Virus record (IMG/VR): IMGVR_UViG_3300045988_136150
Span: 1-59,057 of that record
Direction: 5' to 3' (one strand)
DNA from: a virus
Length of the DNA stretch: 59,057 nucleotides
A program made the translations under genes and the position numbers. This document shows positions 1 to 59,057 of the stretch, in pieces. The notes beneath the pieces are model-generated. The model was not told the origin of the DNA. It made no database searches and saw only the letters and a list, made by a program, of their open reading frames with translations. Every line of letters begins with the position of its first letter. Positions within the stretch are counted from its first letter, which is position 1.

Positions 1-55
1 AGAGCTGTTTCCTACAAATATTGATACCTTTGTCGATTTGTTTGCAGGGGGGGGG
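1..55. repeat. Terminal direct overlap, identical to 59003-59057 (circular or permuted genome, unit about 59,002 bp)
   Basis: agagctgtttcctacaaatattgatacctttgtcgatttgtttgca plus a G-run is present at both ends. The 3' copy is cut off inside the G-run. Confidence 0.9.
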
Positions 56-797
56 GAATGTAAGTGTAAATGCTTACGCTAAGCATATTGTATATAATGA
101 TTTTCTGGAGCAGGTACCAGAGATGCTACAGGAATTTAGGAGCATAGGGGCGGAAAAGTGCCTAGAGCGTATAGATAATTACATAGAGGAGTATGGGCTT
201 ACAAAAGAAAACAAAGAGGGATACTTAGCTTTAAGAAAGCGGTATAATGATACCTTTGATCTGGAGTTTGGTTTATCGGATCCTATTATGCTCTATACCC
301 TTATCTGTTACTCTTTTAATAATCAAATTAGATTTAATGGTAAGGGAGCCTATAATATGCCTTTTGGTAAAGGTAGGAGCAGTTTTAACCCAGCACTTAG
401 GGAAAAGTTTGTAGCCTTTGTAAATAGGCTACAGGAGATAGATATAGAGTTTTTCCACAATGATTTTAGAAAGATCAAGGTAGAGCGTTTGAGCTCTAAT
501 GATTTTGTTTACTGTGATCCTCCATATCTTATTACAGTAGCCTCATACAATGAAAATGGAGGATGGGGAGAGCAGGATGAGAAAGATCTCTTAGCTAAGC
601 TGGATGAGGTAAATAAGGCAGGAGTTAAGTTTGCTCTTTCTAATGTGCTGGAGAGCAGAGGGAAAGAGAATATCATTCTAAAGGAATGGGTTAAAAAGTA
701 TAAAGTTAATTATCTGGATCATACCTACAGAAATTGCAGTTATCATAAAAAGGATAAAGAGAGTAAAGATGTAGAGGTATTGATTACTAATTATTGA
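21..797 (+). CDS. N6-adenine DNA methyltransferase (Dam/D12-class-like), main body. The true 5' end lies at 58938 across the junction and is out of frame because of a G10 tract.
   Basis: GGGNVSV (FxGxG region), YNMPFGK and VYCDPPY (DPPY catalytic motif). The listed TTG start at 21 has no RBS, and the upstream frame is supplied by 58938..59057. Confidence 0.8.
   Translation: MIPLSICLQGGGNVSVNAYAKHIVYNDFLEQVPEMLQEFRSIGAEKCLERIDNYIEEYGLTKENKEGYLALRKRYNDTFDLEFGLSDPIMLYTLICYSFNNQIRFNGKGAYNMPFGKGRSSFNPALREKFVAFVNRLQEIDIEFFHNDFRKIKVERLSSNDFVYCDPPYLITVASYNENGGWGEQDEKDLLAKLDEVNKAGVKFALSNVLESRGKENIILKEWVKKYKVNYLDHTYRNCSYHKKDKESKDVEVLITNY
47..56 (+). repeat. Homopolymeric G10 tract inside the methyltransferase gene
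   Basis: Ten G counted at 47-56. Nine G would join MEFIKSPLNYTGGKYKLLPQLLELFPTNIDTFVDLFAGGG to NVSVNAYAK in frame. Confidence 0.85.
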
Positions 798-810
798 GGA
801 GGGTTAGTGT

Positions 811-1278
811 ATGAAAAAGGGTTGTGTATATTGTACTGATATGCACTTAAATAAATGCCCAGATGCTTTTACAAAGGTGGCTCAATATTGCGGAAAATAC
901 GATCATACGGAGATGGTACCTATAAGAGGAGGAAAGAGAGCTTATACAATTTATGCGGTAGATTTTGATGGTACCCTGTGTGTTAGTATTTTTCCAGAGA
1001 TAGGAGCTCCTAATATGAGCCTTATTAACCACTTGATTAAGCGGAGAAAGCAGGGTAATAAAATTATCCTCTGGACTTGTAGAGTAGGAGAAAGGCTGGA
1101 GGAGGCTGTAAACTGGTGCAGAGATAAGGGCTTAGAGTTTGATGCGGTAAACAATAATCTACAGGAAATGATAGAGTACTGGGGAAATAACCCTAGAAAA
1201 GTGTTTGCAGATGTATATATAGACGATAAAGCCATACATAAAGAAAAGTATTGTGTACCGTATAAGGAGGAGCTATAA
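811..1278 (+). CDS. HAD-superfamily-like phosphatase/nucleotidase (putative)
   Basis: AVDFDGTL (DxDGT-type motif) and a small N-terminal Cys cluster. RBS gaggagg. Confidence 0.45.
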   Translation: MKKGCVYCTDMHLNKCPDAFTKVAQYCGKYDHTEMVPIRGGKRAYTIYAVDFDGTLCVSIFPEIGAPNMSLINHLIKRRKQGNKIILWTCRVGERLEEAVNWCRDKGLEFDAVNNNLQEMIEYWGNNPRKVFADVYIDDKAIHKEKYCVPYKEEL

Positions 1279-1295
1279 GAGGCTCCTCTTTTTTA
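1267..1295 (+). terminator. Rho-independent terminator
   Basis: gaggagc (1267-1273) pairs with gctcctc (1282-1288), followed by a T-run. Confidence 0.6.
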
Positions 1296-1297
1296 TA

Positions 1298-1340
1298 TCT
1301 AAAAATAAGGCGGAAATGTGATTAAGATAGGTAAGCTATA
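1298..1340 (+). promoter_or_regulatory. Bipartite intergenic motif, copy 1 (diverged 3' half)
   Basis: tctaaaa at 1298 and gtgattaag at 1318, the 20-nt offset seen in all copies. Upstream of 1376. Confidence 0.5.
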
Positions 1341-1375
1341 AAGGATAGTAAAACTAATACAGGAGGTATAAGCGT

Positions 1376-2446
1376 ATGGGCTTAGCAAGTTTGATAAAGG
1401 TAGCACAGGGTAAGAACGCTGGGAGCGTATCCTTTGAGGATAATTTTCTTAAGGCTTATGAGGATGCTGTAAGGCAGAAAGAGCTAGAGGAGAGGCAGGT
1501 AGCTCCTAGTGATTATATTCGCCCTAGCTCTATGTATGGCTGTGAGCGTATGATCTTTTTCCAGAGAGTACATAGTGGATCTCTTAATGGGGAGCAGAGC
1601 GATGTACCGCTTATTGAGATTTGTCAGAGTGGTACAGATAGGCACTTAGACATACAGCACATTGTAGAGCGTATGGAGGGCGTAGAGTGCTTAGATCTTG
1701 AGGAGATCGTAAAAGAGGCTAATCAAAAAGGCATTAAAACGGAGTTTATGGGATGGAATGAGGATCACACAGAGGCAAGGTGTAAAAACGATGAGCTTAG
1801 TATCTTTTTCCAGCCAGATGGAGTACTCCGCTTTATGGGTAAAGAGGTAATACTGGAGGTTAAAACAGAGAGTACTTATCAGTTTAGTAACCGATATGAG
1901 CCGAAAGAGGATCATAAGTGGCAAGCTACAAGCTATGGTATGGGCTTAGGTATTGATTATGTACTTTTCCTGTATGAGGATCGTAATTTCTGTAAGAAAA
2001 AGCTCTACCTCTGGAAAATTACCGATGAGATGAAAGAAAGAGTTAAGGCTAAGATCAATACCGTTAATACCGCCTGTAAGACAGGGATCCCCCCAGAGAA
2101 AAATGAGGATAAATGTACTTACTGTAAATATAAAAATGAGTGTGGCTTAGTGGATGCTGGTAAGTGGGTACATCCTAACCCTCCAGAAAAGACACAGAAA
2201 GCCCAGAAAGCTACAAACAGAAAAAAGCAAGGTAAATCTACTTCTAAGATTAAAAAAGGCTCACAGGGGGTAAAAACAAGCCCACAGGAGCCTCTTAAGG
2301 CTGTTAGGAAAGTGTGCGGTAACTGTAAAAATTGCTGTGATGAGGGTTTCGGAGCTTATTACTGTAGAGTAGATACAGAGGGGTCTATGTATGTAGATCG
2401 TAGAAAAGGCTGTAAGTTTACGCCTAGTAGGTTTGAGGAGGCGTAG
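1376..2446 (+). CDS. Cas4/RecB-like PD-(D/E)XK exonuclease with Cys-rich, Lys-rich C-terminal extension
   Basis: N-terminal Cys (MYGCERM), PDGVL...ILEVKT (D...ExK), QATSY (QxxxY) and CTYCKYKNEC. Confidence 0.6.
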   Translation: MGLASLIKVAQGKNAGSVSFEDNFLKAYEDAVRQKELEERQVAPSDYIRPSSMYGCERMIFFQRVHSGSLNGEQSDVPLIEICQSGTDRHLDIQHIVERMEGVECLDLEEIVKEANQKGIKTEFMGWNEDHTEARCKNDELSIFFQPDGVLRFMGKEVILEVKTESTYQFSNRYEPKEDHKWQATSYGMGLGIDYVLFLYEDRNFCKKKLYLWKITDEMKERVKAKINTVNTACKTGIPPEKNEDKCTYCKYKNECGLVDAGKWVHPNPPEKTQKAQKATNRKKQGKSTSKIKKGSQGVKTSPQEPLKAVRKVCGNCKNCCDEGFGAYYCRVDTEGSMYVDRRKGCKFTPSRFEEA

Positions 2447-2448
2447 AG

Positions 2449-2928
2449 ATGGCAGGTAAAGGTATAGGTAAGATTTTTGAGGAGGAGATAAAAGGATCTT
2501 TTCCTAGTGATTTTTACATAGAACGCTATAAGGATGATACCGCTGGTTTTTATGGAGTATCTAACCCAGCGGATTACCGCCTTTATAAATATCCTTATAC
2601 TTTCCTACTGGAGCTCAAAACTCATAAGGGTAAGAGTATTCCTCTGGATAAGATCAGAGATAACCAGATTAAAGGGATGTATAAAGCTTCTCAGTATAAA
2701 GGGATCTTTGCAGGTTTTCTAATTAACTATAGAGATCTGGAGGAAACATACTATATCACAGTAGCGGATATGGTAGCCTTTATTTCCTCCACAGAGAGGA
2801 AAAGCGTACCTGTAGAGTGGTGTAGAGAGAATGGGGTAAGAATTGTTCAGACAAAAAAGAGAGTAAGGTACTCCTACGATTTGAGGAGTTGGCTAGGGAG
2901 GTATTATAATGAGCAGTTTGATAAGTAA
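2449..2928 (+). CDS. RecU-like Holliday junction resolvase / PD-(D/E)XK endonuclease (putative)
   Basis: ADYRLYKYPYTFLLELKT gives D-x12-E-x-K spacing, as in RecU. Confidence 0.45.
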   Translation: MAGKGIGKIFEEEIKGSFPSDFYIERYKDDTAGFYGVSNPADYRLYKYPYTFLLELKTHKGKSIPLDKIRDNQIKGMYKASQYKGIFAGFLINYRDLEETYYITVADMVAFISSTERKSVPVEWCRENGVRIVQTKKRVRYSYDLRSWLGRYYNEQFDK

Positions 2929-3265
2929 AGAGGCTTTGCTGGATGAGGTGCTATCTTATTTTGGAGTAGATTTGGCTTACTTTGGAAAGGATCTACAGTT
3001 TGTGCAGGAGGCTATAGAGTGTGCTCCTGTGGTTACTACTACAGAAATTATTAGAGATCTGATAGTTGGTAAGTGGGTAGAATGTGAAAAGGTGCAGAGT
3101 GCCTTAGGTATGAGCTTTAATGAGTGCTTTGCTATATTTGATTTTTCTAGGACAGCGGAATGGTGGAGTATTGTTGGAGAAACTCCAGAGGAAAGAGCCA
3201 GAGAGGGGCAAAAGATTACTACAATGTTTAGAATAAAGAGAGGTGTAGAAAGTGGCGGTAAATGA
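2909..3265 (+). CDS. Hypothetical protein
   Basis: ORF with RBS gggagg. No motif recognised. Confidence 0.5.
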   Translation: MSSLISKEALLDEVLSYFGVDLAYFGKDLQFVQEAIECAPVVTTTEIIRDLIVGKWVECEKVQSALGMSFNECFAIFDFSRTAEWWSIVGETPEERAREGQKITTMFRIKRGVESGGK

Positions 3266-3791
3266 AATACTTAGTAAACTCATAAAAGAGGTACAAGAGG
3301 AGAGCTCTCCAGTAGTAAAGCTCTCTAACCAGCTTATAGAGGATTACAGTAAGGATCTGGATAGTGCTATCTCAGAGTTAGATATAATTATGGATAGTAT
3401 AGGGGAAAATTCCATAGAGGATATACCAGATAGCCAGATTGAGTATTACTGTGTAAAGATCCCAGCTTTGATGTACTATGCAGGGCAAAGAGTGGAGGAG
3501 CTGGGTATGCAAGCAGATCTAGCCTCTAACAGTAAGAAAAATGCTCAAAATGAGGCTATGCTTAAGGTATCTGGTACGGTACCAGAGAAAAAGGCTAGAG
3601 TAGAACAGCTCACAGAGGATAAGGCTCTGGTAGAGGCTATTTACAGGAGGGCTTATAACAGCCTTAGGGTTAAGCTGGAAATGGCAGAAAAGATCTACAG
3701 CGGATTAAAGAAAGCTCTTAGTAAGCGTATAGCAGAGGTAGATCTTAACCGTTTTAGCAAGGATAGCTATGTACCCAGAGATGAGGATTAA
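3252..3791 (+). CDS. Hypothetical protein (helical/coiled-coil character)
   Basis: GTG start after agagg. No motif recognised. Confidence 0.5.
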   Translation: MAVNEILSKLIKEVQEESSPVVKLSNQLIEDYSKDLDSAISELDIIMDSIGENSIEDIPDSQIEYYCVKIPALMYYAGQRVEELGMQADLASNSKKNAQNEAMLKVSGTVPEKKARVEQLTEDKALVEAIYRRAYNSLRVKLEMAEKIYSGLKKALSKRIAEVDLNRFSKDSYVPRDED

Positions 3792-3794
3792 GCT

Positions 3795-4046
3795 ATGGAG
3801 AGCTGGATGCGTGAGTATTTATCTAGCTATGAAATAGCAGAACTTAGGAGGGCGGAGATTGAGAAACGCTGTAAGGAGGAGGCAGAGTGGCTTTTAGATC
3901 ATCCTACAGACAGTATTAGAAAGATTGCTAAAGAGTTTTGTGTAAGTAAATCACAGCTCCACAGGGATCTCCACTCTCTTAAGTATATTGATGATGATCT
4001 TTATGTGCAATGTAGAAACATATTAAGGAGGCACAGGAGGAGATAG
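3795..4046 (+). CDS. SpoIIID-like HTH transcriptional regulator
   Basis: IRKIAKEFCVSKSQLHRDLHSL...LYVQCRNIL resembles the SpoIIID HTH (VIAKEFGVSKSTVHKDL). Confidence 0.55.
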   Translation: MESWMREYLSSYEIAELRRAEIEKRCKEEAEWLLDHPTDSIRKIAKEFCVSKSQLHRDLHSLKYIDDDLYVQCRNILRRHRRR

Positions 4047-4047
4047 T

Positions 4048-4224
4048 ATGGCAGATGCTAACAGATGTGTAAGCTGTGGAGAGATTATACCAGAGGGTAA
4101 GTTAGTTTGTCCTATATGTGAGGCAGGTAGCCTCTCAATTAAAGTAGAACGGAGGGAAAGCAGGTGGAAACGATTGAGGAGAAAATTTCTAAGTTTCTGG
4201 AGGAGCTGGAGAAAAGAGGTATAG
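4048..4224 (+). CDS. Small zinc-ribbon protein (58 aa, not in ORF track)
   Basis: Hand translation MADANRCVSCGEIIPEGKLVCPICEAG. RBS aggagg. Overlaps the next gene by about 60 nt. Confidence 0.4.
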   Translation: MADANRCVSCGEIIPEGKLVCPICEAGSLSIKVERRESRWKRLRRKFLSFWRSWRKEV

Positions 4225-4427
4225 AGATTACAGGAGAAACAGCTTTTATCTGTAATGATGGGGCTGTGCTCTTTAGCCCTAATGAGAGAGGGGCTGTAGA
4301 TATTGTCTTAGTGAGAAACCCTGTAAAGATAGATTATACGCTGGGGATCACAGATAAAGAGGTAGAGCTTTGGGCTACTACTGATGAGATTATAAAGGAG
4401 CTGGAGGATAATACAGATGAGGAATAG
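4164..4427 (+). CDS. Hypothetical acidic protein
   Basis: GTG start after ggaggg. Confidence 0.45.
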   Translation: METIEEKISKFLEELEKRGIEITGETAFICNDGAVLFSPNERGAVDIVLVRNPVKIDYTLGITDKEVELWATTDEIIKELEDNTDEE

Positions 4428-4887
4428 CACTTTTTATATGATGGTTGGATTACCAGCTAGCGGAAAATCCACAGAGGCGGAAAATCTGGGAGCCATTGTT
4501 AGATCCTCCGATGCGTTGAGAGATGAGCTCTTAGGAGATGTGCAGGAGCAAGGTAAGAATGGTTTAATTTTTGATCTCTTACATAGCCTTATTAAGGCAG
4601 ATATTTATAACGGATCGGATGTAGTATTTGATGCTACTAACATTAACTCTATACGGAGGAAAGCCTTTTTAGATGAGTTATCACTCTTGCCTTGTAGAAA
4701 GATTTGTATTTATATGAAAACTCCTTACTCTGTTTGTACATATAGAAATTTTAATAGAAAAAGATGTGTTCCAGTAGAGGCTATGGAGCGTATGAAAAAG
4801 AAATTACAGGAGCCTACTATGGATGAGGGATGGGATGAGATCCGTATCATTAGTTGTAAGGAGGATAATACAAATGGCAGAGATTGA
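4417..4887 (+). CDS. P-loop kinase-like ATPase (AAA_33 / polynucleotide-kinase-like)
   Basis: Walker A GLPASGKST and VVFDATN. Confidence 0.55.
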   Translation: MRNSTFYMMVGLPASGKSTEAENLGAIVRSSDALRDELLGDVQEQGKNGLIFDLLHSLIKADIYNGSDVVFDATNINSIRRKAFLDELSLLPCRKICIYMKTPYSVCTYRNFNRKRCVPVEAMERMKKKLQEPTMDEGWDEIRIISCKEDNTNGRD

Positions 4888-5881
4888 TAGCCTCATAGCA
4901 GAGGTAAATAAGAAGTATAAAACGGATATTATCCGTAAAGCAAGTGATCTTAAGGGGATTGAGTTTATACCATACTCATCCCCTCAAATGAATTATTTAA
5001 CCAGAGGCGGAGTACCTGTGGGGCGTATGATAGAGCTTGTAGGATTGCCTCAGAGTGGCAAAACTACTACAGCTCTGGATATTATAGCTAATTTCCAGCG
5101 TAAGTATCCAGATCGCTATACGGTATATCTGGATGCAGAGAATACTCTGGATAAAGAGTGGGGAGAAACTCTTGGAGTAAACTGGGATACTGTGATCCTC
5201 ATCCAGCCAGAGGCGGAGTATGGGGAGCAGTTGTTAGATATGCTCTTAGATTATATTCGATCTGGTAAAGTAGGGCTGGTAGTAATAGATAGTGTACCTT
5301 TTATTACTCCTAAGGCGGTACAGGAGAAAGGGCTTGATGAGAAAAGTTATGGGGGTAATAGTGCTCTTATTAAGAGTTTCTGTGATAAGGTAATATCTCT
5401 GTTACATAAAAACTCTTGTACTTTCCTTATGCTTAACCAGCTTAGGGAAAATATAGGAAACCCATATAAGCCTTATAAGATCCCCTGTGGTACCGCTCTG
5501 GCTCACGCTTGTTCACAGATCTTATGGTTTACTAAGGGATCCCTCTTAGACGAGAAATACAAGGAGGTAAGCGGTAACTACGCTAACCCTATCGGTAATA
5601 TGGTTAGTGTGAAAATGGAGAAAAACAAGGTTACTAAGAATGATCGTAGGCTGGGTACCTATACTCTTAACTACAGCTCTGGAGTGGATCAGATAAAGGA
5701 TGTACTGGATATGGGCTTAGTACTGGGGATCATTTCACAGGCTGGGGCGTGGTTTAAGGCTAAAAAGAAAGATGGTACAGAGGCTAAGATGCAGGGCTTT
5801 AACGGAGTGCAGGACTTTTATTATAATGATCTGGATGAGCTGGAGTACCTAAAAGAGCAGGTGTACGAGGCTACACTATAA
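4874..5881 (+). CDS. RecA-family recombinase
   Basis: GGVPVGRMIELVGLPQSGKTT (Walker A) and LVVIDSV (Walker B). Start moved to the ATG at 4874 (MAEIDS), which follows aggagg. Confidence 0.75.
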   Translation: MAEIDSLIAEVNKKYKTDIIRKASDLKGIEFIPYSSPQMNYLTRGGVPVGRMIELVGLPQSGKTTTALDIIANFQRKYPDRYTVYLDAENTLDKEWGETLGVNWDTVILIQPEAEYGEQLLDMLLDYIRSGKVGLVVIDSVPFITPKAVQEKGLDEKSYGGNSALIKSFCDKVISLLHKNSCTFLMLNQLRENIGNPYKPYKIPCGTALAHACSQILWFTKGSLLDEKYKEVSGNYANPIGNMVSVKMEKNKVTKNDRRLGTYTLNYSSGVDQIKDVLDMGLVLGIISQAGAWFKAKKKDGTEAKMQGFNGVQDFYYNDLDELEYLKEQVYEATL

Positions 5882-5883
5882 TT

Positions 5884-5935
5884 TCTAAAAATTTACCTCC
5901 TTTGTGATTAAGTTAATTATTGCAGAGGAGGTAAA
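5884..5935 (+). promoter_or_regulatory. Bipartite intergenic motif, copy 2, with SD-sequestering inverted repeat
   Basis: tctaaaa at 5884 and gtgattaagttaattattgc at 5904. Arms 5892-5904 tttacctcctttg and 5923-5935 cagaggaggtaaa pair over 13 bp, including 1 G-U. Confidence 0.6.
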
Positions 5936-5938
5936 CTT

Positions 5939-6685
5939 ATGGAATTTATGACACTTGAACAGCTTAGAGAGAGAGCGTGGATAATCCCGTGGAGTGGAGG
6001 AAAAGATAGTACAGCTACCGTTATTCTTTGCCATAAATACGGAATACCGATAAAGAGGATAATTTATGTAAGAATGATGTGGGATGAAACTTTACCAGCT
6101 ACTTTACCAGTAATGACAGAGTTTGTAGATAATACTAGGCTAATATTTGAGAGCTGGGGCTACTCTGTGGATGTGGTACCTAGCCTTGTAACAGCTAAGG
6201 AGATCACAGAAAAGATCTATAAAAAGGCTAAAAATTATCCAGAAAGAAACGGTAAATACTGGGGTATTTCAGCTTTTGCTAGAGGCTTTTGCAAATTTAC
6301 AGGGGTGAAAGAGAGTACTGTAAAAACAGTATTAGATAGTAATGAAAATACGCTTGTAGGCTATGCGATAGATGAGGTGGATAGGTTACATAGATTAACA
6401 GAGAAAAAGCAATCTATAATGTGTACTCTTGGAATTACAGAGCAACAGGCTTTTTCAATTTGTAGAGAGGCAGGTTTATTATCTCCCCTGTATGAGTTGA
6501 AAGTGTTTAGGGATGGGTGCTGGTTTTGCCCTAACGCAAGAGCGGATGAGAGGGTAATGTTAAAAGAGCTGTATCCAGAGTTGGTAGTAAAAATTAAGCA
6601 GATGATAGAGATGTGTGACTATGATCTTAGCAGGTTTCAATCTAGGAATAAATGGTTACAAGATTATTTTAGCGGAAAGTTGTAG
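5939..6685 (+). CDS. PP-loop ATP pyrophosphatase, PAPS-reductase-like family
   Basis: PWSGGKDST (SGGxDS PP-loop) and a C-terminal CWFCP. Confidence 0.65.
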   Translation: MEFMTLEQLRERAWIIPWSGGKDSTATVILCHKYGIPIKRIIYVRMMWDETLPATLPVMTEFVDNTRLIFESWGYSVDVVPSLVTAKEITEKIYKKAKNYPERNGKYWGISAFARGFCKFTGVKESTVKTVLDSNENTLVGYAIDEVDRLHRLTEKKQSIMCTLGITEQQAFSICREAGLLSPLYELKVFRDGCWFCPNARADERVMLKELYPELVVKIKQMIEMCDYDLSRFQSRNKWLQDYFSGKL

Positions 6686-6694
6686 AGTTAAAGG

Positions 6695-6726
6695 GAGAGG
6701 GTGTAATAGCCCTCTCTGTTTTTTAT
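6695..6726 (+). terminator. Rho-independent terminator
   Basis: gagaggg (6695-6701) pairs with ccctctc (6710-6716), then tgtttttt. Confidence 0.65.
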
Positions 6727-6756
6727 ATACCTCCCAAAAGTTTTTTATAAAACCCC

Positions 6757-6785
6757 TTGACATTTTTATATAGGAGGTATATAAT
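6757..6785 (+). promoter_or_regulatory. Consensus housekeeping-sigma promoter
   Basis: TTGACA (6757-6762), a 17-nt spacer, then TATAAT (6780-6785). Confidence 0.7.
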
Positions 6786-6831
6786 AAATACAACAAGATA
6801 CAAACTGAAACTCAAACGGAGGTAAAAGGAT

Positions 6832-7176
6832 ATGGCACACGATTTTAGAGAAGTAAAAGCGGTGGTTATGGATACAGTAAAGGATATGGATAAAAAAGAT
6901 CCTAATTGGAAATGGAAAGCAGTAGTACAGAAAGCACAGGTTAAAATATTCTGGAGCTACTTAGAGTACAAAGGAAATACTCCTCCGTTTATTATCACAG
7001 ACGGAACAGAGCAGGAGGGCAATACAGAGGATGATTTTATAGTACTCAGAGATGAGCGTGGGTATTATATGAACGGTGCTATCTTAGGTGAGAAAAGCTG
7101 GCAGGATGGAGATCTGGAAAAGTGTGTAGTAGCTCTTATGAGAGGATTACAGAGCAGGGCAAACAGTACTTATTGA
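6832..7176 (+). CDS. Hypothetical protein
   Basis: RBS ggagg. First gene after the consensus promoter. Confidence 0.5.
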   Translation: MAHDFREVKAVVMDTVKDMDKKDPNWKWKAVVQKAQVKIFWSYLEYKGNTPPFIITDGTEQEGNTEDDFIVLRDERGYYMNGAILGEKSWQDGDLEKCVVALMRGLQSRANSTY

Positions 7177-7189
7177 GGAGGTAGCGGAT

Positions 7190-7423
7190 ATGTTAGCTAA
7201 TAAGATTTTAAGATATAAGGTAATGGATAAGCATAGGGAGCTTGTTAGAGCTGGCAAGCTCCTAGAGGCTAGAGAGCTACTTAGGCTCCTTAGAAAAGGC
7301 AAGATTAAGCTGGGGCTTGGGGATATAGATTGGGAAGTAGAGCGGATATGTGAGGAGTTAGGCTGTAGGATCAATTATAGAGGTAGAGGTTATACCTGTA
7401 CCGTAATTCTTAACAGGAGGTAA
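7190..7423 (+). CDS. Hypothetical basic protein
   Basis: RBS gaggagg. Confidence 0.5.
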   Translation: MLANKILRYKVMDKHRELVRAGKLLEARELLRLLRKGKIKLGLGDIDWEVERICEELGCRINYRGRGYTCTVILNRR

Positions 7424-7428
7424 CGGTT

Positions 7429-7740
7429 ATGATTAAAATACCTAAATTTGTGCAGGAGCTTATGAGTAGAGCCAGTTTTGTATTAGGATCTGGAGAGGCT
7501 GGGTACACAGTTAGAATATATAAGAGTACAGAGTATGCTTATGTTTCTACACTCCAGAAAGAGGTAGAGACGCTTAATAAGTGGGTAATAAGAGTTATGC
7601 CAGAGGATGATCTTGGAGTACCTACAATGATTATTAACAGCGTACCTAAGAAAACTCATTATTGTAAGCAGTATGCGGTAGTAACAATATATGATCCTGT
7701 AATGAAATGGATTGAGCAGTATATTAAAAAAGAGTATTAG
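7429..7740 (+). CDS. Hypothetical protein
   Basis: RBS aggagg. Confidence 0.5.
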   Translation: MIKIPKFVQELMSRASFVLGSGEAGYTVRIYKSTEYAYVSTLQKEVETLNKWVIRVMPEDDLGVPTMIINSVPKKTHYCKQYAVVTIYDPVMKWIEQYIKKEY

Positions 7741-7757
7741 AGAGGAGGTGTAAGGCT

Positions 7758-7937
7758 ATGACAGAGCAGGAGTATAATAGCATCCAGAGGGATCTTAGTG
7801 CTTTGGCGGAGAAATATAATCGCAAACATATAGCCAGCTCTAAGTACTGTGATGTATATAAAGAGGCTATCTTACATTGTAAAAGTGTTTTATCCAATTA
7901 TAAACCTAAGGAGGCGGTGCGTAATGACTATAGATGA
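7758..7937 (+). CDS. Hypothetical small protein (59 aa, not in ORF track)
   Basis: Hand translation MTEQEYNSIQRDLSALAEKYNRKH. RBS gaggagg. Confidence 0.4.
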   Translation: MTEQEYNSIQRDLSALAEKYNRKHIASSKYCDVYKEAILHCKSVLSNYKPKEAVRNDYR

Positions 7938-8343
7938 GAGAGTAGCCCTGTATAAGAAAGAATTTAAGGAGTGCAAGGCTTTAGCTCCTGTAAAGGGGTT
8001 TATCCAGCCAGTAGATAGGATAGAGGCTTTGGAGGCTATTAGAGAGCTTAATACCACTTTGGCAGATCTCTATATGGTATCTCTCCCTGTTATTACAGTA
8101 TGGGTAAGAGATAGCTCTTATGTATCAGCTACAGGAGAGATATATTTAACAGAGCCAGAGCTGGAGCCTTTTCTCCATCAATTCCGCCATCACTTACAGA
8201 ATGTAGAGCGTAAATATGAGCGTAGAGGTCTTACTACAGAGGGAAAGCTGGAAATAAGTAAGCTCCCTTATGAGAATACTATTTATAAGCTCTATGGGGA
8301 GGATGATGCTAGAGCTTGGGCTAAGTTTCTTGTAAGTACTTGA
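7924..8343 (+). CDS. Hypothetical protein
   Basis: Start moved to the ATG at 7924 (MTIDERV), which follows aggagg. The listed 5' extension has no RBS. Confidence 0.5.
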   Translation: MTIDERVALYKKEFKECKALAPVKGFIQPVDRIEALEAIRELNTTLADLYMVSLPVITVWVRDSSYVSATGEIYLTEPELEPFLHQFRHHLQNVERKYERRGLTTEGKLEISKLPYENTIYKLYGEDDARAWAKFLVST

Positions 8344-8356
8344 AAATTACTCATAG

Positions 8357-8384
8357 TTGAGTTATAATATAAGGGGTATATAAT
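8357..8384 (+). promoter_or_regulatory. Housekeeping-sigma-like promoter (putative)
   Basis: TTGAGT, a 16-nt spacer, then TATAAT (8379-8384). Confidence 0.4.
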
Positions 8385-8413
8385 AAAAATTTATATAAAT
8401 GGAGGTAATGGTT

Positions 8414-8662
8414 ATGAAATGCCCTAAATGTGGATCAGAAAATGTAACCGTACAGATGATTACGGAGCAAAACTTAAAGGAGAAAAAGCACGGTATTTTA
8501 TACTGGGTATGTATTGGATGGTGGCTTAAGCCTATTCTATGGCTTTTCCTTACTTTGCCTATGTTGATTATTTCAATCTTTAAGCCTAAGAAGTATAAAA
8601 CCGTGAATACCACTAAGAAAATGGCTGTATGTAATAACTGTGGTAAGAGCTGGAAAGTGTAA
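8414..8662 (+). CDS. Zinc-ribbon membrane protein
   Basis: MKCPKCGS...CNNCGK flank a hydrophobic segment WWLKPILWLFLTLPMLIISIF. ggagg lies 8 nt before the ATG at 8414. Confidence 0.5.
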   Translation: MKCPKCGSENVTVQMITEQNLKEKKHGILYWVCIGWWLKPILWLFLTLPMLIISIFKPKKYKTVNTTKKMAVCNNCGKSWKV

Positions 8663-8680
8663 AACTACATAGAAAGCCAG

Positions 8681-8710
8681 AGAGGATCTTTAACAGGATC
8701 CTCTTTTTTT
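8681..8710 (+). terminator. Rho-independent terminator
   Basis: agaggatc pairs with gatcctct, followed by T7. Confidence 0.7.
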
Positions 8711-8711
8711 G

Positions 8712-8751
8712 TCTAAAAAATTACCGCTCCTGTGATTAGGTTAAGTATCAC
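8712..8751 (+). promoter_or_regulatory. Bipartite intergenic motif, copy 3
   Basis: tctaaaa at 8712 and gtgattaggttaagtatcac at 8732-8751. Confidence 0.6.
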
Positions 8752-8770
8752 AAAGAGAGGAGGATGTACG

Positions 8771-9586
8771 GTGGCAGAGAAAAGAGTAACATCCACAGAT
8801 ATAAAATTAGCTCTTAGAGATTTACATAGCAAGAGAGCTACTTACTTTATAACGGAGTGTAAAACCTGTTCTACATACTTCCCAGATCCACAGGGGCTAC
8901 TTAAATTTGATGGGCTTGCAATAACAAAGAGCTACACTAAGCCTAATATTATTGGTTATGAGATCAAGGTTAGTAGAAACGATTTTAAGCAGGATAATAA
9001 GTGGCACTTGTATTTACAGTACTGTAATGAGTTTTACTTTGTAGTACCCACAGGGCTTGTAAAAAAAGAGGAGCTCCCAGATAATGTAGGGCTTATTTAT
9101 TATAATTCAGAAACAAAGGCTCTTAGAACTGTGAAAAAGGCTTTATACAGGCAGATAGAAAAGCCTGTAGGAGTGTATGAGTATATCATCTATAGCAGAT
9201 TGGAGCAGGATAGGATCCCTTTTTACAATGAGCGTAAAGAGTATTGTGAGGATTACCTCAGAGATAAGGTGGATAGAGAGTACATAGGGGATAGGCTGGG
9301 TAGTAAGCTGGCTATGGACTTACAAAAGGCAGAAAAACGATTACAGGAGTTAGGTAATGCAGATGCTACAGATCGTATATGGAAAAAGGTTAAGAAAGTG
9401 CTGGATAAGCATAATCTCTTACCGTGGAGCTGGTGGAAACCAGAGCAGGAGGATAAGTGGATAGCAGATCTGGATAAAGTGCTTAGTAGTGGAGGCAAAC
9501 CTTTTAAGCTGGATTATGCTATAAGCCATTTAGAGATGAGTTTAACAAGTCTAAAGAATTTAGCGGAGGATGTAGACGATGATTAA
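8771..9586 (+). CDS. MmcB-like PD-(D/E)XK nuclease family protein (putative)
   Basis: FDGLAI...GYEIKVSRNDF. GTG start at 8771 after gaggagg. The listed start at 8732 lies inside the motif. Confidence 0.45.
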   Translation: MAEKRVTSTDIKLALRDLHSKRATYFITECKTCSTYFPDPQGLLKFDGLAITKSYTKPNIIGYEIKVSRNDFKQDNKWHLYLQYCNEFYFVVPTGLVKKEELPDNVGLIYYNSETKALRTVKKALYRQIEKPVGVYEYIIYSRLEQDRIPFYNERKEYCEDYLRDKVDREYIGDRLGSKLAMDLQKAEKRLQELGNADATDRIWKKVKKVLDKHNLLPWSWWKPEQEDKWIADLDKVLSSGGKPFKLDYAISHLEMSLTSLKNLAEDVDDD

Positions 9587-9761
9587 GGCGGAGTATTTAG
9601 GATATAAATGTGAGAGGCTCCAAAAAGGCAAAGTTTATAAGATCTCTACATATTGTGCAGGATCCTCTCTGGTTGTTAAGTGTAAGGGTGCTACTCTCCC
9701 CTATCGTAATCTGGAGCAGTTTCTCAAAGAGTGGAAAGTGAGGGCGGTATATAGTGAATAG
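9579..9761 (+). CDS. Hypothetical protein
   Basis: RBS ggagg. Confidence 0.4.
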   Translation: MIKAEYLGYKCERLQKGKVYKISTYCAGSSLVVKCKGATLPYRNLEQFLKEWKVRAVYSE

Positions 9762-10098
9762 AGCGGAGAGGCGTAGAGCTGAAAAGCAAGCTCACAAGGC
9801 TAAAACAGCTACTTATAACCTCACACAGGAGCAGATAGATAAGATTAAACAAGAGGCTAGAGATGAGGCTGTAGATGTAGCAGTTACTCTTATGTTAGCT
9901 CTCCCTCTGGAGGTACTTATGGGAGAGGGATACTGGGAAAAGACAGCTAAGAGGCGTTTACCTAAGTTTCTGGATGATGTACTTAGTCTTTATGATAGTT
10001 GGAATAAAGGAGTACTCACTATTGAGGAGCTTAGAGAGGATCTATGGAAATATGGAGGTATTAAGTTAGAGCCTCCTAAAGGTACTGAAAAGATGTAG
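9754..10098 (+). CDS. Hypothetical protein
   Basis: GTG start. Basic N-terminus. Confidence 0.4.
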   Translation: MNRAERRRAEKQAHKAKTATYNLTQEQIDKIKQEARDEAVDVAVTLMLALPLEVLMGEGYWEKTAKRRLPKFLDDVLSLYDSWNKGVLTIEELREDLWKYGGIKLEPPKGTEKM

Positions 10099-10107
10099 GA
10101 GGATATT

Positions 10108-10575
10108 ATGGAGATACAAATTAAAGTAGAGGATTACATTACTCCAGAAAAGATAGGAGAGATTTGTGAGGATGAGGTAAGAGCTGTTATTAGGGGCTAT
10201 ATGAGGAATGAGGATAACTTCCAGCGTATAGTAATAAATGGGGCTTATTACTTAGTGCAGAAATGTATAGATGAGGAGCTCCATAGTAAGGGTGAAACCT
10301 TTGAGGAGATCCTTAAGAAAGAGGTAGCCAGAGTGGTAGGAGCTGGGCTTAATAGCTGGGATGTTTTCCGTTACGCTGAGCCTCATTACAGAGTGGCTAA
10401 CATAGGAGCACAGCTTTTAGAGGAGGCTATCCGTGATAACAAAAAGAATATTGATAAAGCGGTAGAGGATGCTATAGCTAATTATCCTTTTGATGAGGTT
10501 AGAGCAGAGATAGCAGATGCCTGTTATGCTATTTTGGAGAGAAAGCTCTTAGGAGGTGCAGTAAATGAAAACTAG
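10108..10575 (+). CDS. Hypothetical protein
   Basis: RBS aggagg. Confidence 0.5.
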   Translation: MEIQIKVEDYITPEKIGEICEDEVRAVIRGYMRNEDNFQRIVINGAYYLVQKCIDEELHSKGETFEEILKKEVARVVGAGLNSWDVFRYAEPHYRVANIGAQLLEEAIRDNKKNIDKAVEDAIANYPFDEVRAEIADACYAILERKLLGGAVNEN

Positions 10576-10999
10576 CACTAGGGCTAAGAGTAGCCAGCAA
10601 GAAAAAAGAATAGCTAAGGCTATGGGTGGTAAACAGGTTATAGGATCTGGATCTACTCCGTTTCTTAAGGGGGATGTAGTGGCAGGTAAACTCTTTATAG
10701 AGGCTAAAACAAAGATGGTACCTAGCCAGCAGATTACGGTAAAAAAGGCGTGGGTAGATAAGGCTAAGGAGCAGAGCTTAGCTATGAGAAAAGAGGATTA
10801 TGCTATAGCGGTATCCTTTGGAGATCCTAAAGAGTATTACCTTATAGAGGATAGTTTTATGGAGGATCTATTTAAGAGCAGAGAGGCTCTTAGGGCTATT
10901 GTAGATGCTTTAGGAGGGCTGGAGGATCCGTTAGTAAATGATTTGGATAACCTCACAGCCAGCGGTATAAGAAAATTGATAAGGAGGCACTTAGAGTAA
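10565..10999 (+). CDS. PD-(D/E)XK-type endonuclease / Holliday junction resolvase-like (putative)
   Basis: GSGSTPFLKGDVVAGKLFIEAKTK (D-x8-E-x-K). Confidence 0.4.
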   Translation: MKTSTRAKSSQQEKRIAKAMGGKQVIGSGSTPFLKGDVVAGKLFIEAKTKMVPSQQITVKKAWVDKAKEQSLAMRKEDYAIAVSFGDPKEYYLIEDSFMEDLFKSREALRAIVDALGGLEDPLVNDLDNLTASGIRKLIRRHLE

Positions 11000-11136
11000 T
11001 GGAATGTTGCGGTAATTGTGGTAACTGTAAAAAAGATAGAGATACTGGAGAGTTTATCTGTACCTGTGAGGCTAGCAATATGTACGGATTGGATACCAGC
11101 TATGGAGATAGCTGTGAGGAATGGTGTGAGAGATGA
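10999..11136 (+). CDS. Cys-rich small protein (45 aa, not in ORF track)
   Basis: Hand translation MECCGNCGNCKKDRDTGEFICTCE. Overlapping stop/start codons (TAATG upstream, ATGA downstream) couple it to both neighbours. Confidence 0.4.
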   Translation: MECCGNCGNCKKDRDTGEFICTCEASNMYGLDTSYGDSCEEWCER

Positions 11137-11567
11137 GTAAAGGGTATGTAATTCATCCAGTACCGTTACTGGATAGAGTAAAACAGCGGTACATACTTAA
11201 GTTAGATTTTAGAAAATATTTTTATGACGAGAGGAGCTATAGAGCTTTTATGGATAACAGAGTAGCAGAGCTTAATAAGGAAAATGCTAAGTATTATGGA
11301 TACGAGGCACAGAGTAACCAGCTTGTAGAGGAGTGTGCAGAGTTGATACAGGCTGTAAGTAAGTACCGTAGAGCTGTAGTAGGCTTAGGACAGCCTGTAA
11401 CAGAGGATAAAAAGACGGTAGCCCTAGAAAATTACATTGAGGAGATCGCAGATGTAGAGATTATGTTGGATCAGATTAAGTACCTACTCCAGATCCCAGA
11501 GGATGAGCTGGAGGCAGTAAAGCTATATAAGATAAATCGTACCAGAGAGCGAATTGTACAAGGTTAA
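11133..11567 (+). CDS. MazG-like nucleotide pyrophosphohydrolase
   Basis: LVEECAELIQA and EEIADVEIML (EExxE/D metal-binding helices). Confidence 0.6.
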   Translation: MSKGYVIHPVPLLDRVKQRYILKLDFRKYFYDERSYRAFMDNRVAELNKENAKYYGYEAQSNQLVEECAELIQAVSKYRRAVVGLGQPVTEDKKTVALENYIEEIADVEIMLDQIKYLLQIPEDELEAVKLYKINRTRERIVQG

Positions 11568-11574
11568 ATAATAG

Positions 11575-11612
11575 GTAGTGCATATCTAAGAAAAATATGC
11601 ACTACTTTTTTT
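11575..11612 (+). terminator. Rho-independent terminator
   Basis: gtagtgcatat (11575-11585) pairs with atatgcactac (11595-11605), followed by T7. Confidence 0.75.
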
Positions 11613-11620
11613 ATTTTCTC

Positions 11621-11660
11621 TCTAAATATCTCTTACCTCTGTGATTAGGTTAAGTATCAC
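11621..11660 (+). promoter_or_regulatory. Bipartite intergenic motif, copy 4
   Basis: tctaaat at 11621 and gtgattaggttaagtatcac at 11641-11660. Confidence 0.6.
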
Positions 11661-11680
11661 AGTTAAGAGGAGGGGTAGTT

Positions 11681-11974
11681 ATGGGTATCGCCTATCAAAT
11701 GCTGGATTACTTAAAGGATTATCACACTACAGAAAACAAAGCAATAAAAAGTAGAGAGCTCCGCTCCCTGTTTAATCTTACAGATAAGCAGGTTAGAAAT
11801 GTGGTAAGCCAGTTGAGGCAGGATGGAGAGCCTGTATGTAGCTCCTCTTATGGATACTGGTATAGCACGGATCCAGACGATATAGAGAAAACTTTACATA
11901 GGCTGGAGGCACAGGTGGAAAATATGAGTATTTCCATCAAAGGATTACAAAAGGCTTTAGGAGGTAAAGGATGA
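11681..11974 (+). CDS. Hypothetical winged-helix-like protein
   Basis: SRELRSLFNLTDKQVRNVVSQLRQDG resembles a wHTH. Weak call. Confidence 0.35.
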   Translation: MGIAYQMLDYLKDYHTTENKAIKSRELRSLFNLTDKQVRNVVSQLRQDGEPVCSSSYGYWYSTDPDDIEKTLHRLEAQVENMSISIKGLQKALGGKG

Positions 11975-12783
11975 TGCAGACACAGGATAGTAGATCTGGT
12001 AGAGAGAGAGCTATTAGGAGAGCTAAGCAGAGAAAAAAGAAAATGATTGAGCGGTATGTATCGCTTATATGTGCAGTTATTTTGTGCGTAGGTTTTATTG
12101 TTTGGATTACTGTAGGATGTTCTAGCAAGGGGGAAACTCCTCCAGCAGAGGAGCAGGTAAGTAATATACCTACAGTAACAGAAACTCCTACTACAAAACC
12201 AGAGGAAATAGAGGAGCCTGTTTGGGGATATGGGGATCCTAATAATGATGTTTACCCCTATTGCATTATGAGTAAGGATTGGGGTGCTGAGGTTTATGAG
12301 GAGGGGTACCGTTTCTACGATATACCTACATCTTATAAGATGAGCGGTGGAATGTTCCCAGAGGTAGCACAGGTTTATCTATGGTGTATCTGTAGGGATG
12401 CTGGTGTAGATTATTATACCGTACTTGCCATTATTGAGAGGGAGAGCGGTTATAGATATGATGCTACAGGAGATAACGGATCCTCTAAAGGCTTAATGCA
12501 GATATGGGAGAGTAATCACTTAGATAGGATGGAGGCTCTGGGAGTAGATGACCTTTATAATCCTTACTCTAATATGAGAGTGGGAGTAAATTTCTTAGCA
12601 GAGCTTAACAGTAGATACCTAGAGAGTAGTGGAGCCCATTGTGTTCTTATGGCTTATAATATGGGAGCCTCTGGAGCTAATAAGTTATGGGCTAAGGGTA
12701 TTTACAGTACTACATATACAAAACAGATTTTACAAAGGGCACAGGAGATAAAACAGGAAATACAGGATCAGCAGGATCAGTAA
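11971..12783 (+). CDS. Membrane-anchored lytic transglycosylase (SLT domain)
   Basis: N-terminal TM segment, IIERESGY (catalytic ES) and KGLMQI. Confidence 0.75.
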   Translation: MMQTQDSRSGRERAIRRAKQRKKKMIERYVSLICAVILCVGFIVWITVGCSSKGETPPAEEQVSNIPTVTETPTTKPEEIEEPVWGYGDPNNDVYPYCIMSKDWGAEVYEEGYRFYDIPTSYKMSGGMFPEVAQVYLWCICRDAGVDYYTVLAIIERESGYRYDATGDNGSSKGLMQIWESNHLDRMEALGVDDLYNPYSNMRVGVNFLAELNSRYLESSGAHCVLMAYNMGASGANKLWAKGIYSTTYTKQILQRAQEIKQEIQDQQDQ

Positions 12784-12790
12784 AGGATTA

Positions 12791-12818
12791 AAGGATACTA
12801 GAAATAGTATCCTTATTT
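12791..12818 (+). terminator. Hairpin / terminator (putative)
   Basis: aaggatacta pairs with tagtatcctt around a gaaa loop. The T-run is weak. Confidence 0.5.
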
Positions 12819-12842
12819 CCGTTTGTAAGGAGGTACTCAAAG

Positions 12843-13046
12843 GTGCTTAAAGTGGGAGATACCGTTAAATGGATGTGCCCTTTAGATCACGATTATTTAT
12901 ATGGGGAAATTGTAAGCATTAAGAAAAGTATAGCTACTGTAAAAGGGATAGGATTATACAGCCACATTACAGCAGAAGTACACCTTAAATACATAGAAAA
13001 ACTTACAGGAGGTAGAAACTGTGGGAAATGTGAGAGAGATAATTAA
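12843..13046 (+). CDS. Hypothetical protein
   Basis: GTG start after aaggagg. Confidence 0.4.
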   Translation: MLKVGDTVKWMCPLDHDYLYGEIVSIKKSIATVKGIGLYSHITAEVHLKYIEKLTGGRNCGKCERDN

Positions 13047-13422
13047 CTACTCTCTTTTGAGGGTTAGCTATAAGGATAAGAAACAGTTAAAGAGGCTACT
13101 TAGGATGTGGGGTACCTTAGATGGGCTTGGAGATAAGGGAGATGCAGTAGCTATCTGTATTCTTATAGATCTAAAAAGAGTTACTGGGATAGATCCAGAT
13201 AAGTATAAAAGAAGTAATAGGAAACTCTTTAATGAGGGATATAAAGATGGGGTACTCAGTTTTACTCAATATATGGCAATAGCCTATACCCTAGTGCTGG
13301 GATATTCACAGGAGGATCTAGCTTATGTAATGGGTGTGGATCAGTCTGTGATAAGTAGAAATATTAACAGCGGATTAAAACAGATGCAAATAGGGTTAAG
13401 AGCTTTTGAGGAGGAGGATTAA
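13021..13422 (+). CDS. Sigma-70 region-4-like HTH protein (candidate late-gene regulator)
   Basis: LGYSQEDLAYVMGVDQSVISRNINSGLKQM. Located just upstream of the packaging genes. Confidence 0.45.
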   Translation: MGNVREIINYSLLRVSYKDKKQLKRLLRMWGTLDGLGDKGDAVAICILIDLKRVTGIDPDKYKRSNRKLFNEGYKDGVLSFTQYMAIAYTLVLGYSQEDLAYVMGVDQSVISRNINSGLKQMQIGLRAFEEED

Positions 13423-13426
13423 CCCT

Positions 13427-13663
13427 ATGGCTAGAATAAGAAAAGAGGATGAGGCGGATAGATGGCTTAGAGAGCACGATCCTTATTACTCCAGCACTAA
13501 GAAAGATAAGCGTAAAAAAGAGAAATATCCATACGACACTCCAGAGCAGGAGCATAGGAGGATGCAGATAGAGATACCTCTTAGTAATCTGAATAAGAGG
13601 CAAAGAACGGAGCTTAAAGGGGTTTTAGGCTCTTATGATGAGGATGGAGAGTTTAATCTGTAG
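13427..13663 (+). CDS. Hypothetical basic protein
   Basis: Start moved to the ATG at 13427 (MARIRKED), which follows gaggaggagg. Confidence 0.45.
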   Translation: MARIRKEDEADRWLREHDPYYSSTKKDKRKKEKYPYDTPEQEHRRMQIEIPLSNLNKRQRTELKGVLGSYDEDGEFNL

Positions 13664-13680
13664 GATTGATACATAAAAAG

Positions 13681-13708
13681 TACAGGATTGTAACCTATCT
13701 TATGAAAG
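13681..13708 (+). repeat. 28-bp exact repeat tacaggattgtaacctatcttatgaaag (copy 1 of 2)
   Basis: Identical string at 23289-23316. Both copies lie in intergenic gaps upstream of late genes. Confidence 0.85.
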
Positions 13709-13753
13709 AAAAATACATACCCTATGAAATAGAATGAAACGGAGGTACAGGTT

Positions 13754-14347
13754 ATGGAGGTAAAAGAGGTAAAAGTATTGTATGCGGATCCTCTGGATCT
13801 TATACCGTATGAGAATAACCCTAGAGTAAATGATTATGCGGTTAAAAAGGTTATGGAGAGTATTGAGGAGTTTGGGTTTAGAAACCCTATCTTAGTGGAT
13901 GCTGATATGGTTATTATTGCAGGGCATACACGCAGAGAGGCTAGTATCTTAGCAGGGCTTACAAAAGTACCTTACATTGTAGCCGATGATTTAAGCCCAG
14001 AGCAGGTAAAGGCTTACCGTATCGCAGATAATAAGCTGGGAGAGCTTGCTACTTGGGATGATGAGATGCTTAAGGCGGAGCTGTTTGGGTTGCAGGAGGT
14101 AGATTTTCCTTTAGAGGTTATGGGATTTACAGAAATGGATCTTAAGGATCTGTTTACAGAGCAGGAGCCTCCGAAAGAGAAAAAGGCGAAAGAGGAGAAA
14201 ACTACTTTACCTATGCTCCGTTTTGGGAGTAACAGCGTGAGGATTACAGAGGATGAGTTGGTAATGCTTAGTAATCGTTATAATGAATATATAGAACTCA
14301 CTCCAGAGGAGGGCTTTATTAAATGGTTACTAAAGAGAGGCTTATGA
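13754..14347 (+). CDS. ParB-like nuclease domain protein
   Basis: ENNPRVN...FGFRNPILVD...IIAGHTRREA. Confidence 0.75.
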   Translation: MEVKEVKVLYADPLDLIPYENNPRVNDYAVKKVMESIEEFGFRNPILVDADMVIIAGHTRREASILAGLTKVPYIVADDLSPEQVKAYRIADNKLGELATWDDEMLKAELFGLQEVDFPLEVMGFTEMDLKDLFTEQEPPKEKKAKEEKTTLPMLRFGSNSVRITEDELVMLSNRYNEYIELTPEEGFIKWLLKRGL

Positions 14348-14553
14348 GGCGTAAAATGGATCTTGTAGAGGGTAGAGATTATGTGGTAAATAGTAGAGCG
14401 GTAAAAAAGGCTGTAAAGAGATATGAGAAAGCTAATGCTGAAAAGCTAGCTACTATTTCTTTACAAGAGGAGTACTTAGCTTGTTTTACGGAGTACATAA
14501 AGAAATACCGTAAAAGCTATTATAATTCTATTCACGAGGAGAGGCGGATATAA
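14323..14553 (+). CDS. Hypothetical protein
   Basis: RBS gaggaggg lies 9 nt upstream of the ATG at 14323. Confidence 0.4.
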   Translation: MVTKERLMRRKMDLVEGRDYVVNSRAVKKAVKRYEKANAEKLATISLQEEYLACFTEYIKKYRKSYYNSIHEERRI

Positions 14554-14568
14554 AAGCCTCTCTTTTTA
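14539..14568 (+). terminator. Rho-independent terminator
   Basis: gagaggc (14539-14545) pairs with gcctctc (14556-14562), followed by T5. Confidence 0.6.
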
Positions 14569-14601
14569 TATTTCAGTATTCCTATGAAATGACAATGAAA
14601 A

Positions 14602-14646
14602 GGCGGAGAGCGGAGCTGGGGGGCGGAAAAAGAGCCAAAAGGCGGA
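14602..14646 (+). promoter_or_regulatory. Three GGCGGA boxes spaced 19-20 bp upstream of terS (candidate pac or regulator sites)
   Basis: ggcgga at 14602, 14622 and 14641, with further copies at 14543 and 14881. Confidence 0.35.
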
Positions 14647-14878
14647 AAGAAAGCCACTCTATAGTATAAAAATACTAAGAGTAAAGATAATGAAAAATAA
14701 TACTGAAATATAAAAGGGTAATTCAAAAGGAGTATTGAAAAGCCTGTAATAAGATTTTCAATATAAATATTCCTCAAAGTAAGGAGAGAAATACGGTAGG
14801 TAAGAAAAACTGTAGAAAATTTCCCATATACCAAAAGGGGAGAAAAAAGGGCGTTTTGAGCCAGAAAGGAGGGCAAAA

Positions 14879-15349
14879 ATGGCGGATAAGCTAACTAATG
14901 AGAATGAGCTCCAGAAAAGGGCTTTTGAGATGTATTATGGCTTAGGAGATAAGCGATCCTTAAAGGCTGTGGCAGAAACTATAGGGCGTACAGAGCGTAC
15001 CGTAGCTGGCTGGAGCAGATCTTTTAACTGGGTAGCCAGAGTAACACAGCGTAATATAGAAAATGCTAAGAATAAGCAGGAGGAGGCTATAAATACTCAG
15101 CTTACGGATGTAAGGACTAGATACAGGGTAGTTATCAATAACCTTATGGCTGAATTATCCCAGAGAGTAGCTAAAGGAGAGTTTAAGGTTAAGAATATTA
15201 CCGATTTTGAAAAGCTGGTAAAACTGGATCTATTGCTTATGGGAGAGGCTACAGAGCGTACAGAGGTAGCAGGTAGCTCCACAGAGTTATCTAAGGCGGA
15301 TCAAGAGCGTTTGGATGAGATTGTAAGGCTCTTAGGGAGCTGTAAGTAA
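14879..15349 (+). CDS. Terminase small subunit
   Basis: N-terminal HTH-like SLKAVAETIGRTERTVAGWSRSFNW. Position matches the packaging module. Confidence 0.65.
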   Translation: MADKLTNENELQKRAFEMYYGLGDKRSLKAVAETIGRTERTVAGWSRSFNWVARVTQRNIENAKNKQEEAINTQLTDVRTRYRVVINNLMAELSQRVAKGEFKVKNITDFEKLVKLDLLLMGEATERTEVAGSSTELSKADQERLDEIVRLLGSCK

Positions 15350-15442
15350 GCCTTTACTCCTCAATTAGTGGTAGAAATACTTACATTTTTGAGGATAGTA
15401 TAAAGAAAATGCTAGGGAAATAGGCAAAGGGCGTTGACATTA

Positions 15443-15482
15443 TCTAAAAAAGAGGCTGAAAAGTGATTATATTGAGTATCAC
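15443..15482 (+). promoter_or_regulatory. Bipartite intergenic motif, copy 5
   Basis: tctaaaa at 15443 and gtgattatattgagtatcac at 15463-15482. Confidence 0.55.
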
Positions 15483-15512
15483 AGCAAAATAAAAGTACAG
15501 GAGGTACATAGT

Positions 15513-15887
15513 ATGAGTGATAATATTAAGCATCCCTCTCATTATGCGGAGGGTAGAAAACACGAGCCTAAGGATGTTATCCGTGATTGGGGGCTCAATT
15601 TTAATATGGGAAATGCGGTAAAGTATCTTTCCAGAGCAGGGCGTAAAGGAGATAAGATTGAGGATCTTAAGAAAGCCCAGCAGTATATCCAGTTTGAGAT
15701 TGATGCTATTGAGGCAGAGCGTGAGGGAAATACTCCTAAGGCTCCTATCCATCCTAATTGTAGATGCTCTGTTAAGCCTGTAATGCGTGATATGCCGAAA
15801 GTGGGAGTAATTGAGCTGGAGGTACCTGTAGGAACTCCTCCAGAGGAGATTATCCAGATGGCTATTAAGAAAATCTACGGAGCGTGA
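15513..15887 (+). CDS. DUF3310-like protein with C-terminal HPNCRC segment
   Basis: HPSHYAEG...GNAVKYLSRAGRKG is DUF3310-like. C-terminal PIHPNCRCSVKPV matches the MuF motif at 21.59 kb. Confidence 0.55.
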   Translation: MSDNIKHPSHYAEGRKHEPKDVIRDWGLNFNMGNAVKYLSRAGRKGDKIEDLKKAQQYIQFEIDAIEAEREGNTPKAPIHPNCRCSVKPVMRDMPKVGVIELEVPVGTPPEEIIQMAIKKIYGA

Positions 15888-15989
15888 GATATGCTTAGTA
15901 GAAAAGAGCGTAGAAAAAGGCGTAAGATGGGATATGAGCCTCTACCCTATTGGAGGCAGATTTTATATATCATATTTAGGAGGTAAGAG

Positions 15990-16625
15990 ATGCAGGTAAT
16001 TAAGGCAGGTTTTGAGATTATGGATATTCTCAATGGAGAGGAGATCCTTAGAAAAATAGAAAAGGTAGCTAGAGTATGCTACAAGAGTGAGGATAAGATC
16101 GGAGAGGGCACAGCGGAAAAGATGGTAAGAGCTCTTATTAAGAGTAATCATCTTGCTATGCTGGAGCATTTTAGCTTTTCGGTTAAGTTTATCTGTGATA
16201 GAGGGGTATCTCACGAGATAGTAAGGCACAGAGTAGCCTCTTTTGCACAGGAGAGTACCAGATATTGTAACTATGGATCTAAGAGTGGAGAGATTACTGT
16301 TATTGAGCCTTGTTTTTGGGGAAAGGATAGTATTGAGTATAATGAGTGGGCTAGTGCCTGTGAGATGGCAGAAAGCTACTACCTTTCCTTGATTGATTTG
16401 AAAGCTACCCCTCAGGAGGCTAGATCCGTACTTCCCAATAGTCTAAAAACAGAGGTAGTAATGACAGCTAACCTTAGAGAGTGGAGGCATTTCTTTAGCC
16501 TCAGAGCTTGCGGATCTACTGGTAAGCCTCATCCTCAAATGCTGGAGGTAGCGGTACCGCTTTTACAGGAGGTTAAAAAGCTCATCCCTGTAGTGTTTGA
16601 TGATCTGGAGCCTATGGAGGTATAA
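15990..16625 (+). CDS. thyX: Flavin-dependent thymidylate synthase ThyX
   Basis: EIVRHRVASFAQESTRY (RHRxxS...SxRY signature). Confidence 0.85.
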   Translation: MQVIKAGFEIMDILNGEEILRKIEKVARVCYKSEDKIGEGTAEKMVRALIKSNHLAMLEHFSFSVKFICDRGVSHEIVRHRVASFAQESTRYCNYGSKSGEITVIEPCFWGKDSIEYNEWASACEMAESYYLSLIDLKATPQEARSVLPNSLKTEVVMTANLREWRHFFSLRACGSTGKPHPQMLEVAVPLLQEVKKLIPVVFDDLEPMEV

Positions 16626-16628
16626 AAA

Positions 16629-16835
16629 ATGTGGAGCTATGTAATTGTGGGCGGTGTGTGCTTGATAGTAGGGGCTGTAATAGGTATCTTTACTATCGCT
16701 TTGGTATCTCTTAATGCAAATACGGAGAGCGTGGGGCAGAAACCTAAGGATGAGAGTGAGATTTATATGGGTACCTGTAGCCTTAGTGCTACACATAGTA
16801 CTCCAGAGGAGGTAAAGCAGGATGCAGATAGGTAA
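16629..16835 (+). CDS. Small membrane protein
   Basis: One hydrophobic helix VIVGGVCLIVGAVIGIFTIALV. Confidence 0.45.
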   Translation: MWSYVIVGGVCLIVGAVIGIFTIALVSLNANTESVGQKPKDESEIYMGTCSLSATHSTPEEVKQDADR

Positions 16836-17103
16836 TGTGGTAATCATTAAAGGAGATAACAGGCTTTTAGGAGAGGTTATTGAGATTGATGATTTTGATA
16901 GAGCTAAAGTAAAGCTCTGTGAGAGTGGTGTGGAGGTGTTGGTAGATCTTTGTAACTTAGTATGTACTGGCAGTACACAGCCACAGAGAGAGAGAGTGGT
17001 AATATCGTACATATTTTGGGTACAGAGTATAAGATCCTTATTATTGAGGAGGATGATTACCGATATAACAAAGAGGCGGATGGATGGTGTGATCCACAGG
17101 TAA
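16822..17103 (+). CDS. Hypothetical protein, probably the 5' part of a gene interrupted at an (AG)6 repeat
   Basis: Strong RBS gaggagg. The C-terminal 45 aa look like out-of-frame sequence. Overlaps the next ORF by 142 nt. Confidence 0.35.
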   Translation: MQIGNVVIIKGDNRLLGEVIEIDDFDRAKVKLCESGVEVLVDLCNLVCTGSTQPQRERVVISYIFWVQSIRSLLLRRMITDITKRRMDGVIHR

Positions 17104-17339
17104 AGGAGATCCTTGTATTTAACTTTAAGCAGAGCGTAGATAGTGTAAAGGATCTGGTAGCATACCAAAAGAAAGTAATCCGCCACGAGATTATACACGC
17201 TTTTCTTTATGAGAGTGGGCTCTGGCAGAATAGCTACGGTAGTAAGTGCTGGGCTCAAAATGAGGAGATGGTGGATTGGATGGCTATACAGGAGCCTAAG
17301 ATCCATAAGGCTTTTAAGGAGGCTGGGGTAGATGGCTAA
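16962..17339 (+). CDS. HExxH zinc-metallopeptidase-like protein (no own RBS)
   Basis: IRHEIIHAF. There is no GGAGG upstream of the ATG at 16962. This frame is open from 16956. Confidence 0.5.
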   Translation: MYWQYTATERESGNIVHILGTEYKILIIEEDDYRYNKEADGWCDPQVKEILVFNFKQSVDSVKDLVAYQKKVIRHEIIHAFLYESGLWQNSYGSKCWAQNEEMVDWMAIQEPKIHKAFKEAGVDG

Positions 17340-17529
17340 AGTATTAGCTGTAGCAAGAGAGGTAGCTGTTATTATGTGTATTGTGATACTAGCTATCTTA
17401 ATCTGGAAAACAGCAGAGTATTTTAACAGGCTACCAGAGAAAGATAGGGCTAAGCCTGTTATAGCGTGGGATATTTTAGTACTAATTCTTACGCTAATTG
17501 CCTTAAGTGTGAGGCTTATAATGATGTAA
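17332..17529 (+). CDS. Small membrane protein
   Basis: Two hydrophobic helices. Confidence 0.45.
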   Translation: MAKVLAVAREVAVIMCIVILAILIWKTAEYFNRLPEKDRAKPVIAWDILVLILTLIALSVRLIMM

Positions 17530-17589
17530 TGAGAGGGAGCTCCAGAGAGGGGCTCCTTTTAATATTGCAGGAAAGGAGGATAAGCGGAT

Positions 17590-19071
17590 GTGTTAGATTA
17601 TTCAAAGGTAGAGATAGTAGAGAATATGCTGGATGAGGCGGATAATAAGGATGCTATGATTAAGTACCTCATAGAAAAGGCTGATTTTGAGGTAGCTTAT
17701 TACTTAGTGTGTAGATACATTACTAAGCGTAGTATGCAGGAGCTACATAAGAGCATTATCTCTAATATATCCTCAAATAAGAGTACGCTAGATCTGGCTC
17801 CTAGAGGTTTTGGCAAGAGTACTGTAGGAGATGTGGATTACTGTATAACTAAAATACTGAGAGATCCTAATATCCGTATTATGATAGGCAGTAAAACACA
17901 GACACAGGCGGAGGCATTTCTAAAAGAGGTGCGTACACACTTTGAGCAAAATACAGAGCTCCTCCGTATCTTTGGCGATTGGAAAAAGAGTAAGGATAAT
18001 GTGTGGAATGATAGAGAGTTTACTGTTAATAAGCGTACAGTAATTAAGAAAGAGGCTACTCTCACAGCTTTAGGAGCCTCTGGAGCAGTTATTTCTAAGC
18101 ATTTTGATATAATTATCGGAGATGATTTAGTAGGGCTGGAAAACGCCAGAACAGAACGCCAGAGGGCTAATCTAAAAGAGTGGTTTTACTCCTCTCTATT
18201 CCCTACATTAGAGCCAGACGGAGAGATCCATATCTTAGGTACTAGATATAATCCGCTGGATCTGTATGAGGATCTTATAAAGAGTAAGGATTATGTAGTT
18301 AATATCCAGAGAGCTATACAGACGATAAACGGAGAAAAGAGATCTCTTTGGGAAAGTAAATTTAGCCTTAAGAGGCTGGAGGAGATTGCTAAGCAGTCTG
18401 GTAAAATCATATTTAATATGCAGTACCAGAATGATACAGAGCTGGCTAAAGGTAAAATCTTTAAGGCTAAGTATTTCCGATACTATGAGGAGTACAAGCT
18501 GGATTACGATTTTCAGAAAGCAAAGGTTAAGGTTAAAAATGCAGACGGTATAGAGAGTTGGATCCCTGTAAAGGTGTACTTTGGGTGCGATTTAGCCATA
18601 TCGGAAAAGGAGAACGATAAAAACGATTACTTTGTATGTATGGTAGTCGGTGTGGATGCGGAGAAAAATGTATATGTGTTGGAGTATGTGAAAGAGAGAT
18701 ACAGTTTTAATACTCAGCTTAATACCATTATTCAGTATGGGCGTGATAAGTACCCTATGGTAGAGAGAATAGGAGTAGAAACGGTAGCTTATCAAAAATC
18801 TCTAGCACAGGAGCTTAGGAGGCTCTCCCTCCTCCCTATTATCAATATCAATACCTCTAAGGATAAGGTTACTAGAGCTATGCGGAGATCCGCTAACTTT
18901 GAAAATGGCAAGATATTCTTTAGAGAGGGTATGGATGATCTGGAGGAGTGTTTGTTACTATTCCCAGAGGTGGATCACGATGATTTATTTGATGGCTTAG
19001 ATTTTGCGTGTGCTATGGCTGATAGTAATAATGAAATTGTGGTACACAGCAGAGAGGACTTTTATATTTAA
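17590..19071 (+). CDS. Terminase large subunit
   Basis: APRGFGKST (Walker A-like), IIIGDDLV (Walker B) and a C-terminal nuclease-like region. GTG start after aggagga. Confidence 0.85.
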   Translation: MLDYSKVEIVENMLDEADNKDAMIKYLIEKADFEVAYYLVCRYITKRSMQELHKSIISNISSNKSTLDLAPRGFGKSTVGDVDYCITKILRDPNIRIMIGSKTQTQAEAFLKEVRTHFEQNTELLRIFGDWKKSKDNVWNDREFTVNKRTVIKKEATLTALGASGAVISKHFDIIIGDDLVGLENARTERQRANLKEWFYSSLFPTLEPDGEIHILGTRYNPLDLYEDLIKSKDYVVNIQRAIQTINGEKRSLWESKFSLKRLEEIAKQSGKIIFNMQYQNDTELAKGKIFKAKYFRYYEEYKLDYDFQKAKVKVKNADGIESWIPVKVYFGCDLAISEKENDKNDYFVCMVVGVDAEKNVYVLEYVKERYSFNTQLNTIIQYGRDKYPMVERIGVETVAYQKSLAQELRRLSLLPIININTSKDKVTRAMRRSANFENGKIFFREGMDDLEECLLLFPEVDHDDLFDGLDFACAMADSNNEIVVHSREDFYI

Positions 19072-19129
19072 CTTTTGCCCTACATAGAGAGGGCTATTTT
19101 TGTACTAAAATTAAGGAGGAATTTTTGCA

Positions 19130-20683
19130 ATGATAGAAAAGCCGATTGATAAGGAGTTTAATGTGGAACTGGATGAGAGTAGGTTTAGTACCTCTCTCCT
19201 CAATGACTTAGTAGAGGCACATACTAAGAAAATCGCTCCCAGATACAGAAAGTATCAAAAATTGTATGAGGGTAAGCACAGGATCCTTAATAAAAAGAAA
19301 GTAGATAAGAATAAGCCTAATAACAAGGTGGTAAATGACTTTTTCGGACAGGTTATAGATAATACTGTAGGTTACTTTTTGGGTAATCCTATTATCCTTA
19401 ACTACACAGAGCCCACTCCAGAAAAGCCTAAGGTAGATACTGATCCTGTGGATGTAGGAGTAGATATGGGAGAGCTGGAGGATACCGTTATACAGGATTA
19501 CTTAGATAAGCTCTGTGTAGAGAATGATAAGGATGATCTCTTTATCGAATGGGGTAAGGAGGCTATGATTAAGGGATTATCTCATATTCTGGTATATCAA
19601 GATGAGGAGAGCGTTACTAGGTTTATGCGTATTTCTCCAGAGGATCTTATTATTGTATATGAGAATAGTGCTACTAAAAAGGCTAAGTATAAGATCCGCC
19701 TCTACGATATTGATACAGAGGATACAGGCAAAACTACTCACTATGCAGAGGTATATAGTGCTACTAAAATGGAGCTCTTTACTAGCGTGGATGATAACTC
19801 TGTAGGAGGGTCTGTAAATAGAGATTTTTGTAACTATACTTTTGTGGAGGAAAAGCCTCATATTTACGGTAGGATCCCTATTGTTACGGTGTATAACAAT
19901 GAGGAGCAGATGAGCGATCTGGAGAAAATAGAGAGCCTTGTAGCGGATTATGATAAGGTGCTCTCCGATATGTCGGATGAGTTTAGTACCTTTAGAAACG
20001 CCTATCTTATGCTTAAGAATATGACAGCAGGTAAGGAGGGGATCCAGAAACTCAAAGATGAGGGAATTATAGAGGTTATGGAGAATGGAGATGTTAAGTT
20101 TGTTACTAAGCAGATCCAGACAGAGGCAGTAGAAAACCACTTAAACCGTATTGAAAAGAATATCTATACCTTTTCGCAGGTACCTAACCTCTCTGATGAG
20201 AATTTTGCAGGTAATCTCTCTGGGGTGGCTATCCGTTTTAAGCTCTTTGGGCTGGAAACAAAGTGTATTATCAAAGAGAGAAAGATGGAAAAGGCGATCC
20301 GTGAGCTGGTAAGAGTGCTTAGTGTGCCTGTAAGAGTTTCTACAGGTAAAGAGATTGATTTACTTAACCTCAAAGTAGAGTTTACAAGAAATGTACCTAA
20401 TAACCTTACAGAGATTGTAGATACTATCTCTAAGCTGGATGGTAAGGTAGATAAGGAAACCTTGCTTAGCCTTTTACCGTTTGTGGATAACCCTAAAGAG
20501 GTGCTGGAAAAGATGCTACAGGAGGCTAAAAAGGAAAAGGAAAATAATGATCCGTACTCTCCAGACAATGTAAAGGCGGATGGTGCTAACTTATTCCCTA
20601 ATCTTAATGCACAGGGAGCCCAGAATAGCCCACAGGAGGCTTTAGAGGCACAGGGGGCTATAATTCCTCAGCCGAAAGCGTAA
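19130..20683 (+). CDS. Portal protein (SPP1 gp6-like)
   Basis: 517 aa, directly after terL. NKVVNDFFGQVIDNTVGYFLGNPI. Confidence 0.8.
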   Translation: MIEKPIDKEFNVELDESRFSTSLLNDLVEAHTKKIAPRYRKYQKLYEGKHRILNKKKVDKNKPNNKVVNDFFGQVIDNTVGYFLGNPIILNYTEPTPEKPKVDTDPVDVGVDMGELEDTVIQDYLDKLCVENDKDDLFIEWGKEAMIKGLSHILVYQDEESVTRFMRISPEDLIIVYENSATKKAKYKIRLYDIDTEDTGKTTHYAEVYSATKMELFTSVDDNSVGGSVNRDFCNYTFVEEKPHIYGRIPIVTVYNNEEQMSDLEKIESLVADYDKVLSDMSDEFSTFRNAYLMLKNMTAGKEGIQKLKDEGIIEVMENGDVKFVTKQIQTEAVENHLNRIEKNIYTFSQVPNLSDENFAGNLSGVAIRFKLFGLETKCIIKERKMEKAIRELVRVLSVPVRVSTGKEIDLLNLKVEFTRNVPNNLTEIVDTISKLDGKVDKETLLSLLPFVDNPKEVLEKMLQEAKKEKENNDPYSPDNVKADGANLFPNLNAQGAQNSPQEALEAQGAIIPQPKA

Positions 20684-20726
20684 AGGGCTGTATGAGGCTA
20701 ATAGAGGCATTAAGGAGGTGTAAGAA

Positions 20727-22916
20727 ATGGCATATACAGGCTACATAAACTCAGAGGTAGCTAAAATGTACGGTATTCCTTACAGCCATCTTACAGCGGA
20801 GCAGAAAAGGATCCTCCACGAGGATAGCCTTAGGAGAGCTAAGCTAATTGCAGAGCGTGAGGAGGCTGTACTGAGGAATAACTTAAAAGCGTTTGAGGAT
20901 GAGGCTAAAATGGAGAGAGTTTTAGCCTCAATTTATAGGGAAACACAGAAAGAGATCCTTGCAGATGTTACGGAAACCATAGCAAAGGTTAAAAAAGCAG
21001 GTGGAGAGTGGAGCTATGCTAATCAAAGTGCTCTCACTAGGAGTAGAGGGCTTTTTGAGCAGATTACAGCGGAGCTTAATAAGCTGGGGCAGAAAGAGCA
21101 GATACTTTTTACACAGGGCTTAAGTAACATATATACAGATCAATTTTTAAGGCAGGTGTACGAGCTGGGGCAGAGTATTCCTGTAAAGGCTAATTTTAAC
21201 AGGCTTAATCCAGCTCTTATAAGAAAAACCTTAGATTATCCGTGGAGCGGGGCTATGTTTAGTGATCGCCTTTGGAATGATAAGGAAACTCTGGGAAAAA
21301 ACCTTAGGGTAGGACTTACTCAGAGTATGATTTTAGGAGAGGGCATACCGCAGATCACGGATAGGATAAATAAAAATATAAATACCTCTAGGTACAATGC
21401 AGAGAGAGTAGCCAGAGCGGAAACAAAGAGGGTTACATATTGTGCTCATAATGATGCCTATGAGGATATGGGTGTAGAGGAGCTGGAGTACCGCTGTGCT
21501 AACGGTGGGGATAATCGCACTTGCGATACCTGTAGAGCCGATAACGGAAAGCATTATAAGAGGGGTAAAGAGCCTACTCTCCCACGCCATCCTAATTGTA
21601 GGTGTGTGTATATCCCTGTGGTATCGGATGAGTTTGGGGATAATGAGCTTAACGAGCTTACAGGCTCCGTAAGAGGTGCTGAAAACTACGAAAAGTGGAA
21701 AGAAACCTATGAGGTAGCCCTTAATCCAGATGGATCCTATAAAGATGGGTGGAGTATGGACTTTAAGACAGGCAAAACCATTTATACTACAGCCGATGGT
21801 AGGAAACTCACTTTAGAGGAGTATAAAAAAGAGAAAGCTAATCCTCTAACCACGCCTCCTAAAACTGATAAAGTTAATATACCAGAGGTATCTCCTACAG
21901 GAGAGGTATATACTGGAGAGCTGGGTAGGAGTATTCGTAAATCTTTTGATGGTAGCGATATTACAGGATATACCCCCTCTTGGGGAGAGTATGAGGAGGA
22001 AACTCTCAAAAAGCTGTACGCACAGAGGGATCTCCTTACGGATCCAGCCCAGATTAAGCAGATTAACTCTATCATTAAAAACCACGAGGAGTATAAGCAG
22101 ATACTTAACTCTAAGGGTGTGCTGGTTGAGATGGGCAAAAGCGGTACTTATAAACTCACTATACCGCCTAGTTTATCTACAGAGGAAAGAATTAGGACAA
22201 GATATAGCTCTTACTCTCTTGTAGAAATTCAATTTAAGAAGTATAATTATGATGTGTATGAGGAGAGGCTAGGAGGTAAATACTACATCACTATGACAGG
22301 TGTAAGCTCCAAAAAGGAAAAGCAGGAGATCTACGCTATAGCGGATAAGGTATTTAAGCAGAATACCAGAGCTGTAGGGGCTAAGCTCCGTATAGATACT
22401 GTAGAGTGTAATAAGCATAATACTAGATACTCTACTAATCTGGGCTTTTATACACCTAGCCAGCATAAACTCACGGTACGCACATTTAAGAGCTACGCCG
22501 ATATTTACGGAGTAGATCTACAGGGGGGTAAGGAGCATTTTGCAGGTACCTTAGCTCACGAGTTTGCACACATCATACATAGTACAGATGTGAGGCTTAA
22601 GGATGTAGTAGCTACAGCGGATCAATGGAGTAAGTGGAAAGCTCTTATAGATCCGTATTATGAGCAGTATAGGGTTAATAAAATTGTTGATGTAGGTAAG
22701 GAATGGCATAGAATGAGTTACCCTATCAATGCAGAGGATCACTATAGGGGCGGTGGTAAGGAGCATTACTATCAAGAAATGTGGGCGGAGTGTACCGCTA
22801 TCATACAGGAGGATGTACCAGAGGCTACCAAACAGGCACAGCTAGCTAACCTTAGAAAATATTTCCCTAAAGTTGAGGAATTTATTAGAGCGTTTTACGC
22901 TGGAGGAGGTGTGTAA
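20727..22916 (+). CDS. MuF / SPP1 gp7-like minor head protein with about 430-aa C-terminal extension carrying an HExxH motif
   Basis: RVARAETKR...LPRHPNCRCVYIPV (MuF hallmark) near aa 290. LAHEFAHIIH near aa 610. Confidence 0.7.
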   Translation: MAYTGYINSEVAKMYGIPYSHLTAEQKRILHEDSLRRAKLIAEREEAVLRNNLKAFEDEAKMERVLASIYRETQKEILADVTETIAKVKKAGGEWSYANQSALTRSRGLFEQITAELNKLGQKEQILFTQGLSNIYTDQFLRQVYELGQSIPVKANFNRLNPALIRKTLDYPWSGAMFSDRLWNDKETLGKNLRVGLTQSMILGEGIPQITDRINKNINTSRYNAERVARAETKRVTYCAHNDAYEDMGVEELEYRCANGGDNRTCDTCRADNGKHYKRGKEPTLPRHPNCRCVYIPVVSDEFGDNELNELTGSVRGAENYEKWKETYEVALNPDGSYKDGWSMDFKTGKTIYTTADGRKLTLEEYKKEKANPLTTPPKTDKVNIPEVSPTGEVYTGELGRSIRKSFDGSDITGYTPSWGEYEEETLKKLYAQRDLLTDPAQIKQINSIIKNHEEYKQILNSKGVLVEMGKSGTYKLTIPPSLSTEERIRTRYSSYSLVEIQFKKYNYDVYEERLGGKYYITMTGVSSKKEKQEIYAIADKVFKQNTRAVGAKLRIDTVECNKHNTRYSTNLGFYTPSQHKLTVRTFKSYADIYGVDLQGGKEHFAGTLAHEFAHIIHSTDVRLKDVVATADQWSKWKALIDPYYEQYRVNKIVDVGKEWHRMSYPINAEDHYRGGGKEHYYQEMWAECTAIIQEDVPEATKQAQLANLRKYFPKVEEFIRAFYAGGGV

Positions 22917-22917
22917 T

Positions 22918-23172
22918 ATGCAATTATTTCACGGAGAAAGCGATCTTAAGGGTACTAAGTGGTGTGAGGAGGATGTAATTAACCTACAAACACGCCTTAC
23001 AGATGAGGAGTTTGAGGCAAATATTACCCCAGAGCTCTTAGATATGGATCGTTTGAGAGTGTGTGCAGATATTCTTAATAGCAGAAAGGCTCTACCAGCA
23101 CGATATAAAGAGCTGGTAGCGGATTATGCAGGTAGTGATAATGCAGATCCAGAGGTAAAGAGCTTATATTAA
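22918..23172 (+). CDS. Hypothetical acidic protein (candidate immunity/partner of the MuF extension)
   Basis: ATG at 22918 (MQLFHGESD), 2 nt after the MuF stop and preceded by ggaggagg. Confidence 0.4.
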   Translation: MQLFHGESDLKGTKWCEEDVINLQTRLTDEEFEANITPELLDMDRLRVCADILNSRKALPARYKELVADYAGSDNADPEVKSLY

Positions 23173-23182
23173 AAATCACAGT

Positions 23183-23220
23183 AGAGGTACTGGCTTAGGC
23201 TGGTACCTCTATTTTTTTTT
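23183..23220 (+). terminator. Rho-independent terminator
   Basis: agaggtac pairs with gtacctct, followed by T9. Confidence 0.75.
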
Positions 23221-23288
23221 GTTTCATAGTCAAAGGGGCGTAGTTGAAAAGATTTTGCAGAAAAACTCTAAGTAAAATACATATTTTC

Positions 23289-23316
23289 TACAGGATTGTA
23301 ACCTATCTTATGAAAG
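23289..23316 (+). repeat. 28-bp exact repeat tacaggattgtaacctatcttatgaaag (copy 2 of 2)
   Basis: Identical to 13681-13708. Upstream of the scaffold/capsid operon. Confidence 0.85.
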
Positions 23317-23389
23317 GTTTAAGGGCTTTTCTGTGGGTAACTTACGAGGGATCCATAAAATAGAACTTACTTTAAGGAGGTAAAAGAAA

Positions 23390-24055
23390 ATGGCTGAAAT
23401 GGCTAACGAAACAAAGGCAAACACTACCACAGGCACAGAGGAAAGCGGTAAGGATACCGCAGGTACTACTACTGGTACCTCTAACACGGAGAATACTACT
23501 CCTAAGGTTAAAACGGAGGAGGAGATCCGTGCAGAGCTCCAAAAAGAGTATGAAAAGATGGCAGATAAGAGAGTAACAGATGCTATCAAGAAAAAGGAGA
23601 AAGAGTGGGCTGATAAGCAAGCTAAGGAGAAAATGACAGAGGATGAACGCAAACAGGCGGAGGAGCGTGAGCGTTTGGAGGCACAGGCTAAGAAAGATTT
23701 TGAGCTTACCATCAAGGGCTTAAGATTGGATGTAGTAGATGCTATCTCAGAGCTGGGCTTGGATGCTGGTTTCCGTAATCTTATTGCAGTAGAGGATCTT
23801 GCCTCTATCTCCGATGATGCAGAGCGTAGAGAAAAGCTCACAGAGCGTATTAAGGGTATGAAAAAGCTCTTTGATGCTGAGGTAGTTAAGCAGGTGGAAA
23901 AGGCTAAGGCTGAATTTCTTAAGGGAGAAACTCCTAAAACTGGCTCCCAGAAAGATGATGGCAAAACAGCTTACGATCAGTACAAAAAAGATGGTAATGT
24001 TAAGGGTATGCTCTCTGAAAAGCTGGGTAAGTACCACGCTGAAAAGGATGAGTAA
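23390..24055 (+). CDS. Scaffolding protein
   Basis: Acidic, coiled-coil (KKEKEWADKQAKEKMTEDERKQAEERERLEAQ). Sits immediately before the capsid gene. Confidence 0.65.
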   Translation: MAEMANETKANTTTGTEESGKDTAGTTTGTSNTENTTPKVKTEEEIRAELQKEYEKMADKRVTDAIKKKEKEWADKQAKEKMTEDERKQAEERERLEAQAKKDFELTIKGLRLDVVDAISELGLDAGFRNLIAVEDLASISDDAERREKLTERIKGMKKLFDAEVVKQVEKAKAEFLKGETPKTGSQKDDGKTAYDQYKKDGNVKGMLSEKLGKYHAEKDE

Positions 24056-24114
24056 GATCTCTTAGGGTTATCGAAATAAAAAAAACATAATTTACACAGG
24101 AGGTAAATAAGACA

Positions 24115-25038
24115 ATGGCTGATGCAATGGTTAAAAGATCCAGCTTTTTGGATGATGAAGTAGTTGATCTCCGTAATGAGATCGCTTTAGTATCCCCTAC
24201 GGATACTCCCCTTACTACCCTCTTGATGGGTAGAGGTGCTGTGGTTCCAGCTACGGATATTACCGTAACTTGGAGAGAGAAACAGCTCAATAGTACTAGA
24301 GGTACTCTTAAGAAAGAGGGTGCAGATGCAGGAGATGCTATTATCTCTAGCAGATCTAGCCTCTCTAACATTTGTCAGATTATCGAAAAGGTTACTAAGG
24401 TATCTGGCACAGCACAGGCTCTTAATCCTAAGGGCATTGGTAATAGCTTTAATGCTGAGGTAGGAGATCGCTTGATTGAGGTTAAGCGTGATCTGGAGTG
24501 GTACTTCCTTAATGGTACTAAAACTCTGGAGGCAGACACTACTCCTAGACAGATGGCAGGTTTGGTAAACCTTGTTAATAGTAACAATGTTATTGATGCT
24601 ACTGATAAGGATGTTACTGAGGATATGCTTTTGGATATGCTCCAGAAAATGTGGGAAAAGGGTGCTCACGGAGAGTACTTTACTTTTGTAAATGCCTCTG
24701 TTAAGCGTATCATTAACGCTTTGGGTAAGAGCGGTACTAATTTCCGTATGATCGAGGATGCTACAGGAGTAGGTAAAGTATTTGGCGTTACCTTTAACAA
24801 GTTTGAGAGTGATTTTGGTACTCTTAATATGGTGCTTGATCGCCATATGGATGCTAGCACTCTCTTGGCTGTGGATCTGGATGAGGTGCAGATTGCAGAG
24901 CTTAGAGGTACTTTCTATGAGGATCTTCCTAAGGCTGGCGATTACCAGAAAGGGCATATCCTTAATGAGAGCACTATTAAGCTCTTGAATAGCTGCGCAG
25001 GTGCAAAGGTTATCAATGTGGGTAAGAAAAGCTCCTAA
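24115..25038 (+). CDS. Major capsid protein
   Basis: 307 aa, after the scaffold gene, with a strong RBS. Confidence 0.7.
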   Translation: MADAMVKRSSFLDDEVVDLRNEIALVSPTDTPLTTLLMGRGAVVPATDITVTWREKQLNSTRGTLKKEGADAGDAIISSRSSLSNICQIIEKVTKVSGTAQALNPKGIGNSFNAEVGDRLIEVKRDLEWYFLNGTKTLEADTTPRQMAGLVNLVNSNNVIDATDKDVTEDMLLDMLQKMWEKGAHGEYFTFVNASVKRIINALGKSGTNFRMIEDATGVGKVFGVTFNKFESDFGTLNMVLDRHMDASTLLAVDLDEVQIAELRGTFYEDLPKAGDYQKGHILNESTIKLLNSCAGAKVINVGKKSS

Positions 25039-25102
25039 GGAGTAATCCTTAGGAGTACCTACTCCACATAACTCACAAAACTAAGATCGGAGGTATAATA
25101 CA

Positions 25103-25306
25103 ATGGCTGAAACAAAGGCAGAAAACAAGGCACAGGGCACAAAGGCAGAAACTAAAGAAAAGGTTTATAACTTTGTTAGCTCTAATAAGTTTCTTACTGT
25201 TAGCTCTTTGGGTGTGCAGTTTGTAAACGGAAAGGCTACCGTTAAGGATGTGGCAGTAGCTAGAGCTCTTGCTACTATTGACGGTGTAACGCTGGTAGAG
25301 GATTAA
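25103..25306 (+). CDS. Hypothetical small head-associated protein
   Basis: Position only. Confidence 0.35.
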   Translation: MAETKAENKAQGTKAETKEKVYNFVSSNKFLTVSSLGVQFVNGKATVKDVAVARALATIDGVTLVED

Positions 25307-25316
25307 GGAGGAGCCT

Positions 25317-25646
25317 ATGGATAGCTTAGAAAGATGTAGGATTATCTTAGGGCTATCCTCTGATAATAAGGCTAAGCTAGAGCTCTTACAGGTGCTCCTA
25401 GACAAGGCAAGGATGGATATAGAGGCTTTTTGTAGAGATACTTTTAAGGAGGATGGCGTGGATATATTCCCAGAGCCTCTTAAAAGTGTGCAGGAGGATC
25501 TAGCTATCCAGCGTTTCCGTAAGCGTGGGGCGGAGGGGCAGAGCTCTTACTCCTTAGCAGATGAGAGCGTTACCTTTGATGATCCTATTCCTGTAAGCGT
25601 AGAGAAAAGGCTTTACCCTTACAGGCAGTTGTTTCCCAGAGAGTAA
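25317..25646 (+). CDS. Head-tail connector (gp6-like) protein
   Basis: Size, position and an N-terminal helical region typical of the family. Confidence 0.5.
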   Translation: MDSLERCRIILGLSSDNKAKLELLQVLLDKARMDIEAFCRDTFKEDGVDIFPEPLKSVQEDLAIQRFRKRGAEGQSSYSLADESVTFDDPIPVSVEKRLYPYRQLFPRE

Positions 25647-25658
25647 GGAGGTGGCGGT

Positions 25659-26006
25659 ATGCAGTTTATGTATGATAAGCTGGTAATCGTCAAGAGGTAC
25701 TCCTCTAATCTGGGCGAATATAACAGACCTCAAAAGGAATTAAATGAGGTAGGTAGGTATGAGTGCTTTACAGCAGAGACCAGTACAAATGTGGCTCAAA
25801 GACAGCCTCAAAAGGTAAATACAGAGGAGATAGATCTCTATACCTCTCCAGAGGCAGATATAAAGCTGGGAGATGTACTGTATATCTATGAGCTGGATGA
25901 GTATGATAAGCCGATCCCAGAGAGTGAGTACAGAGCTCTAGCAGATAAACCTTACAAAAAGCGTACACAGTTAAAGGTACCTCTCCTTAGAAATGAGGAG
26001 GTGTAA
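25659..26006 (+). CDS. Head closure / head-tail adaptor (putative)
   Basis: Position and size. Confidence 0.4.
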   Translation: MQFMYDKLVIVKRYSSNLGEYNRPQKELNEVGRYECFTAETSTNVAQRQPQKVNTEEIDLYTSPEADIKLGDVLYIYELDEYDKPIPESEYRALADKPYKKRTQLKVPLLRNEEV

Positions 26007-26011
26007 GGGAT

Positions 26012-26500
26012 ATGGCTGGTAGTGATCTGGGCTTTTCTATTGATGGCTGGGATGATTTTGTAGATCGCTTTGCTAACTTAGTGGATAAGTGGGCAGAGAA
26101 AAAGGCTATTTTGTTACAGCGTATGGGAAATATCTACCACGCCGAAATAATCCCTAATGTACCTGTGGATACCTCACGATTAGTAGATAGTATCTTTGTT
26201 TTCGGAGAGGGAATACCGCAGGACTATGTAGAGGTAGGTACTAATGTAGAGTATGCCCTGTATGTTAATGACGGACACATACAGCACAGGCGATTTTTAC
26301 CAGCAGATAAGCTAACGGTAGGCGGAAAGGCAAAATACCTTAAGAATAATAACCAAAAGGGTATAATGCTAAAGGAGAGGTATGTACAGGGAGCCTTTTT
26401 TATGGAGAAAGGCTTTAATAGTGCAAAACCACGCCTAGAGCGTTTAATCAATAGCTTTATGCTACAAATTGCCAGAGAGGTAGAGGGAGGTAGCCTATGA
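26012..26500 (+). CDS. HK97 gp10-like tail-head joining protein
   Basis: EYALYVNDGH-type motif and position. Confidence 0.5.
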   Translation: MAGSDLGFSIDGWDDFVDRFANLVDKWAEKKAILLQRMGNIYHAEIIPNVPVDTSRLVDSIFVFGEGIPQDYVEVGTNVEYALYVNDGHIQHRRFLPADKLTVGGKAKYLKNNNQKGIMLKERYVQGAFFMEKGFNSAKPRLERLINSFMLQIAREVEGGSL

Positions 26501-26973
26501 GATTGCTTAACAGCGTATGTAAGGTTATCGCCTCTAAGTATGCTGGAGTGCCAGTACATATAGAGGAGATGCCTAAAGGCTTTAAGCGTGGATGTTTTTT
26601 AGTAACGCTTGCTACAAACGGTAGTAGCCTAAAAAACCGTAATGTATATGAGGATGATCCTACATATCAAATAGTTTACTTTGGTAAGCTGAATGAGGCG
26701 GATCAAGTGGTAGCAGATAACCTATACAGAGTTAAAGAGGAGCTTAAGGCTCTTTTTTTGTTGCGGTTAGCAGTACCAGTAATACCGCTGGAGGGTGTGC
26801 AGGAGAAACCCAGATACGCAAAGATACAGAGCTATTCCGATGAGGTAAGGTTGTCGGAGGGAGCTCTTTATGTCAAGATCACTCTTAGCTTTACAGAGGA
26901 TGTACCAAAAGAGGATCCTTATGAACTTATGGGAGAGATTGATATAGAAACACATACTATAACAAATGGATAG
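26497..26973 (+). CDS. Tail completion / sheath-proximal protein (putative)
   Basis: Position before the sheath gene. Confidence 0.35.
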   Translation: MRLLNSVCKVIASKYAGVPVHIEEMPKGFKRGCFLVTLATNGSSLKNRNVYEDDPTYQIVYFGKLNEADQVVADNLYRVKEELKALFLLRLAVPVIPLEGVQEKPRYAKIQSYSDEVRLSEGALYVKITLSFTEDVPKEDPYELMGEIDIETHTITNG

Positions 26974-26985
26974 GAGGATACAATT

Positions 26986-28086
26986 ATGGGTTTGCCAGAT
27001 ATTGTAATTGAGTTTTCCAAAAAGGCTGTAGTGGCTATCCAGAGTGGAGCTCTTGGTATCGTTGGTATCGTACTCAAAGACGATAAAAACAATGGTGCTA
27101 TGATGCTTAGAGGGATTGATGAGATCCCTACTGGAGAGAGTGCTTTTAGCACAGCAAATACCGCCTACATTGAGAGAGCTTTTAAGGGTGCTCCTAGTAA
27201 GGTTATCATTTATACCTTGCCTAAGGATGCAGAAAATTACAGCGAGGCGTTTAAGTACTTTGGTGCGGTAAAGGTTAATTACCTTTGTGGTGCCCCAGAT
27301 ATTTCTAGTACAGAGGCGGAGGCTTTTGTTACTTGGATTAAGGGTATCCGTGCTAATACGGTACGCAGACCTGTAGCAATTTTGCCTAATGTAAAGGCAG
27401 ATGAAAAGGGTGTTATCAGTTTTAAGGTGGTTAATTCCTCTGCTACTGATAAGATCGAGGTAGAGGATACAAAGTTTACGGAGGCTGAGTACTGTAGCCG
27501 TATCGCTGGCTTGATTGCAGGGCTGGATCTCCGTGTATCCAGCACATTTAAGCCTCTTAGTGAGGTTACTATGATCCCTGTAGCAGAGGATGATGAGGTA
27601 GATCAAGCTGTAGATGCTGGCTATCTTACTCTATACAATGATGGGGAGCGTATCGTGATTGCACGAGGAGTAAACTCTCTTACTACTGTTACAGAGGTGG
27701 ATACGGAGGATCTTAAGAAAATCAAGATCCTTGCTATTCAAGATCTCATTGAAACCGATATTTACAGCACTATTAACCGTAGCTATATCGGTAACTACTC
27801 TAATAGCTATGATAACAAGTGTCTACTCATCACAGCTATTAAGGGATACCTTAGAGGCTTGGAGGCTACAGAGGGCGGTAAAGGCTATCTTAAGGCAGAC
27901 AGCTCTACTGTAGAGATCAATGTATCTAAGCAGAAACAGTATCTTGAAAGTATCGGTGTAGATACCTCCGAAATGGATGAGCAGGCTATCAAGGAGGCTA
28001 ATACAGGCTCTAAGGTTTTCCTTAAGGGTACTATTAGTATTCTGGATGCTATTGAGGATGTTGACATCTTCATTAACAAGGAATAA
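26986..28086 (+). CDS. Contractile tail sheath protein (XkdK-like)
   Basis: 366 aa, immediately upstream of the XkdM-like tube gene. Confidence 0.7.
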   Translation: MGLPDIVIEFSKKAVVAIQSGALGIVGIVLKDDKNNGAMMLRGIDEIPTGESAFSTANTAYIERAFKGAPSKVIIYTLPKDAENYSEAFKYFGAVKVNYLCGAPDISSTEAEAFVTWIKGIRANTVRRPVAILPNVKADEKGVISFKVVNSSATDKIEVEDTKFTEAEYCSRIAGLIAGLDLRVSSTFKPLSEVTMIPVAEDDEVDQAVDAGYLTLYNDGERIVIARGVNSLTTVTEVDTEDLKKIKILAIQDLIETDIYSTINRSYIGNYSNSYDNKCLLITAIKGYLRGLEATEGGKGYLKADSSTVEINVSKQKQYLESIGVDTSEMDEQAIKEANTGSKVFLKGTISILDAIEDVDIFINKE

Positions 28087-28099
28087 GGAGGTATGAGAG

Positions 28100-28534
28100 A
28101 TGGCTGTAGAAACTAAAAGAATTTGCAACGGTACCTTTGGCGAAGTGTGGCTTGATGGCGATTATGTAGGCGAGTGTTACAAGGCACAGGCTAAGGTAGA
28201 GTTTACAAAAGAGGAGATCAAACAATGCGGAGCCTTTTTTACAGATAATAAGGTAGTCGGTTGTAAGGGTACTGGATCTCTCACTATGCACAAGGTAAAC
28301 TCCAGAATGGCTATTAAGGTAGCTAATTTGGTGCGTAATAAGCAGGATGTAAGATTTACTATTATTAGTAAACTTGCGGATCCAGATGCCTTTGGTGCAG
28401 AGAGAGTATCTGTTACTGGTGTGCAGTTTGATGATCTTACTCTGTTTGATTGGGAGGCTCAAAAGCCTCTTGAAACGGAGGCTCCGTTTACCTTTACAGG
28501 GTATGAATACTTGGATCAGATCACTCCTCAATAA
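28100..28534 (+). CDS. Tail tube protein (XkdM-like)
   Basis: GTFGEVWLDGDYVGECYKAQAKVEF. 144 aa. Confidence 0.7.
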   Translation: MAVETKRICNGTFGEVWLDGDYVGECYKAQAKVEFTKEEIKQCGAFFTDNKVVGCKGTGSLTMHKVNSRMAIKVANLVRNKQDVRFTIISKLADPDAFGAERVSVTGVQFDDLTLFDWEAQKPLETEAPFTFTGYEYLDQITPQ

Positions 28535-28560
28535 TAAGGGAAATTTGGCTTAAGAGCTAA

Positions 28561-28594
28561 CTGGGGAGGTGTGAGATCATCTCCCCAGTTTTTT
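28561..28594 (+). terminator. Hairpin / terminator after the tube gene
   Basis: ctggggag (28561-28568) pairs with ctccccag (28581-28588), followed by T6. Confidence 0.65.
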
Positions 28595-28630
28595 CATTTT
28601 ACAAGGAAAATTTATAAGGAGGGCTATAAA

Positions 28631-29110
28631 ATGGCTACTAATGTTAAGAAAATTACAGATGAGCAGGTTGAGGAAACCGTAGAAACTAAAGAGGCGGTTA
28701 ATGTACTGGATCTCTTGCTTGGATCTGATATTGGAGAAATCAAGCTCCCTACTAAGGAGGTAGAAATTACACGCCTTAGCGGTGTGTTTGGATCTCCGTT
28801 TGTAATCACAGTACAGGCTCTTTCTCCAGATCGCTATGAGGAGGTACAGGATATGGCTGTATCCGTTAAGGGTAAGGATGCAGATATTGAGATCTCCCTT
28901 TTACAGGTGCTTGTAGTTATGGAGGGCGTTGTGGATCCTAGCGGTAAACCTATGTTTAAGAATAAGGATCTAATGAGTAAGTTTAAGGCTACTACTCCTA
29001 AGGAGCTGGTGCGTAAGCTCTTGCTTAGCGGAGAAATTGCTAGTATCTATGGAGAGATTGCTAGCCTCTCTGGTTTTGGAGAGGGATCTGTTAAAGAAGT
29101 AAAAAACTAA
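28631..29110 (+). CDS. Tail assembly chaperone (XkdN-like), short form
   Basis: Start moved to the ATG at 28631 (MATNVKK), which follows aaggaggg. Lies between the tube and tape-measure genes. Confidence 0.65.
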   Translation: MATNVKKITDEQVEETVETKEAVNVLDLLLGSDIGEIKLPTKEVEITRLSGVFGSPFVITVQALSPDRYEEVQDMAVSVKGKDADIEISLLQVLVVMEGVVDPSGKPMFKNKDLMSKFKATTPKELVRKLLLSGEIASIYGEIASLSGFGEGSVKEVKN

Positions 29111-29307
29111 TAGAAACGGATGGGCTTACCCAGATGATGTACTACTATTGGAAAAATGGTAGGATTCGCCCATCCGTTTTCTACTCTATGCCTAGAGGAG
29201 AGCTTACTGTAATTCAAGCCTTTTTTGAAAAAGAGGTTGAGGAACATAATGAGCTTGTTAAAGGCACAGAGGGTAAGGGTGTAATACCTGTAGCTGTTAT
29301 TAACTAA
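28631..29307 (+). CDS. Tail assembly chaperone, -1 frameshifted long form
   Basis: The -1 frame after 29101-29107 reads KKLIETDGLTQMMYYYWKNGRIRPSVFYSMPRGELTVIQAFFEKEVEEHNELVKGTEGKGVIPVAVIN, with a stop at 29305-29307. Confidence 0.6.
29101..29179 (+). promoter_or_regulatory. Programmed -1 frameshift signal: slippery heptamer plus downstream stem
   Basis: A AAA AAC at 29101-29107. After 6 nt, aaacggatgggc (29114-29125) pairs with gcccatccgttt (29168-29179). Confidence 0.6.
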
Positions 29308-29328
29308 TTTTTGGGGAGGTGCGTACCT

Positions 29329-32300
29329 ATGCTAGATTTTGGGGCTAGATTAAGTCTTAAAGATAATATGTACGCCACTCTACAGAAAAACCTTAAATTA
29401 CAGCGTAGCTTTACAGAGCAGGTAGAAAGAACTAGCTCCAGTATTAGAGGGCTGGGGAGCCAGAGAGCTAACCCCACTATTACAGCAAATGATAGAGCCT
29501 CTGGCATTATCGAAAGTGTAAGAGATACTCTTAATATGGCTGGGGCTATGAGTGTTACTCCAGAGGTGGGAGTTAATGATAATGCCTCTGGGGTGCTGGA
29601 TACTATACAGGGTACCTTAGACAGCGTGAACGCTACCACAGCTACTCCTAGTGTTGAGGTGGAGGATGGTGCTACTACTCTCCTCCAGCGTATTAGGAAT
29701 GAGCTTAATACTGTAGGTAGAGTAAGAATTATGCCTACAGCGGAGGTAAACGATAAGGCTACTGAAAAGGTAAATGCTATAAACCAAAAAATCCTAGAGC
29801 TTGGTAAGAGAGTAGCCTCTCCTATCGTAAGGCTTAAGGATCGTGCCTCAGATGTGGCAGGAGCGATTACACGCAGGTTAAAGGAAATTGCTACTACTTA
29901 TACCCCTATAGTAAAACTTAGAGATCTAGCCTCCATAGGCTTAGCTAAGATTAAAAATACTATAGGCTGGCTAGGTAAGGCTGTGGCGTATCCAGCTCTT
30001 AAGCTCAAAGATCTAGCTACTACTGGTATCAATAAGGTTAGAGTGGCACTTAAGACGGTGGGTAAATTTGTAGCCCAGCCGATTATTAGAGCTAAAGATA
30101 CCGCTACTAGGGTTATCCAAAAGGTAAGAGATGGCTTGAAAACCGTAGGTAAAACGGTGGCTAAGCCCTTTATTACCCTCAAAGATAAGGCAAGCCCTAT
30201 AGTAAATAAGCTCAAAGATACTCTTAAAGCTGTGGGTAAAACCGTAGCTAAGCCTTTTGTGGCTCTAAAGGATGGAGCTACTAAGATGCTTAACAGCATT
30301 AAACAGGGGCTTAAGAGTGTAGGATCTACAGTAGCTAAGGCTACGGTGGCTATCAAGGATGGAGCTACCGCAGGGCTTACTAAGATCGGTAATATGTTAA
30401 AGACACTTGCGAAAGGCGTAACTATTGCGGTGGGTATCGCTGGTGCAGGTGCTACAGCTCTTATAGGGGGATCTATAAGTGAGGGTGCCTCTATGGAGCA
30501 GAGTATAGGCGGTGTAGAAACGCTATTCGGCTCCGATGCTGGAGTAGTAATGGCTAATGCAGATCAAGCCTATAAAACCGCAGGTATTTCCGCTAATGAG
30601 TATATGCAGACGGTTACTAGCTTTAGTGCCTCCCTGTTACAGAGCTTAGGTGGAGATACAGCTAGATCCGCACAGGTGGCGGATATGGCACTTATTGATA
30701 TGGCGGATAATGCTAACAAATTCGGTACGGATATGAGTAGCATACAAAACGCCTATCAAGGCTTTGCTAAGCAAAACTATACAATGCTGGATAACCTTAA
30801 GCTGGGTTATGGTGGTACAAAAGAGGAGATGGATAGGCTCCTTAAAGATGCTACTAAGCTCACAGGTGTAAGTTACGATATAAGTAACCTCTCCGATGTG
30901 TATAATGCTATTCACGCTATACAGGAAAATCTAGGGGTTACTGGTACTACCGCTAAGGAGGCAAGCTCTACTTTCTCTGGCTCTTTTGCAAGTATGAAAG
31001 CAAGTGCTAAAAACCTCTTAGCTAATCTGGCTCTGGGCGGAGATATTACAGGCTCTATGGAGCAGTTAGTAGATACCGCTAGTACGTTCCTTTTTGATAA
31101 TGCTATTCCTATGATTGGTAGGATTTTTGAGAGCTTACCAGATGCTATAGGAGTTGCAATAGAAAAGGGTGCTCCTAAGATTAAGGAGCTGGGCGGTACC
31201 ATTGTAACAGCTCTAAAGAATGGGCTTAAAACAGCTCTACCTACAGGGCTTGCAGAGTTGGTAGATCCAGCGTTTAGCGGTATAGGTACAGCCATTAAAA
31301 CAGCTATAGATACCGCTAAGAGTGTGATGCAGGGGTTAATACCTGTTATCACAAATGTAATTACTACGATGGCTCCAGTAGTGGGGCAGATCGGGGATAT
31401 GTTTAATGAGGTACTCCCAGTTGTACAAGATGCTTTAAGTAGTGCCTTTGGAGATGGCGGAGGGTTTATAGAGGGTTTTGCCGATATTGTGAAAGGGGCT
31501 ATCCCTGTGGTTAAGCAGGTAATAGTAAGCCTAGCACAGGTATTTAAGACGGTAATCCCAGCTATCCAGCCTATTCTTACTACGCTGGGTACTCTGATAC
31601 AAACGCTTTTCCCTGTAATACAGAATATCATAGCTACTTTTGGTAATATCGTTTCTCAGGTATTCCCTGTTATAGCAAATGTAATTTCTGTAGCCCTTAA
31701 TGCTGTAATGCCTATTGTACAAGCTCTAGCTAATGTGATCCAAACAGCACTACCTATAGTGCAAAATGTGATCTCTGTGGTGGCTGGGGTAATTCAATCT
31801 GTGATGCCTACTATCTCCCAGATTTTCACGGAGGTAGGCTCTAAGATAGCTGAGGTAATCAATACTGTAGTGGTGCCTGTAATGGGCGTATTACAACAGG
31901 TTTTCGAGGTAGTTAGTCCTATTATCCAGAGTGCGGTAGAGATTGTAGCACAGGTATTTAGTGTAGCTTGGGATATTATTTCCCCTATCATTGACCTTGC
32001 TATGAGTATCTTTAATGCTCTTTGGAGCGTTGTAGAGGCTGTTTTCCCAGCCATCAAAAATACCATTGAAACGGTGTGGGGGATACTGGAGCCTATTTTT
32101 AGTGCAATAGCTAACGGATTGAGTATTGTAGGAGATGCTATTAGCTCTGTAGCTGATTTTGTAGGTAATGGTATTGATACTATCGCTGGCTGGTTTGGCT
32201 TTGCGTATGGTAAGGATCGTGTACCTTATGATAATTACCCAGCTATCCTACATCAAGGAGAAAAGGTACTTACACGAAATCAAGCGGATCAATATGAGAG

Positions 32301-32553
32301 GAGTATGAGTACCAGAGGCGTACAGCTTAACAATGCTCTACAGCCTGTGGATAATGACCTCTCTGATGAGAAAGCAGGAAGTATAGGAAGTGCAGGACAG
32401 CCACAGGAGGTAAAGGAAGTAAGTAAGGCAGGTACTACCGTAAACATTGAGAAACTTGCAGATACCGTAGTTATCGAAAAAGAGGCAGATGTGGATAAGG
32501 TAGTAGAGGATATGGTTAAGAAATTCCGTAAACTGGTACCTAATGTACCGTAA
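29329..32553 (+). CDS. Tail tape measure protein
   Basis: 1074 aa with repetitive KDxA(S/T) and Ala/Val-rich helical segments. ATG at 29329 follows ggggagg. Confidence 0.85.
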   Translation: MLDFGARLSLKDNMYATLQKNLKLQRSFTEQVERTSSSIRGLGSQRANPTITANDRASGIIESVRDTLNMAGAMSVTPEVGVNDNASGVLDTIQGTLDSVNATTATPSVEVEDGATTLLQRIRNELNTVGRVRIMPTAEVNDKATEKVNAINQKILELGKRVASPIVRLKDRASDVAGAITRRLKEIATTYTPIVKLRDLASIGLAKIKNTIGWLGKAVAYPALKLKDLATTGINKVRVALKTVGKFVAQPIIRAKDTATRVIQKVRDGLKTVGKTVAKPFITLKDKASPIVNKLKDTLKAVGKTVAKPFVALKDGATKMLNSIKQGLKSVGSTVAKATVAIKDGATAGLTKIGNMLKTLAKGVTIAVGIAGAGATALIGGSISEGASMEQSIGGVETLFGSDAGVVMANADQAYKTAGISANEYMQTVTSFSASLLQSLGGDTARSAQVADMALIDMADNANKFGTDMSSIQNAYQGFAKQNYTMLDNLKLGYGGTKEEMDRLLKDATKLTGVSYDISNLSDVYNAIHAIQENLGVTGTTAKEASSTFSGSFASMKASAKNLLANLALGGDITGSMEQLVDTASTFLFDNAIPMIGRIFESLPDAIGVAIEKGAPKIKELGGTIVTALKNGLKTALPTGLAELVDPAFSGIGTAIKTAIDTAKSVMQGLIPVITNVITTMAPVVGQIGDMFNEVLPVVQDALSSAFGDGGGFIEGFADIVKGAIPVVKQVIVSLAQVFKTVIPAIQPILTTLGTLIQTLFPVIQNIIATFGNIVSQVFPVIANVISVALNAVMPIVQALANVIQTALPIVQNVISVVAGVIQSVMPTISQIFTEVGSKIAEVINTVVVPVMGVLQQVFEVVSPIIQSAVEIVAQVFSVAWDIISPIIDLAMSIFNALWSVVEAVFPAIKNTIETVWGILEPIFSAIANGLSIVGDAISSVADFVGNGIDTIAGWFGFAYGKDRVPYDNYPAILHQGEKVLTRNQADQYERSMSTRGVQLNNALQPVDNDLSDEKAGSIGSAGQPQEVKEVSKAGTTVNIEKLADTVVIEKEADVDKVVEDMVKKFRKLVPNVP

Positions 32554-32567
32554 GGAGGTGGGTTATT

Positions 32568-33197
32568 ATGGAATTTTGGATAAAGCAGGATAATAGCGGA
32601 GCTATACAGCTCCCTGTAAAGCCTACTGAGTTTAATGTTACTGTAGCCCATCGTAATACGGTGGTTAATGTAATCCAGCTAGGAGATATTAACCTAATGG
32701 GAAAAACAGGGCTAAGGGAAATCTCTCTTAGCTCCTTTTTCCCAGCTAAGGACTATAACTTTAGTATTAACTCTAGTAGGCAAAAGCCTATTACCTGTGT
32801 AAATACTCTGGAGAAGTGGAGAAAATCTGGTAAGCCTGTTAGGGTAATTATCACGGATCTACTCAATATGGAGGCTACTATAGAGAGCTTTACTTGGGGA
32901 GAGAGGGATGCTACAGGGGATATTTATTATACCCTAGCCCTTAAGGAATACAAAAAGATTAAAACCAAAAAAGCTACGGTTACTATAGCAACGGTTAAAC
33001 CTACTACCAGAGAAACAAAGGCTCCATCTAGTAGCTCTGGAAAAACCTATACAGTTAAAAGAGGAGATTGCCTCTGGAATATAGCTAAAAGGTTTTACGG
33101 TAATGGAGCTCAGTACAATAAGATATACAATGCAAATAAGGGTATAATCAAAAACCCTAATCTCATCTATGTAGGACAGGTACTAACGATCCCTTAA
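32568..33197 (+). CDS. LysM-domain tail protein (XkdP-like)
   Basis: YTVKRGDCLWNIAKRFYGNGAQYNKIYNAN...IYVGQVLTIP. Confidence 0.75.
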   Translation: MEFWIKQDNSGAIQLPVKPTEFNVTVAHRNTVVNVIQLGDINLMGKTGLREISLSSFFPAKDYNFSINSSRQKPITCVNTLEKWRKSGKPVRVIITDLLNMEATIESFTWGERDATGDIYYTLALKEYKKIKTKKATVTIATVKPTTRETKAPSSSSGKTYTVKRGDCLWNIAKRFYGNGAQYNKIYNANKGIIKNPNLIYVGQVLTIP

Positions 33198-33212
33198 AGG
33201 AGGCGGTAAAGA

Positions 33213-34412
33213 GTGATAGTGGTACATAAAAACACAAACATTACAGAGTATGTAAGCTCTATAAGCTGGGGGGGCTCCAGAACAGAGGTAGCCAGAAAGT
33301 TAGAGCTTAAGGTAGTTAATGCTCCTCTGGATGATAATATTACTCCTCTTACCATTGATTTAGCGGATCCTGTTTACCTGTTTGAGGATGATGGGAAAAC
33401 AGAGCTCTTTAGAGGGTTTGTAACGGAAAGGGAGGCTAGTAGTGTACAGGGTGTAGTAACCTATGTAGCCTATGACCTCCTTTTCTATACCCTCAAAAGT
33501 AAGGCTACATATAACTTTAGCTCTAAGACAGCAGAAACGATTACTAAAATGGTGTGTAATGATATGGAGATCCCTATAGGCTCCTTAGCCAGCACAGAGC
33601 TCTCTCAAAAGCTCATAGTACAAAATGTGAGTATATATGAGATCATTATGCAAGCCTATACACAGGCTTACCAAAAGAACGGAGTAAGTTACAGAGTAAC
33701 AGCTAAAAAGGGTACCCTCAATGTAGAGGAGATGGGTAAGATCGTTTGTGAGATTGAGCTCACAGAGGATAGTAATATTACTAGCTCTCAATACAAGGAA
33801 ACCCTTACTAATATGGTTAATAAGGTGCGTATCTACGATGGCGAAGGAAACCCAGCAGGAGTAGTACAGAACGATGCCGACGTTAAAAAGTATGGTATAT
33901 TCCAGCAGGTTTACACTAAAGAGGAGGGTAAGGATCCTACTACTACAGCTAAGAGTATGTTTGTAGGGGTAGAGAAAACCTTTACTCTTAATTGTGTAAA
34001 TTGTAATGGAGCTGTTACTGGAGCTGGGGCTGTGGTAAGAGATAGCTCTACAGGGCTTAGCGGTGTGGTTTGGATAGATGCCGATACCCACACTTGGAAT
34101 AACGGAGTAGCCACTATGAGCTTAACGGTAACACTTAAGCAAATGATGGATACTAAAGAAAATAACAGCTCCCAGAAAAAAGAGGATGATACCTCTACTG
34201 GAGGGGGCGGAGATAGCGGTAGCACAGGTACCTATACTCCTACTTACGGATCTAAGAGTAATCCTCCGTTTGAGGTGGTTAATAACTACTGGAGAACGGA
34301 GAAAAGTGGTTTTAATAACTACTCCGATGCTTTTAACTATTACTCCTCAAATGGAGGTAGCTCTAAGGGCTGGAAAATCTTAGATAAGAATAGAAAGGAG
34401 GTACAGATCTAG
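33213..34412 (+). CDS. XkdQ / late-control-D-like baseplate hub protein
   Basis: Position after the LysM protein. N-terminal ITEYVSSISWGGSRTEVARKLEL. Confidence 0.5.
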   Translation: MIVVHKNTNITEYVSSISWGGSRTEVARKLELKVVNAPLDDNITPLTIDLADPVYLFEDDGKTELFRGFVTEREASSVQGVVTYVAYDLLFYTLKSKATYNFSSKTAETITKMVCNDMEIPIGSLASTELSQKLIVQNVSIYEIIMQAYTQAYQKNGVSYRVTAKKGTLNVEEMGKIVCEIELTEDSNITSSQYKETLTNMVNKVRIYDGEGNPAGVVQNDADVKKYGIFQQVYTKEEGKDPTTTAKSMFVGVEKTFTLNCVNCNGAVTGAGAVVRDSSTGLSGVVWIDADTHTWNNGVATMSLTVTLKQMMDTKENNSSQKKEDDTSTGGGGDSGSTGTYTPTYGSKSNPPFEVVNNYWRTEKSGFNNYSDAFNYYSSNGGSSKGWKILDKNRKEVQI

Positions 34413-34413
34413 T

Positions 34414-34848
34414 ATGGCTAACAATGAAAACAGTAGCTCTATGCAGAGCGATCAATACTTTGCAGAAATGCTAGGAATGATGAGAGAGCAAGGAAAAAAG
34501 GATAACCCCTCTACCCTACAGCTAGGCATAATGCAGAGTGCAAATAGCGTTAAGATTGATGATCTGGTGCTAAATGCGGAGGATCTGTATATAGCCGATT
34601 ATCTGGTAGCAGGTTATACCAGACAGATCAAGGTACCTTATGTATCTGGAGTAACCGTTGACACTAGGCAAGAGGATGGCTGGGGTTATACGGATGCTAA
34701 CGGAGCCTATCACGATCCAGATACAAGAACTACTACACAGAAACAGATAACCTTTACCGATGGGTTGAAAAAGGGAGATCTGGTGGCTGTGATGAAACTA
34801 CAGGATACTAACAAGTATGTAATACTGGTAAAGGTGGTGGAGGCTTAA
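34414..34848 (+). CDS. XkdR-like (DUF2577-like) baseplate protein
   Basis: Order and size match the PBSX tail module. Confidence 0.4.
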   Translation: MANNENSSSMQSDQYFAEMLGMMREQGKKDNPSTLQLGIMQSANSVKIDDLVLNAEDLYIADYLVAGYTRQIKVPYVSGVTVDTRQEDGWGYTDANGAYHDPDTRTTTQKQITFTDGLKKGDLVAVMKLQDTNKYVILVKVVEA

Positions 34849-35265
34849 ATGAGTTTATTTCCGTTTGCCACGAATGAGGAGATAGCTTTAGCCACTCCAG
34901 AGGTTACAGCCTCCTCTATCCGTGAGTATGAGTTAGACTTTAAGAGTGGCAGGCTTACAGGCAGGATAGTAGAGGGCGTGGATGCTCTCTGTGTTTGGGC
35001 TTACTTAGCTCTAAAGGCGTGGAGATACCGTTGGGTAATTTATAGCTGGGGTTACGGTAATGAGGTTTACGATCTCATAGGTAACTCTTATAGTGAGGAA
35101 TACCTAAGAAGTGAGTGCAGGAGATATATGGAGGAGTGCTTATTTGAAAATGAGCACATTACAGGTATTGAGGATCTGGAGGTATCACAGATCAAGGATG
35201 TACTCTATATCAAATTTAGAATGATTACCGATGTAGGCAGTAAGGAGGTGGAAATCAATGTATGA
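34849..35265 (+). CDS. XkdS-like (gp25/W-like) baseplate wedge protein
   Basis: Order, size and EYELDFKSGRL. Confidence 0.5.
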   Translation: MSLFPFATNEEIALATPEVTASSIREYELDFKSGRLTGRIVEGVDALCVWAYLALKAWRYRWVIYSWGYGNEVYDLIGNSYSEEYLRSECRRYMEECLFENEHITGIEDLEVSQIKDVLYIKFRMITDVGSKEVEINV

Positions 35266-36328
35266 GGATCAAACATACGAGATTATCCTAGATAGATCTC
35301 TAGCTAGGGTGGCTACAGATGTAGATAAGCGTGAGGGCTCCTTAGTAATGAACGCTATAGCTCCTGTATCCGCAGAACACGCTAATATTTATATCCTTTT
35401 GGATAGCATTATCCGAAACGGATACGCTGATACAGCAGATGTTAGGGAGTATCTGGTATTACGCTGTAGAGAGCGTGGTATTAACCCTTACGAGGCTACA
35501 CAGGCAGTACTCAAAGGTAAGTTTAATATGGAGATCCCTCTGGGCTCCAGATTTAGCCACGATGAGCTTAACTATGAGGCAGTAGCCTTTATAGAGGCTA
35601 GTGAGGACGGCTTTTATTATTACCAGATGGAATGTGAAACCGCTGGGGAGATTGGTAATAAGAGCTTTGGAGAGCTTACCTCTATTGAGTACATTGATAA
35701 GGATCTGGAGGGAGAGCTGGTAGAGCTACTTATCCCAGCGGAGGATGAGGAGAGCATAGAAAGCCTTAGAGAGCGTTATCTTAACTCTTTTGAGAGTAAT
35801 CCGTTTGGAGGCAATAAACAGGATTACAAGGATAAAACTAAGGCTCTGGATGGTGTTGGTGGCTGTATCGTTATTCCTGTGTGGAATGGTGGCGGTACCG
35901 TCAAGCTCATTATTATAGATAGTGAGTTTAATAAAGCTACGCCTACTCTGGTAGCAAGGGTACAGGAGCAGATAGATCCTCCTCCACAGGGTACAGGTGC
36001 AGGTATCGCTCCTATAGGGCATACCGTAACAGTAACTACTCCAGATGAGCTTACTGTAAATGTTAAGGCTAAAATTACTCTTAATGAGGGGTATAGCTGG
36101 AGCCAGATTAAGCCACAGGTAGAGGAAACTCTGGAGGCGTATTTTCTGGAGGTAAGGCAAAGCTGGGAGAATGGTAATGTAGTAGTGCGTATTTCTCAGA
36201 TTGAAAACCGTATCCTTAATCTGGAGGCGGTGCTGGATGTTGCAGATACCCAGCTTAACGGAGTATCTGATAATCTCCCTGTAGAGCAGGAGTACTTACC
36301 TATTCTGGGAGGTGTTGAGAATGGCTAA
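35258..36328 (+). CDS. Baseplate J-like protein (XkdT-like)
   Basis: 356 aa. REGSLVMNAIAPVSAEHANIY. Confidence 0.65.
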   Translation: MYEDQTYEIILDRSLARVATDVDKREGSLVMNAIAPVSAEHANIYILLDSIIRNGYADTADVREYLVLRCRERGINPYEATQAVLKGKFNMEIPLGSRFSHDELNYEAVAFIEASEDGFYYYQMECETAGEIGNKSFGELTSIEYIDKDLEGELVELLIPAEDEESIESLRERYLNSFESNPFGGNKQDYKDKTKALDGVGGCIVIPVWNGGGTVKLIIIDSEFNKATPTLVARVQEQIDPPPQGTGAGIAPIGHTVTVTTPDELTVNVKAKITLNEGYSWSQIKPQVEETLEAYFLEVRQSWENGNVVVRISQIENRILNLEAVLDVADTQLNGVSDNLPVEQEYLPILGGVENG

Positions 36329-37025
36329 AGAGGTAGATTTACTTAGTTATTGGATGCCAGTACTTAGGCAGATTAAAGAGCTTAAGGAAATAGCAAAGGC
36401 GGAGGAGCCAGAGCTAAGGTATATCCTAGAGGCGTGTGATCGTACCCTTAGTAATTTCTTTATCACTACAGCAGATGAGTACGGTATCTCACGATTTGAG
36501 AAAATGATGGGGCTTTTCCCAGATGAGGGAGAGGATCTGGAGGCAAGGCGATTTAATGTACTTGTTAAGTGGAATGATAAAGTACCGTACACAGATGAGG
36601 AGCTTTATAACAGGCTCCTCTCTATTTGTGGAGAGGGTAATTTTAAGATTATCCCTCAATATGAGGAGTACGGTATAGATATTACCACTATGGTAGGTAT
36701 GAGAGGAGCCTTTGATGCAGTAACTACTCTATTACTAGATATGCTCCCCTGTAATCTGGTACTTACCCTAAGAAATATCATAAAGACAGAGAAAGCCACG
36801 CCTCTTACCGTTGGTGCTGGGATGGCTAGAGCAGGTACTCACATTATAACTCACGATGTAGGAATAAAAGATAGCCTACAGGCTCCTCTCAACGGAGCTA
36901 TGGGAGTTGGAATGGCTCATACTACCCTTATCACTCACGATCTGGATAGTAAAGCTACAAGTAACGGTAATTCTATCGTAGGTACTCCTGTTAGTACAGC
37001 TACGGTAATTACAATTCAATCTTAA
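36321..37025 (+). CDS. XkdU-like (DUF2313-like) tail protein
   Basis: Start moved to the ATG at 36321 (MAKEVDLLSYW), which follows gggagg. ADEYGISRFEKMMGL. Confidence 0.6.
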   Translation: MAKEVDLLSYWMPVLRQIKELKEIAKAEEPELRYILEACDRTLSNFFITTADEYGISRFEKMMGLFPDEGEDLEARRFNVLVKWNDKVPYTDEELYNRLLSICGEGNFKIIPQYEEYGIDITTMVGMRGAFDAVTTLLLDMLPCNLVLTLRNIIKTEKATPLTVGAGMARAGTHIITHDVGIKDSLQAPLNGAMGVGMAHTTLITHDLDSKATSNGNSIVGTPVSTATVITIQS

Positions 37026-37052
37026 CTATTTTTAGGAAAGGAGATTACTAAA

Positions 37053-38840
37053 ATGGGTGCTTTTAAGAGTGCAGTAATCACAAAAAAGGGGCAAGCTCTT
37101 TTAGCAAAGGTGGTAGCTGGTACTGCAAAGTTTAACTTTACGAGTATTAAAACCAGCGAAAATACCCTTACTGGAGATCTTGCAAGTAAAACAGGGATTG
37201 GTACTATTAAGCAGACCGCAGATGTAGCCTCTGTTATTCGCCAGAATGACAGTAATGTAAAGGTAAGTGCTAGTTTCTCTAACACTAACCTTAACGCTGG
37301 TTACTATGTGCGTAATATTGGCTTATATGCTACGGATCCGCAGGAGGGAGAAATCTGTTATAGTATTTCCGTAGCAGATGAAAGCGTAGCTACAGCGGAT
37401 TGGATGCCTCCCTTTAACGGTATCGGAGTATCTAGCCTTATGGTGGATCTTGTTACCGCAGTATCTAACGCCTCCAGCGTTAATGTTACGGTGGATCCTA
37501 CAGCTAGTGCAACGGTGGCACAGATCATAGATTTGCAGAGCCAGATTGACGATGTAAGATCTTTTGTAGGCTATGAGGAGGATAACATCTACGGAGTAGA
37601 GGTTGACTTTTCTAGCAAGAAAATTACAAGGATTGCAGGTAACGAACATCTTACCGCAGGTGCAGACTTTGACGGATTGGATCCGTGGGGTGGGCGTAAG
37701 CGTTGTATCCTTACAGATGGGGGCGTAGTGCTTGCTTATCGTGGAGAAACAGGCTACACAGAGGCAGGAGTTACTACACAGGCTATCACAGTAGGAGATA
37801 CTGAGTATCCTAGCGGTACTAAGGTACAGGCAATGGTAGAACAGCCTATCTTTTATGTTAAGGCGGTGCCTGTAAAGGCTAAGAACGCTACTAGCGGTAA
37901 GGGTAAACAGTATGTAAAGGCTAGATTTTATATCAGTCCTACTCCTAAGAGCGGTTTTGTAGTGCCTAGAGCATTTTACGATAACTACGGTATCCCACAG
38001 GATAAAATTTATCTTGCGGCGTATGAGGGGTGTATATGGAGTGACGCCTCTCAAAAATATGATTTATTAGATACTCTACCTATGGAAGTAGAGTTAGATT
38101 TATTCTCTAGTATCGCTAACGCAAAACCAGCCTCAGGACTTTCCAAAAATTTGACTAGAGCAAATACTAGAAAACTTTGTACTAATCGTGGTGCTGGATG
38201 GCAGTTGCATAACATTTTTGCTATGGCTGTTACAGAGTGGCTCCTTATGGTTGAGTATGCAAGCCTTGATCCTCAGCGTAAAGTTGGTAGGGGTATTTGT
38301 GATTTTACAGACGATGGATCTACTAATATGGCTGTGGTTACAGGTGCTACCTCTGGTATCGGTAATGGCTCTGGTATTCCAGACGGAGGCACAGATGGTA
38401 AGTGCTCTGTTACTTATCGTGGAGAGGAAAATCTCTGGGGTAATATCTGGACTTGGCTGGATTGTATCAATATTCTTGCAAAGGGAGATAATTCTATCTG
38501 GCTTACAAAAATCGGTACTACTCCTGTGGATAACACTACAGAGGGCTATGAGTGTATGGATGCTTGGGCTACTCATTCTGGAGGTTATATTAGTGCATTT
38601 GGTATTGATCCAGATCATCCAGAGATCCTTATCCCTACAGAGGCTAGCGGTAGTGATACCTTTGCTGATTATGTTTGGGAAAATCATAATTACAATGGTT
38701 TCTTGGTTGCTCGGCTTGGTGGTAGTTGGGATATTGGCTCTATGTGTGGCTTTTATCTGAATTTGAGGGATGCCTCCTCTGCTCGTGCTCGGAATATCAG
38801 CGGTCGCTTGCTGTATGTGCCTCAATCGAAAGTTGCATAA
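37053..38840 (+). CDS. Tail fibre / receptor-binding protein, target of the DGR (variable C-terminus)
   Basis: N-terminal tail-collar-like ITKKGQALLAKVVAGTAKFNFT. C-terminal NLWGNIWTWLD...RLGGSW...CGFY...GRLLYV is C-type-lectin/FGE-like. The last 41 sense codons overlap the VR. Confidence 0.8.
   Translation: MGAFKSAVITKKGQALLAKVVAGTAKFNFTSIKTSENTLTGDLASKTGIGTIKQTADVASVIRQNDSNVKVSASFSNTNLNAGYYVRNIGLYATDPQEGEICYSISVADESVATADWMPPFNGIGVSSLMVDLVTAVSNASSVNVTVDPTASATVAQIIDLQSQIDDVRSFVGYEEDNIYGVEVDFSSKKITRIAGNEHLTAGADFDGLDPWGGRKRCILTDGGVVLAYRGETGYTEAGVTTQAITVGDTEYPSGTKVQAMVEQPIFYVKAVPVKAKNATSGKGKQYVKARFYISPTPKSGFVVPRAFYDNYGIPQDKIYLAAYEGCIWSDASQKYDLLDTLPMEVELDLFSSIANAKPASGLSKNLTRANTRKLCTNRGAGWQLHNIFAMAVTEWLLMVEYASLDPQRKVGRGICDFTDDGSTNMAVVTGATSGIGNGSGIPDGGTDGKCSVTYRGEENLWGNIWTWLDCINILAKGDNSIWLTKIGTTPVDNTTEGYECMDAWATHSGGYISAFGIDPDHPEILIPTEASGSDTFADYVWENHNYNGFLVARLGGSWDIGSMCGFYLNLRDASSARARNISGRLLYVPQSKVA
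38698..38820 (+). repeat. DGR variable repeat (VR)
   Basis: 123-nt gap-free alignment with 38941-39063. There are 24 mismatches, 23 of them opposite a TR adenine. Confidence 0.9.
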
Positions 38841-38884
38841 ACCAGCGTAAAGTAATTTGTAAATGTTAATATGGGCGGAGATTG

Positions 38885-38908
38885 AGGAGCTGTAACAGGC
38901 TCCTTTTT
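38885..38908 (+). terminator. Hairpin plus T-run downstream of VR (fibre-operon terminator and/or DGR target hairpin)
   Basis: aggagc (38885-38890) pairs with gctcct (38899-38904) around an 8-nt loop, followed by T5. Confidence 0.6.
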
Positions 38909-38940
38909 CAATGCCCTTATTAAGTGGTAGCGGTGAGATA

Positions 38941-39063
38941 GTTTCTTAATTACTAAACTTGGTGGTAAATGGAATAATGGCTCTAAATGTGGCTTTTATC
39001 TGAATTTGAATAATACCTCCTCTAATCGTAATCGGAATATCAGCAGTCACTTACTATATGTGC
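38941..39063 (+). repeat. DGR template repeat (TR)
   Basis: Non-coding copy of the VR, rich in AAT/AAA triplets in the VR frame. Carries adenines where the VR varies. Confidence 0.9.
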
Positions 39064-39327
39064 GTATTAAAAATCAGCTTACAGGTGTTATACCAATGAC
39101 ACTTTTTTATAAAAGTGAGTAACCGCTACCGTGCCTCTTGGCAAAAGATACGCTCTCCTCTGTGTGGAGGAGAGAGGTAAAAAATCGTATAAAGGGTGCC
39201 TATGTGCCAGAAATGGTAAACCCTCTGTAATTGATGTTCGTGAGGGAATACAGTACAGAGCTGAGGTGCTACGGTAGGTAGCTGGCTCCCTTTATACGCA
39301 CATACAGAATACTTTACGAGGTGGGTT
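39064..39327 (+). ncRNA. DGR spacer region between TR and RT (putative structured part of the template RNA)
   Basis: No ORF of 60 aa or more on either strand. Local hairpin 39153-39160/39167-39174. Long-range pairing 39186-39200/39284-39298 (14 of 15). 39122-39130 pairs with 38926-38934 upstream of the TR. Confidence 0.5.
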
Positions 39328-40587
39328 ATGAAAGGTACTGGAGATTTATATTCTAAGATTTACGATATGGATAATCTTAGAACAACCCACAAACACGCTA
39401 GGCGTGGTAAAGGTTGGTATAAGGAGGTTAAACAAGTAGAGAAAAACTTAGACGGAGCTCTAAAGAAACTACAGATCAGCCTTATAGAGCATACCTACAA
39501 TACCTCTCCCTATGAAACCTTTGAGAAAAAGGAAAACGGTAAAATTAGGGAGATATATAAGCTACCCTATTATCCAGATCGTATATGTCAATGGGCTATA
39601 TTGCAGGTAATAGAGCCTTATTTACTAAAAACTATGACCGCAGATACTTATAGTGCTATTCCTAAGAGGGGTAGCCAGCCTATCATAAACAAGCTGAGAG
39701 GTTACGAAAAAGTAATCAAGAAAGATGGGAAAGTGGTAAGGAAATTCTGGGTACCTAGTATTTTAGTGAGTGATCCAGAGGGTACTAAGTATTGCCTCAA
39801 AATGGATGTTAGAAAGTATTATCCTAGCATCATACACGATGTGCTCAAAAAGAGATACAGAGAGCTTTTTAAGGATGAGGAGCTCCTGTGGTTACTGGAT
39901 GAGATTATAGACAGTATCAGCACTTGCCCTTATACAGAGGAAAATGTGGAGATACTGGAGAGGCTTGGTATCTTAGTAAATGTTGTTATAGATACAGAGG
40001 GTAGGGAGTTTATTGAGGGTGTAGGTATTCCTATTGGTAACTATGTTTCACAGTATGACGGAAATTTTAATCTATCTCCGCTGGATCACTGGCTGAAAGA
40101 GGTTAAGGGGATCAAGTATTACTTTCGTTATATGGATGATATGGTTATACTGGGTGGCTCAAAAGAGGAATTACACAAGCTGAAAAGGGAGATAGATGAG
40201 TTTATGGCGGTAGAGCTAAAGCAGGTGCTTAAGCATAACTGGCAGGTATTTCCTACTAAAGTGCGTGGTATTGATTTTGTAGGCTATAGATTTTTCGGAG
40301 AGTACACTCTACTTAGGAAATCTACTTGTAAAAACTTTAAGCGTAAGATGTTAGACATCTCCAGTAAAAGAGAAAACAATGTGAGCCCTAGTTATAGTGA
40401 TTGGTGCTCATTTAATAGCTATGTGGGCTGGCTAAAGTGGTGTGATAGTTGGAGGCTATCTCAAAAGTATATAGAGCCTAACATAGAATATATGCACGAA
40501 TATTACTTAAAGGAGGTAAAAGGTAATGCAGAAATTTGTAAAGGTAAGAAGTACAGCAGAGGAAGTACAGGCGGTGGAAATCAATGA
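39328..40587 (+). CDS. DGR-type reverse transcriptase
   Basis: KIREIYKLPYYPDRICQWAI, MDVRKYYPSI, IPIGNYVSQ ([I/L]GxxxSQ) and RYMDDMVIL (YxDD). Confidence 0.9.
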   Translation: MKGTGDLYSKIYDMDNLRTTHKHARRGKGWYKEVKQVEKNLDGALKKLQISLIEHTYNTSPYETFEKKENGKIREIYKLPYYPDRICQWAILQVIEPYLLKTMTADTYSAIPKRGSQPIINKLRGYEKVIKKDGKVVRKFWVPSILVSDPEGTKYCLKMDVRKYYPSIIHDVLKKRYRELFKDEELLWLLDEIIDSISTCPYTEENVEILERLGILVNVVIDTEGREFIEGVGIPIGNYVSQYDGNFNLSPLDHWLKEVKGIKYYFRYMDDMVILGGSKEELHKLKREIDEFMAVELKQVLKHNWQVFPTKVRGIDFVGYRFFGEYTLLRKSTCKNFKRKMLDISSKRENNVSPSYSDWCSFNSYVGWLKWCDSWRLSQKYIEPNIEYMHEYYLKEVKGNAEICKGKKYSRGSTGGGNQ

Positions 40588-40804
40588 GAGTACCGTAATC
40601 GTTAATAACGGTATCACAGAGGTCCACGATGCAGGTACTAAGGAGGATCCTAGCTCTGGCTTTGATGGCTGGGAGATTGCAGAGCAGATCATCTATGAAA
40701 AAGATGAGTATATCAAGGTAATCTCTGATAAAAACGCTATGCTAGAGCAGGAAACCACTAATCTACAGATCGCTCTTACAGAAGTGTATGAGATGATGCT
40801 TTAA
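40526..40804 (+). CDS. Hypothetical acidic protein (XkdW-like by position)
   Basis: Strong RBS aaggagg. Overlaps the RT 3' end by 62 nt. Precedes XkdX-like genes, as in PBSX. Confidence 0.4.
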   Translation: MQKFVKVRSTAEEVQAVEINESTVIVNNGITEVHDAGTKEDPSSGFDGWEIAEQIIYEKDEYIKVISDKNAMLEQETTNLQIALTEVYEMML

Positions 40805-40823
40805 TCAAGGGAGGTAAAAAGTT

Positions 40824-40934
40824 ATGGCTAAAGTATATGCTGATCTTATCCGTAAAGGGCTTAAGACTATTGACGATGTACCAGAAAAACTCAGAGCAGA
40901 TGTTGAGGTTATTCTGGCTGAGGATAATGAGTGA
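40824..40934 (+). CDS. XkdX-like small protein (36 aa, not in ORF track)
   Basis: Hand translation MAKVYADLIRKGLKTIDDVPEKLRADVEVILAEDNE. RBS gggagg. Confidence 0.5.
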   Translation: MAKVYADLIRKGLKTIDDVPEKLRADVEVILAEDNE

Positions 40935-40984
40935 TGCTCCGCACTCTTATTCTAAAATTATTCTTTAGAAAGGAGGTACAGTTG

Positions 40985-41110
40985 ATGGCTGTTATCTATG
41001 CTACCCTCATTGTTAAGGGTAAAAAGACTTTTTCACAGGTGCCCTCTGTTATTAAAGAGCAGGTTAAGCAGATCCTCATTGATCTTGAAGTACCAGAGCT
41101 GGCAGAGTAA
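40985..41110 (+). CDS. XkdX-like small protein, second copy (41 aa, not in ORF track)
   Basis: Hand translation MAVIYATLIVKGKKTFSQVPSVIKEQVKQILIDLEVPELAE. RBS aggagg. Confidence 0.5.
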   Translation: MAVIYATLIVKGKKTFSQVPSVIKEQVKQILIDLEVPELAE

Positions 41111-41164
41111 CGCTGGGAGGGCTTTAGCTCTCCCTTTTATCATACAGAAAGGAGGGCTTGCGAT

Positions 41165-41473
41165 GTGACGGAGGAAAAGATCTTAGAAATTGAGCACAGG
41201 CTTACAGAGGTTGAGCAGAGATCCAAAAGCAATACTAAGAGGCTGGATGATCACGATGAGGCTATTAAGGAAAATAGTAACCTTATCGGAGCCATAAAGG
41301 AGCTGGCTACAGAAACTAAGTATATGCGTGGAGATCTTAATGAAACCATTGAGAGGCTTAATAAGCTGGAGAGTAAGAATGGAGATAAGTGGGATAAATT
41401 CAAGTGGCTACTTGTAGCAGGGCTTGTAACCATTATCTTAGGTTATATTGCTATTCAGCTTGGGCTTAATTAA
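41165..41473 (+). CDS. XhlA-like membrane protein (lysis-associated)
   Basis: N-terminal coiled coil plus a C-terminal TM segment WLLVAGLVTIILGYIAIQLG. Confidence 0.55.
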   Translation: MTEEKILEIEHRLTEVEQRSKSNTKRLDDHDEAIKENSNLIGAIKELATETKYMRGDLNETIERLNKLESKNGDKWDKFKWLLVAGLVTIILGYIAIQLGLN

Positions 41474-41486
41474 GGAGCGTGACGGT

Positions 41487-41927
41487 ATGGCACAGGGCAA
41501 AACCCAAAGGAGGCGATCCAAAGTATCTCTAAGCTCCGCTAGGCGTAAGACGGAGTTTAGTAAAAAGCTGGTGGTATTAACAGGAGCCCTCTTTATCTTA
41601 TCCCTTTTCTTAGTAAGAGCGGATATGAAAGAGGGCTACGATATTTCCAGCTACGCCACACAAATTATCTTAACTACTGGAGGTATCTTTGGAGCCTCCA
41701 TAGTATTCTATCTCAATAAGGCTAAGATCGAAAACCTATCTAAGGCTAAGATCCGTTTTGTACTACTCCGCTTAAGGCTGGAGATTAGGCTTAAGGATCG
41801 CCTCCCAGAGGAGGAGTATAACCTCATTATGGAGGAAATTGATAAGATAGATAGGATGATGGATACTAAGCTAGATGGAGCCTTAGAGGAGGCTATCCAG
41901 CAGGAGATAGAGCCACAAAACTACTAA
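41487..41927 (+). CDS. Membrane protein (lysis cassette, putative)
   Basis: ATG at 41487 (MAQGKTQ) follows aaggag. Two hydrophobic helices. Confidence 0.4.
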   Translation: MAQGKTQRRRSKVSLSSARRKTEFSKKLVVLTGALFILSLFLVRADMKEGYDISSYATQIILTTGGIFGASIVFYLNKAKIENLSKAKIRFVLLRLRLEIRLKDRLPEEEYNLIMEEIDKIDRMMDTKLDGALEEAIQQEIEPQNY

Positions 41928-41942
41928 TAGGAGGTAGAGAGT

Positions 41943-42251
41943 ATGACTATTACTCTGTTTTTGGCACTTATCGTAGTGTTTGCTATGGCAGTTTCCCTAC
42001 TCACAGAGGCGGTAAAGAAATTCTTTGAGGGATCAAAGATTACTTACTCCTCTAATGTAATCGTACTTATTGTATCGGCTATTGTGGGTATCGGTGGTAC
42101 CGCTATGGCGTATATCACTCTAGGCATTGCTTTTACCACGTCTAATATTATTGCTATGGTGCTTATGGCTGTAGCGGTGTGGGTAGGAGCTATGCTGGGC
42201 TATGATAAAGTAATCCAGATGATCGAACAGATCAAAAATATCAAGAAATAA
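41943..42251 (+). CDS. Holin
   Basis: 102 aa with three hydrophobic helices and a charged C-terminus. Upstream of the amidase. Confidence 0.65.
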   Translation: MTITLFLALIVVFAMAVSLLTEAVKKFFEGSKITYSSNVIVLIVSAIVGIGGTAMAYITLGIAFTTSNIIAMVLMAVAVWVGAMLGYDKVIQMIEQIKNIKK

Positions 42252-42259
42252 GAACTACT

Positions 42260-42286
42260 GGGAGCTCCTTAGAGGGCTCCCTTTTA
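42260..42286 (+). terminator. Hairpin / terminator (putative)
   Basis: gggagc pairs with gctccc, followed by T4. Confidence 0.45.
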
Positions 42287-42305
42287 AGTAAAGGAGGATT
42301 TTGTA

Positions 42306-42425
42306 ATGAGTAAGAAAGAAACTTTATCCCCTGTATCGGATATTGAGCTGAAAGAGGGAGAAAAAATTACAGAGGAAACTCTTGAGGAATTATCAAATAA
42401 CAAGGAGGATAACGAAAATGAGTAA
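42306..42425 (+). CDS. Small acidic protein (39 aa, not in ORF track)
   Basis: Hand translation MSKKETLSPVSDIELKEGEKITEETLEELSNNKEDNENE. RBS aaggagg. Confidence 0.3.
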   Translation: MSKKETLSPVSDIELKEGEKITEETLEELSNNKEDNENE

Positions 42426-43353
42426 TAGCCCTTTAGTGAGTTATAAGAAAATCTCACCTAATAAGACAAGCCCTAGAAATCATACCATTGATACTATTAC
42501 TATCCATTGTGTAGTAGGTCAGTGTACAGTAGAAACACTAGGTAATATCTTTGCTCCTACATCCAGACAGGCAAGCTCTAACTACGGTATCGGGCTTGAT
42601 GGAAAGATTGGAATGTATGTAGAGGAAAAGGATCGCTCTTGGTGTACTTCCAGCTCCTCCAATGATAACAGAGCTATCACTATTGAGGTAGCCAGCGATA
42701 CTAAGGAGCCTTATGCGGTAAACCAAAAGGCTTATTCCGCTTTGCTTGATCTGGTAACAGATATTTGTAAGAGAAATGGCATTAAAAAGTTGGTTTGGTC
42801 TACTAATAAAAATGAGCGTGTAAATCATCTAAATGGCTGTAATATGACAGTACATAGAGATTACGCTAATAAGAGTTGTCCGGGTACTTATCTCTATAAC
42901 AAACACGGAGAGATAGCCGATGAGGTTAATAAAAGATTAGAGGCAAGTACCACTAAACCGCCTCAGAAAACTCCTACTCAAAACCTTAAATTTAAGGTAG
43001 GAGATACCGTTAAGTTTACAGGATGCCTCCACTATACCAGCTCTTATAAGGGCGGTGTGGCTAAGGGCTGTAAGGCTGGCTTAGCAAAGGTTACAGCTAT
43101 TAGTAAGGGTAAGCCCCATCCTTATCATCTTAAGGCTGTGGCAGGTAAAGGTTCTACAGTATATGGCTGGGTAAATGAGGCAGATGTTACCGCTAATACC
43201 TCTACTACCTCTACAAAGAAATCTATTGAGGAGGTTGCTAGGGAGGTTATTAGAGGAGAGTGGGGTAATGGGGCGGATAGGAAAAACCGCCTTACCTCCG
43301 CTGGATATAATTACTCTGAGGTGCAGAATAAAGTAAATCAGATGTTAAAGTAA
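42418..43353 (+). CDS. Endolysin: N-acetylmuramoyl-L-alanine amidase with C-terminal wall-binding domains including a Cpl-7-like repeat
   Basis: IDTITIHC...SSNYGI...AITIEV...HRDYANKSCPG (amidase_2). C-terminal VAREVIRGEWGNGADRKNRLTSAGYNYSEVQNKVN. ATG at 42418 follows aaggagg. Confidence 0.85.
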   Translation: MSNSPLVSYKKISPNKTSPRNHTIDTITIHCVVGQCTVETLGNIFAPTSRQASSNYGIGLDGKIGMYVEEKDRSWCTSSSSNDNRAITIEVASDTKEPYAVNQKAYSALLDLVTDICKRNGIKKLVWSTNKNERVNHLNGCNMTVHRDYANKSCPGTYLYNKHGEIADEVNKRLEASTTKPPQKTPTQNLKFKVGDTVKFTGCLHYTSSYKGGVAKGCKAGLAKVTAISKGKPHPYHLKAVAGKGSTVYGWVNEADVTANTSTTSTKKSIEEVAREVIRGEWGNGADRKNRLTSAGYNYSEVQNKVNQMLK

Positions 43354-43384
43354 GCTCCCTATAGGTTTTCCTATTTTCCTAAGT

Positions 43385-43425
43385 AAGGCTACTGGCTTTT
43401 TAGCTGGTAGCCTTATTTTTTTTTT
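43385..43425 (+). terminator. Rho-independent terminator
   Basis: aaggctac pairs with gtagcctt with inner pairs, followed by T10. Confidence 0.75.
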
Positions 43426-43435
43426 GCGTTTCCTA

Positions 43436-43464
43436 TTGTATTTTTTATATAGGTGGTGTATAAT
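43436..43464 (+). promoter_or_regulatory. Housekeeping-sigma-like promoter upstream of the integrase
   Basis: TTGTAT, a 17-nt spacer, then TATAAT (43459-43464). Confidence 0.5.
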
Positions 43465-43481
43465 AGATAGGAACTGAAAAT

Positions 43482-43550
43482 ATAGCCTTTTTAAGCTCTT
43501 TGTTTTTGAGGTAGGGTAAATCTACCTTTGAGAGCTAAAAGAGGCTGTAT
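43482..43550. other. 69-bp imperfect dyad upstream of the integrase (candidate attP core or leader hairpin)
   Basis: Outer arms atagcctttttaagctct and agagctaaaagaggctgtat. Inner arms aggtag and ctacct. Confidence 0.3.
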
Positions 43551-43598
43551 GAGGCTCACAGGAGCCCACAGAGGCAAAATATAAAGGAGAGTTACAGG

Positions 43599-45320
43599 AT
43601 GGCTTACAGGAAAGTAAAGGATCTGTTTGAAACAATAGGATTAAGGGCGGTATTTTATGCCAGAGTATCTACAGCGGAGGAGGAACAGTTAAACGCTATA
43701 GAGCTCCAGATAGAGGAGAATAGAAATATAATCCTCAAAAATAAGTGGAAAAAGGTAGATGAGTATATAGATCGGAGTAAAACTGGTACAATGGTTAAAG
43801 GCAGAGATGAGTACCAGAGGCTCTATGAGGATATGCTGGAGGATAAGTTTGATATTATTGTGATTAAAGATCAAGATCGCCTCCAGCGTAATACTAAGGA
43901 TTGGTACCTCTTTATAGATCGCTTAGTGCAAACAGGAAAGCTCCTGTATATGTATCTGGATGGTAAGTTTTACTCTCCAGATGATGCACTTATTACAGGT
44001 ATTAGAGCTATCATAGCGGAGGAATTTAGCAGAAATCTCTCTAAAAAGCTCCATAATTACCACGCTAACCGTATTGAGAAAGCTAGACAGGGCTTAGAGA
44101 TTGATTTACAGGGTAGCGGTAATGTGTTTGGCTGGGATAAGAAAGATGGTAAATACTATATTAACCCAGATCAAGCTAAGGTAAGGAGGCTTATGTGTGA
44201 GGGCATTATGGCTAGAAAAGGCTCCACACAGATAGCGGATGAGCTTAATAAGGCTGGATACCGTAATACTGTAGGTAATCTGTGGAAACCTATGGATATA
44301 CCTAAGTTTGTGTACGATTGTAAAAATGTTGGTACTATGATTATCAATAAAGAAAAACACGATTTTGAGAGTAAGCAGATAATTAAACTCCCAGAGGAGG
44401 AGTGGGTATATGTAAAGGGTGCCCTCCCTCCTATCGTAACAGAGGAGGAGTGGGATCTTATTTGTAAGATCCACGATGAGAGAGTACTCTCTGTAGGAGC
44501 CGATCACAGAGGCAGAGGTAAAAAGGTAAGCGGATACTCCTTTAGTGGTAAAATAGTTTGCGGAATATGTGGAGCTCCTTACTGGAGAAAACAAAAAACC
44601 TCTAAAGAGGAGTACTGGGTATGCAGTACTAAGCAAACTAAAGGCAGAAAAACCAGAAAGAGAGATAGCGTATTGGGTAAGGCTGGAGAGATCAATGAGT
44701 TAGGCTGTGATAATGAAAATATCTCTTATAATGCTCTTATGAAGGTTATGAGTATCATATCAGAGCGATTACAGGCTAATACAGAGGTTATTAAGGCGGA
44801 TATGGTAAACTGGCTTACCTCACTTAAAAAACAGCTCCAGAGGGCAAATGGAGGCTCTACAGAGGCAGATCTAAAGAGAGAGGAGCTCCGCAAAGATCGG
44901 TTACTGGATGCCCTTTTAGATGGGGTGCTCACTAAAGAGGAATATAGTAAAAAAGCATTAACGATTGATCTTAAAATCACAGAAATAAAAAAAGAAATGC
45001 TGGCTAACCGTAATAGTATAGAGGATATTGCAGAGATAGATAGAGTACTGGCTAATATAGATGCAGAGGTGGCTACCTATCTGGATGAAAATAACCAGCT
45101 TAAGATAGATTTTATCTTAGAACACTTAGAGAGCGTAGAGATCTACCCAGATAAAGTAGTGGTTATGATACCGCTATTTAGTGAGGGTATGGTAGTATAT
45201 AAAACTCAGTATGTATCTGGGGAGAAATGGTGCAAGATACATACTGAAAATATCCATTACCTAAGCTCCTATAAATACTGGAATAAGAAAATAGATCTCT
45301 ATGTGAGGTTAGTAGCATAA
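43599..45320 (+). CDS. Large serine recombinase (integrase)
   Basis: AVFYARVSTAEEEQ (catalytic Ser region), resolvase-like N-terminus, a Cys cluster CGICGAPYW...WVC and a long coiled-coil C-terminus. Confidence 0.85.
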   Translation: MAYRKVKDLFETIGLRAVFYARVSTAEEEQLNAIELQIEENRNIILKNKWKKVDEYIDRSKTGTMVKGRDEYQRLYEDMLEDKFDIIVIKDQDRLQRNTKDWYLFIDRLVQTGKLLYMYLDGKFYSPDDALITGIRAIIAEEFSRNLSKKLHNYHANRIEKARQGLEIDLQGSGNVFGWDKKDGKYYINPDQAKVRRLMCEGIMARKGSTQIADELNKAGYRNTVGNLWKPMDIPKFVYDCKNVGTMIINKEKHDFESKQIIKLPEEEWVYVKGALPPIVTEEEWDLICKIHDERVLSVGADHRGRGKKVSGYSFSGKIVCGICGAPYWRKQKTSKEEYWVCSTKQTKGRKTRKRDSVLGKAGEINELGCDNENISYNALMKVMSIISERLQANTEVIKADMVNWLTSLKKQLQRANGGSTEADLKREELRKDRLLDALLDGVLTKEEYSKKALTIDLKITEIKKEMLANRNSIEDIAEIDRVLANIDAEVATYLDENNQLKIDFILEHLESVEIYPDKVVVMIPLFSEGMVVYKTQYVSGEKWCKIHTENIHYLSSYKYWNKKIDLYVRLVA

Positions 45321-45337
45321 TTTTTATATATGGGGTA

Positions 45338-45394
45338 TCTAAAATTATATACCTCCTGTGATTAAGTTAAGTATCAAAATCACAGGAGGTATAT
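45338..45394 (+). promoter_or_regulatory. Bipartite intergenic motif, copy 6, with perfect 17-bp SD-sequestering inverted repeat
   Basis: tctaaaa at 45338 and gtgattaagttaagtatcaa at 45358. Arms 45347-45363 atatacctcctgtgatt and 45378-45394 aatcacaggaggtatat. Confidence 0.65.
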
Positions 45395-45398
45395 TTTT

Positions 45399-47072
45399 AT
45401 GGTATCGGTTGAAAAGCTGGATAAAGGTACCTATTTTGAGGATGCCTTTAAGGTTTCTTTTAAGTACGATCCTACTACGGTAGCTAAGATAAAAAAGCTG
45501 GCGGAAAGGAGATACTTACCAGAGGATAGAGCGTGGGAGATCCCCTCTTATGAGCTCCCTAATCTGGTAGAAACGCTAGGGAGCCATAACATTACCAGTA
45601 ACAGCGGTGTAATGGATGCCCTCAAAACTAAGGAAATAAAGGATAAAAGAGAGGCTACGCAGGAAAGATTAAAAGGCATAAAGCCTATTATAGATTTTCC
45701 TTTTACCACTACTCCCCTCCCTCATCAGATAGAGGCATTTAACTATGGGCTGGAGAGAGATGAGCTCCTTATAGGAGATGAGCAGGGCTTAGGTAAAACT
45801 AAGGAGAGTATAGATATTACCGTAGCCAGAAAAAAGGAGCTCTGTAAGTGCCTTATCGTATGCGGTGTAAACTCCGTTAAGTATAACTGGGAGGCAGAGA
45901 TTAGGATCCACTCTAAGGAAAAAAGTGTTATGCTGGATCAAAAAACAATGCCTCTAAGAGTAAAAGCTCTTAATGAGTGGCTTAGAGGATCTGAGTATTA
46001 TGCTATTATCAATATTGAGAGCCTCCGTAATGAGGCTGTGCAGGATGCTATATACTTAGGCATTAAGGATGGATATATAGGCTGTATTATCGTAGATGAG
46101 ATCCATAAGGCTAAGAATGGTAACAGCCAGCAAGGGAAAGCTCTTAGGATGCTTAAGAGCCCTGTTAAAATAGGTTTATCTGGTACTCCTATGAATAAGG
46201 CAGAGGATCTATGGAATATCCTTACTTGGTTAGGGATTGAAAAGAGGAGCTTTTACAGTTTTCGTAATGCCTACTGTGTTATGGGAGGATACGGAGGCTA
46301 TAAAGTAGTAGGACATAAAAACCTAGAGAGCCTCAATGCTGAGTTAAATAAAGTTATGCTCCGTAGAAAGAAAGAGGAGGTACTGGATCTACCACCTAAG
46401 ATCCACTCCACAGAGTATGTAGAACTTACTAAGAAACAGCAGGTACTCTATAGAGATATTAAAAATGGTATTATAGAGGATATGGAGAATATCCTAGCCT
46501 CTGTTAATCCGCTTAGCTGTACTCTTAGATTAAGACAGCTTACAGGAGGTATGTTTACAGAGGATAACCCTAAGTTGGAGCGTATTATGGATATGCTCTC
46601 TGAGGAGATTATCCCTAACGGTTATAAGGCTATTATTTTCTCTCAATGGGAGCAAATAGCCAGCCTCTATTATGAGGCGTTAAAGGAGTATAACCCTGTA
46701 TATATTGTGGGTAAGGTATCTCCAGAGGATAGACAGAAAGAGGTAGAGCGTTTCCAAAATGATCCTAATTGTAAGCTGGCTGTAGGTACTATAGGGGCTA
46801 TGGGTACAGGATTAACCCTTAATAAAGCCTCCTATGTATTCTTTATAGATAAACTCTGGAATAGTGGAGAAAATGCACAGGCGGAGGATCGTGCTCATCG
46901 TATCGGTACCGCTGGTACTGTAAATGTTATCTCTATGGTGGCTAAGGGATCTGTAGATGAGGGTGTGGAGGAGTACCTCTTAGAAAATCAAGATCTTTTT
47001 GATAGAGTAGTAGATGGCAAAGGATCTAAGGCAGATATTAAAACAATTCTTAATAAGCTGTTGAAACTGTAA
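45399..47072 (+). CDS. SNF2-family helicase
   Basis: GDEQGLGKT, VDEIHKAKN (DExH) and QAEDRAHRIGT. Confidence 0.85.
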   Translation: MVSVEKLDKGTYFEDAFKVSFKYDPTTVAKIKKLAERRYLPEDRAWEIPSYELPNLVETLGSHNITSNSGVMDALKTKEIKDKREATQERLKGIKPIIDFPFTTTPLPHQIEAFNYGLERDELLIGDEQGLGKTKESIDITVARKKELCKCLIVCGVNSVKYNWEAEIRIHSKEKSVMLDQKTMPLRVKALNEWLRGSEYYAIINIESLRNEAVQDAIYLGIKDGYIGCIIVDEIHKAKNGNSQQGKALRMLKSPVKIGLSGTPMNKAEDLWNILTWLGIEKRSFYSFRNAYCVMGGYGGYKVVGHKNLESLNAELNKVMLRRKKEEVLDLPPKIHSTEYVELTKKQQVLYRDIKNGIIEDMENILASVNPLSCTLRLRQLTGGMFTEDNPKLERIMDMLSEEIIPNGYKAIIFSQWEQIASLYYEALKEYNPVYIVGKVSPEDRQKEVERFQNDPNCKLAVGTIGAMGTGLTLNKASYVFFIDKLWNSGENAQAEDRAHRIGTAGTVNVISMVAKGSVDEGVEEYLLENQDLFDRVVDGKGSKADIKTILNKLLKL

Positions 47073-47118
47073 GGGAAAATATGTTATACTAGGGGTATAT
47101 AAAAAGGAGGTACGCTTA

Positions 47119-47346
47119 ATGAAAGTTTATACTATAGATGCAGATACTAAAGAAAGAGTTTATACCAGAAAAGAGGTAGCGGATCTGGTAGGGGTATCTA
47201 CACAGACTATCCGTTTATGGGAGGATGCTGGAGTTATTCCCTCCTCTGTGAGGGATGATAATGGGTATAGATACTGGAGAGAGGCAGATCTGGAACAGAT
47301 TAAGGCTTATGCAGATCTCCCAGCTAAAGACCGTAGAAAGAAATAG
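47119..47346 (+). CDS. MerR-family HTH protein
   Basis: YTRKEVADLVGVSTQTIRLWEDAGVI...GYRYW. Confidence 0.7.
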   Translation: MKVYTIDADTKERVYTRKEVADLVGVSTQTIRLWEDAGVIPSSVRDDNGYRYWREADLEQIKAYADLPAKDRRKK

Positions 47347-47356
47347 TACTTAATTT

Positions 47357-47388
47357 TGAGGAGGGCTTAACAGCTCTCCTCTTTTTTT
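47357..47388 (+). terminator. Rho-independent terminator
   Basis: gaggagggct pairs with agctctcctc, followed by T8. Confidence 0.75.
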
Positions 47389-47430
47389 TGTACTCAAATG
47401 TGAGGAAATAGGTAAAAATATTTTTCCCTA

Positions 47431-47470
47431 TCTAAATTTTTTACCTCTATGAGATTAAGTTAAGCATCAC
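47431..47470 (+). promoter_or_regulatory. Bipartite intergenic motif, copy 7
   Basis: tctaaat at 47431 and gagattaagttaagcatcac at 47451-47470. Confidence 0.55.
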
Positions 47471-47491
47471 ATAAAACAGGAGGTAGGCATT

Positions 47492-47794
47492 ATGTTAAAA
47501 ATTCAATTTGCAAATGCACAGGTAAGGGATAACGGTTATGGGATCTCTGTAAATGGTAAGGAGCTTAGTGAGATTATCTCCACAGCTCTAGGTACCAGAG
47601 CAAGCGGTAAGTACGGTTATAATTCTGGGCTCCCAGCCTTTGAGAGTAATAGCTGTGATGTTACTGTAATCATTAACCCTCATCCTGTAGTAGAGGAGAT
47701 TGAAACAGATGAGGAGGTTTTCCATAGTGTAGCAGAGTTGGAGGAGATCAAAAATGAGCAGTATAAAGAGGAAAATGGAGAGGGCGAAAGCTAA
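47492..47794 (+). CDS. Hypothetical protein
   Basis: RBS aggagg. Confidence 0.5.
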   Translation: MLKIQFANAQVRDNGYGISVNGKELSEIISTALGTRASGKYGYNSGLPAFESNSCDVTVIINPHPVVEEIETDEEVFHSVAELEEIKNEQYKEENGEGES

Positions 47795-47930
47795 GCAGGA
47801 TGGCACTCTACTCTATAAAAAAGTACTTGCTAGAAAGTTTGGGTGCTCCGTACCAGAGCTAAACAAGAGGCTAAAACGGAGAGAAAATAATCTTAAAAAA
47901 TTGGAGGAAAAACAAGATGGCAAAGAGTGA
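47754..47930 (+). CDS. Small basic protein (58 aa, not in ORF track)
   Basis: Hand translation MSSIKRKMERAKAKQDGTLLYKKVLARKFGCSVPELNKRLKRRENN. Confidence 0.35.
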   Translation: MSSIKRKMERAKAKQDGTLLYKKVLARKFGCSVPELNKRLKRRENNLKKLEEKQDGKE

Positions 47931-48132
47931 TTTTACAGCTAGAGTAGCTGGTATGGATATTGAGCTGGGGATGAGCGTACAAAACAAGAGCGGTATTTGG
48001 TGTAAGCCTACTGTGCGTATGAGTATTGCTATTGATGGAGGCACAGATCCTAAACAGCGTGAGGCTATCATTAAACAGGCTTTTGATGAGGTTTGTGATA
48101 ACATCGAAAAAGTGATCTCTGAAATGGAATAA
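47917..48132 (+). CDS. Hypothetical protein
   Basis: RBS tggagg. Confidence 0.45.
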   Translation: MAKSDFTARVAGMDIELGMSVQNKSGIWCKPTVRMSIAIDGGTDPKQREAIIKQAFDEVCDNIEKVISEME

Positions 48133-48191
48133 AATACTTACAGGGGGGGGGAGAGTGTTTTTCTCCTCTCTCCTTAATCTGGAGGTATAAA

Positions 48192-48512
48192 ATGAGCAAA
48201 AACACTATAAACCCTAAAAATTATTATGTAATACAAGGCTGGATGAGATCGGAGTTAGGATTAAGCGGTAATGCTTTGAACATTTACGCTATTATTTATG
48301 GGGTATCACAAGTATCTCATCAAGAGTTTACAGGGAGCATTAACTATCTATGTGAGTGGCTAGGGGTATCACGCCCTACAGTTATCAATACCCTTAAAGA
48401 CCTAGTTTGTAAGGGGCATTTAAGAAAGAAAAGTACAGCTATCAACGGTGTAATTTACAATAAATATACAGCGGTAGTACCAGATAGTATCAAGAGAAAT
48501 ATAGAGGTGTAA
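48192..48512 (+). CDS. Winged-helix DNA-binding protein (replication-initiator N-domain-like)
   Basis: SGNALNIYAIIYGVSQ...INYLCEWLGVSRPTVINTLKDLVCKGHL. Confidence 0.5.
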   Translation: MSKNTINPKNYYVIQGWMRSELGLSGNALNIYAIIYGVSQVSHQEFTGSINYLCEWLGVSRPTVINTLKDLVCKGHLRKKSTAINGVIYNKYTAVVPDSIKRNIEV

Positions 48513-48515
48513 GAG

Positions 48516-49247
48516 ATGGGTAAGATAAAGCTAAACAAAAAAGATAATTTTACCATTATCTCAAACAGCGTACTCAAAAACGCTAACCTCACTCTTAAGG
48601 CTAAGGGGCTCTATGCTTATATGTGGAGCTTACCAGATGATTGGGATTACTCTGTAGCAGGACTTACTAAGGTACTCAAAGAGGGTAAAGATGCTATAAA
48701 TGAGGCTCTAAAGGAGTTGGAGAGAGAGGGCTATTTAGTCCGTACTATCCTTAGATCTGGTGGTAAATTTTCGGATATGGATTACATTTTACACGAAACT
48801 CCACAGCGTGTACCGTTTACGGAAAATCCGCAAGCGGAAAAACCGTTTACGGAAAATCCGCAACAAATAAATACTAATAAAACAAATAAAGAAAAAAAGA
48901 AAGATCCTCTACCTACGGTAGAGGGAGAGCAAGCTCTCCCAGAGAAAAAAAGATCTTATACAGAGATCCTTAGTGCAGAGGATAATAAGTATGTGAGAGA
49001 GGCTCTGGAGAAATTTATTAAGTATTGCAGAGGAAAGAATTATACTCCTAAGGTTACTACAGTAACAGAGTTTGCAAAGGTGCTTAGAGAAAATGCTGGA
49101 GAGGATCCTGTAACAGCCTTAGCTATTGTAGATCAAAGTATAGATAATGGCTGGAAAGCCTTATACCCCTTGAAAAAATACGGTAAGCAGAAAACAGCTA
49201 CAGCGGTTAGTAAGCCTGTAGAGGGAGATACCGTTAGAACATATTAA
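48516..49247 (+). CDS. Replisome organizer / replication initiator-like protein
   Basis: FTIISNSVLKNANLTLKAKGLYAYMWSLPDDWDYSVAGL...INEALKELEREGYL. Contains internal iterons. Confidence 0.6.
   Translation: MGKIKLNKKDNFTIISNSVLKNANLTLKAKGLYAYMWSLPDDWDYSVAGLTKVLKEGKDAINEALKELEREGYLVRTILRSGGKFSDMDYILHETPQRVPFTENPQAEKPFTENPQQINTNKTNKEKKKDPLPTVEGEQALPEKKRSYTEILSAEDNKYVREALEKFIKYCRGKNYTPKVTTVTEFAKVLRENAGEDPVTALAIVDQSIDNGWKALYPLKKYGKQKTATAVSKPVEGDTVRTY
48812..48863 (+). repeat. Two exact 22-bp direct repeats (accgtttacggaaaatccgcaa), 30-bp period, followed by an A-rich tract: candidate origin iterons
   Basis: Copies at 48812-48833 and 48842-48863. They encode the duplicated FTENPQ. Confidence 0.6.
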
Positions 49248-49250
49248 GTT

Positions 49251-49279
49251 AGGAGGGATTATCTCCCTCCTGTTTTTTG
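49251..49279 (+). terminator. Rho-independent terminator
   Basis: aggaggga pairs with tccctcct, followed by T6. Confidence 0.7.
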
Positions 49280-49319
49280 TCTAAAAGTATTCGGTTTGTG
49301 TGATTATATTAGTTATCAA
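49280..49319 (+). promoter_or_regulatory. Bipartite intergenic motif, copy 8
   Basis: tctaaaa at 49280 and gtgattatattagttatcaa at 49300-49319. Confidence 0.55.
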
Positions 49320-49339
49320 GGTTAAGGAGGTAGGCAAGA

Positions 49340-49996
49340 GTGAAATGCTTTGCAGAGGCATATTGCCAAAAGGATAAATCAGCCTGTAGCGATCTTTGCG
49401 GAGGTTATAGAGTGCTTAGGGCTTTATATAATTTGAGTAGGATGCCAGAGGGGTATAGATATAATATTACCTTAGAGGCTAAGGAAAGTGAGCTCCCAGC
49501 TTTTGAGGCACTCAATGAGTATAAGGAGAAAGTGCTGGAAAAAGTAGAGGTTGGAGAGGGGCTGTATATCTGGGGTAAAAGCACAGGTAACGGTAAGACA
49601 AGCTGGGCTTGTAAGATAATGAGCCACTACTTTAGAAAAATAGCCTTTGATACAGGGCTTGAAAATGAGGGGCTTTACATATTCCTCCCTACTTTTCTGG
49701 AGGATCTTAGAAATAACTACGAGGATAAAGATCCAGATTTTGAGCAGGTACTCACAATGGTAAAAAGCTGTAAGCTCCTTATCATTGATGATATAGGGGC
49801 GGAGAGAGTAACAGACTGGGTAAGGGAGAGAGTTGTAAGCATTATCAATACCAGAGTATCTAATAATCTTGCCACAATTTATACAAGTAATCTCTCTCCA
49901 GAGGAGCTTAAAGAGGAGCTGGGGGATCGTATTGCTAGTAGAGTGGTAGGCTCCTCACAGGTAATAGAAATGGTTGGAGGAGATAGGAGATTATGA
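49340..49996 (+). CDS. DnaC/IstB-like helicase loader ATPase
   Basis: WGKSTGNGKTS (Walker A) and LLIIDDIGAE (Walker B). Confidence 0.7.
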   Translation: MKCFAEAYCQKDKSACSDLCGGYRVLRALYNLSRMPEGYRYNITLEAKESELPAFEALNEYKEKVLEKVEVGEGLYIWGKSTGNGKTSWACKIMSHYFRKIAFDTGLENEGLYIFLPTFLEDLRNNYEDKDPDFEQVLTMVKSCKLLIIDDIGAERVTDWVRERVVSIINTRVSNNLATIYTSNLSPEELKEELGDRIASRVVGSSQVIEMVGGDRRL

Positions 49997-51321
49997 TGAA
50001 TACAGTAGAGCAGAGTTTAATCTGTAAAGTGTTAGATGCTCCAGATTTGGAGATCCTCCACGCTAACGGAGTTATAGCGGAGATGTTTCTTACTTGTAAG
50101 GATGAGATAGAGTTTATCATTAACCACTATAACACTTATAAGCAGATGCCAGATAAGATCACTTTCTTAGGCAAGTACACAGATTTTCAAATGCTGGAGG
50201 TTACTGAGAGTGTAGATTACTTAGTATATAAGCTCAAAGAGGCTTACACTTATACTAAGTTGGCTCCTATCATCCAGAATACAGCGGATCTAGTGAGAGA
50301 GGATAGTATTAAGGCTATCCAGTACATAAAGGATCAGTTAGAGGCACTCCAAAAAGAGGTACCTGTAAGCAAGAATAAAGATGGGTACGATATTGTATCT
50401 AACGCTAAAGATCGTTTAACTGAGTATAAAAAGAGATGTGAGGTTAAGGGTTTAATCGGTATCCCTACTGGTATTGATAAGCTGGATGAGCTTACTAATG
50501 GCTGGATGTGGGGAGAGGAGCTAGTAGTAGTAACTGGGCGTACTAATGTGGGTAAAACTTGGATAGGAGAATATTTTGCAGTAGTAGCTTGGAATTTAGG
50601 ATATAAGATCCTTTTTTACTCTGGAGAAATGAGTAGAGAGATGGTAGGCTTTAGATTTGATACTCTTAATAAGCATTTCTCTAATATGGGGCTCCTTAAC
50701 GGTGCTCATACTCTGGGAGATAAAAAGGGTACCGATGGAGGAAAGTACTTACAAGAGGATTATGAGAATTACATAAACCAGCTCTCACAGAAAAGCGGTT
50801 TTATCGTAGTTACTCCAGATGATTTTGAGGGGCGTAAACCTAATGCAGATGAGCTTAAGAGCTTAGCTATTAAACACGGTGCAGATATGATCGTAGTGGA
50901 TCAGCTCTCTCTTATGAGTGATAAGCGTAGAGCTGATACTCCCAGAATTGCTTATAACAACATATCAGAAGATCTCTTTCTGGTATCTAAGGAGCTTAAA
51001 AAGCCTATCCTCCTTATGGCACAGGCTAACCGTGAGGCGGTAAAGAATAGGAAAAAGGGAGAGAGCCCAGAGCTCCACGATCTAGCGGAGAGTGATGGCG
51101 TAGGGCAAAATGCCACTAGAGTACTCTCCCTTAGTGTGATTGATGGCACACTTAAAATATCTATCAAGAAAAACAGATACGGTATGAATAATAAAGAGGT
51201 GCTTATGATCTGGGATATTAACACAGGCTACTTAGATCCTTTGATTAAAAAAGAGGATAATCCAGAGGCAGAGAGCACGGATGGCACAGATAAGGGAGGT
51301 AATAAAGATTATGGCTTTTAA
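49993..51321 (+). CDS. dnaB: Replicative DNA helicase (DnaB family)
   Basis: GIPTGIDKLDELTNG...VVTGRTNVGKT...IVVDQLSLM...LMAQANR. Confidence 0.85.
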   Translation: MMNTVEQSLICKVLDAPDLEILHANGVIAEMFLTCKDEIEFIINHYNTYKQMPDKITFLGKYTDFQMLEVTESVDYLVYKLKEAYTYTKLAPIIQNTADLVREDSIKAIQYIKDQLEALQKEVPVSKNKDGYDIVSNAKDRLTEYKKRCEVKGLIGIPTGIDKLDELTNGWMWGEELVVVTGRTNVGKTWIGEYFAVVAWNLGYKILFYSGEMSREMVGFRFDTLNKHFSNMGLLNGAHTLGDKKGTDGGKYLQEDYENYINQLSQKSGFIVVTPDDFEGRKPNADELKSLAIKHGADMIVVDQLSLMSDKRRADTPRIAYNNISEDLFLVSKELKKPILLMAQANREAVKNRKKGESPELHDLAESDGVGQNATRVLSLSVIDGTLKISIKKNRYGMNNKEVLMIWDINTGYLDPLIKKEDNPEAESTDGTDKGGNKDYGF

Positions 51322-51550
51322 TGTAGAATATGGGGAGGGGCTCCCTAAAGGTAGGCTGGTACCTATGTACCTCACAGAGGAGGGCGATCTATTCCCTGTA
51401 TTATTTGCTAGTGAGGAGCAAATGGATATAGTAGCTACTATGATTGGTATAGGGATGGAGCATAAGGTAGTAGTAGATACTAAAACACAGATTAACCCTA
51501 CTAATGAGAGGCTCTCTGTGTACAATTTGAAAACGAAACAAATTTTATAA
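51311..51550 (+). CDS. Hypothetical protein
   Basis: ATG at 51311 (MAFNVEYG) follows gggagg. Confidence 0.45.
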   Translation: MAFNVEYGEGLPKGRLVPMYLTEEGDLFPVLFASEEQMDIVATMIGIGMEHKVVVDTKTQINPTNERLSVYNLKTKQIL

Positions 51551-51558
51551 AAAAACTC

Positions 51559-51620
51559 TCTAAAAATTACCCCCATTTCTTATTAGGTTAAGTAACTGTA
51601 CAAGAAATGGAGGTAATTTT
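51559..51620 (+). promoter_or_regulatory. Bipartite intergenic motif, copy 9, with 19-nt SD-sequestering arms
   Basis: tctaaaa at 51559 and cttattaggttaagtaactg at 51579. Arms 51563-51581 aaaattacccccatttctt and 51602-51620 aagaaatggaggtaatttt (1 mismatch). Confidence 0.6.
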
Positions 51621-51623
51621 ATT

Positions 51624-52088
51624 ATGGAGAAATTCTTTAGTAGTAAAGATGTATCGGATGTTCTTGGAAAGAGGCACGATAATCTACTTAGAGCTATCCG
51701 TAAATACTGTGAGCAGTTAGGAGAGGATGCTCCTAAGTATTTTATCTTAGAGGGAGAGGGGCGTAAGGCTACTTATAAGGTTACTTATCTTGGCTGTGAG
51801 CTTTTGGCTGGGCGTATGATTGGCAAGGCTGGAGATGAGTTTAGGCTCTGGTATAAAGGTAATTTAGGAGAGCCTGTAGTAGAGGATCCTCCTGTGGAGC
51901 CAGAGGAGGAAAAAGCGTACACAGTAGCAGAGGTAGTAGAAATGCTTGGGATGAGTGAGAGATCTGTGTATCGTAATATCCAGAGCGGTAAGCTGGAGGC
52001 TGTAGAGCGTGAGGTATTGGTACCTACGGTTAAAAAGTTTGTAACAGCGGAGGCTCTGGAAAGATTTAAGGCAGAAAGAGAGGGCTAA
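51624..52088 (+). CDS. Rha-like regulatory protein with C-terminal excisionase/MerR-type HTH
   Basis: SSKDVSDVLGKRHDNLLRAIRKY is Rha-like. YTVAEVVEMLGMSERSVYRNIQSGKL. Confidence 0.55.
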   Translation: MEKFFSSKDVSDVLGKRHDNLLRAIRKYCEQLGEDAPKYFILEGEGRKATYKVTYLGCELLAGRMIGKAGDEFRLWYKGNLGEPVVEDPPVEPEEEKAYTVAEVVEMLGMSERSVYRNIQSGKLEAVEREVLVPTVKKFVTAEALERFKAEREG

Positions 52089-52092
52089 TAGT

Positions 52093-52353
52093 ATGAATAT
52101 CTTTGAGATGAAATGGAGGCTCTCAGCTTGCAGGGTGCAGAACGGATACACACAGAAAGAGGCTAGTGAGCTTATCGGTATCAATGAGAAAACGCTGGTA
52201 AGCTGGGAGAGTGGGCGTACAGCTCCTAATATGGAGAAAGCCCAGCGTATAAGTGAGGTTTATGGTATTCCTCTTGCCTATATTGATTTTACCAGAGAGG
52301 GAAATAAAACGCCTCTTAAGGATCGTGTAAAGGAAACAGGTGTAACGCTATGA
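52093..52353 (+). CDS. XRE-family HTH protein
   Basis: GYTQKEASELIGINEKTLVSWESGRTAP. Confidence 0.7.
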   Translation: MNIFEMKWRLSACRVQNGYTQKEASELIGINEKTLVSWESGRTAPNMEKAQRISEVYGIPLAYIDFTREGNKTPLKDRVKETGVTL

Positions 52354-52772
52354 GTATGTTTTCTAAGAATTTGCACAGGGCACTTTCTGTATTATCCATT
52401 AAGCAGGTAGATTTTGCTAGTGCTATTGGAGTACCGCCTACTACAGTAAGTGGATGGATTAGAGGAGCTCACGAGCCCTCTATAGATACTCTCCTTACGG
52501 TATGTAACTATCTTAATATACCTGTAGGAGAAATGGTGGGAGATACTAACCACTATGTAGATAGGATGGAGAATTTTGCAAAGGCGGAGGATAAGGTTAA
52601 GGATCTTAGTGATAAATTACGAGTGGCAACAGCGGAAATAGCTAAGTATAAAGAGATTGCTTATCGTGCAGAGGAGGAGTTGGAGGCTGTAAAGAGATCT
52701 GGAAACAGGTACCGCAATTTGGTAGATACTCTTAAGGCAGATGGAGCCTCAAAGATTACTATAGAGTTTTAG
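52350..52772 (+). CDS. XRE-family HTH protein with coiled-coil tail
   Basis: SIKQVDFASAIGVPPTTVSGWIRGAHEPSIDTL. Confidence 0.7.
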   Translation: MSMFSKNLHRALSVLSIKQVDFASAIGVPPTTVSGWIRGAHEPSIDTLLTVCNYLNIPVGEMVGDTNHYVDRMENFAKAEDKVKDLSDKLRVATAEIAKYKEIAYRAEEELEAVKRSGNRYRNLVDTLKADGASKITIEF

Positions 52773-52784
52773 GACAAAGAGAAA

Positions 52785-52822
52785 GAGCCCAGTACCGTAA
52801 TACTGGGCTCCCCTGTGGGAGC
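52785..52822. terminator. Convergent-gene terminator region (two hairpins)
   Basis: gagcccagta (52785-52794) pairs with tactgggctc (52801-52810). gctccc pairs with gggagc (52807-52822). On the - strand the first hairpin is followed by tttctcttt. Confidence 0.6.
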
Positions 52823-53209
52823 TTAAAGCTCCTTAGTATGTAGCTCTAGTAATCTTTGAGCTACCCCTTGCAGTAGGCGTATATCAGCATTTTCTAGCTG
52901 TATTGAGAGTTTTAGTAGCTCATAGAGCTCTGTGTTACTCTCTACCAGCTTAGCTATCACAATAGGATCGGAGGATGCAGATGTGGATCTGGTTACTGGA
53001 TCTGTGAGGAGATCCGTAGTGGTAATGTGGAAGTAGTTAGCCAGCATTTCTACCTTATCCATTCTAGGGAACATCTTACCGTTTACCCATTGTGAGAGCG
53101 TTGAGGAGCTGATTTTAAGATCCTTAGTGAGATCTTGTTGGGTTTTTCCGTAAAGGTTTAGGTAGTACCTAAGAGCTTTAGAAAATACCTCTTGTGGAGT
53201 ATCGCCCAT
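52823..53209 (-). CDS. CI-like phage repressor (XRE HTH), the only convincing minus-strand gene
   Basis: YGKTQQDLTKDLKISSSTLSQWVNGKMFPRMDKVEMLANYF. Divergent from a consensus promoter region containing palindromes. Confidence 0.8.
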   Translation of the reverse strand: MGDTPQEVFSKALRYYLNLYGKTQQDLTKDLKISSSTLSQWVNGKMFPRMDKVEMLANYFHITTTDLLTDPVTRSTSASSDPIVIAKLVESNTELYELLKLSIQLENADIRLLQGVAQRLLELHTKEL

Positions 53210-53244
53210 CTTTAATCACCTCCCTCCTGTAAGGGTGTACTTAT

Positions 53245-53273
53245 ATTATACAGTAAAACGGAGAAAAAAGCAA
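53245..53273 (-). promoter_or_regulatory. Repressor promoter (minus strand)
   Basis: The minus strand reads TTGCTT, a 17-nt spacer, then TATAAT (plus-strand aagcaa at 53268-53273 and attata at 53245-53250). Confidence 0.55.
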
Positions 53274-53279
53274 GAGAGA

Positions 53280-53295
53280 CAGAAAAATATTTCTG
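53280..53295. promoter_or_regulatory. Operator-like palindrome A
   Basis: cagaaa-aata-tttctg. Confidence 0.5.
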
Positions 53296-53314
53296 AAAAA
53301 CTTACATATTTCTA

Positions 53315-53343
53315 TTGACATTTCTGTTTAACAGAAGTATAAT
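53315..53343 (+). promoter_or_regulatory. Consensus rightward early promoter with operator-like palindrome B in the spacer
   Basis: TTGACA (53315-53320), a 17-nt spacer, then TATAAT (53338-53343). The spacer holds ttctgtt-t-aacagaa (53322-53336). Confidence 0.7.
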
Positions 53344-53403
53344 ATAGGAGGAGTGTTTGATACAGCCCTTTTAGAGGGAGCTGTAATATTTTTTGCTTAT
53401 CAA

Positions 53404-53432
53404 TTTCTGTTTGGCAAAACTAAAAACAGAAA
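53404..53432. promoter_or_regulatory. Operator-like inverted repeat C
   Basis: tttctgttt (53404-53412) and aaacagaaa (53424-53432), 11 nt apart. Confidence 0.4.
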
Positions 53433-53471
53433 AGGATATATTTTAACAAAACTCAAAAGGAGGTACAAGCT

Positions 53472-53852
53472 ATGAATTTAGCGGAGTTACGAGAGGCTTA
53501 TAAAGCCAGAAAGTTAGCCTTTGAACAGGCAAAGAAAGAGGAGGAAAAGTATAAGGCACTCCTTAAGGATGCTATGGCGGAGGCTGGAGAGAAAGATTTT
53601 ACCGATGAGGCAGGATACCGCTTTGAGCGTATTGTGCAGGAGCGTAAGAGTATTGAGGAGCCTAAGCTCTTAGAGGAGCTCCATACCAGAGGTTTAACCG
53701 ATTGTATCAAAACGGTAGAGGCTGTGGATGAGGAGGCTACTCTTAAGGCTGTAGAGGCTGGAACACTTCCGCAGGATGTACTTGCAGAGTGCCTTAAGGT
53801 GCAAGAGGTTGTAATGCTTAAAATGACAGCTCCTAAGAAAAGCAAGAAATGA
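53472..53852 (+). CDS. Gp157-like / coiled-coil early protein (putative)
   Basis: Composition and position only. Weak call. Confidence 0.35.
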   Translation: MNLAELREAYKARKLAFEQAKKEEEKYKALLKDAMAEAGEKDFTDEAGYRFERIVQERKSIEEPKLLEELHTRGLTDCIKTVEAVDEEATLKAVEAGTLPQDVLAECLKVQEVVMLKMTAPKKSKK

Positions 53853-54874
53853 TAACGGTATGGAGGATGCCTATAGTAGCTACCGTAGAGCAGATAGTTA
53901 AAGATATTAAGCTCCAGCTCTACGGTACAGGGCTACTAAGAGAGGTAAATGATACTGGATCGGATCTTATGGTTACTTGCCCTTTTCACGGAGGAGGTAA
54001 AGAACATAATCCCTCTTGCGGTATTAGTAAGCAGGAAAAGACGGTAAACGGAAAGCACTACGAGGCAGGTACCGTACATTGTTTTACCTGTGGATATACA
54101 GCAGATCTCCCACAGTTTGTAGCGGATATGCTGGGGCTTAGTAACCCCTTAGCTGGCTATAAGTGGCTGGTAGGTAGATATAACTACTCTACAGCGGAGA
54201 GGGAGCCTATGGAGCTTAACCTCTACAGAGGACAAGCCCACAAAACCTCCTCAATGGATGAGGAGCTGGTAGATAAGTACCATAAAGCACTACTCAGTAG
54301 TGAGGGAGCTTGTGAGTACCTACGGAAAAGAAAGCTCCCTTACTGGGTAATGGAGGCGTACAAGCTGGGCTTTGATCCAGAGGATAATACCGTACTTTTC
54401 CCTGTAAGGGGAATGGATGGGAAAGTAGCCTTTTATAAGGGCAGGAGCATAGCTGGTAAGCATTTCTATAACGCTAAGGATATTGATAAAAGCTCTAAGA
54501 TATTTGGCTTGTGGGAACTCTGTAACGGTAGTTTCACGGAGAGGGTACTCACTCCAGATAGCGAGGTATGGATTACTGAGAGTGAGATAGATGCTCTTAG
54601 CATTGTAGCTTATGGAGGCTTAGCAATAGCACTTATGGGCTCTCACATATCGGAGGATCAATGTAGAGAGTTAGAGAGATCTCCCTTTAGGAGGTTTGTA
54701 CTTGCTACAGATAACGATGAGGCAGGGAGAAAAGGAGCCTCCCAGCTCAAGCGTTTACTGATACCTAAGGGGTTTAGGTTTACTAATTTACAATGGCACA
54801 CAGATCTTAAGGACATTAACGATCTGGTAAAGCAGTACGGAGATAGCTGGAAAGATTATCTCACAGGATATTAA
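53849..54874 (+). CDS. DNA primase (zinc finger plus TOPRIM)
   Basis: CPFHGGGKEHNPSC...HCFTCGYTADL and ITESEIDALS...LATDNDEAGRK. Confidence 0.8.
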   Translation: MITVWRMPIVATVEQIVKDIKLQLYGTGLLREVNDTGSDLMVTCPFHGGGKEHNPSCGISKQEKTVNGKHYEAGTVHCFTCGYTADLPQFVADMLGLSNPLAGYKWLVGRYNYSTAEREPMELNLYRGQAHKTSSMDEELVDKYHKALLSSEGACEYLRKRKLPYWVMEAYKLGFDPEDNTVLFPVRGMDGKVAFYKGRSIAGKHFYNAKDIDKSSKIFGLWELCNGSFTERVLTPDSEVWITESEIDALSIVAYGGLAIALMGSHISEDQCRELERSPFRRFVLATDNDEAGRKGASQLKRLLIPKGFRFTNLQWHTDLKDINDLVKQYGDSWKDYLTGY

Positions 54875-54888
54875 AGGAGGAATACAGG

Positions 54889-55482
54889 ATGAATACAGGA
54901 TTATCAAATGAGCAGTTAGTTAGGAATTACAAGGATAGCGGAAATGAGATGTACTTAGGAGAGCTTATCAAGAAAAACACGCCTTTACTTAGGATGCTGG
55001 TAGAGCCTTATCTGGCTACTATCCCTCATAGTGAGCTGGAGGATCTCATAGCAGAGAGTTACATACCGATGTTAAAGGCTGTGGATGATTTTGATGAGAG
55101 TAGAGGCTTAGCGTTTATTACTCTCCTTAAGGCGTATGTACGCCAGAACTTAAACCGCCTCTATAACGAGGCTACGAGGCAGAAACGCTACACAGGATCC
55201 GCTCCTATTTCTTATGAGGCACTCACAGAGATAAACAAAGAGGGCGGATGTGAGATGGATAGCTATTTTACTGTGGAGTGCGAGGATGTAAAGGCTTTTG
55301 AGTTTCAAGATCTCATTAGATCCTTGCACTTAAACGAAAAGGAGCAGGTAGCGGTAACAGTACTTATGGATGGGGGCACAAAGGGAGAGGTAGCTAAGGC
55401 TCTGGGATGCACTCCAGCAACAGCTAACTACTATTTCAAGAGCATAAGAAAAAAGTTTGTTTTAGCAGGATATTCTCTCTAA
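54889..55482 (+). CDS. Phage-encoded sigma-70-family RNA polymerase sigma factor
   Basis: Region-2-like DLIAESYIPMLKAVDDFDESRGLAFITLLKAYVRQNL. Region-4-like EKEQVAVTVLMDGGTKGEVAKALGCTPATANYYFKSIRKK. Confidence 0.7.
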   Translation: MNTGLSNEQLVRNYKDSGNEMYLGELIKKNTPLLRMLVEPYLATIPHSELEDLIAESYIPMLKAVDDFDESRGLAFITLLKAYVRQNLNRLYNEATRQKRYTGSAPISYEALTEINKEGGCEMDSYFTVECEDVKAFEFQDLIRSLHLNEKEQVAVTVLMDGGTKGEVAKALGCTPATANYYFKSIRKKFVLAGYSL

Positions 55483-55517
55483 ATAAAACCGTTGTATCTG
55501 ATTAAGTTAATCATAAC
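55478..55517 (+). promoter_or_regulatory. Bipartite intergenic motif, copy 10
   Basis: tctaaat at 55478 (overlaps the sigma-gene stop) and ctgattaagttaatcataac at 55498-55517. Confidence 0.5.
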
Positions 55518-55540
55518 GAAAAAGGAGGCGGTGCTTATAT

Positions 55541-55699
55541 ATGAGAAGTGTAAAAACGCTGTTAGCCATCCTTAGAGGAGAGGCTGTGGTGCTTATCAAA
55601 AAGGATGAGCGTAATGCTGATGTAGTGATTGGTAGATCTGTAGGTAAGCGTTTTGCCATTAGCTCTATGGTAGGAGCAGTTAAGGCTATGATGCTTTGA
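55541..55699 (+). CDS. Small hypothetical protein (52 aa, not in ORF track)
   Basis: Hand translation MRSVKTLLAILRGEAVVLIKKDERNADVVIGRSVGKRF. RBS aaggagg. Confidence 0.4.
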   Translation: MRSVKTLLAILRGEAVVLIKKDERNADVVIGRSVGKRFAISSMVGAVKAMML

Positions 55700-55756
55700 A
55701 AGAAACCATAATAACCAAAAAAAAATATAAAGGAAAAACAGGAGGATTAAATCATT

Positions 55757-56392
55757 ATGGGATTGCAGGATTTGTTAAACAAGTACGATAACGGAGGTTT
55801 TACTAAAACTGGCTGGTTTCAGCTTAAGGATGATGGGGATACCGCAACGGTACGCCTCCTCCATCGTGGAGAGGTTGGTGTAGAGGAGGGCACACAGGAG
55901 CCTAAGTATGATTTCCCTATCTATGAGGTACATAAGCTGGATGTAGATGGATCTGGTAGAGATCGTACCGTACTTTGTAAGGGAGAGGGCTGTGAGCTCT
56001 GTAAGAGTGGTAATAAGCCACAGCTTAGGATGTTTCTACAGATGCTTAATCTTGACGAAAAGGACAAGGATAAGCAGGTACAGCTCTGGGAGCGTGGTTT
56101 GACAGATATTAAGGCTATGATCGGCTTAGCTGGGGAGTATGGAGATCTTACTCAGCGTGATATTAAGATTAAGCGTAGCGGAGCTAAAGGATCTCTTAAG
56201 ACTGTGTACCAGTATTTCCCTAAGGATAAGAGTGAGAGAGAGATCCCAGAGCCTCAAAATCTTGTAGGCTCCCTCATTCTGGATCTGAATAAAGAGGATC
56301 AGATTAAGGCTATTGAGGGTAGGCTCCAGCTTAAAAAGGGCGGAGATAGTGAGGAGAGCTCTGGAGGCTCTAGTGCTAGCAGAGTTTTCTAA
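55757..56392 (+). CDS. Single-stranded DNA-binding protein-like (putative)
   Basis: Cys cluster CKGEGCELC and a Gly/Ser/acidic tail ending in F. Lies between the sigma and polymerase genes. Confidence 0.4.
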   Translation: MGLQDLLNKYDNGGFTKTGWFQLKDDGDTATVRLLHRGEVGVEEGTQEPKYDFPIYEVHKLDVDGSGRDRTVLCKGEGCELCKSGNKPQLRMFLQMLNLDEKDKDKQVQLWERGLTDIKAMIGLAGEYGDLTQRDIKIKRSGAKGSLKTVYQYFPKDKSEREIPEPQNLVGSLILDLNKEDQIKAIEGRLQLKKGGDSEESSGGSSASRVF

Positions 56393-56406
56393 AGCAAGAT
56401 TACTTA

Positions 56407-56445
56407 AGGGGGAGGCAGGAGTAAACTAGCCTCCCTCTATTTTTA
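56407..56445 (+). terminator. Rho-independent terminator
   Basis: gggaggc (56410-56416) pairs with gcctccc (56429-56435), then tctattttt. Confidence 0.6.
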
Positions 56446-56464
56446 TAACAGGAGGTAAAGGATT

Positions 56465-58645
56465 ATGAGTAGAGATACTATAAATCTTAATATGAGTAGG
56501 GAGAGTGTGGGGATGGATGATATTAGCTCGCGCCTTACACATAAGAAAGTATGTAATATTTCCTTAAAGCGTAACCAGAATACCCTTGCTAAAGGGCTGG
56601 CTGTTATTAGTGAGTTGGTAGCTAGTGGCAGGTTACACGCTGAGGGAGAGTATGAGATTATCCGTACTCCAGAGAGGCTTAAGGAGTTTATGGATACCTA
56701 TGTAAATGGGTATGGAGAGTATGTACTGGATGTAGAGAGTACTGGGCTGGATGTTTATAATGATATTCTGGTAGGTATTTGTTTGTATAATCCAGATCTA
56801 CCTAGTGCCTATGTACCTTTTAACCATACAGATCTCCAGAATGTAAGAGTAGCCGATCAAATGACGGAGGAGCAGGTAAAGGAGATAATGCTCCCTTACT
56901 TAGCAAATGGGGATCTTAAGTGTATTAACCATAATATAAAATTTGATGATAAGATGCTTACCTTTAACTGGGGGCAGAGGATCGCTAATGTATGGTGGGA
57001 TACACAGATAGGGGCACAAGTGCTTAATGAAAATGAAAAGCACGGATTAAAGCCTCTGTATAACAAATATATCCTCAATGGAGAGGGATCTGACGAGGAC
57101 TTTGGGGATCTGTTTGAGGATATTCCCTGTAACTATATTCCTATTGATATTTTCGCTATCTATGGTGCTAATGATGGTTTCAAAACTTGGGCGGTATATC
57201 AGTTTCAAAAGCAGTTTTTAAGAGAGGATCATACCAGAGCAGATTTTAGAAAGCTCTATTATGTTTTCCGTGAGGTAGAGATGCCTCTTATAGATGTTTG
57301 TATGGATATGGAGCTTAGAGGCGTGGCTATTCGTGAGGATTACGCTAAGGAGCTCTCTGTAGAGTTTAATAAGGAGATGGAGGAGAAAGAGGCTCTCTGT
57401 GATGCTTATGTAGCTAAGTTTGATAAGTACATAGAGGAAAACGCTACTCTTATGAGGCTTACAAAGGGTACCAAAAAGATTAACTATAACAGCCCTCAGC
57501 AGGTAGCTTGTTTGTTTTATGATGTATTCCAGCTTAAGAGTGTATCCAGAAAAGAGCCTAGAGGTACTGGGGATAAGATCATCCAGCTCCACAGAAACAA
57601 GGCTAAAAAGGCTGGTACCAAAAAGGGGCAGGAGTTTATAGAGTTTCTGGATAATTACCAGAGATATAAGGAATGTGGTAAGCTCTTAGGTACATACATT
57701 GATAAGATCCCAGCGGTAAAGTGTGAGAAAACAAATGCAGTACACACTACATTTAACCAGTACGGAGCTAAAACTGGTAGATTTTCCTCCAGCGATAAGG
57801 TTACTAAAATTAACCTCCAGAATATCCCTAGCCACGAAAAGAGGATCCGTAAGATTTTTAGAGCCAGAGATGGGTATAAGCTGGTAGGTGGAGATTTTAG
57901 CCAGATTGAGCCACGAGTACTCTCTTTTATCTCTGGAGATGAGGCTATGCAGGATGCCTATATACACGGTAAGGATCTGTATGCCATTATGGGATCTAAG
58001 GTGTATGGGGTACCTTATGAGGATTGTAGAGAGTTTTATCCAGATGGTACCGTAAATGCAGAGGGTAAGCACAGGCGTACTACTATGAAAAGTGTACTCT
58101 TAGGTATTATGTATGAAAGAGGAGCTAAGGCTATTGGGGAGCAGTTTGATAAGAGTGCAGATTGGGCTCAACAGCTTATAGATGATTTTTACAAGAGTTT
58201 CCCTAAGATCCAGCAGATCCGCCTCAAAGTTGAGAAAATGGCGGAGGAGTATGGGTATGTTACTACTATCTGTGGTAGAAAGCGTAGGCTCCCAGATATG
58301 CAGATACCAGATCACGATGATTACCGCTATCAAGAGGCTCACAGGCAGAGCTTAAATGCTGTAATACAGGGCTCTAGTGCCGATATTATGAAGTTAGCTA
58401 TGATAGCTATTTACAGGGATCCTAGATATAAAGAGCTGGATTGCCATATGCTTATTACTGTACACGATGAGCTTATTATGGAGGTACCAGAGGAGCATAT
58501 TAAGGAGGGTGCAGATCTCCTTACTGAAACTATGAAAAAAGTAGGGCACAGTTTAATTAACCTCCCTATGAGCGTGGATGCAGAGATCTCCGATGTTTGG
58601 TATGGGGAAAGCCTCAATACTGATTATCTGGAGGAGGATGAGTAG
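56465..58645 (+). CDS. Family A DNA polymerase with 3'-5' exonuclease domain
   Basis: LDVESTGLD (Exo I), GGDFSQIEPRVLS (motif A), RRTTMKSVLLGIMYERG (motif B) and ITVHDELIMEV (motif C). Confidence 0.9.
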   Translation: MSRDTINLNMSRESVGMDDISSRLTHKKVCNISLKRNQNTLAKGLAVISELVASGRLHAEGEYEIIRTPERLKEFMDTYVNGYGEYVLDVESTGLDVYNDILVGICLYNPDLPSAYVPFNHTDLQNVRVADQMTEEQVKEIMLPYLANGDLKCINHNIKFDDKMLTFNWGQRIANVWWDTQIGAQVLNENEKHGLKPLYNKYILNGEGSDEDFGDLFEDIPCNYIPIDIFAIYGANDGFKTWAVYQFQKQFLREDHTRADFRKLYYVFREVEMPLIDVCMDMELRGVAIREDYAKELSVEFNKEMEEKEALCDAYVAKFDKYIEENATLMRLTKGTKKINYNSPQQVACLFYDVFQLKSVSRKEPRGTGDKIIQLHRNKAKKAGTKKGQEFIEFLDNYQRYKECGKLLGTYIDKIPAVKCEKTNAVHTTFNQYGAKTGRFSSSDKVTKINLQNIPSHEKRIRKIFRARDGYKLVGGDFSQIEPRVLSFISGDEAMQDAYIHGKDLYAIMGSKVYGVPYEDCREFYPDGTVNAEGKHRRTTMKSVLLGIMYERGAKAIGEQFDKSADWAQQLIDDFYKSFPKIQQIRLKVEKMAEEYGYVTTICGRKRRLPDMQIPDHDDYRYQEAHRQSLNAVIQGSSADIMKLAMIAIYRDPRYKELDCHMLITVHDELIMEVPEEHIKEGADLLTETMKKVGHSLINLPMSVDAEISDVWYGESLNTDYLEEDE

Positions 58646-58876
58646 ATGCTTAATGATTGTGAGAAATGCCCTTATTATAGCTCATATATTCCCTATTGGA
58701 GTGATGATGGATGCCCTGTAGAGGATTGTGGAGCAGGGCTTAATCCAGAGGATAGCTGTAGGCATAACCGCTTAGTGAGGTGGATCCTGTTTAATATCCA
58801 GCAGAGAAAAGAGAGAAAGCAAGATGCTTATATGATGAGCTTTTTAGAGCAGGAGGAAAAAGCCTCTAAAATTTAA
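58646..58876 (+). CDS. Hypothetical Cys-rich protein
   Basis: CEKCPYY...GCPVEDCG. Confidence 0.4.
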   Translation: MLNDCEKCPYYSSYIPYWSDDGCPVEDCGAGLNPEDSCRHNRLVRWILFNIQQRKERKQDAYMMSFLEQEEKASKI

Positions 58877-58878
58877 TA

Positions 58879-58929
58879 TCTAAAAATAGCCTCCTTTTGT
58901 GATTAGGATCGATCAAAGACAAAAGGAGG
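58879..58929 (+). promoter_or_regulatory. Bipartite intergenic motif, copy 11, with 11-bp SD-sequestering arms and a GATCGATC loop
   Basis: tctaaaa at 58879 and gtgattaggatcgatcaaag at 58899. Arms 58890-58900 cctccttttgt and 58919-58929 acaaaaggagg. Confidence 0.6.
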
Positions 58930-58937
58930 TTTTATTT

Positions 58938-59057
58938 ATGGAGTTTATCAAGAGCCCACTTAATTATACAGGTGGAAAATATAAGCTCCTCCCACAGCTC
59001 CTAGAGCTGTTTCCTACAAATATTGATACCTTTGTCGATTTGTTTGCAGGGGGGGGG
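58938..59057 (+). CDS. 5' end of the Dam-like methyltransferase gene (continues across the circular junction into 47..797)
   Basis: MEFIKSPLNYTGGKYKLLPQLLELFPTNIDTFVDLFAGGG. RBS aaggagg. Runs off the window inside the G-run. Confidence 0.8.
   Translation, partial: MEFIKSPLNYTGGKYKLLPQLLELFPTNIDTFVDLFAGGG
59003..59057. repeat. Terminal direct overlap (copy of 1-55)
   Basis: Identical by eye to the first 55 bases. Confidence 0.9.

Follow-up and report, generated by a model that had tools for sequence, protein, structure and literature searches.

A probable accessory-gene-free diversity-generating retroelement at the tail-fibre tip of a temperate contractile-tailed phage

Introduction

In BPP-1 the diversity-generating retroelement (DGR) is ordered mtd-VR, avd, TR, brt and diversifies the C-terminus of a tail-fibre tip with the C-type-lectin fold. 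About 70% of DGRs encode an accessory protein (Avd, HRDC or MSL); such proteins do not define all classes, and Avd is essential in BPP-1. About one DGR in three has a GC-rich inverted repeat, or cruciform, immediately 3' of the IMH.

DGR reverse transcriptases (RTs) are recognized by [I/V/L]GxxxSQ replacing QGxxxSP, and the misincorporation order of bRT-Avd in vitro is dA > dC > dG (PMC7826257). Accessory-free DGRs are documented as 'Architecture A', accounting for 29% of DGRs, and as the avd-less 'Lineage 3' (Wu et al. 2018, PMC5758913). The RNA family RT-17 was described by Weinberg et al. 2017 without assignment to DGRs (PMC5737381).

We have analysed the IMG/VR record IMGVR_UViG_3300045988_136150, a stretch of 59,057 nt referred to here as the window. 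It derives from a gut-type temperate phage with a contractile tail. Our reading, to which we give a probability of roughly 0.93, is that it carries a complete accessory-gene-free DGR (target with VR, TR, spacer RNA and RT) that diversifies the tip of a tail fibre. The original prediction, made from the letters of the DNA, had placed a DGR in a PBSX-like myovirus, a context supported by genes for sheath, tube, an XkdN-like chaperone, a YqbQ-like protein and baseplate J. The host is a low-GC member of the Bacillota, probably from the Lachnospiraceae. INPHARED holds no nucleotide match to the window phage, and the closest deposited phage by RT is Psychrobacillus phage Perkons at 45% identity, with none closer.

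Results and discussion

The target gene and its repeats

The target gene (37053..38840, on the + strand, as are all features described below) encodes a tail fibre of 595 aa, assigned from the ORF call and a full-length match to phrog_5302 'tail protein' (E = 1e-144). Its N-terminus is of the tail-collar fibre type, with a weak match to Pfam Phage_tail_fib. The VR (38695..38820), delimited by ungapped alignment to TR and by population variation, comprises the final 42 fibre codons but six and ends 20 nt before the stop codon. Its counterpart TR (38938..39063), which was also recovered independently by a repeat search, follows at a gapless offset of 243, leaving a VR-TR gap of 117 nt, and is separated by 264 nt from the RT gene downstream on the same strand. 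No ORF of at least 40 aa runs over TR, and a search of the window for a second VR-like copy gave none.

The pair had been proposed as 123 nt (38698-38820 against 38941-39063) with 24 mismatches counted by hand, 23 of them opposite TR adenines. A computed alignment reproduces this pair exactly, together with both counts (hypergeometric p = 2.5e-14) and the lone exception, T39011 against G38768, so that the adenine bias holds. The 37 adenines reported for this segment are likewise found, and 62% are substituted, where roughly 60% had been estimated. The homology in fact extends 3 nt further 5', to 38695/38938, with one additional A-to-G difference; over the 126 nt, 24 of 25 mismatches fall at TR adenines. 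The arrangement is that of a DGR: differences are nearly confined to the adenines in one copy, which is non-coding, RT-adjacent and invariant, and the other copy sits inside the 3' end of a coding target. Read in the fibre frame, TR is rich in AAT and AAA codons as described earlier (eight and three, respectively). Of its 39 adenines, 34 belong to the mutable zone (about 38697 to 38799 in VR). TR adenines favour the first two codon positions (18/14/6 for positions 1/2/3). Seventeen VR codons differ from those of TR, 14 of them non-synonymously, in agreement with the first count.

Although the number of 23 substituted adenines is right, four of them are fixed differences of the IMH type and not fresh mutagenesis. 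These are A-to-G differences at 38802, 38806, 38810 and 38813, within the block GCGGTCGCTTGCTGTATGTGCC (38800..38822). Family VRs have G at each of these positions in 24-26 of 27 cases, where the TRs have A, and all ten population sequences are invariant there. Since these last four differences are fixed across the family, they point to a boundary rather than to mutagenesis. We therefore describe the block as an IMH-like fixed 3' boundary of VR; alignment places a non-identical, IMH*-like copy at the 3' end of TR (39043-39064). By analogy with the IMH/IMH* pair of BPP-1 (PMC5758913), the block would act as the IMH.

A terminator-like hairpin, GGAGC-TGTAACAG-GCTCC followed by TTTTT (38886..38908, from sequence and predicted fold), lies inside the VR-TR gap, 46 nt beyond the stop codon of the fibre gene and 66 nt beyond VR. 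It is the only hairpin seen downstream of VR (38886-38903); among 108 distinct VR-TR gaps from relatives, 34 also have a hairpin with a T-run. A scan tool did not flag 38886-38908. The hairpin may be a terminator, or a cruciform that aids homing.

The C-terminal ~266 aa of the fibre, which bear VR, are modelled as a tip with the C-type-lectin fold. The AF2 model of residues 330-595 (pLDDT 89.4) has as its best PDB folds, by Foldseek, TaqVP (5vf4; E = 4e-8, prob 1.0) and Mtd (1yu1; prob 0.75). It also matches gut-phage tail collar fibres with TMq up to 0.83, and its BFVD matches include TvpA-annotated and FGE-like viral proteins. None of the Pfam models, FGE-sulfatase and DUF1566 included, detects the tip, and sequence-profile comparison with TaqVP/Mtd is not significant (E = 0.96); the lectin fold first proposed from motifs is borne out by structure prediction. 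Among ten sequences of the same phage there are 16 variable residues, within aa 552-583, and the model places them on the lectin fold; DGR targets display their variable residues on a C-type-lectin or an Ig-like fold. The motif GGSW...CGFY...GRLLYV had been put forward as their scaffold. The scaffold is indeed constant, as LGG-x-W, but the S of GGSW is itself variable, being R or A in other alleles.

The reverse transcriptase

The ORF at 39328..40587 encodes an RT of 419 aa (Pfam RVT_1, PDB match, PHROG) with the predicted motifs in place in its translation: IGNYVSQ at residues 236-242 (40033-40053) and YMDD at residues 268-271 (40129-40140). It belongs to phrog_1423 (E = 3e-119). The view that it is a DGR enzyme and not of the retron or group II type is upheld by its best solved structure, 8ub7, the Bordetella DGR RT (E = 6e-23), which is ahead by 13 orders of magnitude of the retron-type and group II RTs among the PDB matches (E = 6e-10 or worse). 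Signature and YxDD together argue for placement in the DGR clade.

Matches to NCBIfam are sub-threshold only, namely to group II TIGR04416 (73 bits, cut-off 300), Drt3a, Drt2 and retron St85 (31 bits, cut-off 235). A group II intron, in which ribozyme domains flank an RT/maturase ORF, was considered and rejected on the TIGR04416 score and because no intron RNA match occurs in 38600-40700 at E<=1. A retron, which has an msr-msd ncRNA upstream of its RT and usually an effector gene, was also rejected: the St85 score is low, no retron RNA family matches 38600-40700 at E<=1, and the RNA upstream of the RT follows a TR homologous to a coding VR, for which retrons have no counterpart.

IMG/VR contains 447 relatives of this RT, and [ILV]GxxxSQ...YxDD is present in most of the relatives' loci retrieved. 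Of 160 relatives' loci, 133 have a VR/TR pair with adenine-specific mismatches, arranged as in the window, TR always being the RT-proximal copy. Family-wide, 3037 of 3129 VR/TR mismatches are at A, and A-to-G changes make up 64-70% of substitutions.

The spacer RNA and neighbouring genes

The TR-RT spacer (39064..39327, 264 nt) encodes a conserved structured RNA, as judged from covariation and a weak Rfam match. The fold has four local helices, P1 (39132-35/39140-43), P2 (~39153-61/39166-74), P4 (39205-09/39214-18) and P5 (39268-72/39278-82), and a long-range helix P3 (39192-200/39284-92); the family alignment adds a conserved GCACAUACA tail at ~39297-39305. Across 14 sequences, 19 of 30 pairs display compensatory changes, and pairing is retained in 95.8% of cells compared with 81% in shuffles (0/500 reach the observed value) and 44-61% with slid partners. 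RT-17 (RF03020) matches 39127-39194 with 23.7 bits, short of the gathering score (40.4), and at the same place three relatives (L033, L037 and L042) score above it, with 48-61 bits. We describe the window spacer as RT-17-like in role, its own score falling outside the family. Shared with the Rfam model are the 5' hairpin ACCGUGCCUCUUGGCAAAA and, at the 3' end, a tail of the GCAnAUACA type, whereas the core is replaced and expanded, with five helices over ~175 nt against ~95 nt. Within the DGR RNA the spacer presumably serves for priming and as the scaffold that binds the RT. Promoter prediction returned no sigma-70-like promoter for a TR-RT transcript.

No window ORF of 60-215 aa matches Avd (PF05635) or another accessory family. 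The cassette neighbours gave no match to a known accessory family either, with the proviso that Avd is poorly conserved and a very divergent copy could escape, and the 117-nt gap and 264-nt spacer are too short to accommodate a gene. These results agree with Architecture A (PMC5758913). Since BPP-1 needs Avd, which was not detected here, the biochemistry of that system is not transferable wholesale.

One small acidic protein accompanies the RT. ORF92 (40526..40804; 92 aa, pI 4.2), recognized from the ORF call and from linkage, has a start that overlaps the 3' end of the RT gene by 62 nt and is always linked to this RT family, after the RT, in every context sampled. It corresponds to phrog_18126, for which the PHROG function label is unknown. 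The AF2 model (pLDDT 89.7) is a beta-sheet with one long helix, not a helical bundle; it has no PDB fold match, and the sequence has no Pfam match even at E<=5. A transitive profile link (E~6e-5) is the sole connection to Bacteroidales post-RT ORFs. ORF92 may serve the DGR as an accessory factor or pair with the fibre tip. A more specific proposal, that it is a dedicated, uncharacterised accessory, translationally coupled to the RT and replacing Avd, perhaps distantly related to the CH1 genes of Bacteroidales DGRs, and operating with an expanded RT-17-type RNA and an A-to-G-shifted RT, strikes us as unlikely.

Natural variation and alternative explanations

The window was compared with nine loci from other sequencing runs (eight other assemblies), giving ten sequences that are >99% identical outside VR; the comparison is between assemblies and not between reads within one sample. 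TR is identical in all ten genomes of the phage while the VRs differ, with eight alleles among the ten. Variable columns number 32 within the 126-nt VR and 30 in the ~6,150 aligned columns elsewhere (Fisher p = 2e-39); 30 of those in VR coincide with TR adenines (p = 1e-18). The expectation that heterogeneity would be confined to positions opposite TR adenines, for which read pile-ups had been suggested, is thus borne out across assemblies at 30 of 32 columns. Two non-adenine differences were noted in VR, G38768, which is private to the window genome, and another at 38699 in locus L183. A less close relative (L001, RT 94% identical) has the identical TR; of the 20 positions at which its VR differs, 19 are opposite TR adenines.

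Sister genomes differ from the window by 3-5 substitutions outside VR and 14-22 inside. With so few changes outside and so many inside, homing has been very recent on the scale of lineage divergence. VR alleles that differ at TR adenines among near-identical genomes are what mutagenic retrohoming produces; the DGR is genuine and has been recently active.

Of the competing explanations, the one that survives best accepts the DGR as real but takes it to be a fossil in the window genome, inherited, no longer homing and with VR a fixed allele. G38768 could then be a point mutation acquired after the last homing, and the lack of a predicted promoter upstream of TR and of a detected Avd would fit. 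The RT ORF is intact, however, with the same protein encoded on 5 contigs, and the window shares an identical TR, spacer and IMH-like block with the sister genomes from which it differs so strongly in VR. We consider a fossil element very improbable.

A different origin for the hypervariability would be diversifying selection with recombination of fibre alleles, and no retrohoming. Phage fibre tips are often mosaic and under diversifying selection, and N-terminal fibre parts are exchanged in related loci, giving fibres of 531, 608 and 714 aa. Such processes would neither confine variable nucleotides to TR adenines nor spare all synonymous non-A sites in 126 nt, and an invariant non-coding template would be left unexplained. 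The positional pattern of VR variation refutes this reading, and we allow it almost no weight.

Equally negligible is the notion of an ordinary partial fibre duplication decaying by drift or A+T pressure beside an unrelated RT of another class (retron, group II, Abi/DRT): the generic RVT_1 assignment and the sub-threshold matches to non-DGR models are compatible with it, but drift can neither concentrate 23 of 24 differences on a single base in a single copy nor hold TR identical in ten genomes while VR varies at those positions, and the match to the Bordetella enzyme, the lack of any group II or retron RNA match in 38600-40700 at E<=1 and the recurring layout complete its refutation.

Proposed mechanism and implications

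We return to the accessory-gene-free DGR. By homology with BPP-1, TR and the structured spacer would be transcribed, and the RT would make cDNA of TR from the spacer/IMH*-proximal end. Misincorporation opposite template adenines, mostly of dC, would yield A-to-G changes in the sense strand, and the part of VR that precedes the fixed block (38800-38822) would be replaced by the cDNA. With the TR adenines placed in AAT/AAA codons, as many as ~19 codons (~10^18 protein variants) of the solvent-facing part of the tip could be rewritten with the scaffold held constant, presumably altering the host surface ligand that is bound. The priming chemistry, the homing mechanism and independence from Avd are proposed here by analogy with described elements, and we infer that VR variation has consequences for receptor binding and host range.

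The analysis locates the probable receptor-binding tip of the fibre at aa 552-583, and the phage population is predicted to hold a large repertoire of binding specificities. This is relevant to host-range prediction and phage-host matching in gut metagenomes, and in reading assemblies the VR is best regarded as the consensus of a mixed population. Among Avd-less DGRs the locus offers a clean natural case, combining recent activity, an IMH-like boundary and a covarying spacer RNA. At ~1.9 kb and with one protein, or two with ORF92, it is a compact candidate for reconstitution and engineered targeted diversification, and would permit a test of Avd-free retrohoming, a question left open by Wu et al. 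2018 (PMC5758913).

Comparison with known systems

The closest functional parallel is BPP-1. Both systems diversify the C-terminus of a fibre tip with the C-type-lectin fold (predicted here), show adenine-specific TR/VR differences and have a [I/V/L]GxxxSQ RT, 8ub7 being the closest solved structure to ours. The fixed 3' VR block that differs from its TR copy resembles IMH/IMH*. Unlike BPP-1, the window DGR has no detectable avd and a VR-TR gap of just 117 nt. Its RT is also longer, 419 aa against 328 aa, with ~55 extra residues between fingers and palm and a longer C-terminus, and the spacer RNA is RT-17-like rather than RT-10. The substitution spectrum of the family is dominated by A-to-G, whereas A-to-T is expected from bRT in vitro. 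The hairpin after VR, 66 nt away and terminator-like, and the host, a low-GC Bacillota and probably one of the Lachnospiraceae, are further differences.

Architecture A and Lineage 3, to which we liken the locus by layout, share with it the target-VR/TR/RT core without avd, HRDC or MSL, a TR directly upstream of the RT and the rarity of non-adenine substitutions. The acidic 'CH1' accessory of Wu et al. (PMC5758913) has 160-169 aa against the 92 aa of ORF92; the two may be kin.

RTs homologous to ours, with 33-38% identity over ~90% of the length, occur in crAss-like phages such as crAssphage LMMB (PMC7290462) and in Lactobacillus phage LBR48. The crAss-like tail fibres cr55_1, cr6_1 and cr7_1 have the same predicted tip fold (TMq 0.71-0.76). 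The RT identity is low, however, and the virion of crAss-like phages is podovirus-like, whereas the tail here is contractile.

At the level of the fold, TaqVP (5vf4) and Mtd (1yu0-1yu3) resemble the predicted tip in having variable residues at the C-terminal end of a C-type-lectin fold. The motifs GNiWeWv and GG-W...G...R are weakly shared, at 13-14% sequence identity and with TMq of 0.55 for TaqVP and 0.32 for Mtd. The element belongs to a well-known kind of DGR, in its accessory-gene-free form, and leaves the current understanding of these systems standing.

Phage context and the repeat pair

The window is a temperate contractile-tailed phage. Its genes include those for terminase, an SPP1-type portal, Mu F, an SU10-type capsid, sheath, tube, an XkdN-like chaperone, a YqbQ-like protein and baseplate J, together with an XhlA-like protein, holin, amidase, a large serine recombinase and Rha- and CI-type regulators. 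The first 55 nucleotides are repeated exactly at 59003–59057, and we therefore consider it to be a circularly closed assembly with 59,002 bp of unique sequence. A run of at least ten G residues lies at about 47–57, at the circular junction. The segment 45399–47072, considered as a second serine recombinase gene, encodes an SNF2-family helicase. No nucleotide-level similarity to deposited phages was observed. The phage carries an accessory-free diversity-generating retroelement (DGR) aimed at a lectin-fold fibre tip, and the signs of its recent activity are unusually clear.

The repeat finder identified a single direct repeat of 126 nt in the window, with 80% identity and a spacing of 243: the variable repeat (VR) at 38695–38820, at the 3′ end of the fibre gene (37053..38840, + strand), and the template repeat (TR) at 38938–39063. 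The window contains no further copy, and the ORF scan placed no ORF over the TR. The original prediction of a DGR relied on a hand alignment over 123 nt, the counts of which our computed alignment reproduces exactly: 24 mismatches, 23 opposite adenines of the TR and the remaining one T39011/G38768. The TR carries 37 adenines over this length, 62% of which are substituted, and the probability that at least 23 of 24 mismatches would fall at A positions by chance is 2.5e-14. Seventeen VR codons are changed, 14 of them non-synonymously. The TR adenines are mostly at codon positions 1 and 2, and read in the fibre frame the TR contains three AAA and eight AAT codons.

The reverse transcriptase and its relatives

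The reverse transcriptase (RT; 39328–40587, + strand, 419 aa) matches only RVT_1 in Pfam, and the group II, Drt and retron models of NCBIfam all score far below threshold. Among solved structures the Bordetella phage DGR RT (8ub7) matches best (E=6e-23), with retron-type and group II RTs at 6e-10 or worse. The alignment with 8ub7 places EGVGIPIGNYVSQ against EGVGIPIGSLTSQ, followed by YMDD. These segments represent the [I/V/L]GxxxSQ signature, which DGR RTs carry in place of QGxxxSP (PMC7826257). Neither group II intron nor retron RNA was detected around the gene. The enzyme is thus of the DGR type, as had been proposed from its motifs, and the DGR reading is borne out in both observation and interpretation.

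We confirmed 447 relatives of the RT in IMG/VR. A set of species-representative genomes gave 179 candidate stretches; of these, 95 code for a relative, for the most part in metagenome-assembled genomes of Lachnospiraceae, Roseburia, Blautia and other Clostridia; the closest RT of a deposited phage is 45% identical. The relatives were scanned for repeat pairs by a seed-free method that treats the adenines of one copy as wildcards, in place of exact 10-mer seeds, which missed the closest relatives because the substitutions are too dense. A VR/TR pair was present in 134 of 161 sequences (133 of 160 fetched loci and the window), and the copy adjoining the RT is always the adenine-bearing one; the loci with no detected pair mostly have too little upstream DNA. 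The detected pairs together show 3129 mismatches, of which 3037 fall on TR adenines. The median VR–TR gap is 117 nt, with no gene between the two repeats in the family as a whole, and the median TR–RT spacer is 180 nt.

Two loci (L200/L201) represent a small element with HTH regulators, a primase-like Zn-ribbon protein, a 214-aa lectin-only target, a short RT of 301 aa and a large serine recombinase, and with neither virion genes nor the gene that follows the RT in the window (ORF92). It is perhaps satellite-like, or else a degraded element, with a DGR of the same family.

Natural activity of the element

That the element homes in nature is shown at three levels. Firstly, a fetched locus (L001) encodes an RT 94% identical to that of the window and has an identical TR, with a VR that differs at 20 positions. 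Nineteen are TR-adenine positions and the twentieth is G38768, private to the window. Secondly, in six further groups of contigs with a common TR and differing VRs, the variable columns fall at TR adenines in 24/26, 20/20, 22/22, 26/26, 22/22 and 23/23 cases.

Thirdly, an exact look-up of the ORF92 protein retrieved nine places in different sequencing runs. One is the window's own contig (ena:ERZ27256482:k119_283171; 59,121 bp); the remaining eight come from this same phage. The nine places and the window make up a population of ten near-identical sequences. Outside the VR, five of the eight sequences from other runs show 3–5 substitutions relative to the window across up to 6.3 kb. The TR is the same in all ten. 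Variable columns number 32 within the 126-nt VR and 30 across the other ~6,150 aligned columns (Fisher p=2e-39), most of these 30 lying beyond 43570. Thirty of the 32 are at TR adenines (p=1e-18), and the eight distinct VR alleles vary 16 residues within aa 552–583. The original prediction, that heterogeneity would be confined to positions opposite TR adenines, was examined on assemblies instead of reads, and it holds with these two exceptions. The exact 41-nt TR core was not found in the JGI metagenome collection, and an exact look-up of the RT protein gave no distinct place beyond the window's own contig.

Most of the non-VR polymorphism of the ten sequences clusters at 43571–43800, which covers intergenic sequence and the start of the serine recombinase gene, and the recombinase ranges from 546 to 573 aa among contigs. 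This suggests that the integration module holds a second variable spot.

Limits and spectrum of mutagenesis

All 23 differing adenines were originally counted as substituted. The count stands, but mutagenesis does not account for the four A-to-G differences nearest the 3′ end (38802, 38806, 38810 and 38813). These positions are G in 24–26 of 27 family VRs and do not vary within the population, and for this reason we assign them to a fixed block, 38800–38822, which behaves like the IMH of BPP-1, with a non-identical counterpart (IMH*) in the TR, and would mark the 3′ limit of information transfer. Such a role for the IMH has been reported for nearly all DGRs (PMC5758913). The mutable zone, ~38697–38799, then comprises 34 adenines in 19 codons, corresponding to about 10^18 possible proteins.

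Two VR changes in the population are not at adenines. Each is T-to-G, one at 38768 and private to the window's contig, the other in L183 at the equivalent of window 38699. Rare RT errors at non-A positions or ordinary point mutations are both compatible with them.

A-to-G accounts for 64% of the adenine substitutions across the 134 VR/TR pairs of the family and for 70% at the variable positions of the window phage. The in vitro misincorporation order of Bordetella bRT-Avd, dA > dC > dG (PMC7826257), would favour A-to-T, whereas the window family is skewed to A-to-G. The skew could arise from the preference of the enzyme or from selection. A-to-I RNA editing as the sole cause is rejected, since about 30% of the substitutions are A-to-T or A-to-C.

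The fibre tip

The fibre gene is downstream of those for baseplate J and a Mu gp48-like protein, and the whole 595-aa product belongs to a PHROGs ‘tail protein’ family (E=1e-144). The C-terminal half has no Pfam match, its homologues are unannotated and a profile of the tip gave nothing significant against PDB sequences (E=0.96). It is structure comparison, not the sequence profile, that is decisive for the fold. An AlphaFold model of residues 330–595, derived from 89 sequences, is confident (pLDDT 89.4, pTM 0.88). TaqVP, a DGR variable protein of Thermus aquaticus, is its best match in the PDB (E=4e-8, prob 1.0, TMq 0.55); Mtd of BPP-1 comes second (prob 0.75), with C-type lectins and an FGE-like enzyme at lower ranks and non-significant scores. 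In a library of viral structures the same fold occurs at the tips of many ‘tail collar fibre’ proteins of gut phages, including fibres of crAss-like phages, which also have related RTs, and among TvpA-annotated and FGE-like proteins. The PDB matches and this recurrence support the C-type-lectin fold first proposed from the residues framing the variable positions. By position and by analogy, the tip would bind the host receptor.

A 441-aa protein (P0014) encoded at 3501–4826 of locus L202 matches the fibre tip with 69% identity over 75% of the query and also carries a Pfam annotation as SU10 major capsid. No RT adjoins it, and the gene neighbourhood gives way to ABC-transporter genes no more than about 1 kb downstream. 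The protein has the look of a deletion fusion from a prophage in decay.

Spacer RNA

The spacer between TR and RT (39064..39327) contains a weak match to the Rfam motif RT-17 at 39127–39194 (23.7 bits against a gathering score of 40.4). For the BPP-1 spacer, Weinberg et al. named RT-10, and they did no more than speculate on other RT motifs (PMC5737381). Fourteen spacers from the clade of the window align into five helices comprising 30 pairs, and 19 of these pairs have undergone compensatory double changes. In these helices 95.8% of cells are paired, compared with 81% in shuffles, none of 500 being as high, and 44–61% with slid partners. Relative to RT-17, the window spacer retains the 5′ hairpin, together with the conserved GCACAUACA tail, and has an enlarged core. 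We infer that it is the functional counterpart of the BPP-1 spacer, scaffolding and priming cDNA synthesis. RT-17 was also located in relatives, at 3895–3985 of L033, 3881–3969 of L037 and 3875–3983 of L042. Its occurrence there and in the window implies that this motif belongs to DGR spacers, in the way that RT-10 does in BPP-1.

Accessory genes and comparison with known systems

Pfam searches of all window ORFs of 60–215 aa revealed neither an Avd-type protein (PF05635) nor another known accessory; ‘Serglycin’ matches in this search are artefacts of Gly-Ser linkers. The gene for ORF92 (40526–40804, + strand), a 92-aa acidic protein (pI 4.2) of phrog_18126 (function unknown), starts within the 3′ end of the RT gene. 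Of 177 loci, 101 have ORF92 after the RT, as do all 17 fetched through ORF92 itself. For three other family members, an ORF92-type gene follows the RT in ten of 11 contexts, despite differing fibre N-termini and lysis cassettes; the exception, L196, is a short contig with two unannotated ORFs (224 and 140 aa) before ORF92, where the RT would be. None of the 3,068 members of the family is annotated, and an ORF92 protein search gave no match. Profile comparison (E about 6e-5; reversed-sequence controls E>=0.07) links ORF92 transitively to post-RT ORFs of L204, which has a siphovirus-type context, and to acidic ones of Bacteroidales.

ORF92 could serve avd-less DGRs as an uncharacterized accessory, or it could be a fibre-tip partner. 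Linkage cannot separate the two, because lectin tip and RT always co-occur; the minimal L200/L201 element has target and RT with no ORF92-like ORF. An XkdW-like tail-module gene is not supported, there being no Pfam match even at E<=5 and no counterpart from the PDB fold search. An Avd-like protein is ruled out by the acidity and by the predicted structure, a four-stranded sheet with one long helix (pLDDT 89.7).

DGR RT subclades at a greater distance (Bacteroidota, Desulfobacterales, Saccharibacteria and others) also have a conserved ORF directly after the RT, but a different one, with about 100–137 aa (L100, L101, L103, L109, L110, L118, L121, L135, L140, L142 and L145). It is mostly neutral to basic (pI 6.2–9.5), carries the motifs FSDFAEE...YIVFTGS...PF.TTIKK and is unrelated to ORF92 by profile comparison.

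This kind of DGR is already known and will not surprise the specialist; modest interest is added by the assignment of RT-17-type RNAs to such spacers, by the coupling of the ORF92 family to the RT and by the skew of the spectrum towards A-to-G. Wu et al. (PMC5758913) describe an accessory-free ‘Architecture A’, representing 29% of DGRs, and an avd-less lineage, and they proposed Avd-independent homing. The window DGR has no detectable accessory and in this respect resembles both.

What the first reader, a model, noticed from the sequence alone, without database searches (positions are those of the whole stretch)
45338..45394. Eleven-copy bipartite intergenic element whose covarying arms would sequester the Shine-Dalgarno sequence
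**Shared signature.** Eleven + strand intergenic sites carry TCTAAA(A/T), then exactly 13 nt, then (G/C)TGATTA(A/G)GTTAAGTATCA(C/A). The two halves start at:

| Copy | TCTAAA | GTGATTA |
|---|---|---|
| 1 | 1298 | 1318 |
| 2 | 5884 | 5904 |
| 3 | 8712 | 8732 |
| 4 | 11621 | 11641 |
| 5 | 15443 | 15463 |
| 6 | 45338 | 45358 |
| 7 | 47431 | 47451 |
| 8 | 49280 | 49300 |
| 9 | 51559 | 51579 |
| 10 | 55478 | 55498 |
| 11 | 58879 | 58899 |

The 20-nt offset is invariant. Each copy lies 20-60 nt upstream of a gene start, often just after a terminator. None occurs in the structural/lysis block from about 17.5 to 45.3 kb.

**Anti-SD arms.** In 7 of 11 copies the 13-nt spacer contains an anti-SD-like (A)CCTC(C). 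In four copies this extends into long inverted repeats that include the RBS of the downstream gene:
- 45347-45363 with 45378-45394 (17 of 17)
- 51563-51581 with 51602-51620 (18 of 19)
- 5892-5904 with 5923-5935 (13 bp, including 1 G-U)
- 58890-58900 with 58919-58929 (11 of 11)

The arm sequences differ between copies but stay complementary, while the apical GATTAAGTTAAGTATCA is conserved. That pattern fits a selected hairpin.

**Possible roles.**
- A phage-specific middle promoter.
- A protein-bound RNA stem-loop.
- A device that makes translation depend on whether the transcript starts inside the element (SD free) or reads through it (SD masked).
Basis: seen in the sequence. Interest (0 to 1): 0.7.

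Follow-up and report, generated by a model that had tools for sequence, protein, structure and literature searches.

The report
Phage promoters that mask read-through translation
A gut/oral Lachnospiraceae prophage starts each of its 11 non-structural operons with one conserved two-box signal, most likely the promoter for the phage's own sigma factor. The stretch between the boxes often pairs with the next gene's ribosome-binding site, so RNA arriving from upstream should be silenced while RNA started at the signal is translated.

Summary
Eleven + strand copies of TCTAAA(A/T)-N13-(G/C)TGATTA(R)G(T/A)T precede the non-structural operons of a circular ~59-kb temperate phage. None lies in the structural block.

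About 50 related phage contigs and three MAG prophages carry the same motif. All sites at or above the 12-14-bit cut-offs used are on the gene strand. These phages all encode a conserved 197-aa sigma-70-family protein whose stop codon sits inside copy 10.

- In 77 of 100 non-redundant sites the Shine-Dalgarno (SD) sequence pairs with motif positions 1-28. Only 17% of control genes do this.
- Arm flanks covary: 0 of 5000 within-ortholog permutations and 0 of 500 shuffles reach the observed value.
- Left arms end at or before position 28 and right arms start at or after position 36, so a transcript starting at about position 33-38 lacks the left arm.
- Strong hairpins occur almost only where no canonical terminator lies upstream (47/69 versus 2/31). 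They are followed by T-rich tails.

Best reading: a phage-sigma promoter whose spacer doubles as an anti-SD arm. Read-through RNA is masked and possibly terminated. This is the bacteriophage T4 e/soc/49/I-TevI logic used across a whole regulon with a different promoter type. Transcript starts and sigma dependence are inferred, not shown. It is a new variant of a known kind.

The parts
1298..1378 (+). Copy 1: motif, then SD and ATG of the Cas4-like exonuclease gene. No anti-SD arm. It lies directly after terminator 1264-1291.
   Evidence: z = +1.3
5884..5941 (+). Copy 2: motif with a strong SD-sequestering hairpin (core arms 5892-5904 and 5923-5935). No terminator upstream.
   Evidence: -24.4 kcal/mol, z = -6.9
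8712..8773 (+). Copy 3: motif with weak SD pairing. It follows terminator 8679-8706.
   Evidence: -12.3 kcal/mol, z = -0.5
11621..11683 (+). Copy 4: motif with moderate SD pairing. It follows a 13-bp stem plus T-run at 11575-11605.
   Evidence: -15.3 kcal/mol, z = -1.0
15443..15515 (+). Copy 5: motif without an anti-SD arm, between the small terminase subunit gene and the DUF3310/ThyX genes.
45338..45401 (+). Copy 6 (the flagged one).
- Box 1 is 45338-45343 and box 2 is 45357-45368.
- The left arm 45347-45363 spans the spacer and the 5' part of box 2. The right arm 45378-45394 contains the SD AGGAGG at 45384-45389.
- A T-tract at 45395-45398 precedes the ATG at 45399 (SNF2 helicase gene).
- The predicted transcript start is at about 45370-45375.
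- The copy lies directly after the integrase stop codon, with no terminator between.
   Evidence: -27.1 kcal/mol, z = -8.3
47431..47494 (+). Copy 7: motif with weak SD pairing, about 50 nt after terminator 47358-47381.
49280..49342 (+). Copy 8: motif without an anti-SD arm, directly after terminator 49250-49272. It precedes the DnaC-like and DnaB genes.
51559..51626 (+). Copy 9: motif with a strong hairpin (51563-51581 with 51602-51620) that masks the SD of the Rha-family regulator gene. No terminator upstream.
   Evidence: -23.5 kcal/mol, z = -4.6
55478..55543 (+). Copy 10: the motif's TCTAAA holds the stop codon of the sigma gene. Pairing is weak and offset (CCG with CGG next to the SD). It precedes the SSB and DNA polymerase A (PolA) operon.
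58879..58940 (+). Copy 11: motif with a strong hairpin (58881-58900 with 58919-58938) that masks the SD of the D12 methylase gene. No terminator upstream.
   Evidence: -22.6 kcal/mol, z = -5.4
54889..55482 (+). Phage sigma-70-family factor (197 aa, sigma region 2 plus an HTH sigma region 4). This is the candidate reader of the motif.
53315..53343 (+). Perfect sigma-A promoter (TTGACA-17-TATAAT) with the palindrome TTCTGTTTAACAGAA in its spacer. It lies next to the cI-like repressor gene 52823-53209 (-). It is the presumed early promoter driving the primase and sigma genes.

Best explanation
The 11-copy element is the promoter of the phage's non-structural (middle) regulon. It is most likely read by the phage's own sigma factor, gene 54889-55482, which is itself made from a host sigma-A early promoter at 53315-53343.

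**Proposed anatomy.**
- Box 1 (TCTAAA) acts as the -35 element.
- Box 2 (TGTGATTAnGTT) acts as the -10 element.
- Transcription starts about 33-38 nt after the first T, around a conserved T35-A36.

**Proposed mechanism.**
- The promoter spacer is otherwise free of sequence constraint. It has been recruited as an anti-Shine-Dalgarno arm.
- In RNA that enters from the upstream gene, this arm pairs with the SD of the next gene. The -10 box and start site end up in the loop, and ribosome binding is blocked.
- Where the stem is long and followed by a U-rich tail, transcription probably also stops there.
- RNA that starts at the promoter lacks the left arm, so its SD is free.
- Each unit's translation therefore depends on its own promoter.

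**Shown here:** the motif, its conservation and strand bias, the pairing, the covariation, the arm geometry, and the inverse relation with terminators.

**Inferred:** that the motif is a promoter, which sigma reads it, where the transcript starts, and that masking or termination actually happens.
For: **The motif is real and specific to this lineage.**
- 7 of 11 copies match the full consensus against 0 expected.
- A weight matrix that ignores the spacer finds 115 sites in the window plus 22 loci, all on the gene strand, with a bimodal score distribution.
- 36 further loci, whose sigma is 61-62% identical, hold 1-7 sites each and none on the other strand.
- In 120 non-redundant sites, box positions 1-5, 23-27 and 31 are 97.5-100% conserved.
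The other 33 were mostly single hits.

**It looks like a promoter.**
- Sites sit at operon starts, sometimes 4-16 nt after a terminator or overlapping its T-tract.
- The only sigma-70-like hit with at least 10 of 12 matches that faces a gene start in the early regions outside the three below is 47061-47090, upstream of the MerR gene. None lies in the 11 leaders. The three best sigma-A hits (12/12 and 11/12) are elsewhere, at 53315, 6757 and 8340.

**A cognate sigma is present.**
- Pfam Sigma70_r2, NCBIfam sigma70-ECF superfamily and PHROG 351 all match.
- The top Foldseek hits of the AlphaFold2 model (those with E <= 0.005) are sigma factors.
- The sigma region 4 helix is invariant across relatives, as is box 1.
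- The sigma stop codon lies inside a motif copy in 13 of the 14 post-sigma sites compared; L017 differs.

**The SD pairs with the motif.**
- P(SD paired to motif positions 1-28) exceeds 0.5 in 77 of 100 sites, against 17% of 294 control genes (p = 4e-29).
- The mean falls to 0.30 for RNA starting at position 33.

**The arms covary.**
- Own flanks form 10.6 of 14 possible pairs. The same ortholog position in another phage gives 9.3, and other ortholog groups give 7.7. No within-group permutation of 5000 reaches the observed total.
- 180 compensated cells against 83 +/- 6 in shuffles. Covariation score 0.43 against 0.19 shuffled and 0.11-0.16 with partners slid.
- 4 of 10 pairs are compensatory in the Rha ortholog group.

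**The geometry fits an internal start.** Left arms end at or before position 28 and right arms start at or after position 36.

**Pairing strength tracks read-through risk.**
- Strong hairpins (<= -18 kcal/mol) occur in 47 of 69 sites without an upstream terminator and 2 of 31 with one (Fisher p = 3e-9; group-level rho = 0.57, p = 0.03).
- Terminator-preceded sites still pair the SD, 0.59 against 0.20 in controls.

**Precedent.** T4 genes e, soc, 49 and I-TevI, and the homing-endonuclease genes segB (T4) and mobE (phage Aeh1), work this way (PMC3014915, PMC2988022).
Against: - No transcript 5' ends, no sigma binding data and no expression data exist for this phage group. It has no cultured or annotated relative.
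- The boxes resemble no characterised consensus closely. From memory, the sigma-28 class TAAA-N15-GCCGATAA is the nearest, but its spacing differs by about 2 nt.
- TCTAAA(A/T)A also resembles a T4-late-type -10 (TATAAATA). If it were the -10, transcripts would start inside the left arm.
- In 3 of the 4 strong window copies the upstream unit is driven by the same motif. Masking therefore cannot serve to separate temporal classes.
- In the window itself only 4 of 11 hairpins beat shuffled sequence.
- The covariation alignment was fitted to the stem register, which inflates the percentage of paired cells.
- Related sites are not independent observations.
- G-U versus A-C counts do not discriminate RNA-level from DNA-level selection.
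Confidence: 0.62

Rival explanations
1. The hairpin is mainly an intrinsic terminator for the upstream unit, folded around the next promoter. Terminator, promoter and ribosome-binding site are compacted into about 65 nt. The SD is in the right arm only because it is the G-rich sequence available downstream of the start site. On this view translational masking is a by-product.
For: - Strong hairpins and canonical upstream terminators are nearly mutually exclusive (2/31 versus 47/69).
- The SD-to-start spacer is 67% T in strong-hairpin sites, 30% in weak ones and 27% in 326 control genes.
- The T-richness holds per ortholog group. Groups 1, 3, 5, 7 and 12 have 0.62-0.84 T. Terminator-preceded groups 2, 4, 6 and 8 have 0.23-0.29.
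- Group 3 sits where the integrase gene needs a terminator. By my reading, its T5-6 tract is kept although poorly paired to the upstream A-run (sequences).
- In the window, 3 of the 4 strong copies follow units of the same promoter class.
Against: - The arms are 10-50 nt apart (median about 16), far beyond the 3-8 nt loops of the phage's own canonical terminators.
- About two thirds of the tail T's can pair with the conserved A-run of box 1, so stem extension alone could explain the T-richness.
- A terminator placed entirely upstream would work as well. Only SD masking explains why the right arm is always the SD.
- Terminator-preceded sites have T-poor tails yet still carry anti-SD complementarity, 0.59 against 0.20 in controls (p = 1e-9).
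Confidence: 0.2
2. Transcripts start upstream of the left arm, for example with TCTAAA(A/T)A acting as a -10-like element. The hairpin is then present on every mRNA of the unit. Box 2, in the loop, is an RNA site for a phage protein that opens the stem or stabilises the RNA. This would be activation of translation in the manner of the Mu Com protein on mom mRNA.
For: - TCTAAA(A/T)A matches 6-7 of 8 positions of the T4 late -10 TATAAATA (my comparison).
- Box 2 lies in or next to the loop in every hairpin.
Against: - Both boxes are invariant at sites with no stem at all.
- The stem register slides by up to 14 nt relative to the boxes. A protein that recognises a hairpin would not tolerate this.
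- The fixed 20-nt offset between boxes, about two helical turns, fits DNA recognition by a two-domain sigma.
- This model does not explain why stems vanish after terminators.
- No Rfam family matches.
Confidence: 0.1
3. The motif is a DNA operator, or a stoperator like those of mycobacteriophage L5. A phage repressor would bind it to silence every lytic unit in the lysogen. The GTGAT-N10-ATCAC dyad would be the repressor's site.
For: - The sites are multi-copy, intergenic and in one orientation, as for L5 stoperators (from memory).
- A 5-bp dyad, GTGAT...ATCAC, is present in four window copies.
Against: - The switch region next to the cI-like repressor carries a different palindrome, TTCTGTTTAACAGAA, inside the sigma-A early promoter, and no copy of the motif.
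- The ATCAC half is poorly conserved: position 38 is C in 69 of 120 sites and position 40 is C in 46 of 120.
- Units that follow terminators would be left with no promoter at all.
Confidence: 0.05

Closest known systems
Bacteriophage T4-type transcript-specific RBS sequestration: T4 genes e, soc, 49, I-TevI/II/III and segB, and mobE of phage Aeh1 (PMC3014915, PMC2988022)
   Same: - A hairpin sequesters the SD in long transcripts coming from upstream.
- A phage-specific promoter lies in or over the 5' arm, so its own transcripts lack that arm and are translated.
- Arm sequences differ between related phages while the pairing is kept.
   Different: - The T4 cases are individual late genes embedded in early or middle units, and they use the gp55 promoter TATAAATA, which has no -35 element.
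- Here the host is a Firmicute and the promoter is bipartite with a different consensus.
- The anti-SD sits in the spacer between the -35 and -10 boxes.
- The device recurs at roughly half of all promoters of one regulon: 4 strong and 4 weak among the 11 window copies, and 77 of 100 sites across relatives.
- The upstream unit is often of the same promoter class.
- Stem strength is inversely related to the presence of an upstream terminator.
Regulons of phage-encoded sigma factors (SPO1 gp28 and gp33/34, phiEco32 and 7-11 sigma; PMC8948821)
   Same: - A phage-encoded sigma-70-family protein is made early.
- A multi-copy phage-specific promoter consensus stands in front of later genes.
   Different: - Those are virulent phages with mapped promoters.
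- This is a temperate phage whose sigma has no hit in 50,697 annotated phage records.
- Sigma dependence is inferred here, not shown.
Intrinsic (Rho-independent) terminators
   Same: - A stable stem holds a G+C core and is followed by a T-rich tract.
- It occupies the slot where a terminator would otherwise be.
   Different: - The arms are 10-50 nt apart, against 3-8 nt loops in the canonical kind.
- The base of the stem is A-U rich.
- The stem encloses a promoter and includes the next gene's SD.
Mycobacteriophage L5 stoperators
   Same: Many copies of an asymmetric intergenic motif in one orientation relative to transcription.
   Different: - L5 sites are single 13-bp repressor sites that also occur at the early promoter.
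- Here the motif is bipartite, is absent from the switch region, and is the only promoter candidate for its units.

Membership tests
T4-type promoter-in-hairpin translational masking | An RNA helix includes the SD and/or start codon of the regulated gene | tested here: met
   - The SD pairs with motif positions 1-28 in 77 of 100 sites, against 17% of controls.
- Four window copies fold with z = -4.6 to -8.3.
- The arms covary.
T4-type promoter-in-hairpin translational masking | A promoter is placed so that its transcripts lack the 5' arm | not testable with these tools
   - The geometry is compatible. Left arms end at or before position 28, right arms start at or after position 36, and a conserved T35-A36 is present.
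- No transcript 5' ends are available.
T4-type promoter-in-hairpin translational masking | Transcription from upstream reads into the leader | tested here: met
   - No terminator lies between the upstream gene and copies 2, 6, 9 and 11.
- Across relatives, 47 of 69 terminator-less sites have strong stems.
T4-type promoter-in-hairpin translational masking | The promoter is the T4 late type (TATAAATA, gp55/gp33) | tested here: not met
   - The consensus is different and bipartite.
- The sigma has both region 2 and region 4.
- The element is therefore analogous to the T4 cases, not homologous.
Promoter read by a sigma-70-family factor | Two conserved boxes at fixed spacing of about two helical turns, strand-specific, upstream of genes | tested here: met
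   The 20-nt start-to-start offset is invariant in all 11 window copies and about 270 relatives' sites, all on the gene strand.
Promoter read by a sigma-70-family factor | A cognate sigma factor is encoded and co-occurs with the motif | tested here: met
   - The gene is identified as a sigma factor by sequence and by predicted fold.
- Every sigma-bearing relative carries the motif.
- The motif is multi-copy almost only in this lineage; 3 unrelated loci hold two weight-matrix sites each.
Promoter read by a sigma-70-family factor | Holoenzyme initiates at the site | not testable with these tools
   This needs in vitro transcription or 5' end mapping.
Intrinsic terminator | A G+C-containing stem is followed at once by a U-tract | tested here: inconclusive
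   - Tails are T-rich, 67% against 27% in controls.
- About two thirds of those T's can pair with the A-run of box 1.
Intrinsic terminator | A short loop of about 3-8 nt | tested here: not met
   The arms are 10-50 nt apart.
Repressor operator or L5-type stoperator | The same site is present at the repressor-controlled early promoter | tested here: not met
   The switch region has a different palindrome and no motif copy.
Known structured RNA family (Rfam 15) | A covariance-model match at the gathering score | tested here: not met
   There are no matches anywhere in the window.

The most novel reading that the evidence does not exclude
A lineage of Lachnospiraceae temperate phages has fused three signals into one ~65-nt module: an intrinsic terminator, a phage-sigma promoter and a ribosome-binding site.

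- The promoter spacer is the left arm of the hairpin.
- The -10 box and start site lie in the loop.
- The next gene's SD is the right arm.
- The SD-to-start spacer is the U-tract.

The same DNA would then give a terminated and untranslatable RNA when read from upstream, and a translatable mRNA when transcription starts internally. Units of one regulon would be insulated at both the transcriptional and the translational level. The module also appears to be evolutionarily interchangeable with a conventional terminator-then-promoter arrangement at orthologous positions.
Probability: 0.35. Interest if true: 0.72.

Novelty: new variant of a known kind. Interest (0 to 1): 0.6.

Why it matters
- **Testable transcription programme.** It gives an uncultured but common group of gut and oral Lachnospiraceae prophages a testable programme. 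A host sigma-A early promoter would drive a phage sigma, which would drive about 11 middle units.
- **Generalises a T4 trick.** Making translation depend on where the transcript started has been documented for a handful of T4 late genes. Here it would be used regulon-wide in a Gram-positive temperate phage, with the otherwise unconstrained promoter spacer recruited as the anti-SD.
- **A clue to function.** The trade-off with canonical terminators suggests a general design rule for insulating adjacent operons.
- **A compact part.** The module is a natural part that could be used in synthetic biology for Firmicutes.
- **An annotation caveat.** Strong hairpins in front of genes need not be terminators or attenuators.

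Tried and rejected
- **Known RNA family.** Rfam gave no hit anywhere in the window.
- **Annotated phage relatives.** None found by DNA or by sigma protein, so there is no literature on this phage group. Two literature searches for a described equivalent returned only the T4 cases.
- **Repressor operator or stoperator.** Rejected because the switch region carries a different palindrome and no motif copy.
- **Antitermination (nut- or put-like) site.** Rejected on logic. Several copies lie just downstream of a terminator, where such a site could not act.
- **Hairpin promoters like those of phage N4 virion RNA polymerase.** Rejected. The stems and loops are far larger, and I saw no candidate phage RNA polymerase among the ORFs I inspected: the longest are a 1080-aa ORF in the structural block, a 729-aa unannotated ORF and the PolA gene. 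Structural-block genes were not annotated with tools.
- **G-U versus A-C mismatches as a test of RNA-level selection.** Uninformative: 85 G-U and 27 A-C observed against 91 and 39 in shuffles, and the stem register was chosen counting G-U as a pair.
- **Column-based alignment of one ortholog group.** It under-counts pairs because the anti-SD slides within a fixed-length spacer. I replaced it with a stem-anchored alignment.
- **Sigma/motif co-variation.** Sigma homologs below about 57% identity could not be reached, so I could not test whether the motif changes with the sigma.
It was redone with proteins returned by the homology search.
Full report
**1. The genome.**

The window is a circular assembly. 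Its first and last 55 nt are identical, which gives a temperate phage of about 59.0 kb. All genes are on the + strand except a cI-like repressor at 52823-53209.

- A serine integrase lies at 43599-45320.
- Replication and recombination genes fill 45.4-59 kb and 0-17 kb. They include an SNF2 helicase, DnaC-like and DnaB-like proteins, a primase, SSB, DNA polymerase A (PolA), a Cas4-like exonuclease and methylases.
- The structural and lysis block fills 17.5-43.4 kb.
- A perfect sigma-A promoter (TTGACA-17-TATAAT) at 53315-53343 faces away from the repressor. It leads, with no + strand terminator in between, to the primase gene and a 197-aa sigma-70-family gene at 54889-55482.
- That protein matches Pfam Sigma70_r2, the NCBIfam sigma70-ECF superfamily and PHROG 351.
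- Its AlphaFold2 model (pLDDT 73) has two helical domains joined by a disordered linker. The top Foldseek hits (those with E <= 0.005) are sigma factors: a SigH model, WhiG, sigma-E and SigB.

**2.

- The full consensus matches 7 copies at 3 or fewer mismatches, against none in 100 shuffles.
- A weight matrix separates the 11 copies (34-54 bits) from everything else (11.7 bits or less). No copy lies in the structural block.
- The four long inverted repeats are exactly as described. They fold far better than shuffled sequence (z = -4.6 to -8.3).
- The other seven copies do not fold better than shuffles. In four of them the SD still pairs weakly with the spacer.

**3. Relatives.**

The sigma protein retrieved about 50 IMG/VR contigs and three MAG prophages from Lachnospiraceae or Clostridia, at 57-92% identity. 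A homolog also lies in a complete genome of Lachnospiraceae bacterium oral taxon 500. No annotated phage record is related.

- A weight matrix with the spacer zeroed finds 115 sites in the window plus the first 22 loci, all on the gene strand, with a bimodal score distribution.
- The 36 further loci hold 1-7 sites each and none on the opposite strand.
- In 120 non-redundant sites the boxes are nearly invariant. They read T1 C2 T3 A4 A5 A6, then T22 G23 A24 T25 T26 A27 n G29 (T/A)30 T31.
- T35 and A36 are also conserved. Spacer positions 12-16 are C-rich.
Of the 116 loci analysed, 83 are relatives of this phage and the rest are mostly single hits. The motif is therefore a lineage-specific signal, not a general host promoter.

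**4. Why it is probably a promoter.**

- The two boxes keep a fixed spacing of about two helical turns regardless of what lies between them.
- Sites stand at the starts of operons. Several lie 4-16 nt after a canonical terminator or even overlap its T-tract, which leaves no room for another promoter.
- None of the 11 leaders contains a sigma-A-like promoter with at least 10 of 12 matches. The only such hit facing a gene start outside the three best sites is 47061-47090, upstream of the MerR gene.
- Genes between the integrase and the repressor are upstream of the early promoter, so they need their own promoters.
- The phage encodes a two-domain sigma. Its region 4 recognition helix is invariant across relatives, as is box 1.
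- The sigma stop codon lies inside a motif copy in 13 of the 14 post-sigma sites compared; L017 differs.
- From memory, the nearest known consensus is the sigma-28 class (TAAA-N15-GCCGATAA). This is a resemblance only.

Any reasonable assignment of the -10 within box 2 puts the transcript start at motif positions 34-38. This step is inference.

**5. The arms.**

Each of 100 non-redundant leaders was folded from TCTAAA to the start codon.

- The SD pairs with motif positions 1-28 at probability above 0.5 in 77 of 100 sites. Among 294 other SD-led genes of the same genomes the figure is 17% (p = 4e-29).
- RNA starting at position 33 has a mean SD pairing probability of 0.30.
- Shuffling the spacer raises the mean minimum free energy from -16.9 to -10.3 kcal/mol. 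Swapping in spacers from other sites gives -13.2 kcal/mol. A site's own spacer therefore fits better than a generic anti-SD.
- Ungapped stems of 9 bp or more occur in 50 of 100 sites. Left arms end at or before position 28 and right arms begin at or after position 36. The loop therefore always holds the distal part of box 2 and the predicted start site.
- Flanks of the CCTCC/GGAGG core form 10.6 of 14 possible pairs with their own partner. The partner from the orthologous site of another phage gives 9.3. Non-orthologous partners give 7.7. No within-group permutation of 5000 reaches the observed total.
- On a stem-anchored alignment of 56 sites, 14 of 19 pairs show changes on both sides. There are 180 compensated cells against 83 +/- 6 in shuffles (0 of 500). 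The covariation score is 0.43 against 0.19 shuffled and 0.11-0.16 with partners slid.
- That alignment was fitted to the stem register, so the percentage of paired cells is inflated. The compensated-cell count and the slid-partner control are less affected by the fitting.
- RNAalifold on the unfitted Rha-group alignment still finds 4 compensatory pairs out of 10.

**6.

Stem strength is inversely related to having a canonical terminator just upstream.

- Strong hairpins (<= -18 kcal/mol) occur in 2 of 31 terminator-preceded sites and 47 of 69 others (Fisher p = 3e-9).
- Ortholog groups behave coherently (Spearman rho = 0.57, p = 0.03, over 14 groups).
- In the window, copies 2, 6, 9 and 11 have no terminator upstream and are strong. 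Copies 1, 3, 4, 7 and 8 follow terminators and are weak or unpaired.
- Copies 5 and 10 are exceptions. Copy 10 follows the sigma gene, where early read-through into the SSB and PolA genes may be useful.
- Even terminator-preceded sites keep more SD complementarity than controls (0.59 against 0.20, p = 1e-9). This points to masking as a function in its own right.
- Strong-hairpin sites also have T-rich SD-to-start spacers: 67% T, against 30% in weak sites and 27% in 326 control genes.
- A hairpin plus a U-tract looks like an embedded terminator. However, the arms are 10-50 nt apart, and two thirds of the T's can pair with the A-run of box 1. Termination is plausible but unproven.

**7. Mechanism and purpose.**

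The best-supported reading is a promoter nested in a hairpin. RNA from upstream folds, hides the SD and perhaps terminates. RNA that starts at the motif lacks the left arm and is translated.

This is how T4 restricts lysozyme (gene e), soc, gene 49 and I-TevI to late transcripts. Masking of the T4 lysozyme message reduces synthesis about 100-fold (PMC3014915, PMC2988022).

Here the promoter type, the host phylum and the scale all differ. Three of the four strong window copies follow a unit of the same promoter class. The role therefore looks like insulation between units, and silencing of lytic genes against stray transcription in the lysogen. The strongest stems guard the gene after the integrase, the Rha-family regulator and the methylases.

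**8. Rivals.**

The rivals are an embedded terminator as the primary function, an upstream transcript start with an RNA-binding activator, and an operator or stoperator. Each is weighed in the Rival explanations section. The last is contradicted by a different palindrome at the switch region. No Rfam family matches.

**9. Verdict.**

The element is a new variant of a known kind of regulation, of moderate to high interest. The decisive experiments are mapping of transcript 5' and 3' ends in an induced lysogen, and compensatory-mutation reporters.

Noticed in passing
window 38695-38820, 38938-39063, 39328-40587: This looks like a diversity-generating retroelement. A 126-nt repeat at the 3' end of the large gene 37053-38840 in the structural block (unannotated; possibly tail fibre) is 80% identical to a copy 243 nt downstream. 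A reverse-transcriptase-like gene with a YMDD motif follows.
   Followed up: partly
window 1-55 and 59003-59057; G-run at about 45-55: - The window ends share an exact 55-nt overlap, so the assembly is circular.
- The D12 adenine methylase gene (58938 through the junction to 797) spans that junction.
- The gene contains a G10 run that puts its N- and C-terminal parts out of frame.
- Relative L011 has G9, which is in frame. L024 has G10. Others lack the run.
- This is either a phase-variable methylase or a homopolymer sequencing error.
   Followed up: partly
window 53315-53343 (and 53405-53419): The perfect sigma-A early promoter carries the palindrome TTCTGTTTAACAGAA in its spacer, next to the divergent cI-like repressor gene. 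This is the probable operator of the lysis-lysogeny switch. A weaker second site may lie about 80 nt downstream.
   Followed up: partly
window 6694-6785 and 8340-8368: A second perfect sigma-A promoter (6757-6785) follows terminator 6694-6717, inside the motif-driven region. An 11-of-12 match at 8340-8368 precedes a small zinc-ribbon membrane protein gene. The cassette 6832-8662 may be transcribed by host RNA polymerase, possibly in the lysogen.
   Followed up: no
window 45325-45337; orthologous sites in L001-L054: The 13 nt just 5' of copy 6, after the integrase stop codon, are conserved in most relatives compared as TATATAGGGGTTA. Neighbouring intergenic sequence varies. The function is unknown. 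It is not attP, because the integrase gene stays adjacent to this sequence in the integrated MAG prophage L016.
   Followed up: no
window 13021-13422 and 14553-14879: A 133-aa protein with a C-terminal sigma-region-4-like HTH gives a weak hit to PHROG 3512, annotated 'sigma factor'. It lies in the unit driven by copy 4. A 325-nt gap separates that unit from the small terminase subunit gene. The protein is a candidate late activator for the structural operon, which has no copy of the 11-copy motif.
   Followed up: no
L002 4461, L009 3936, L013 3753, L023 4780 (orthologs of window copy 8): In several relatives the T-tract of the upstream terminator is formed by box 1 and the spacer itself (…CTCTCC TCTAATTTTTT…). 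Terminator and promoter therefore overlap in the opposite sense to the anti-SD hairpins.
   Followed up: partly
L007 3636, L009 13834, L010 13897, L013 13466 and others (ortholog group 5): An MT-A70-like methylase gene, present in relatives but absent from the window, is consistently predicted to start at TTG right after a T-run. It lies behind some of the strongest hairpins, -20 to -32 kcal/mol.
   Followed up: no
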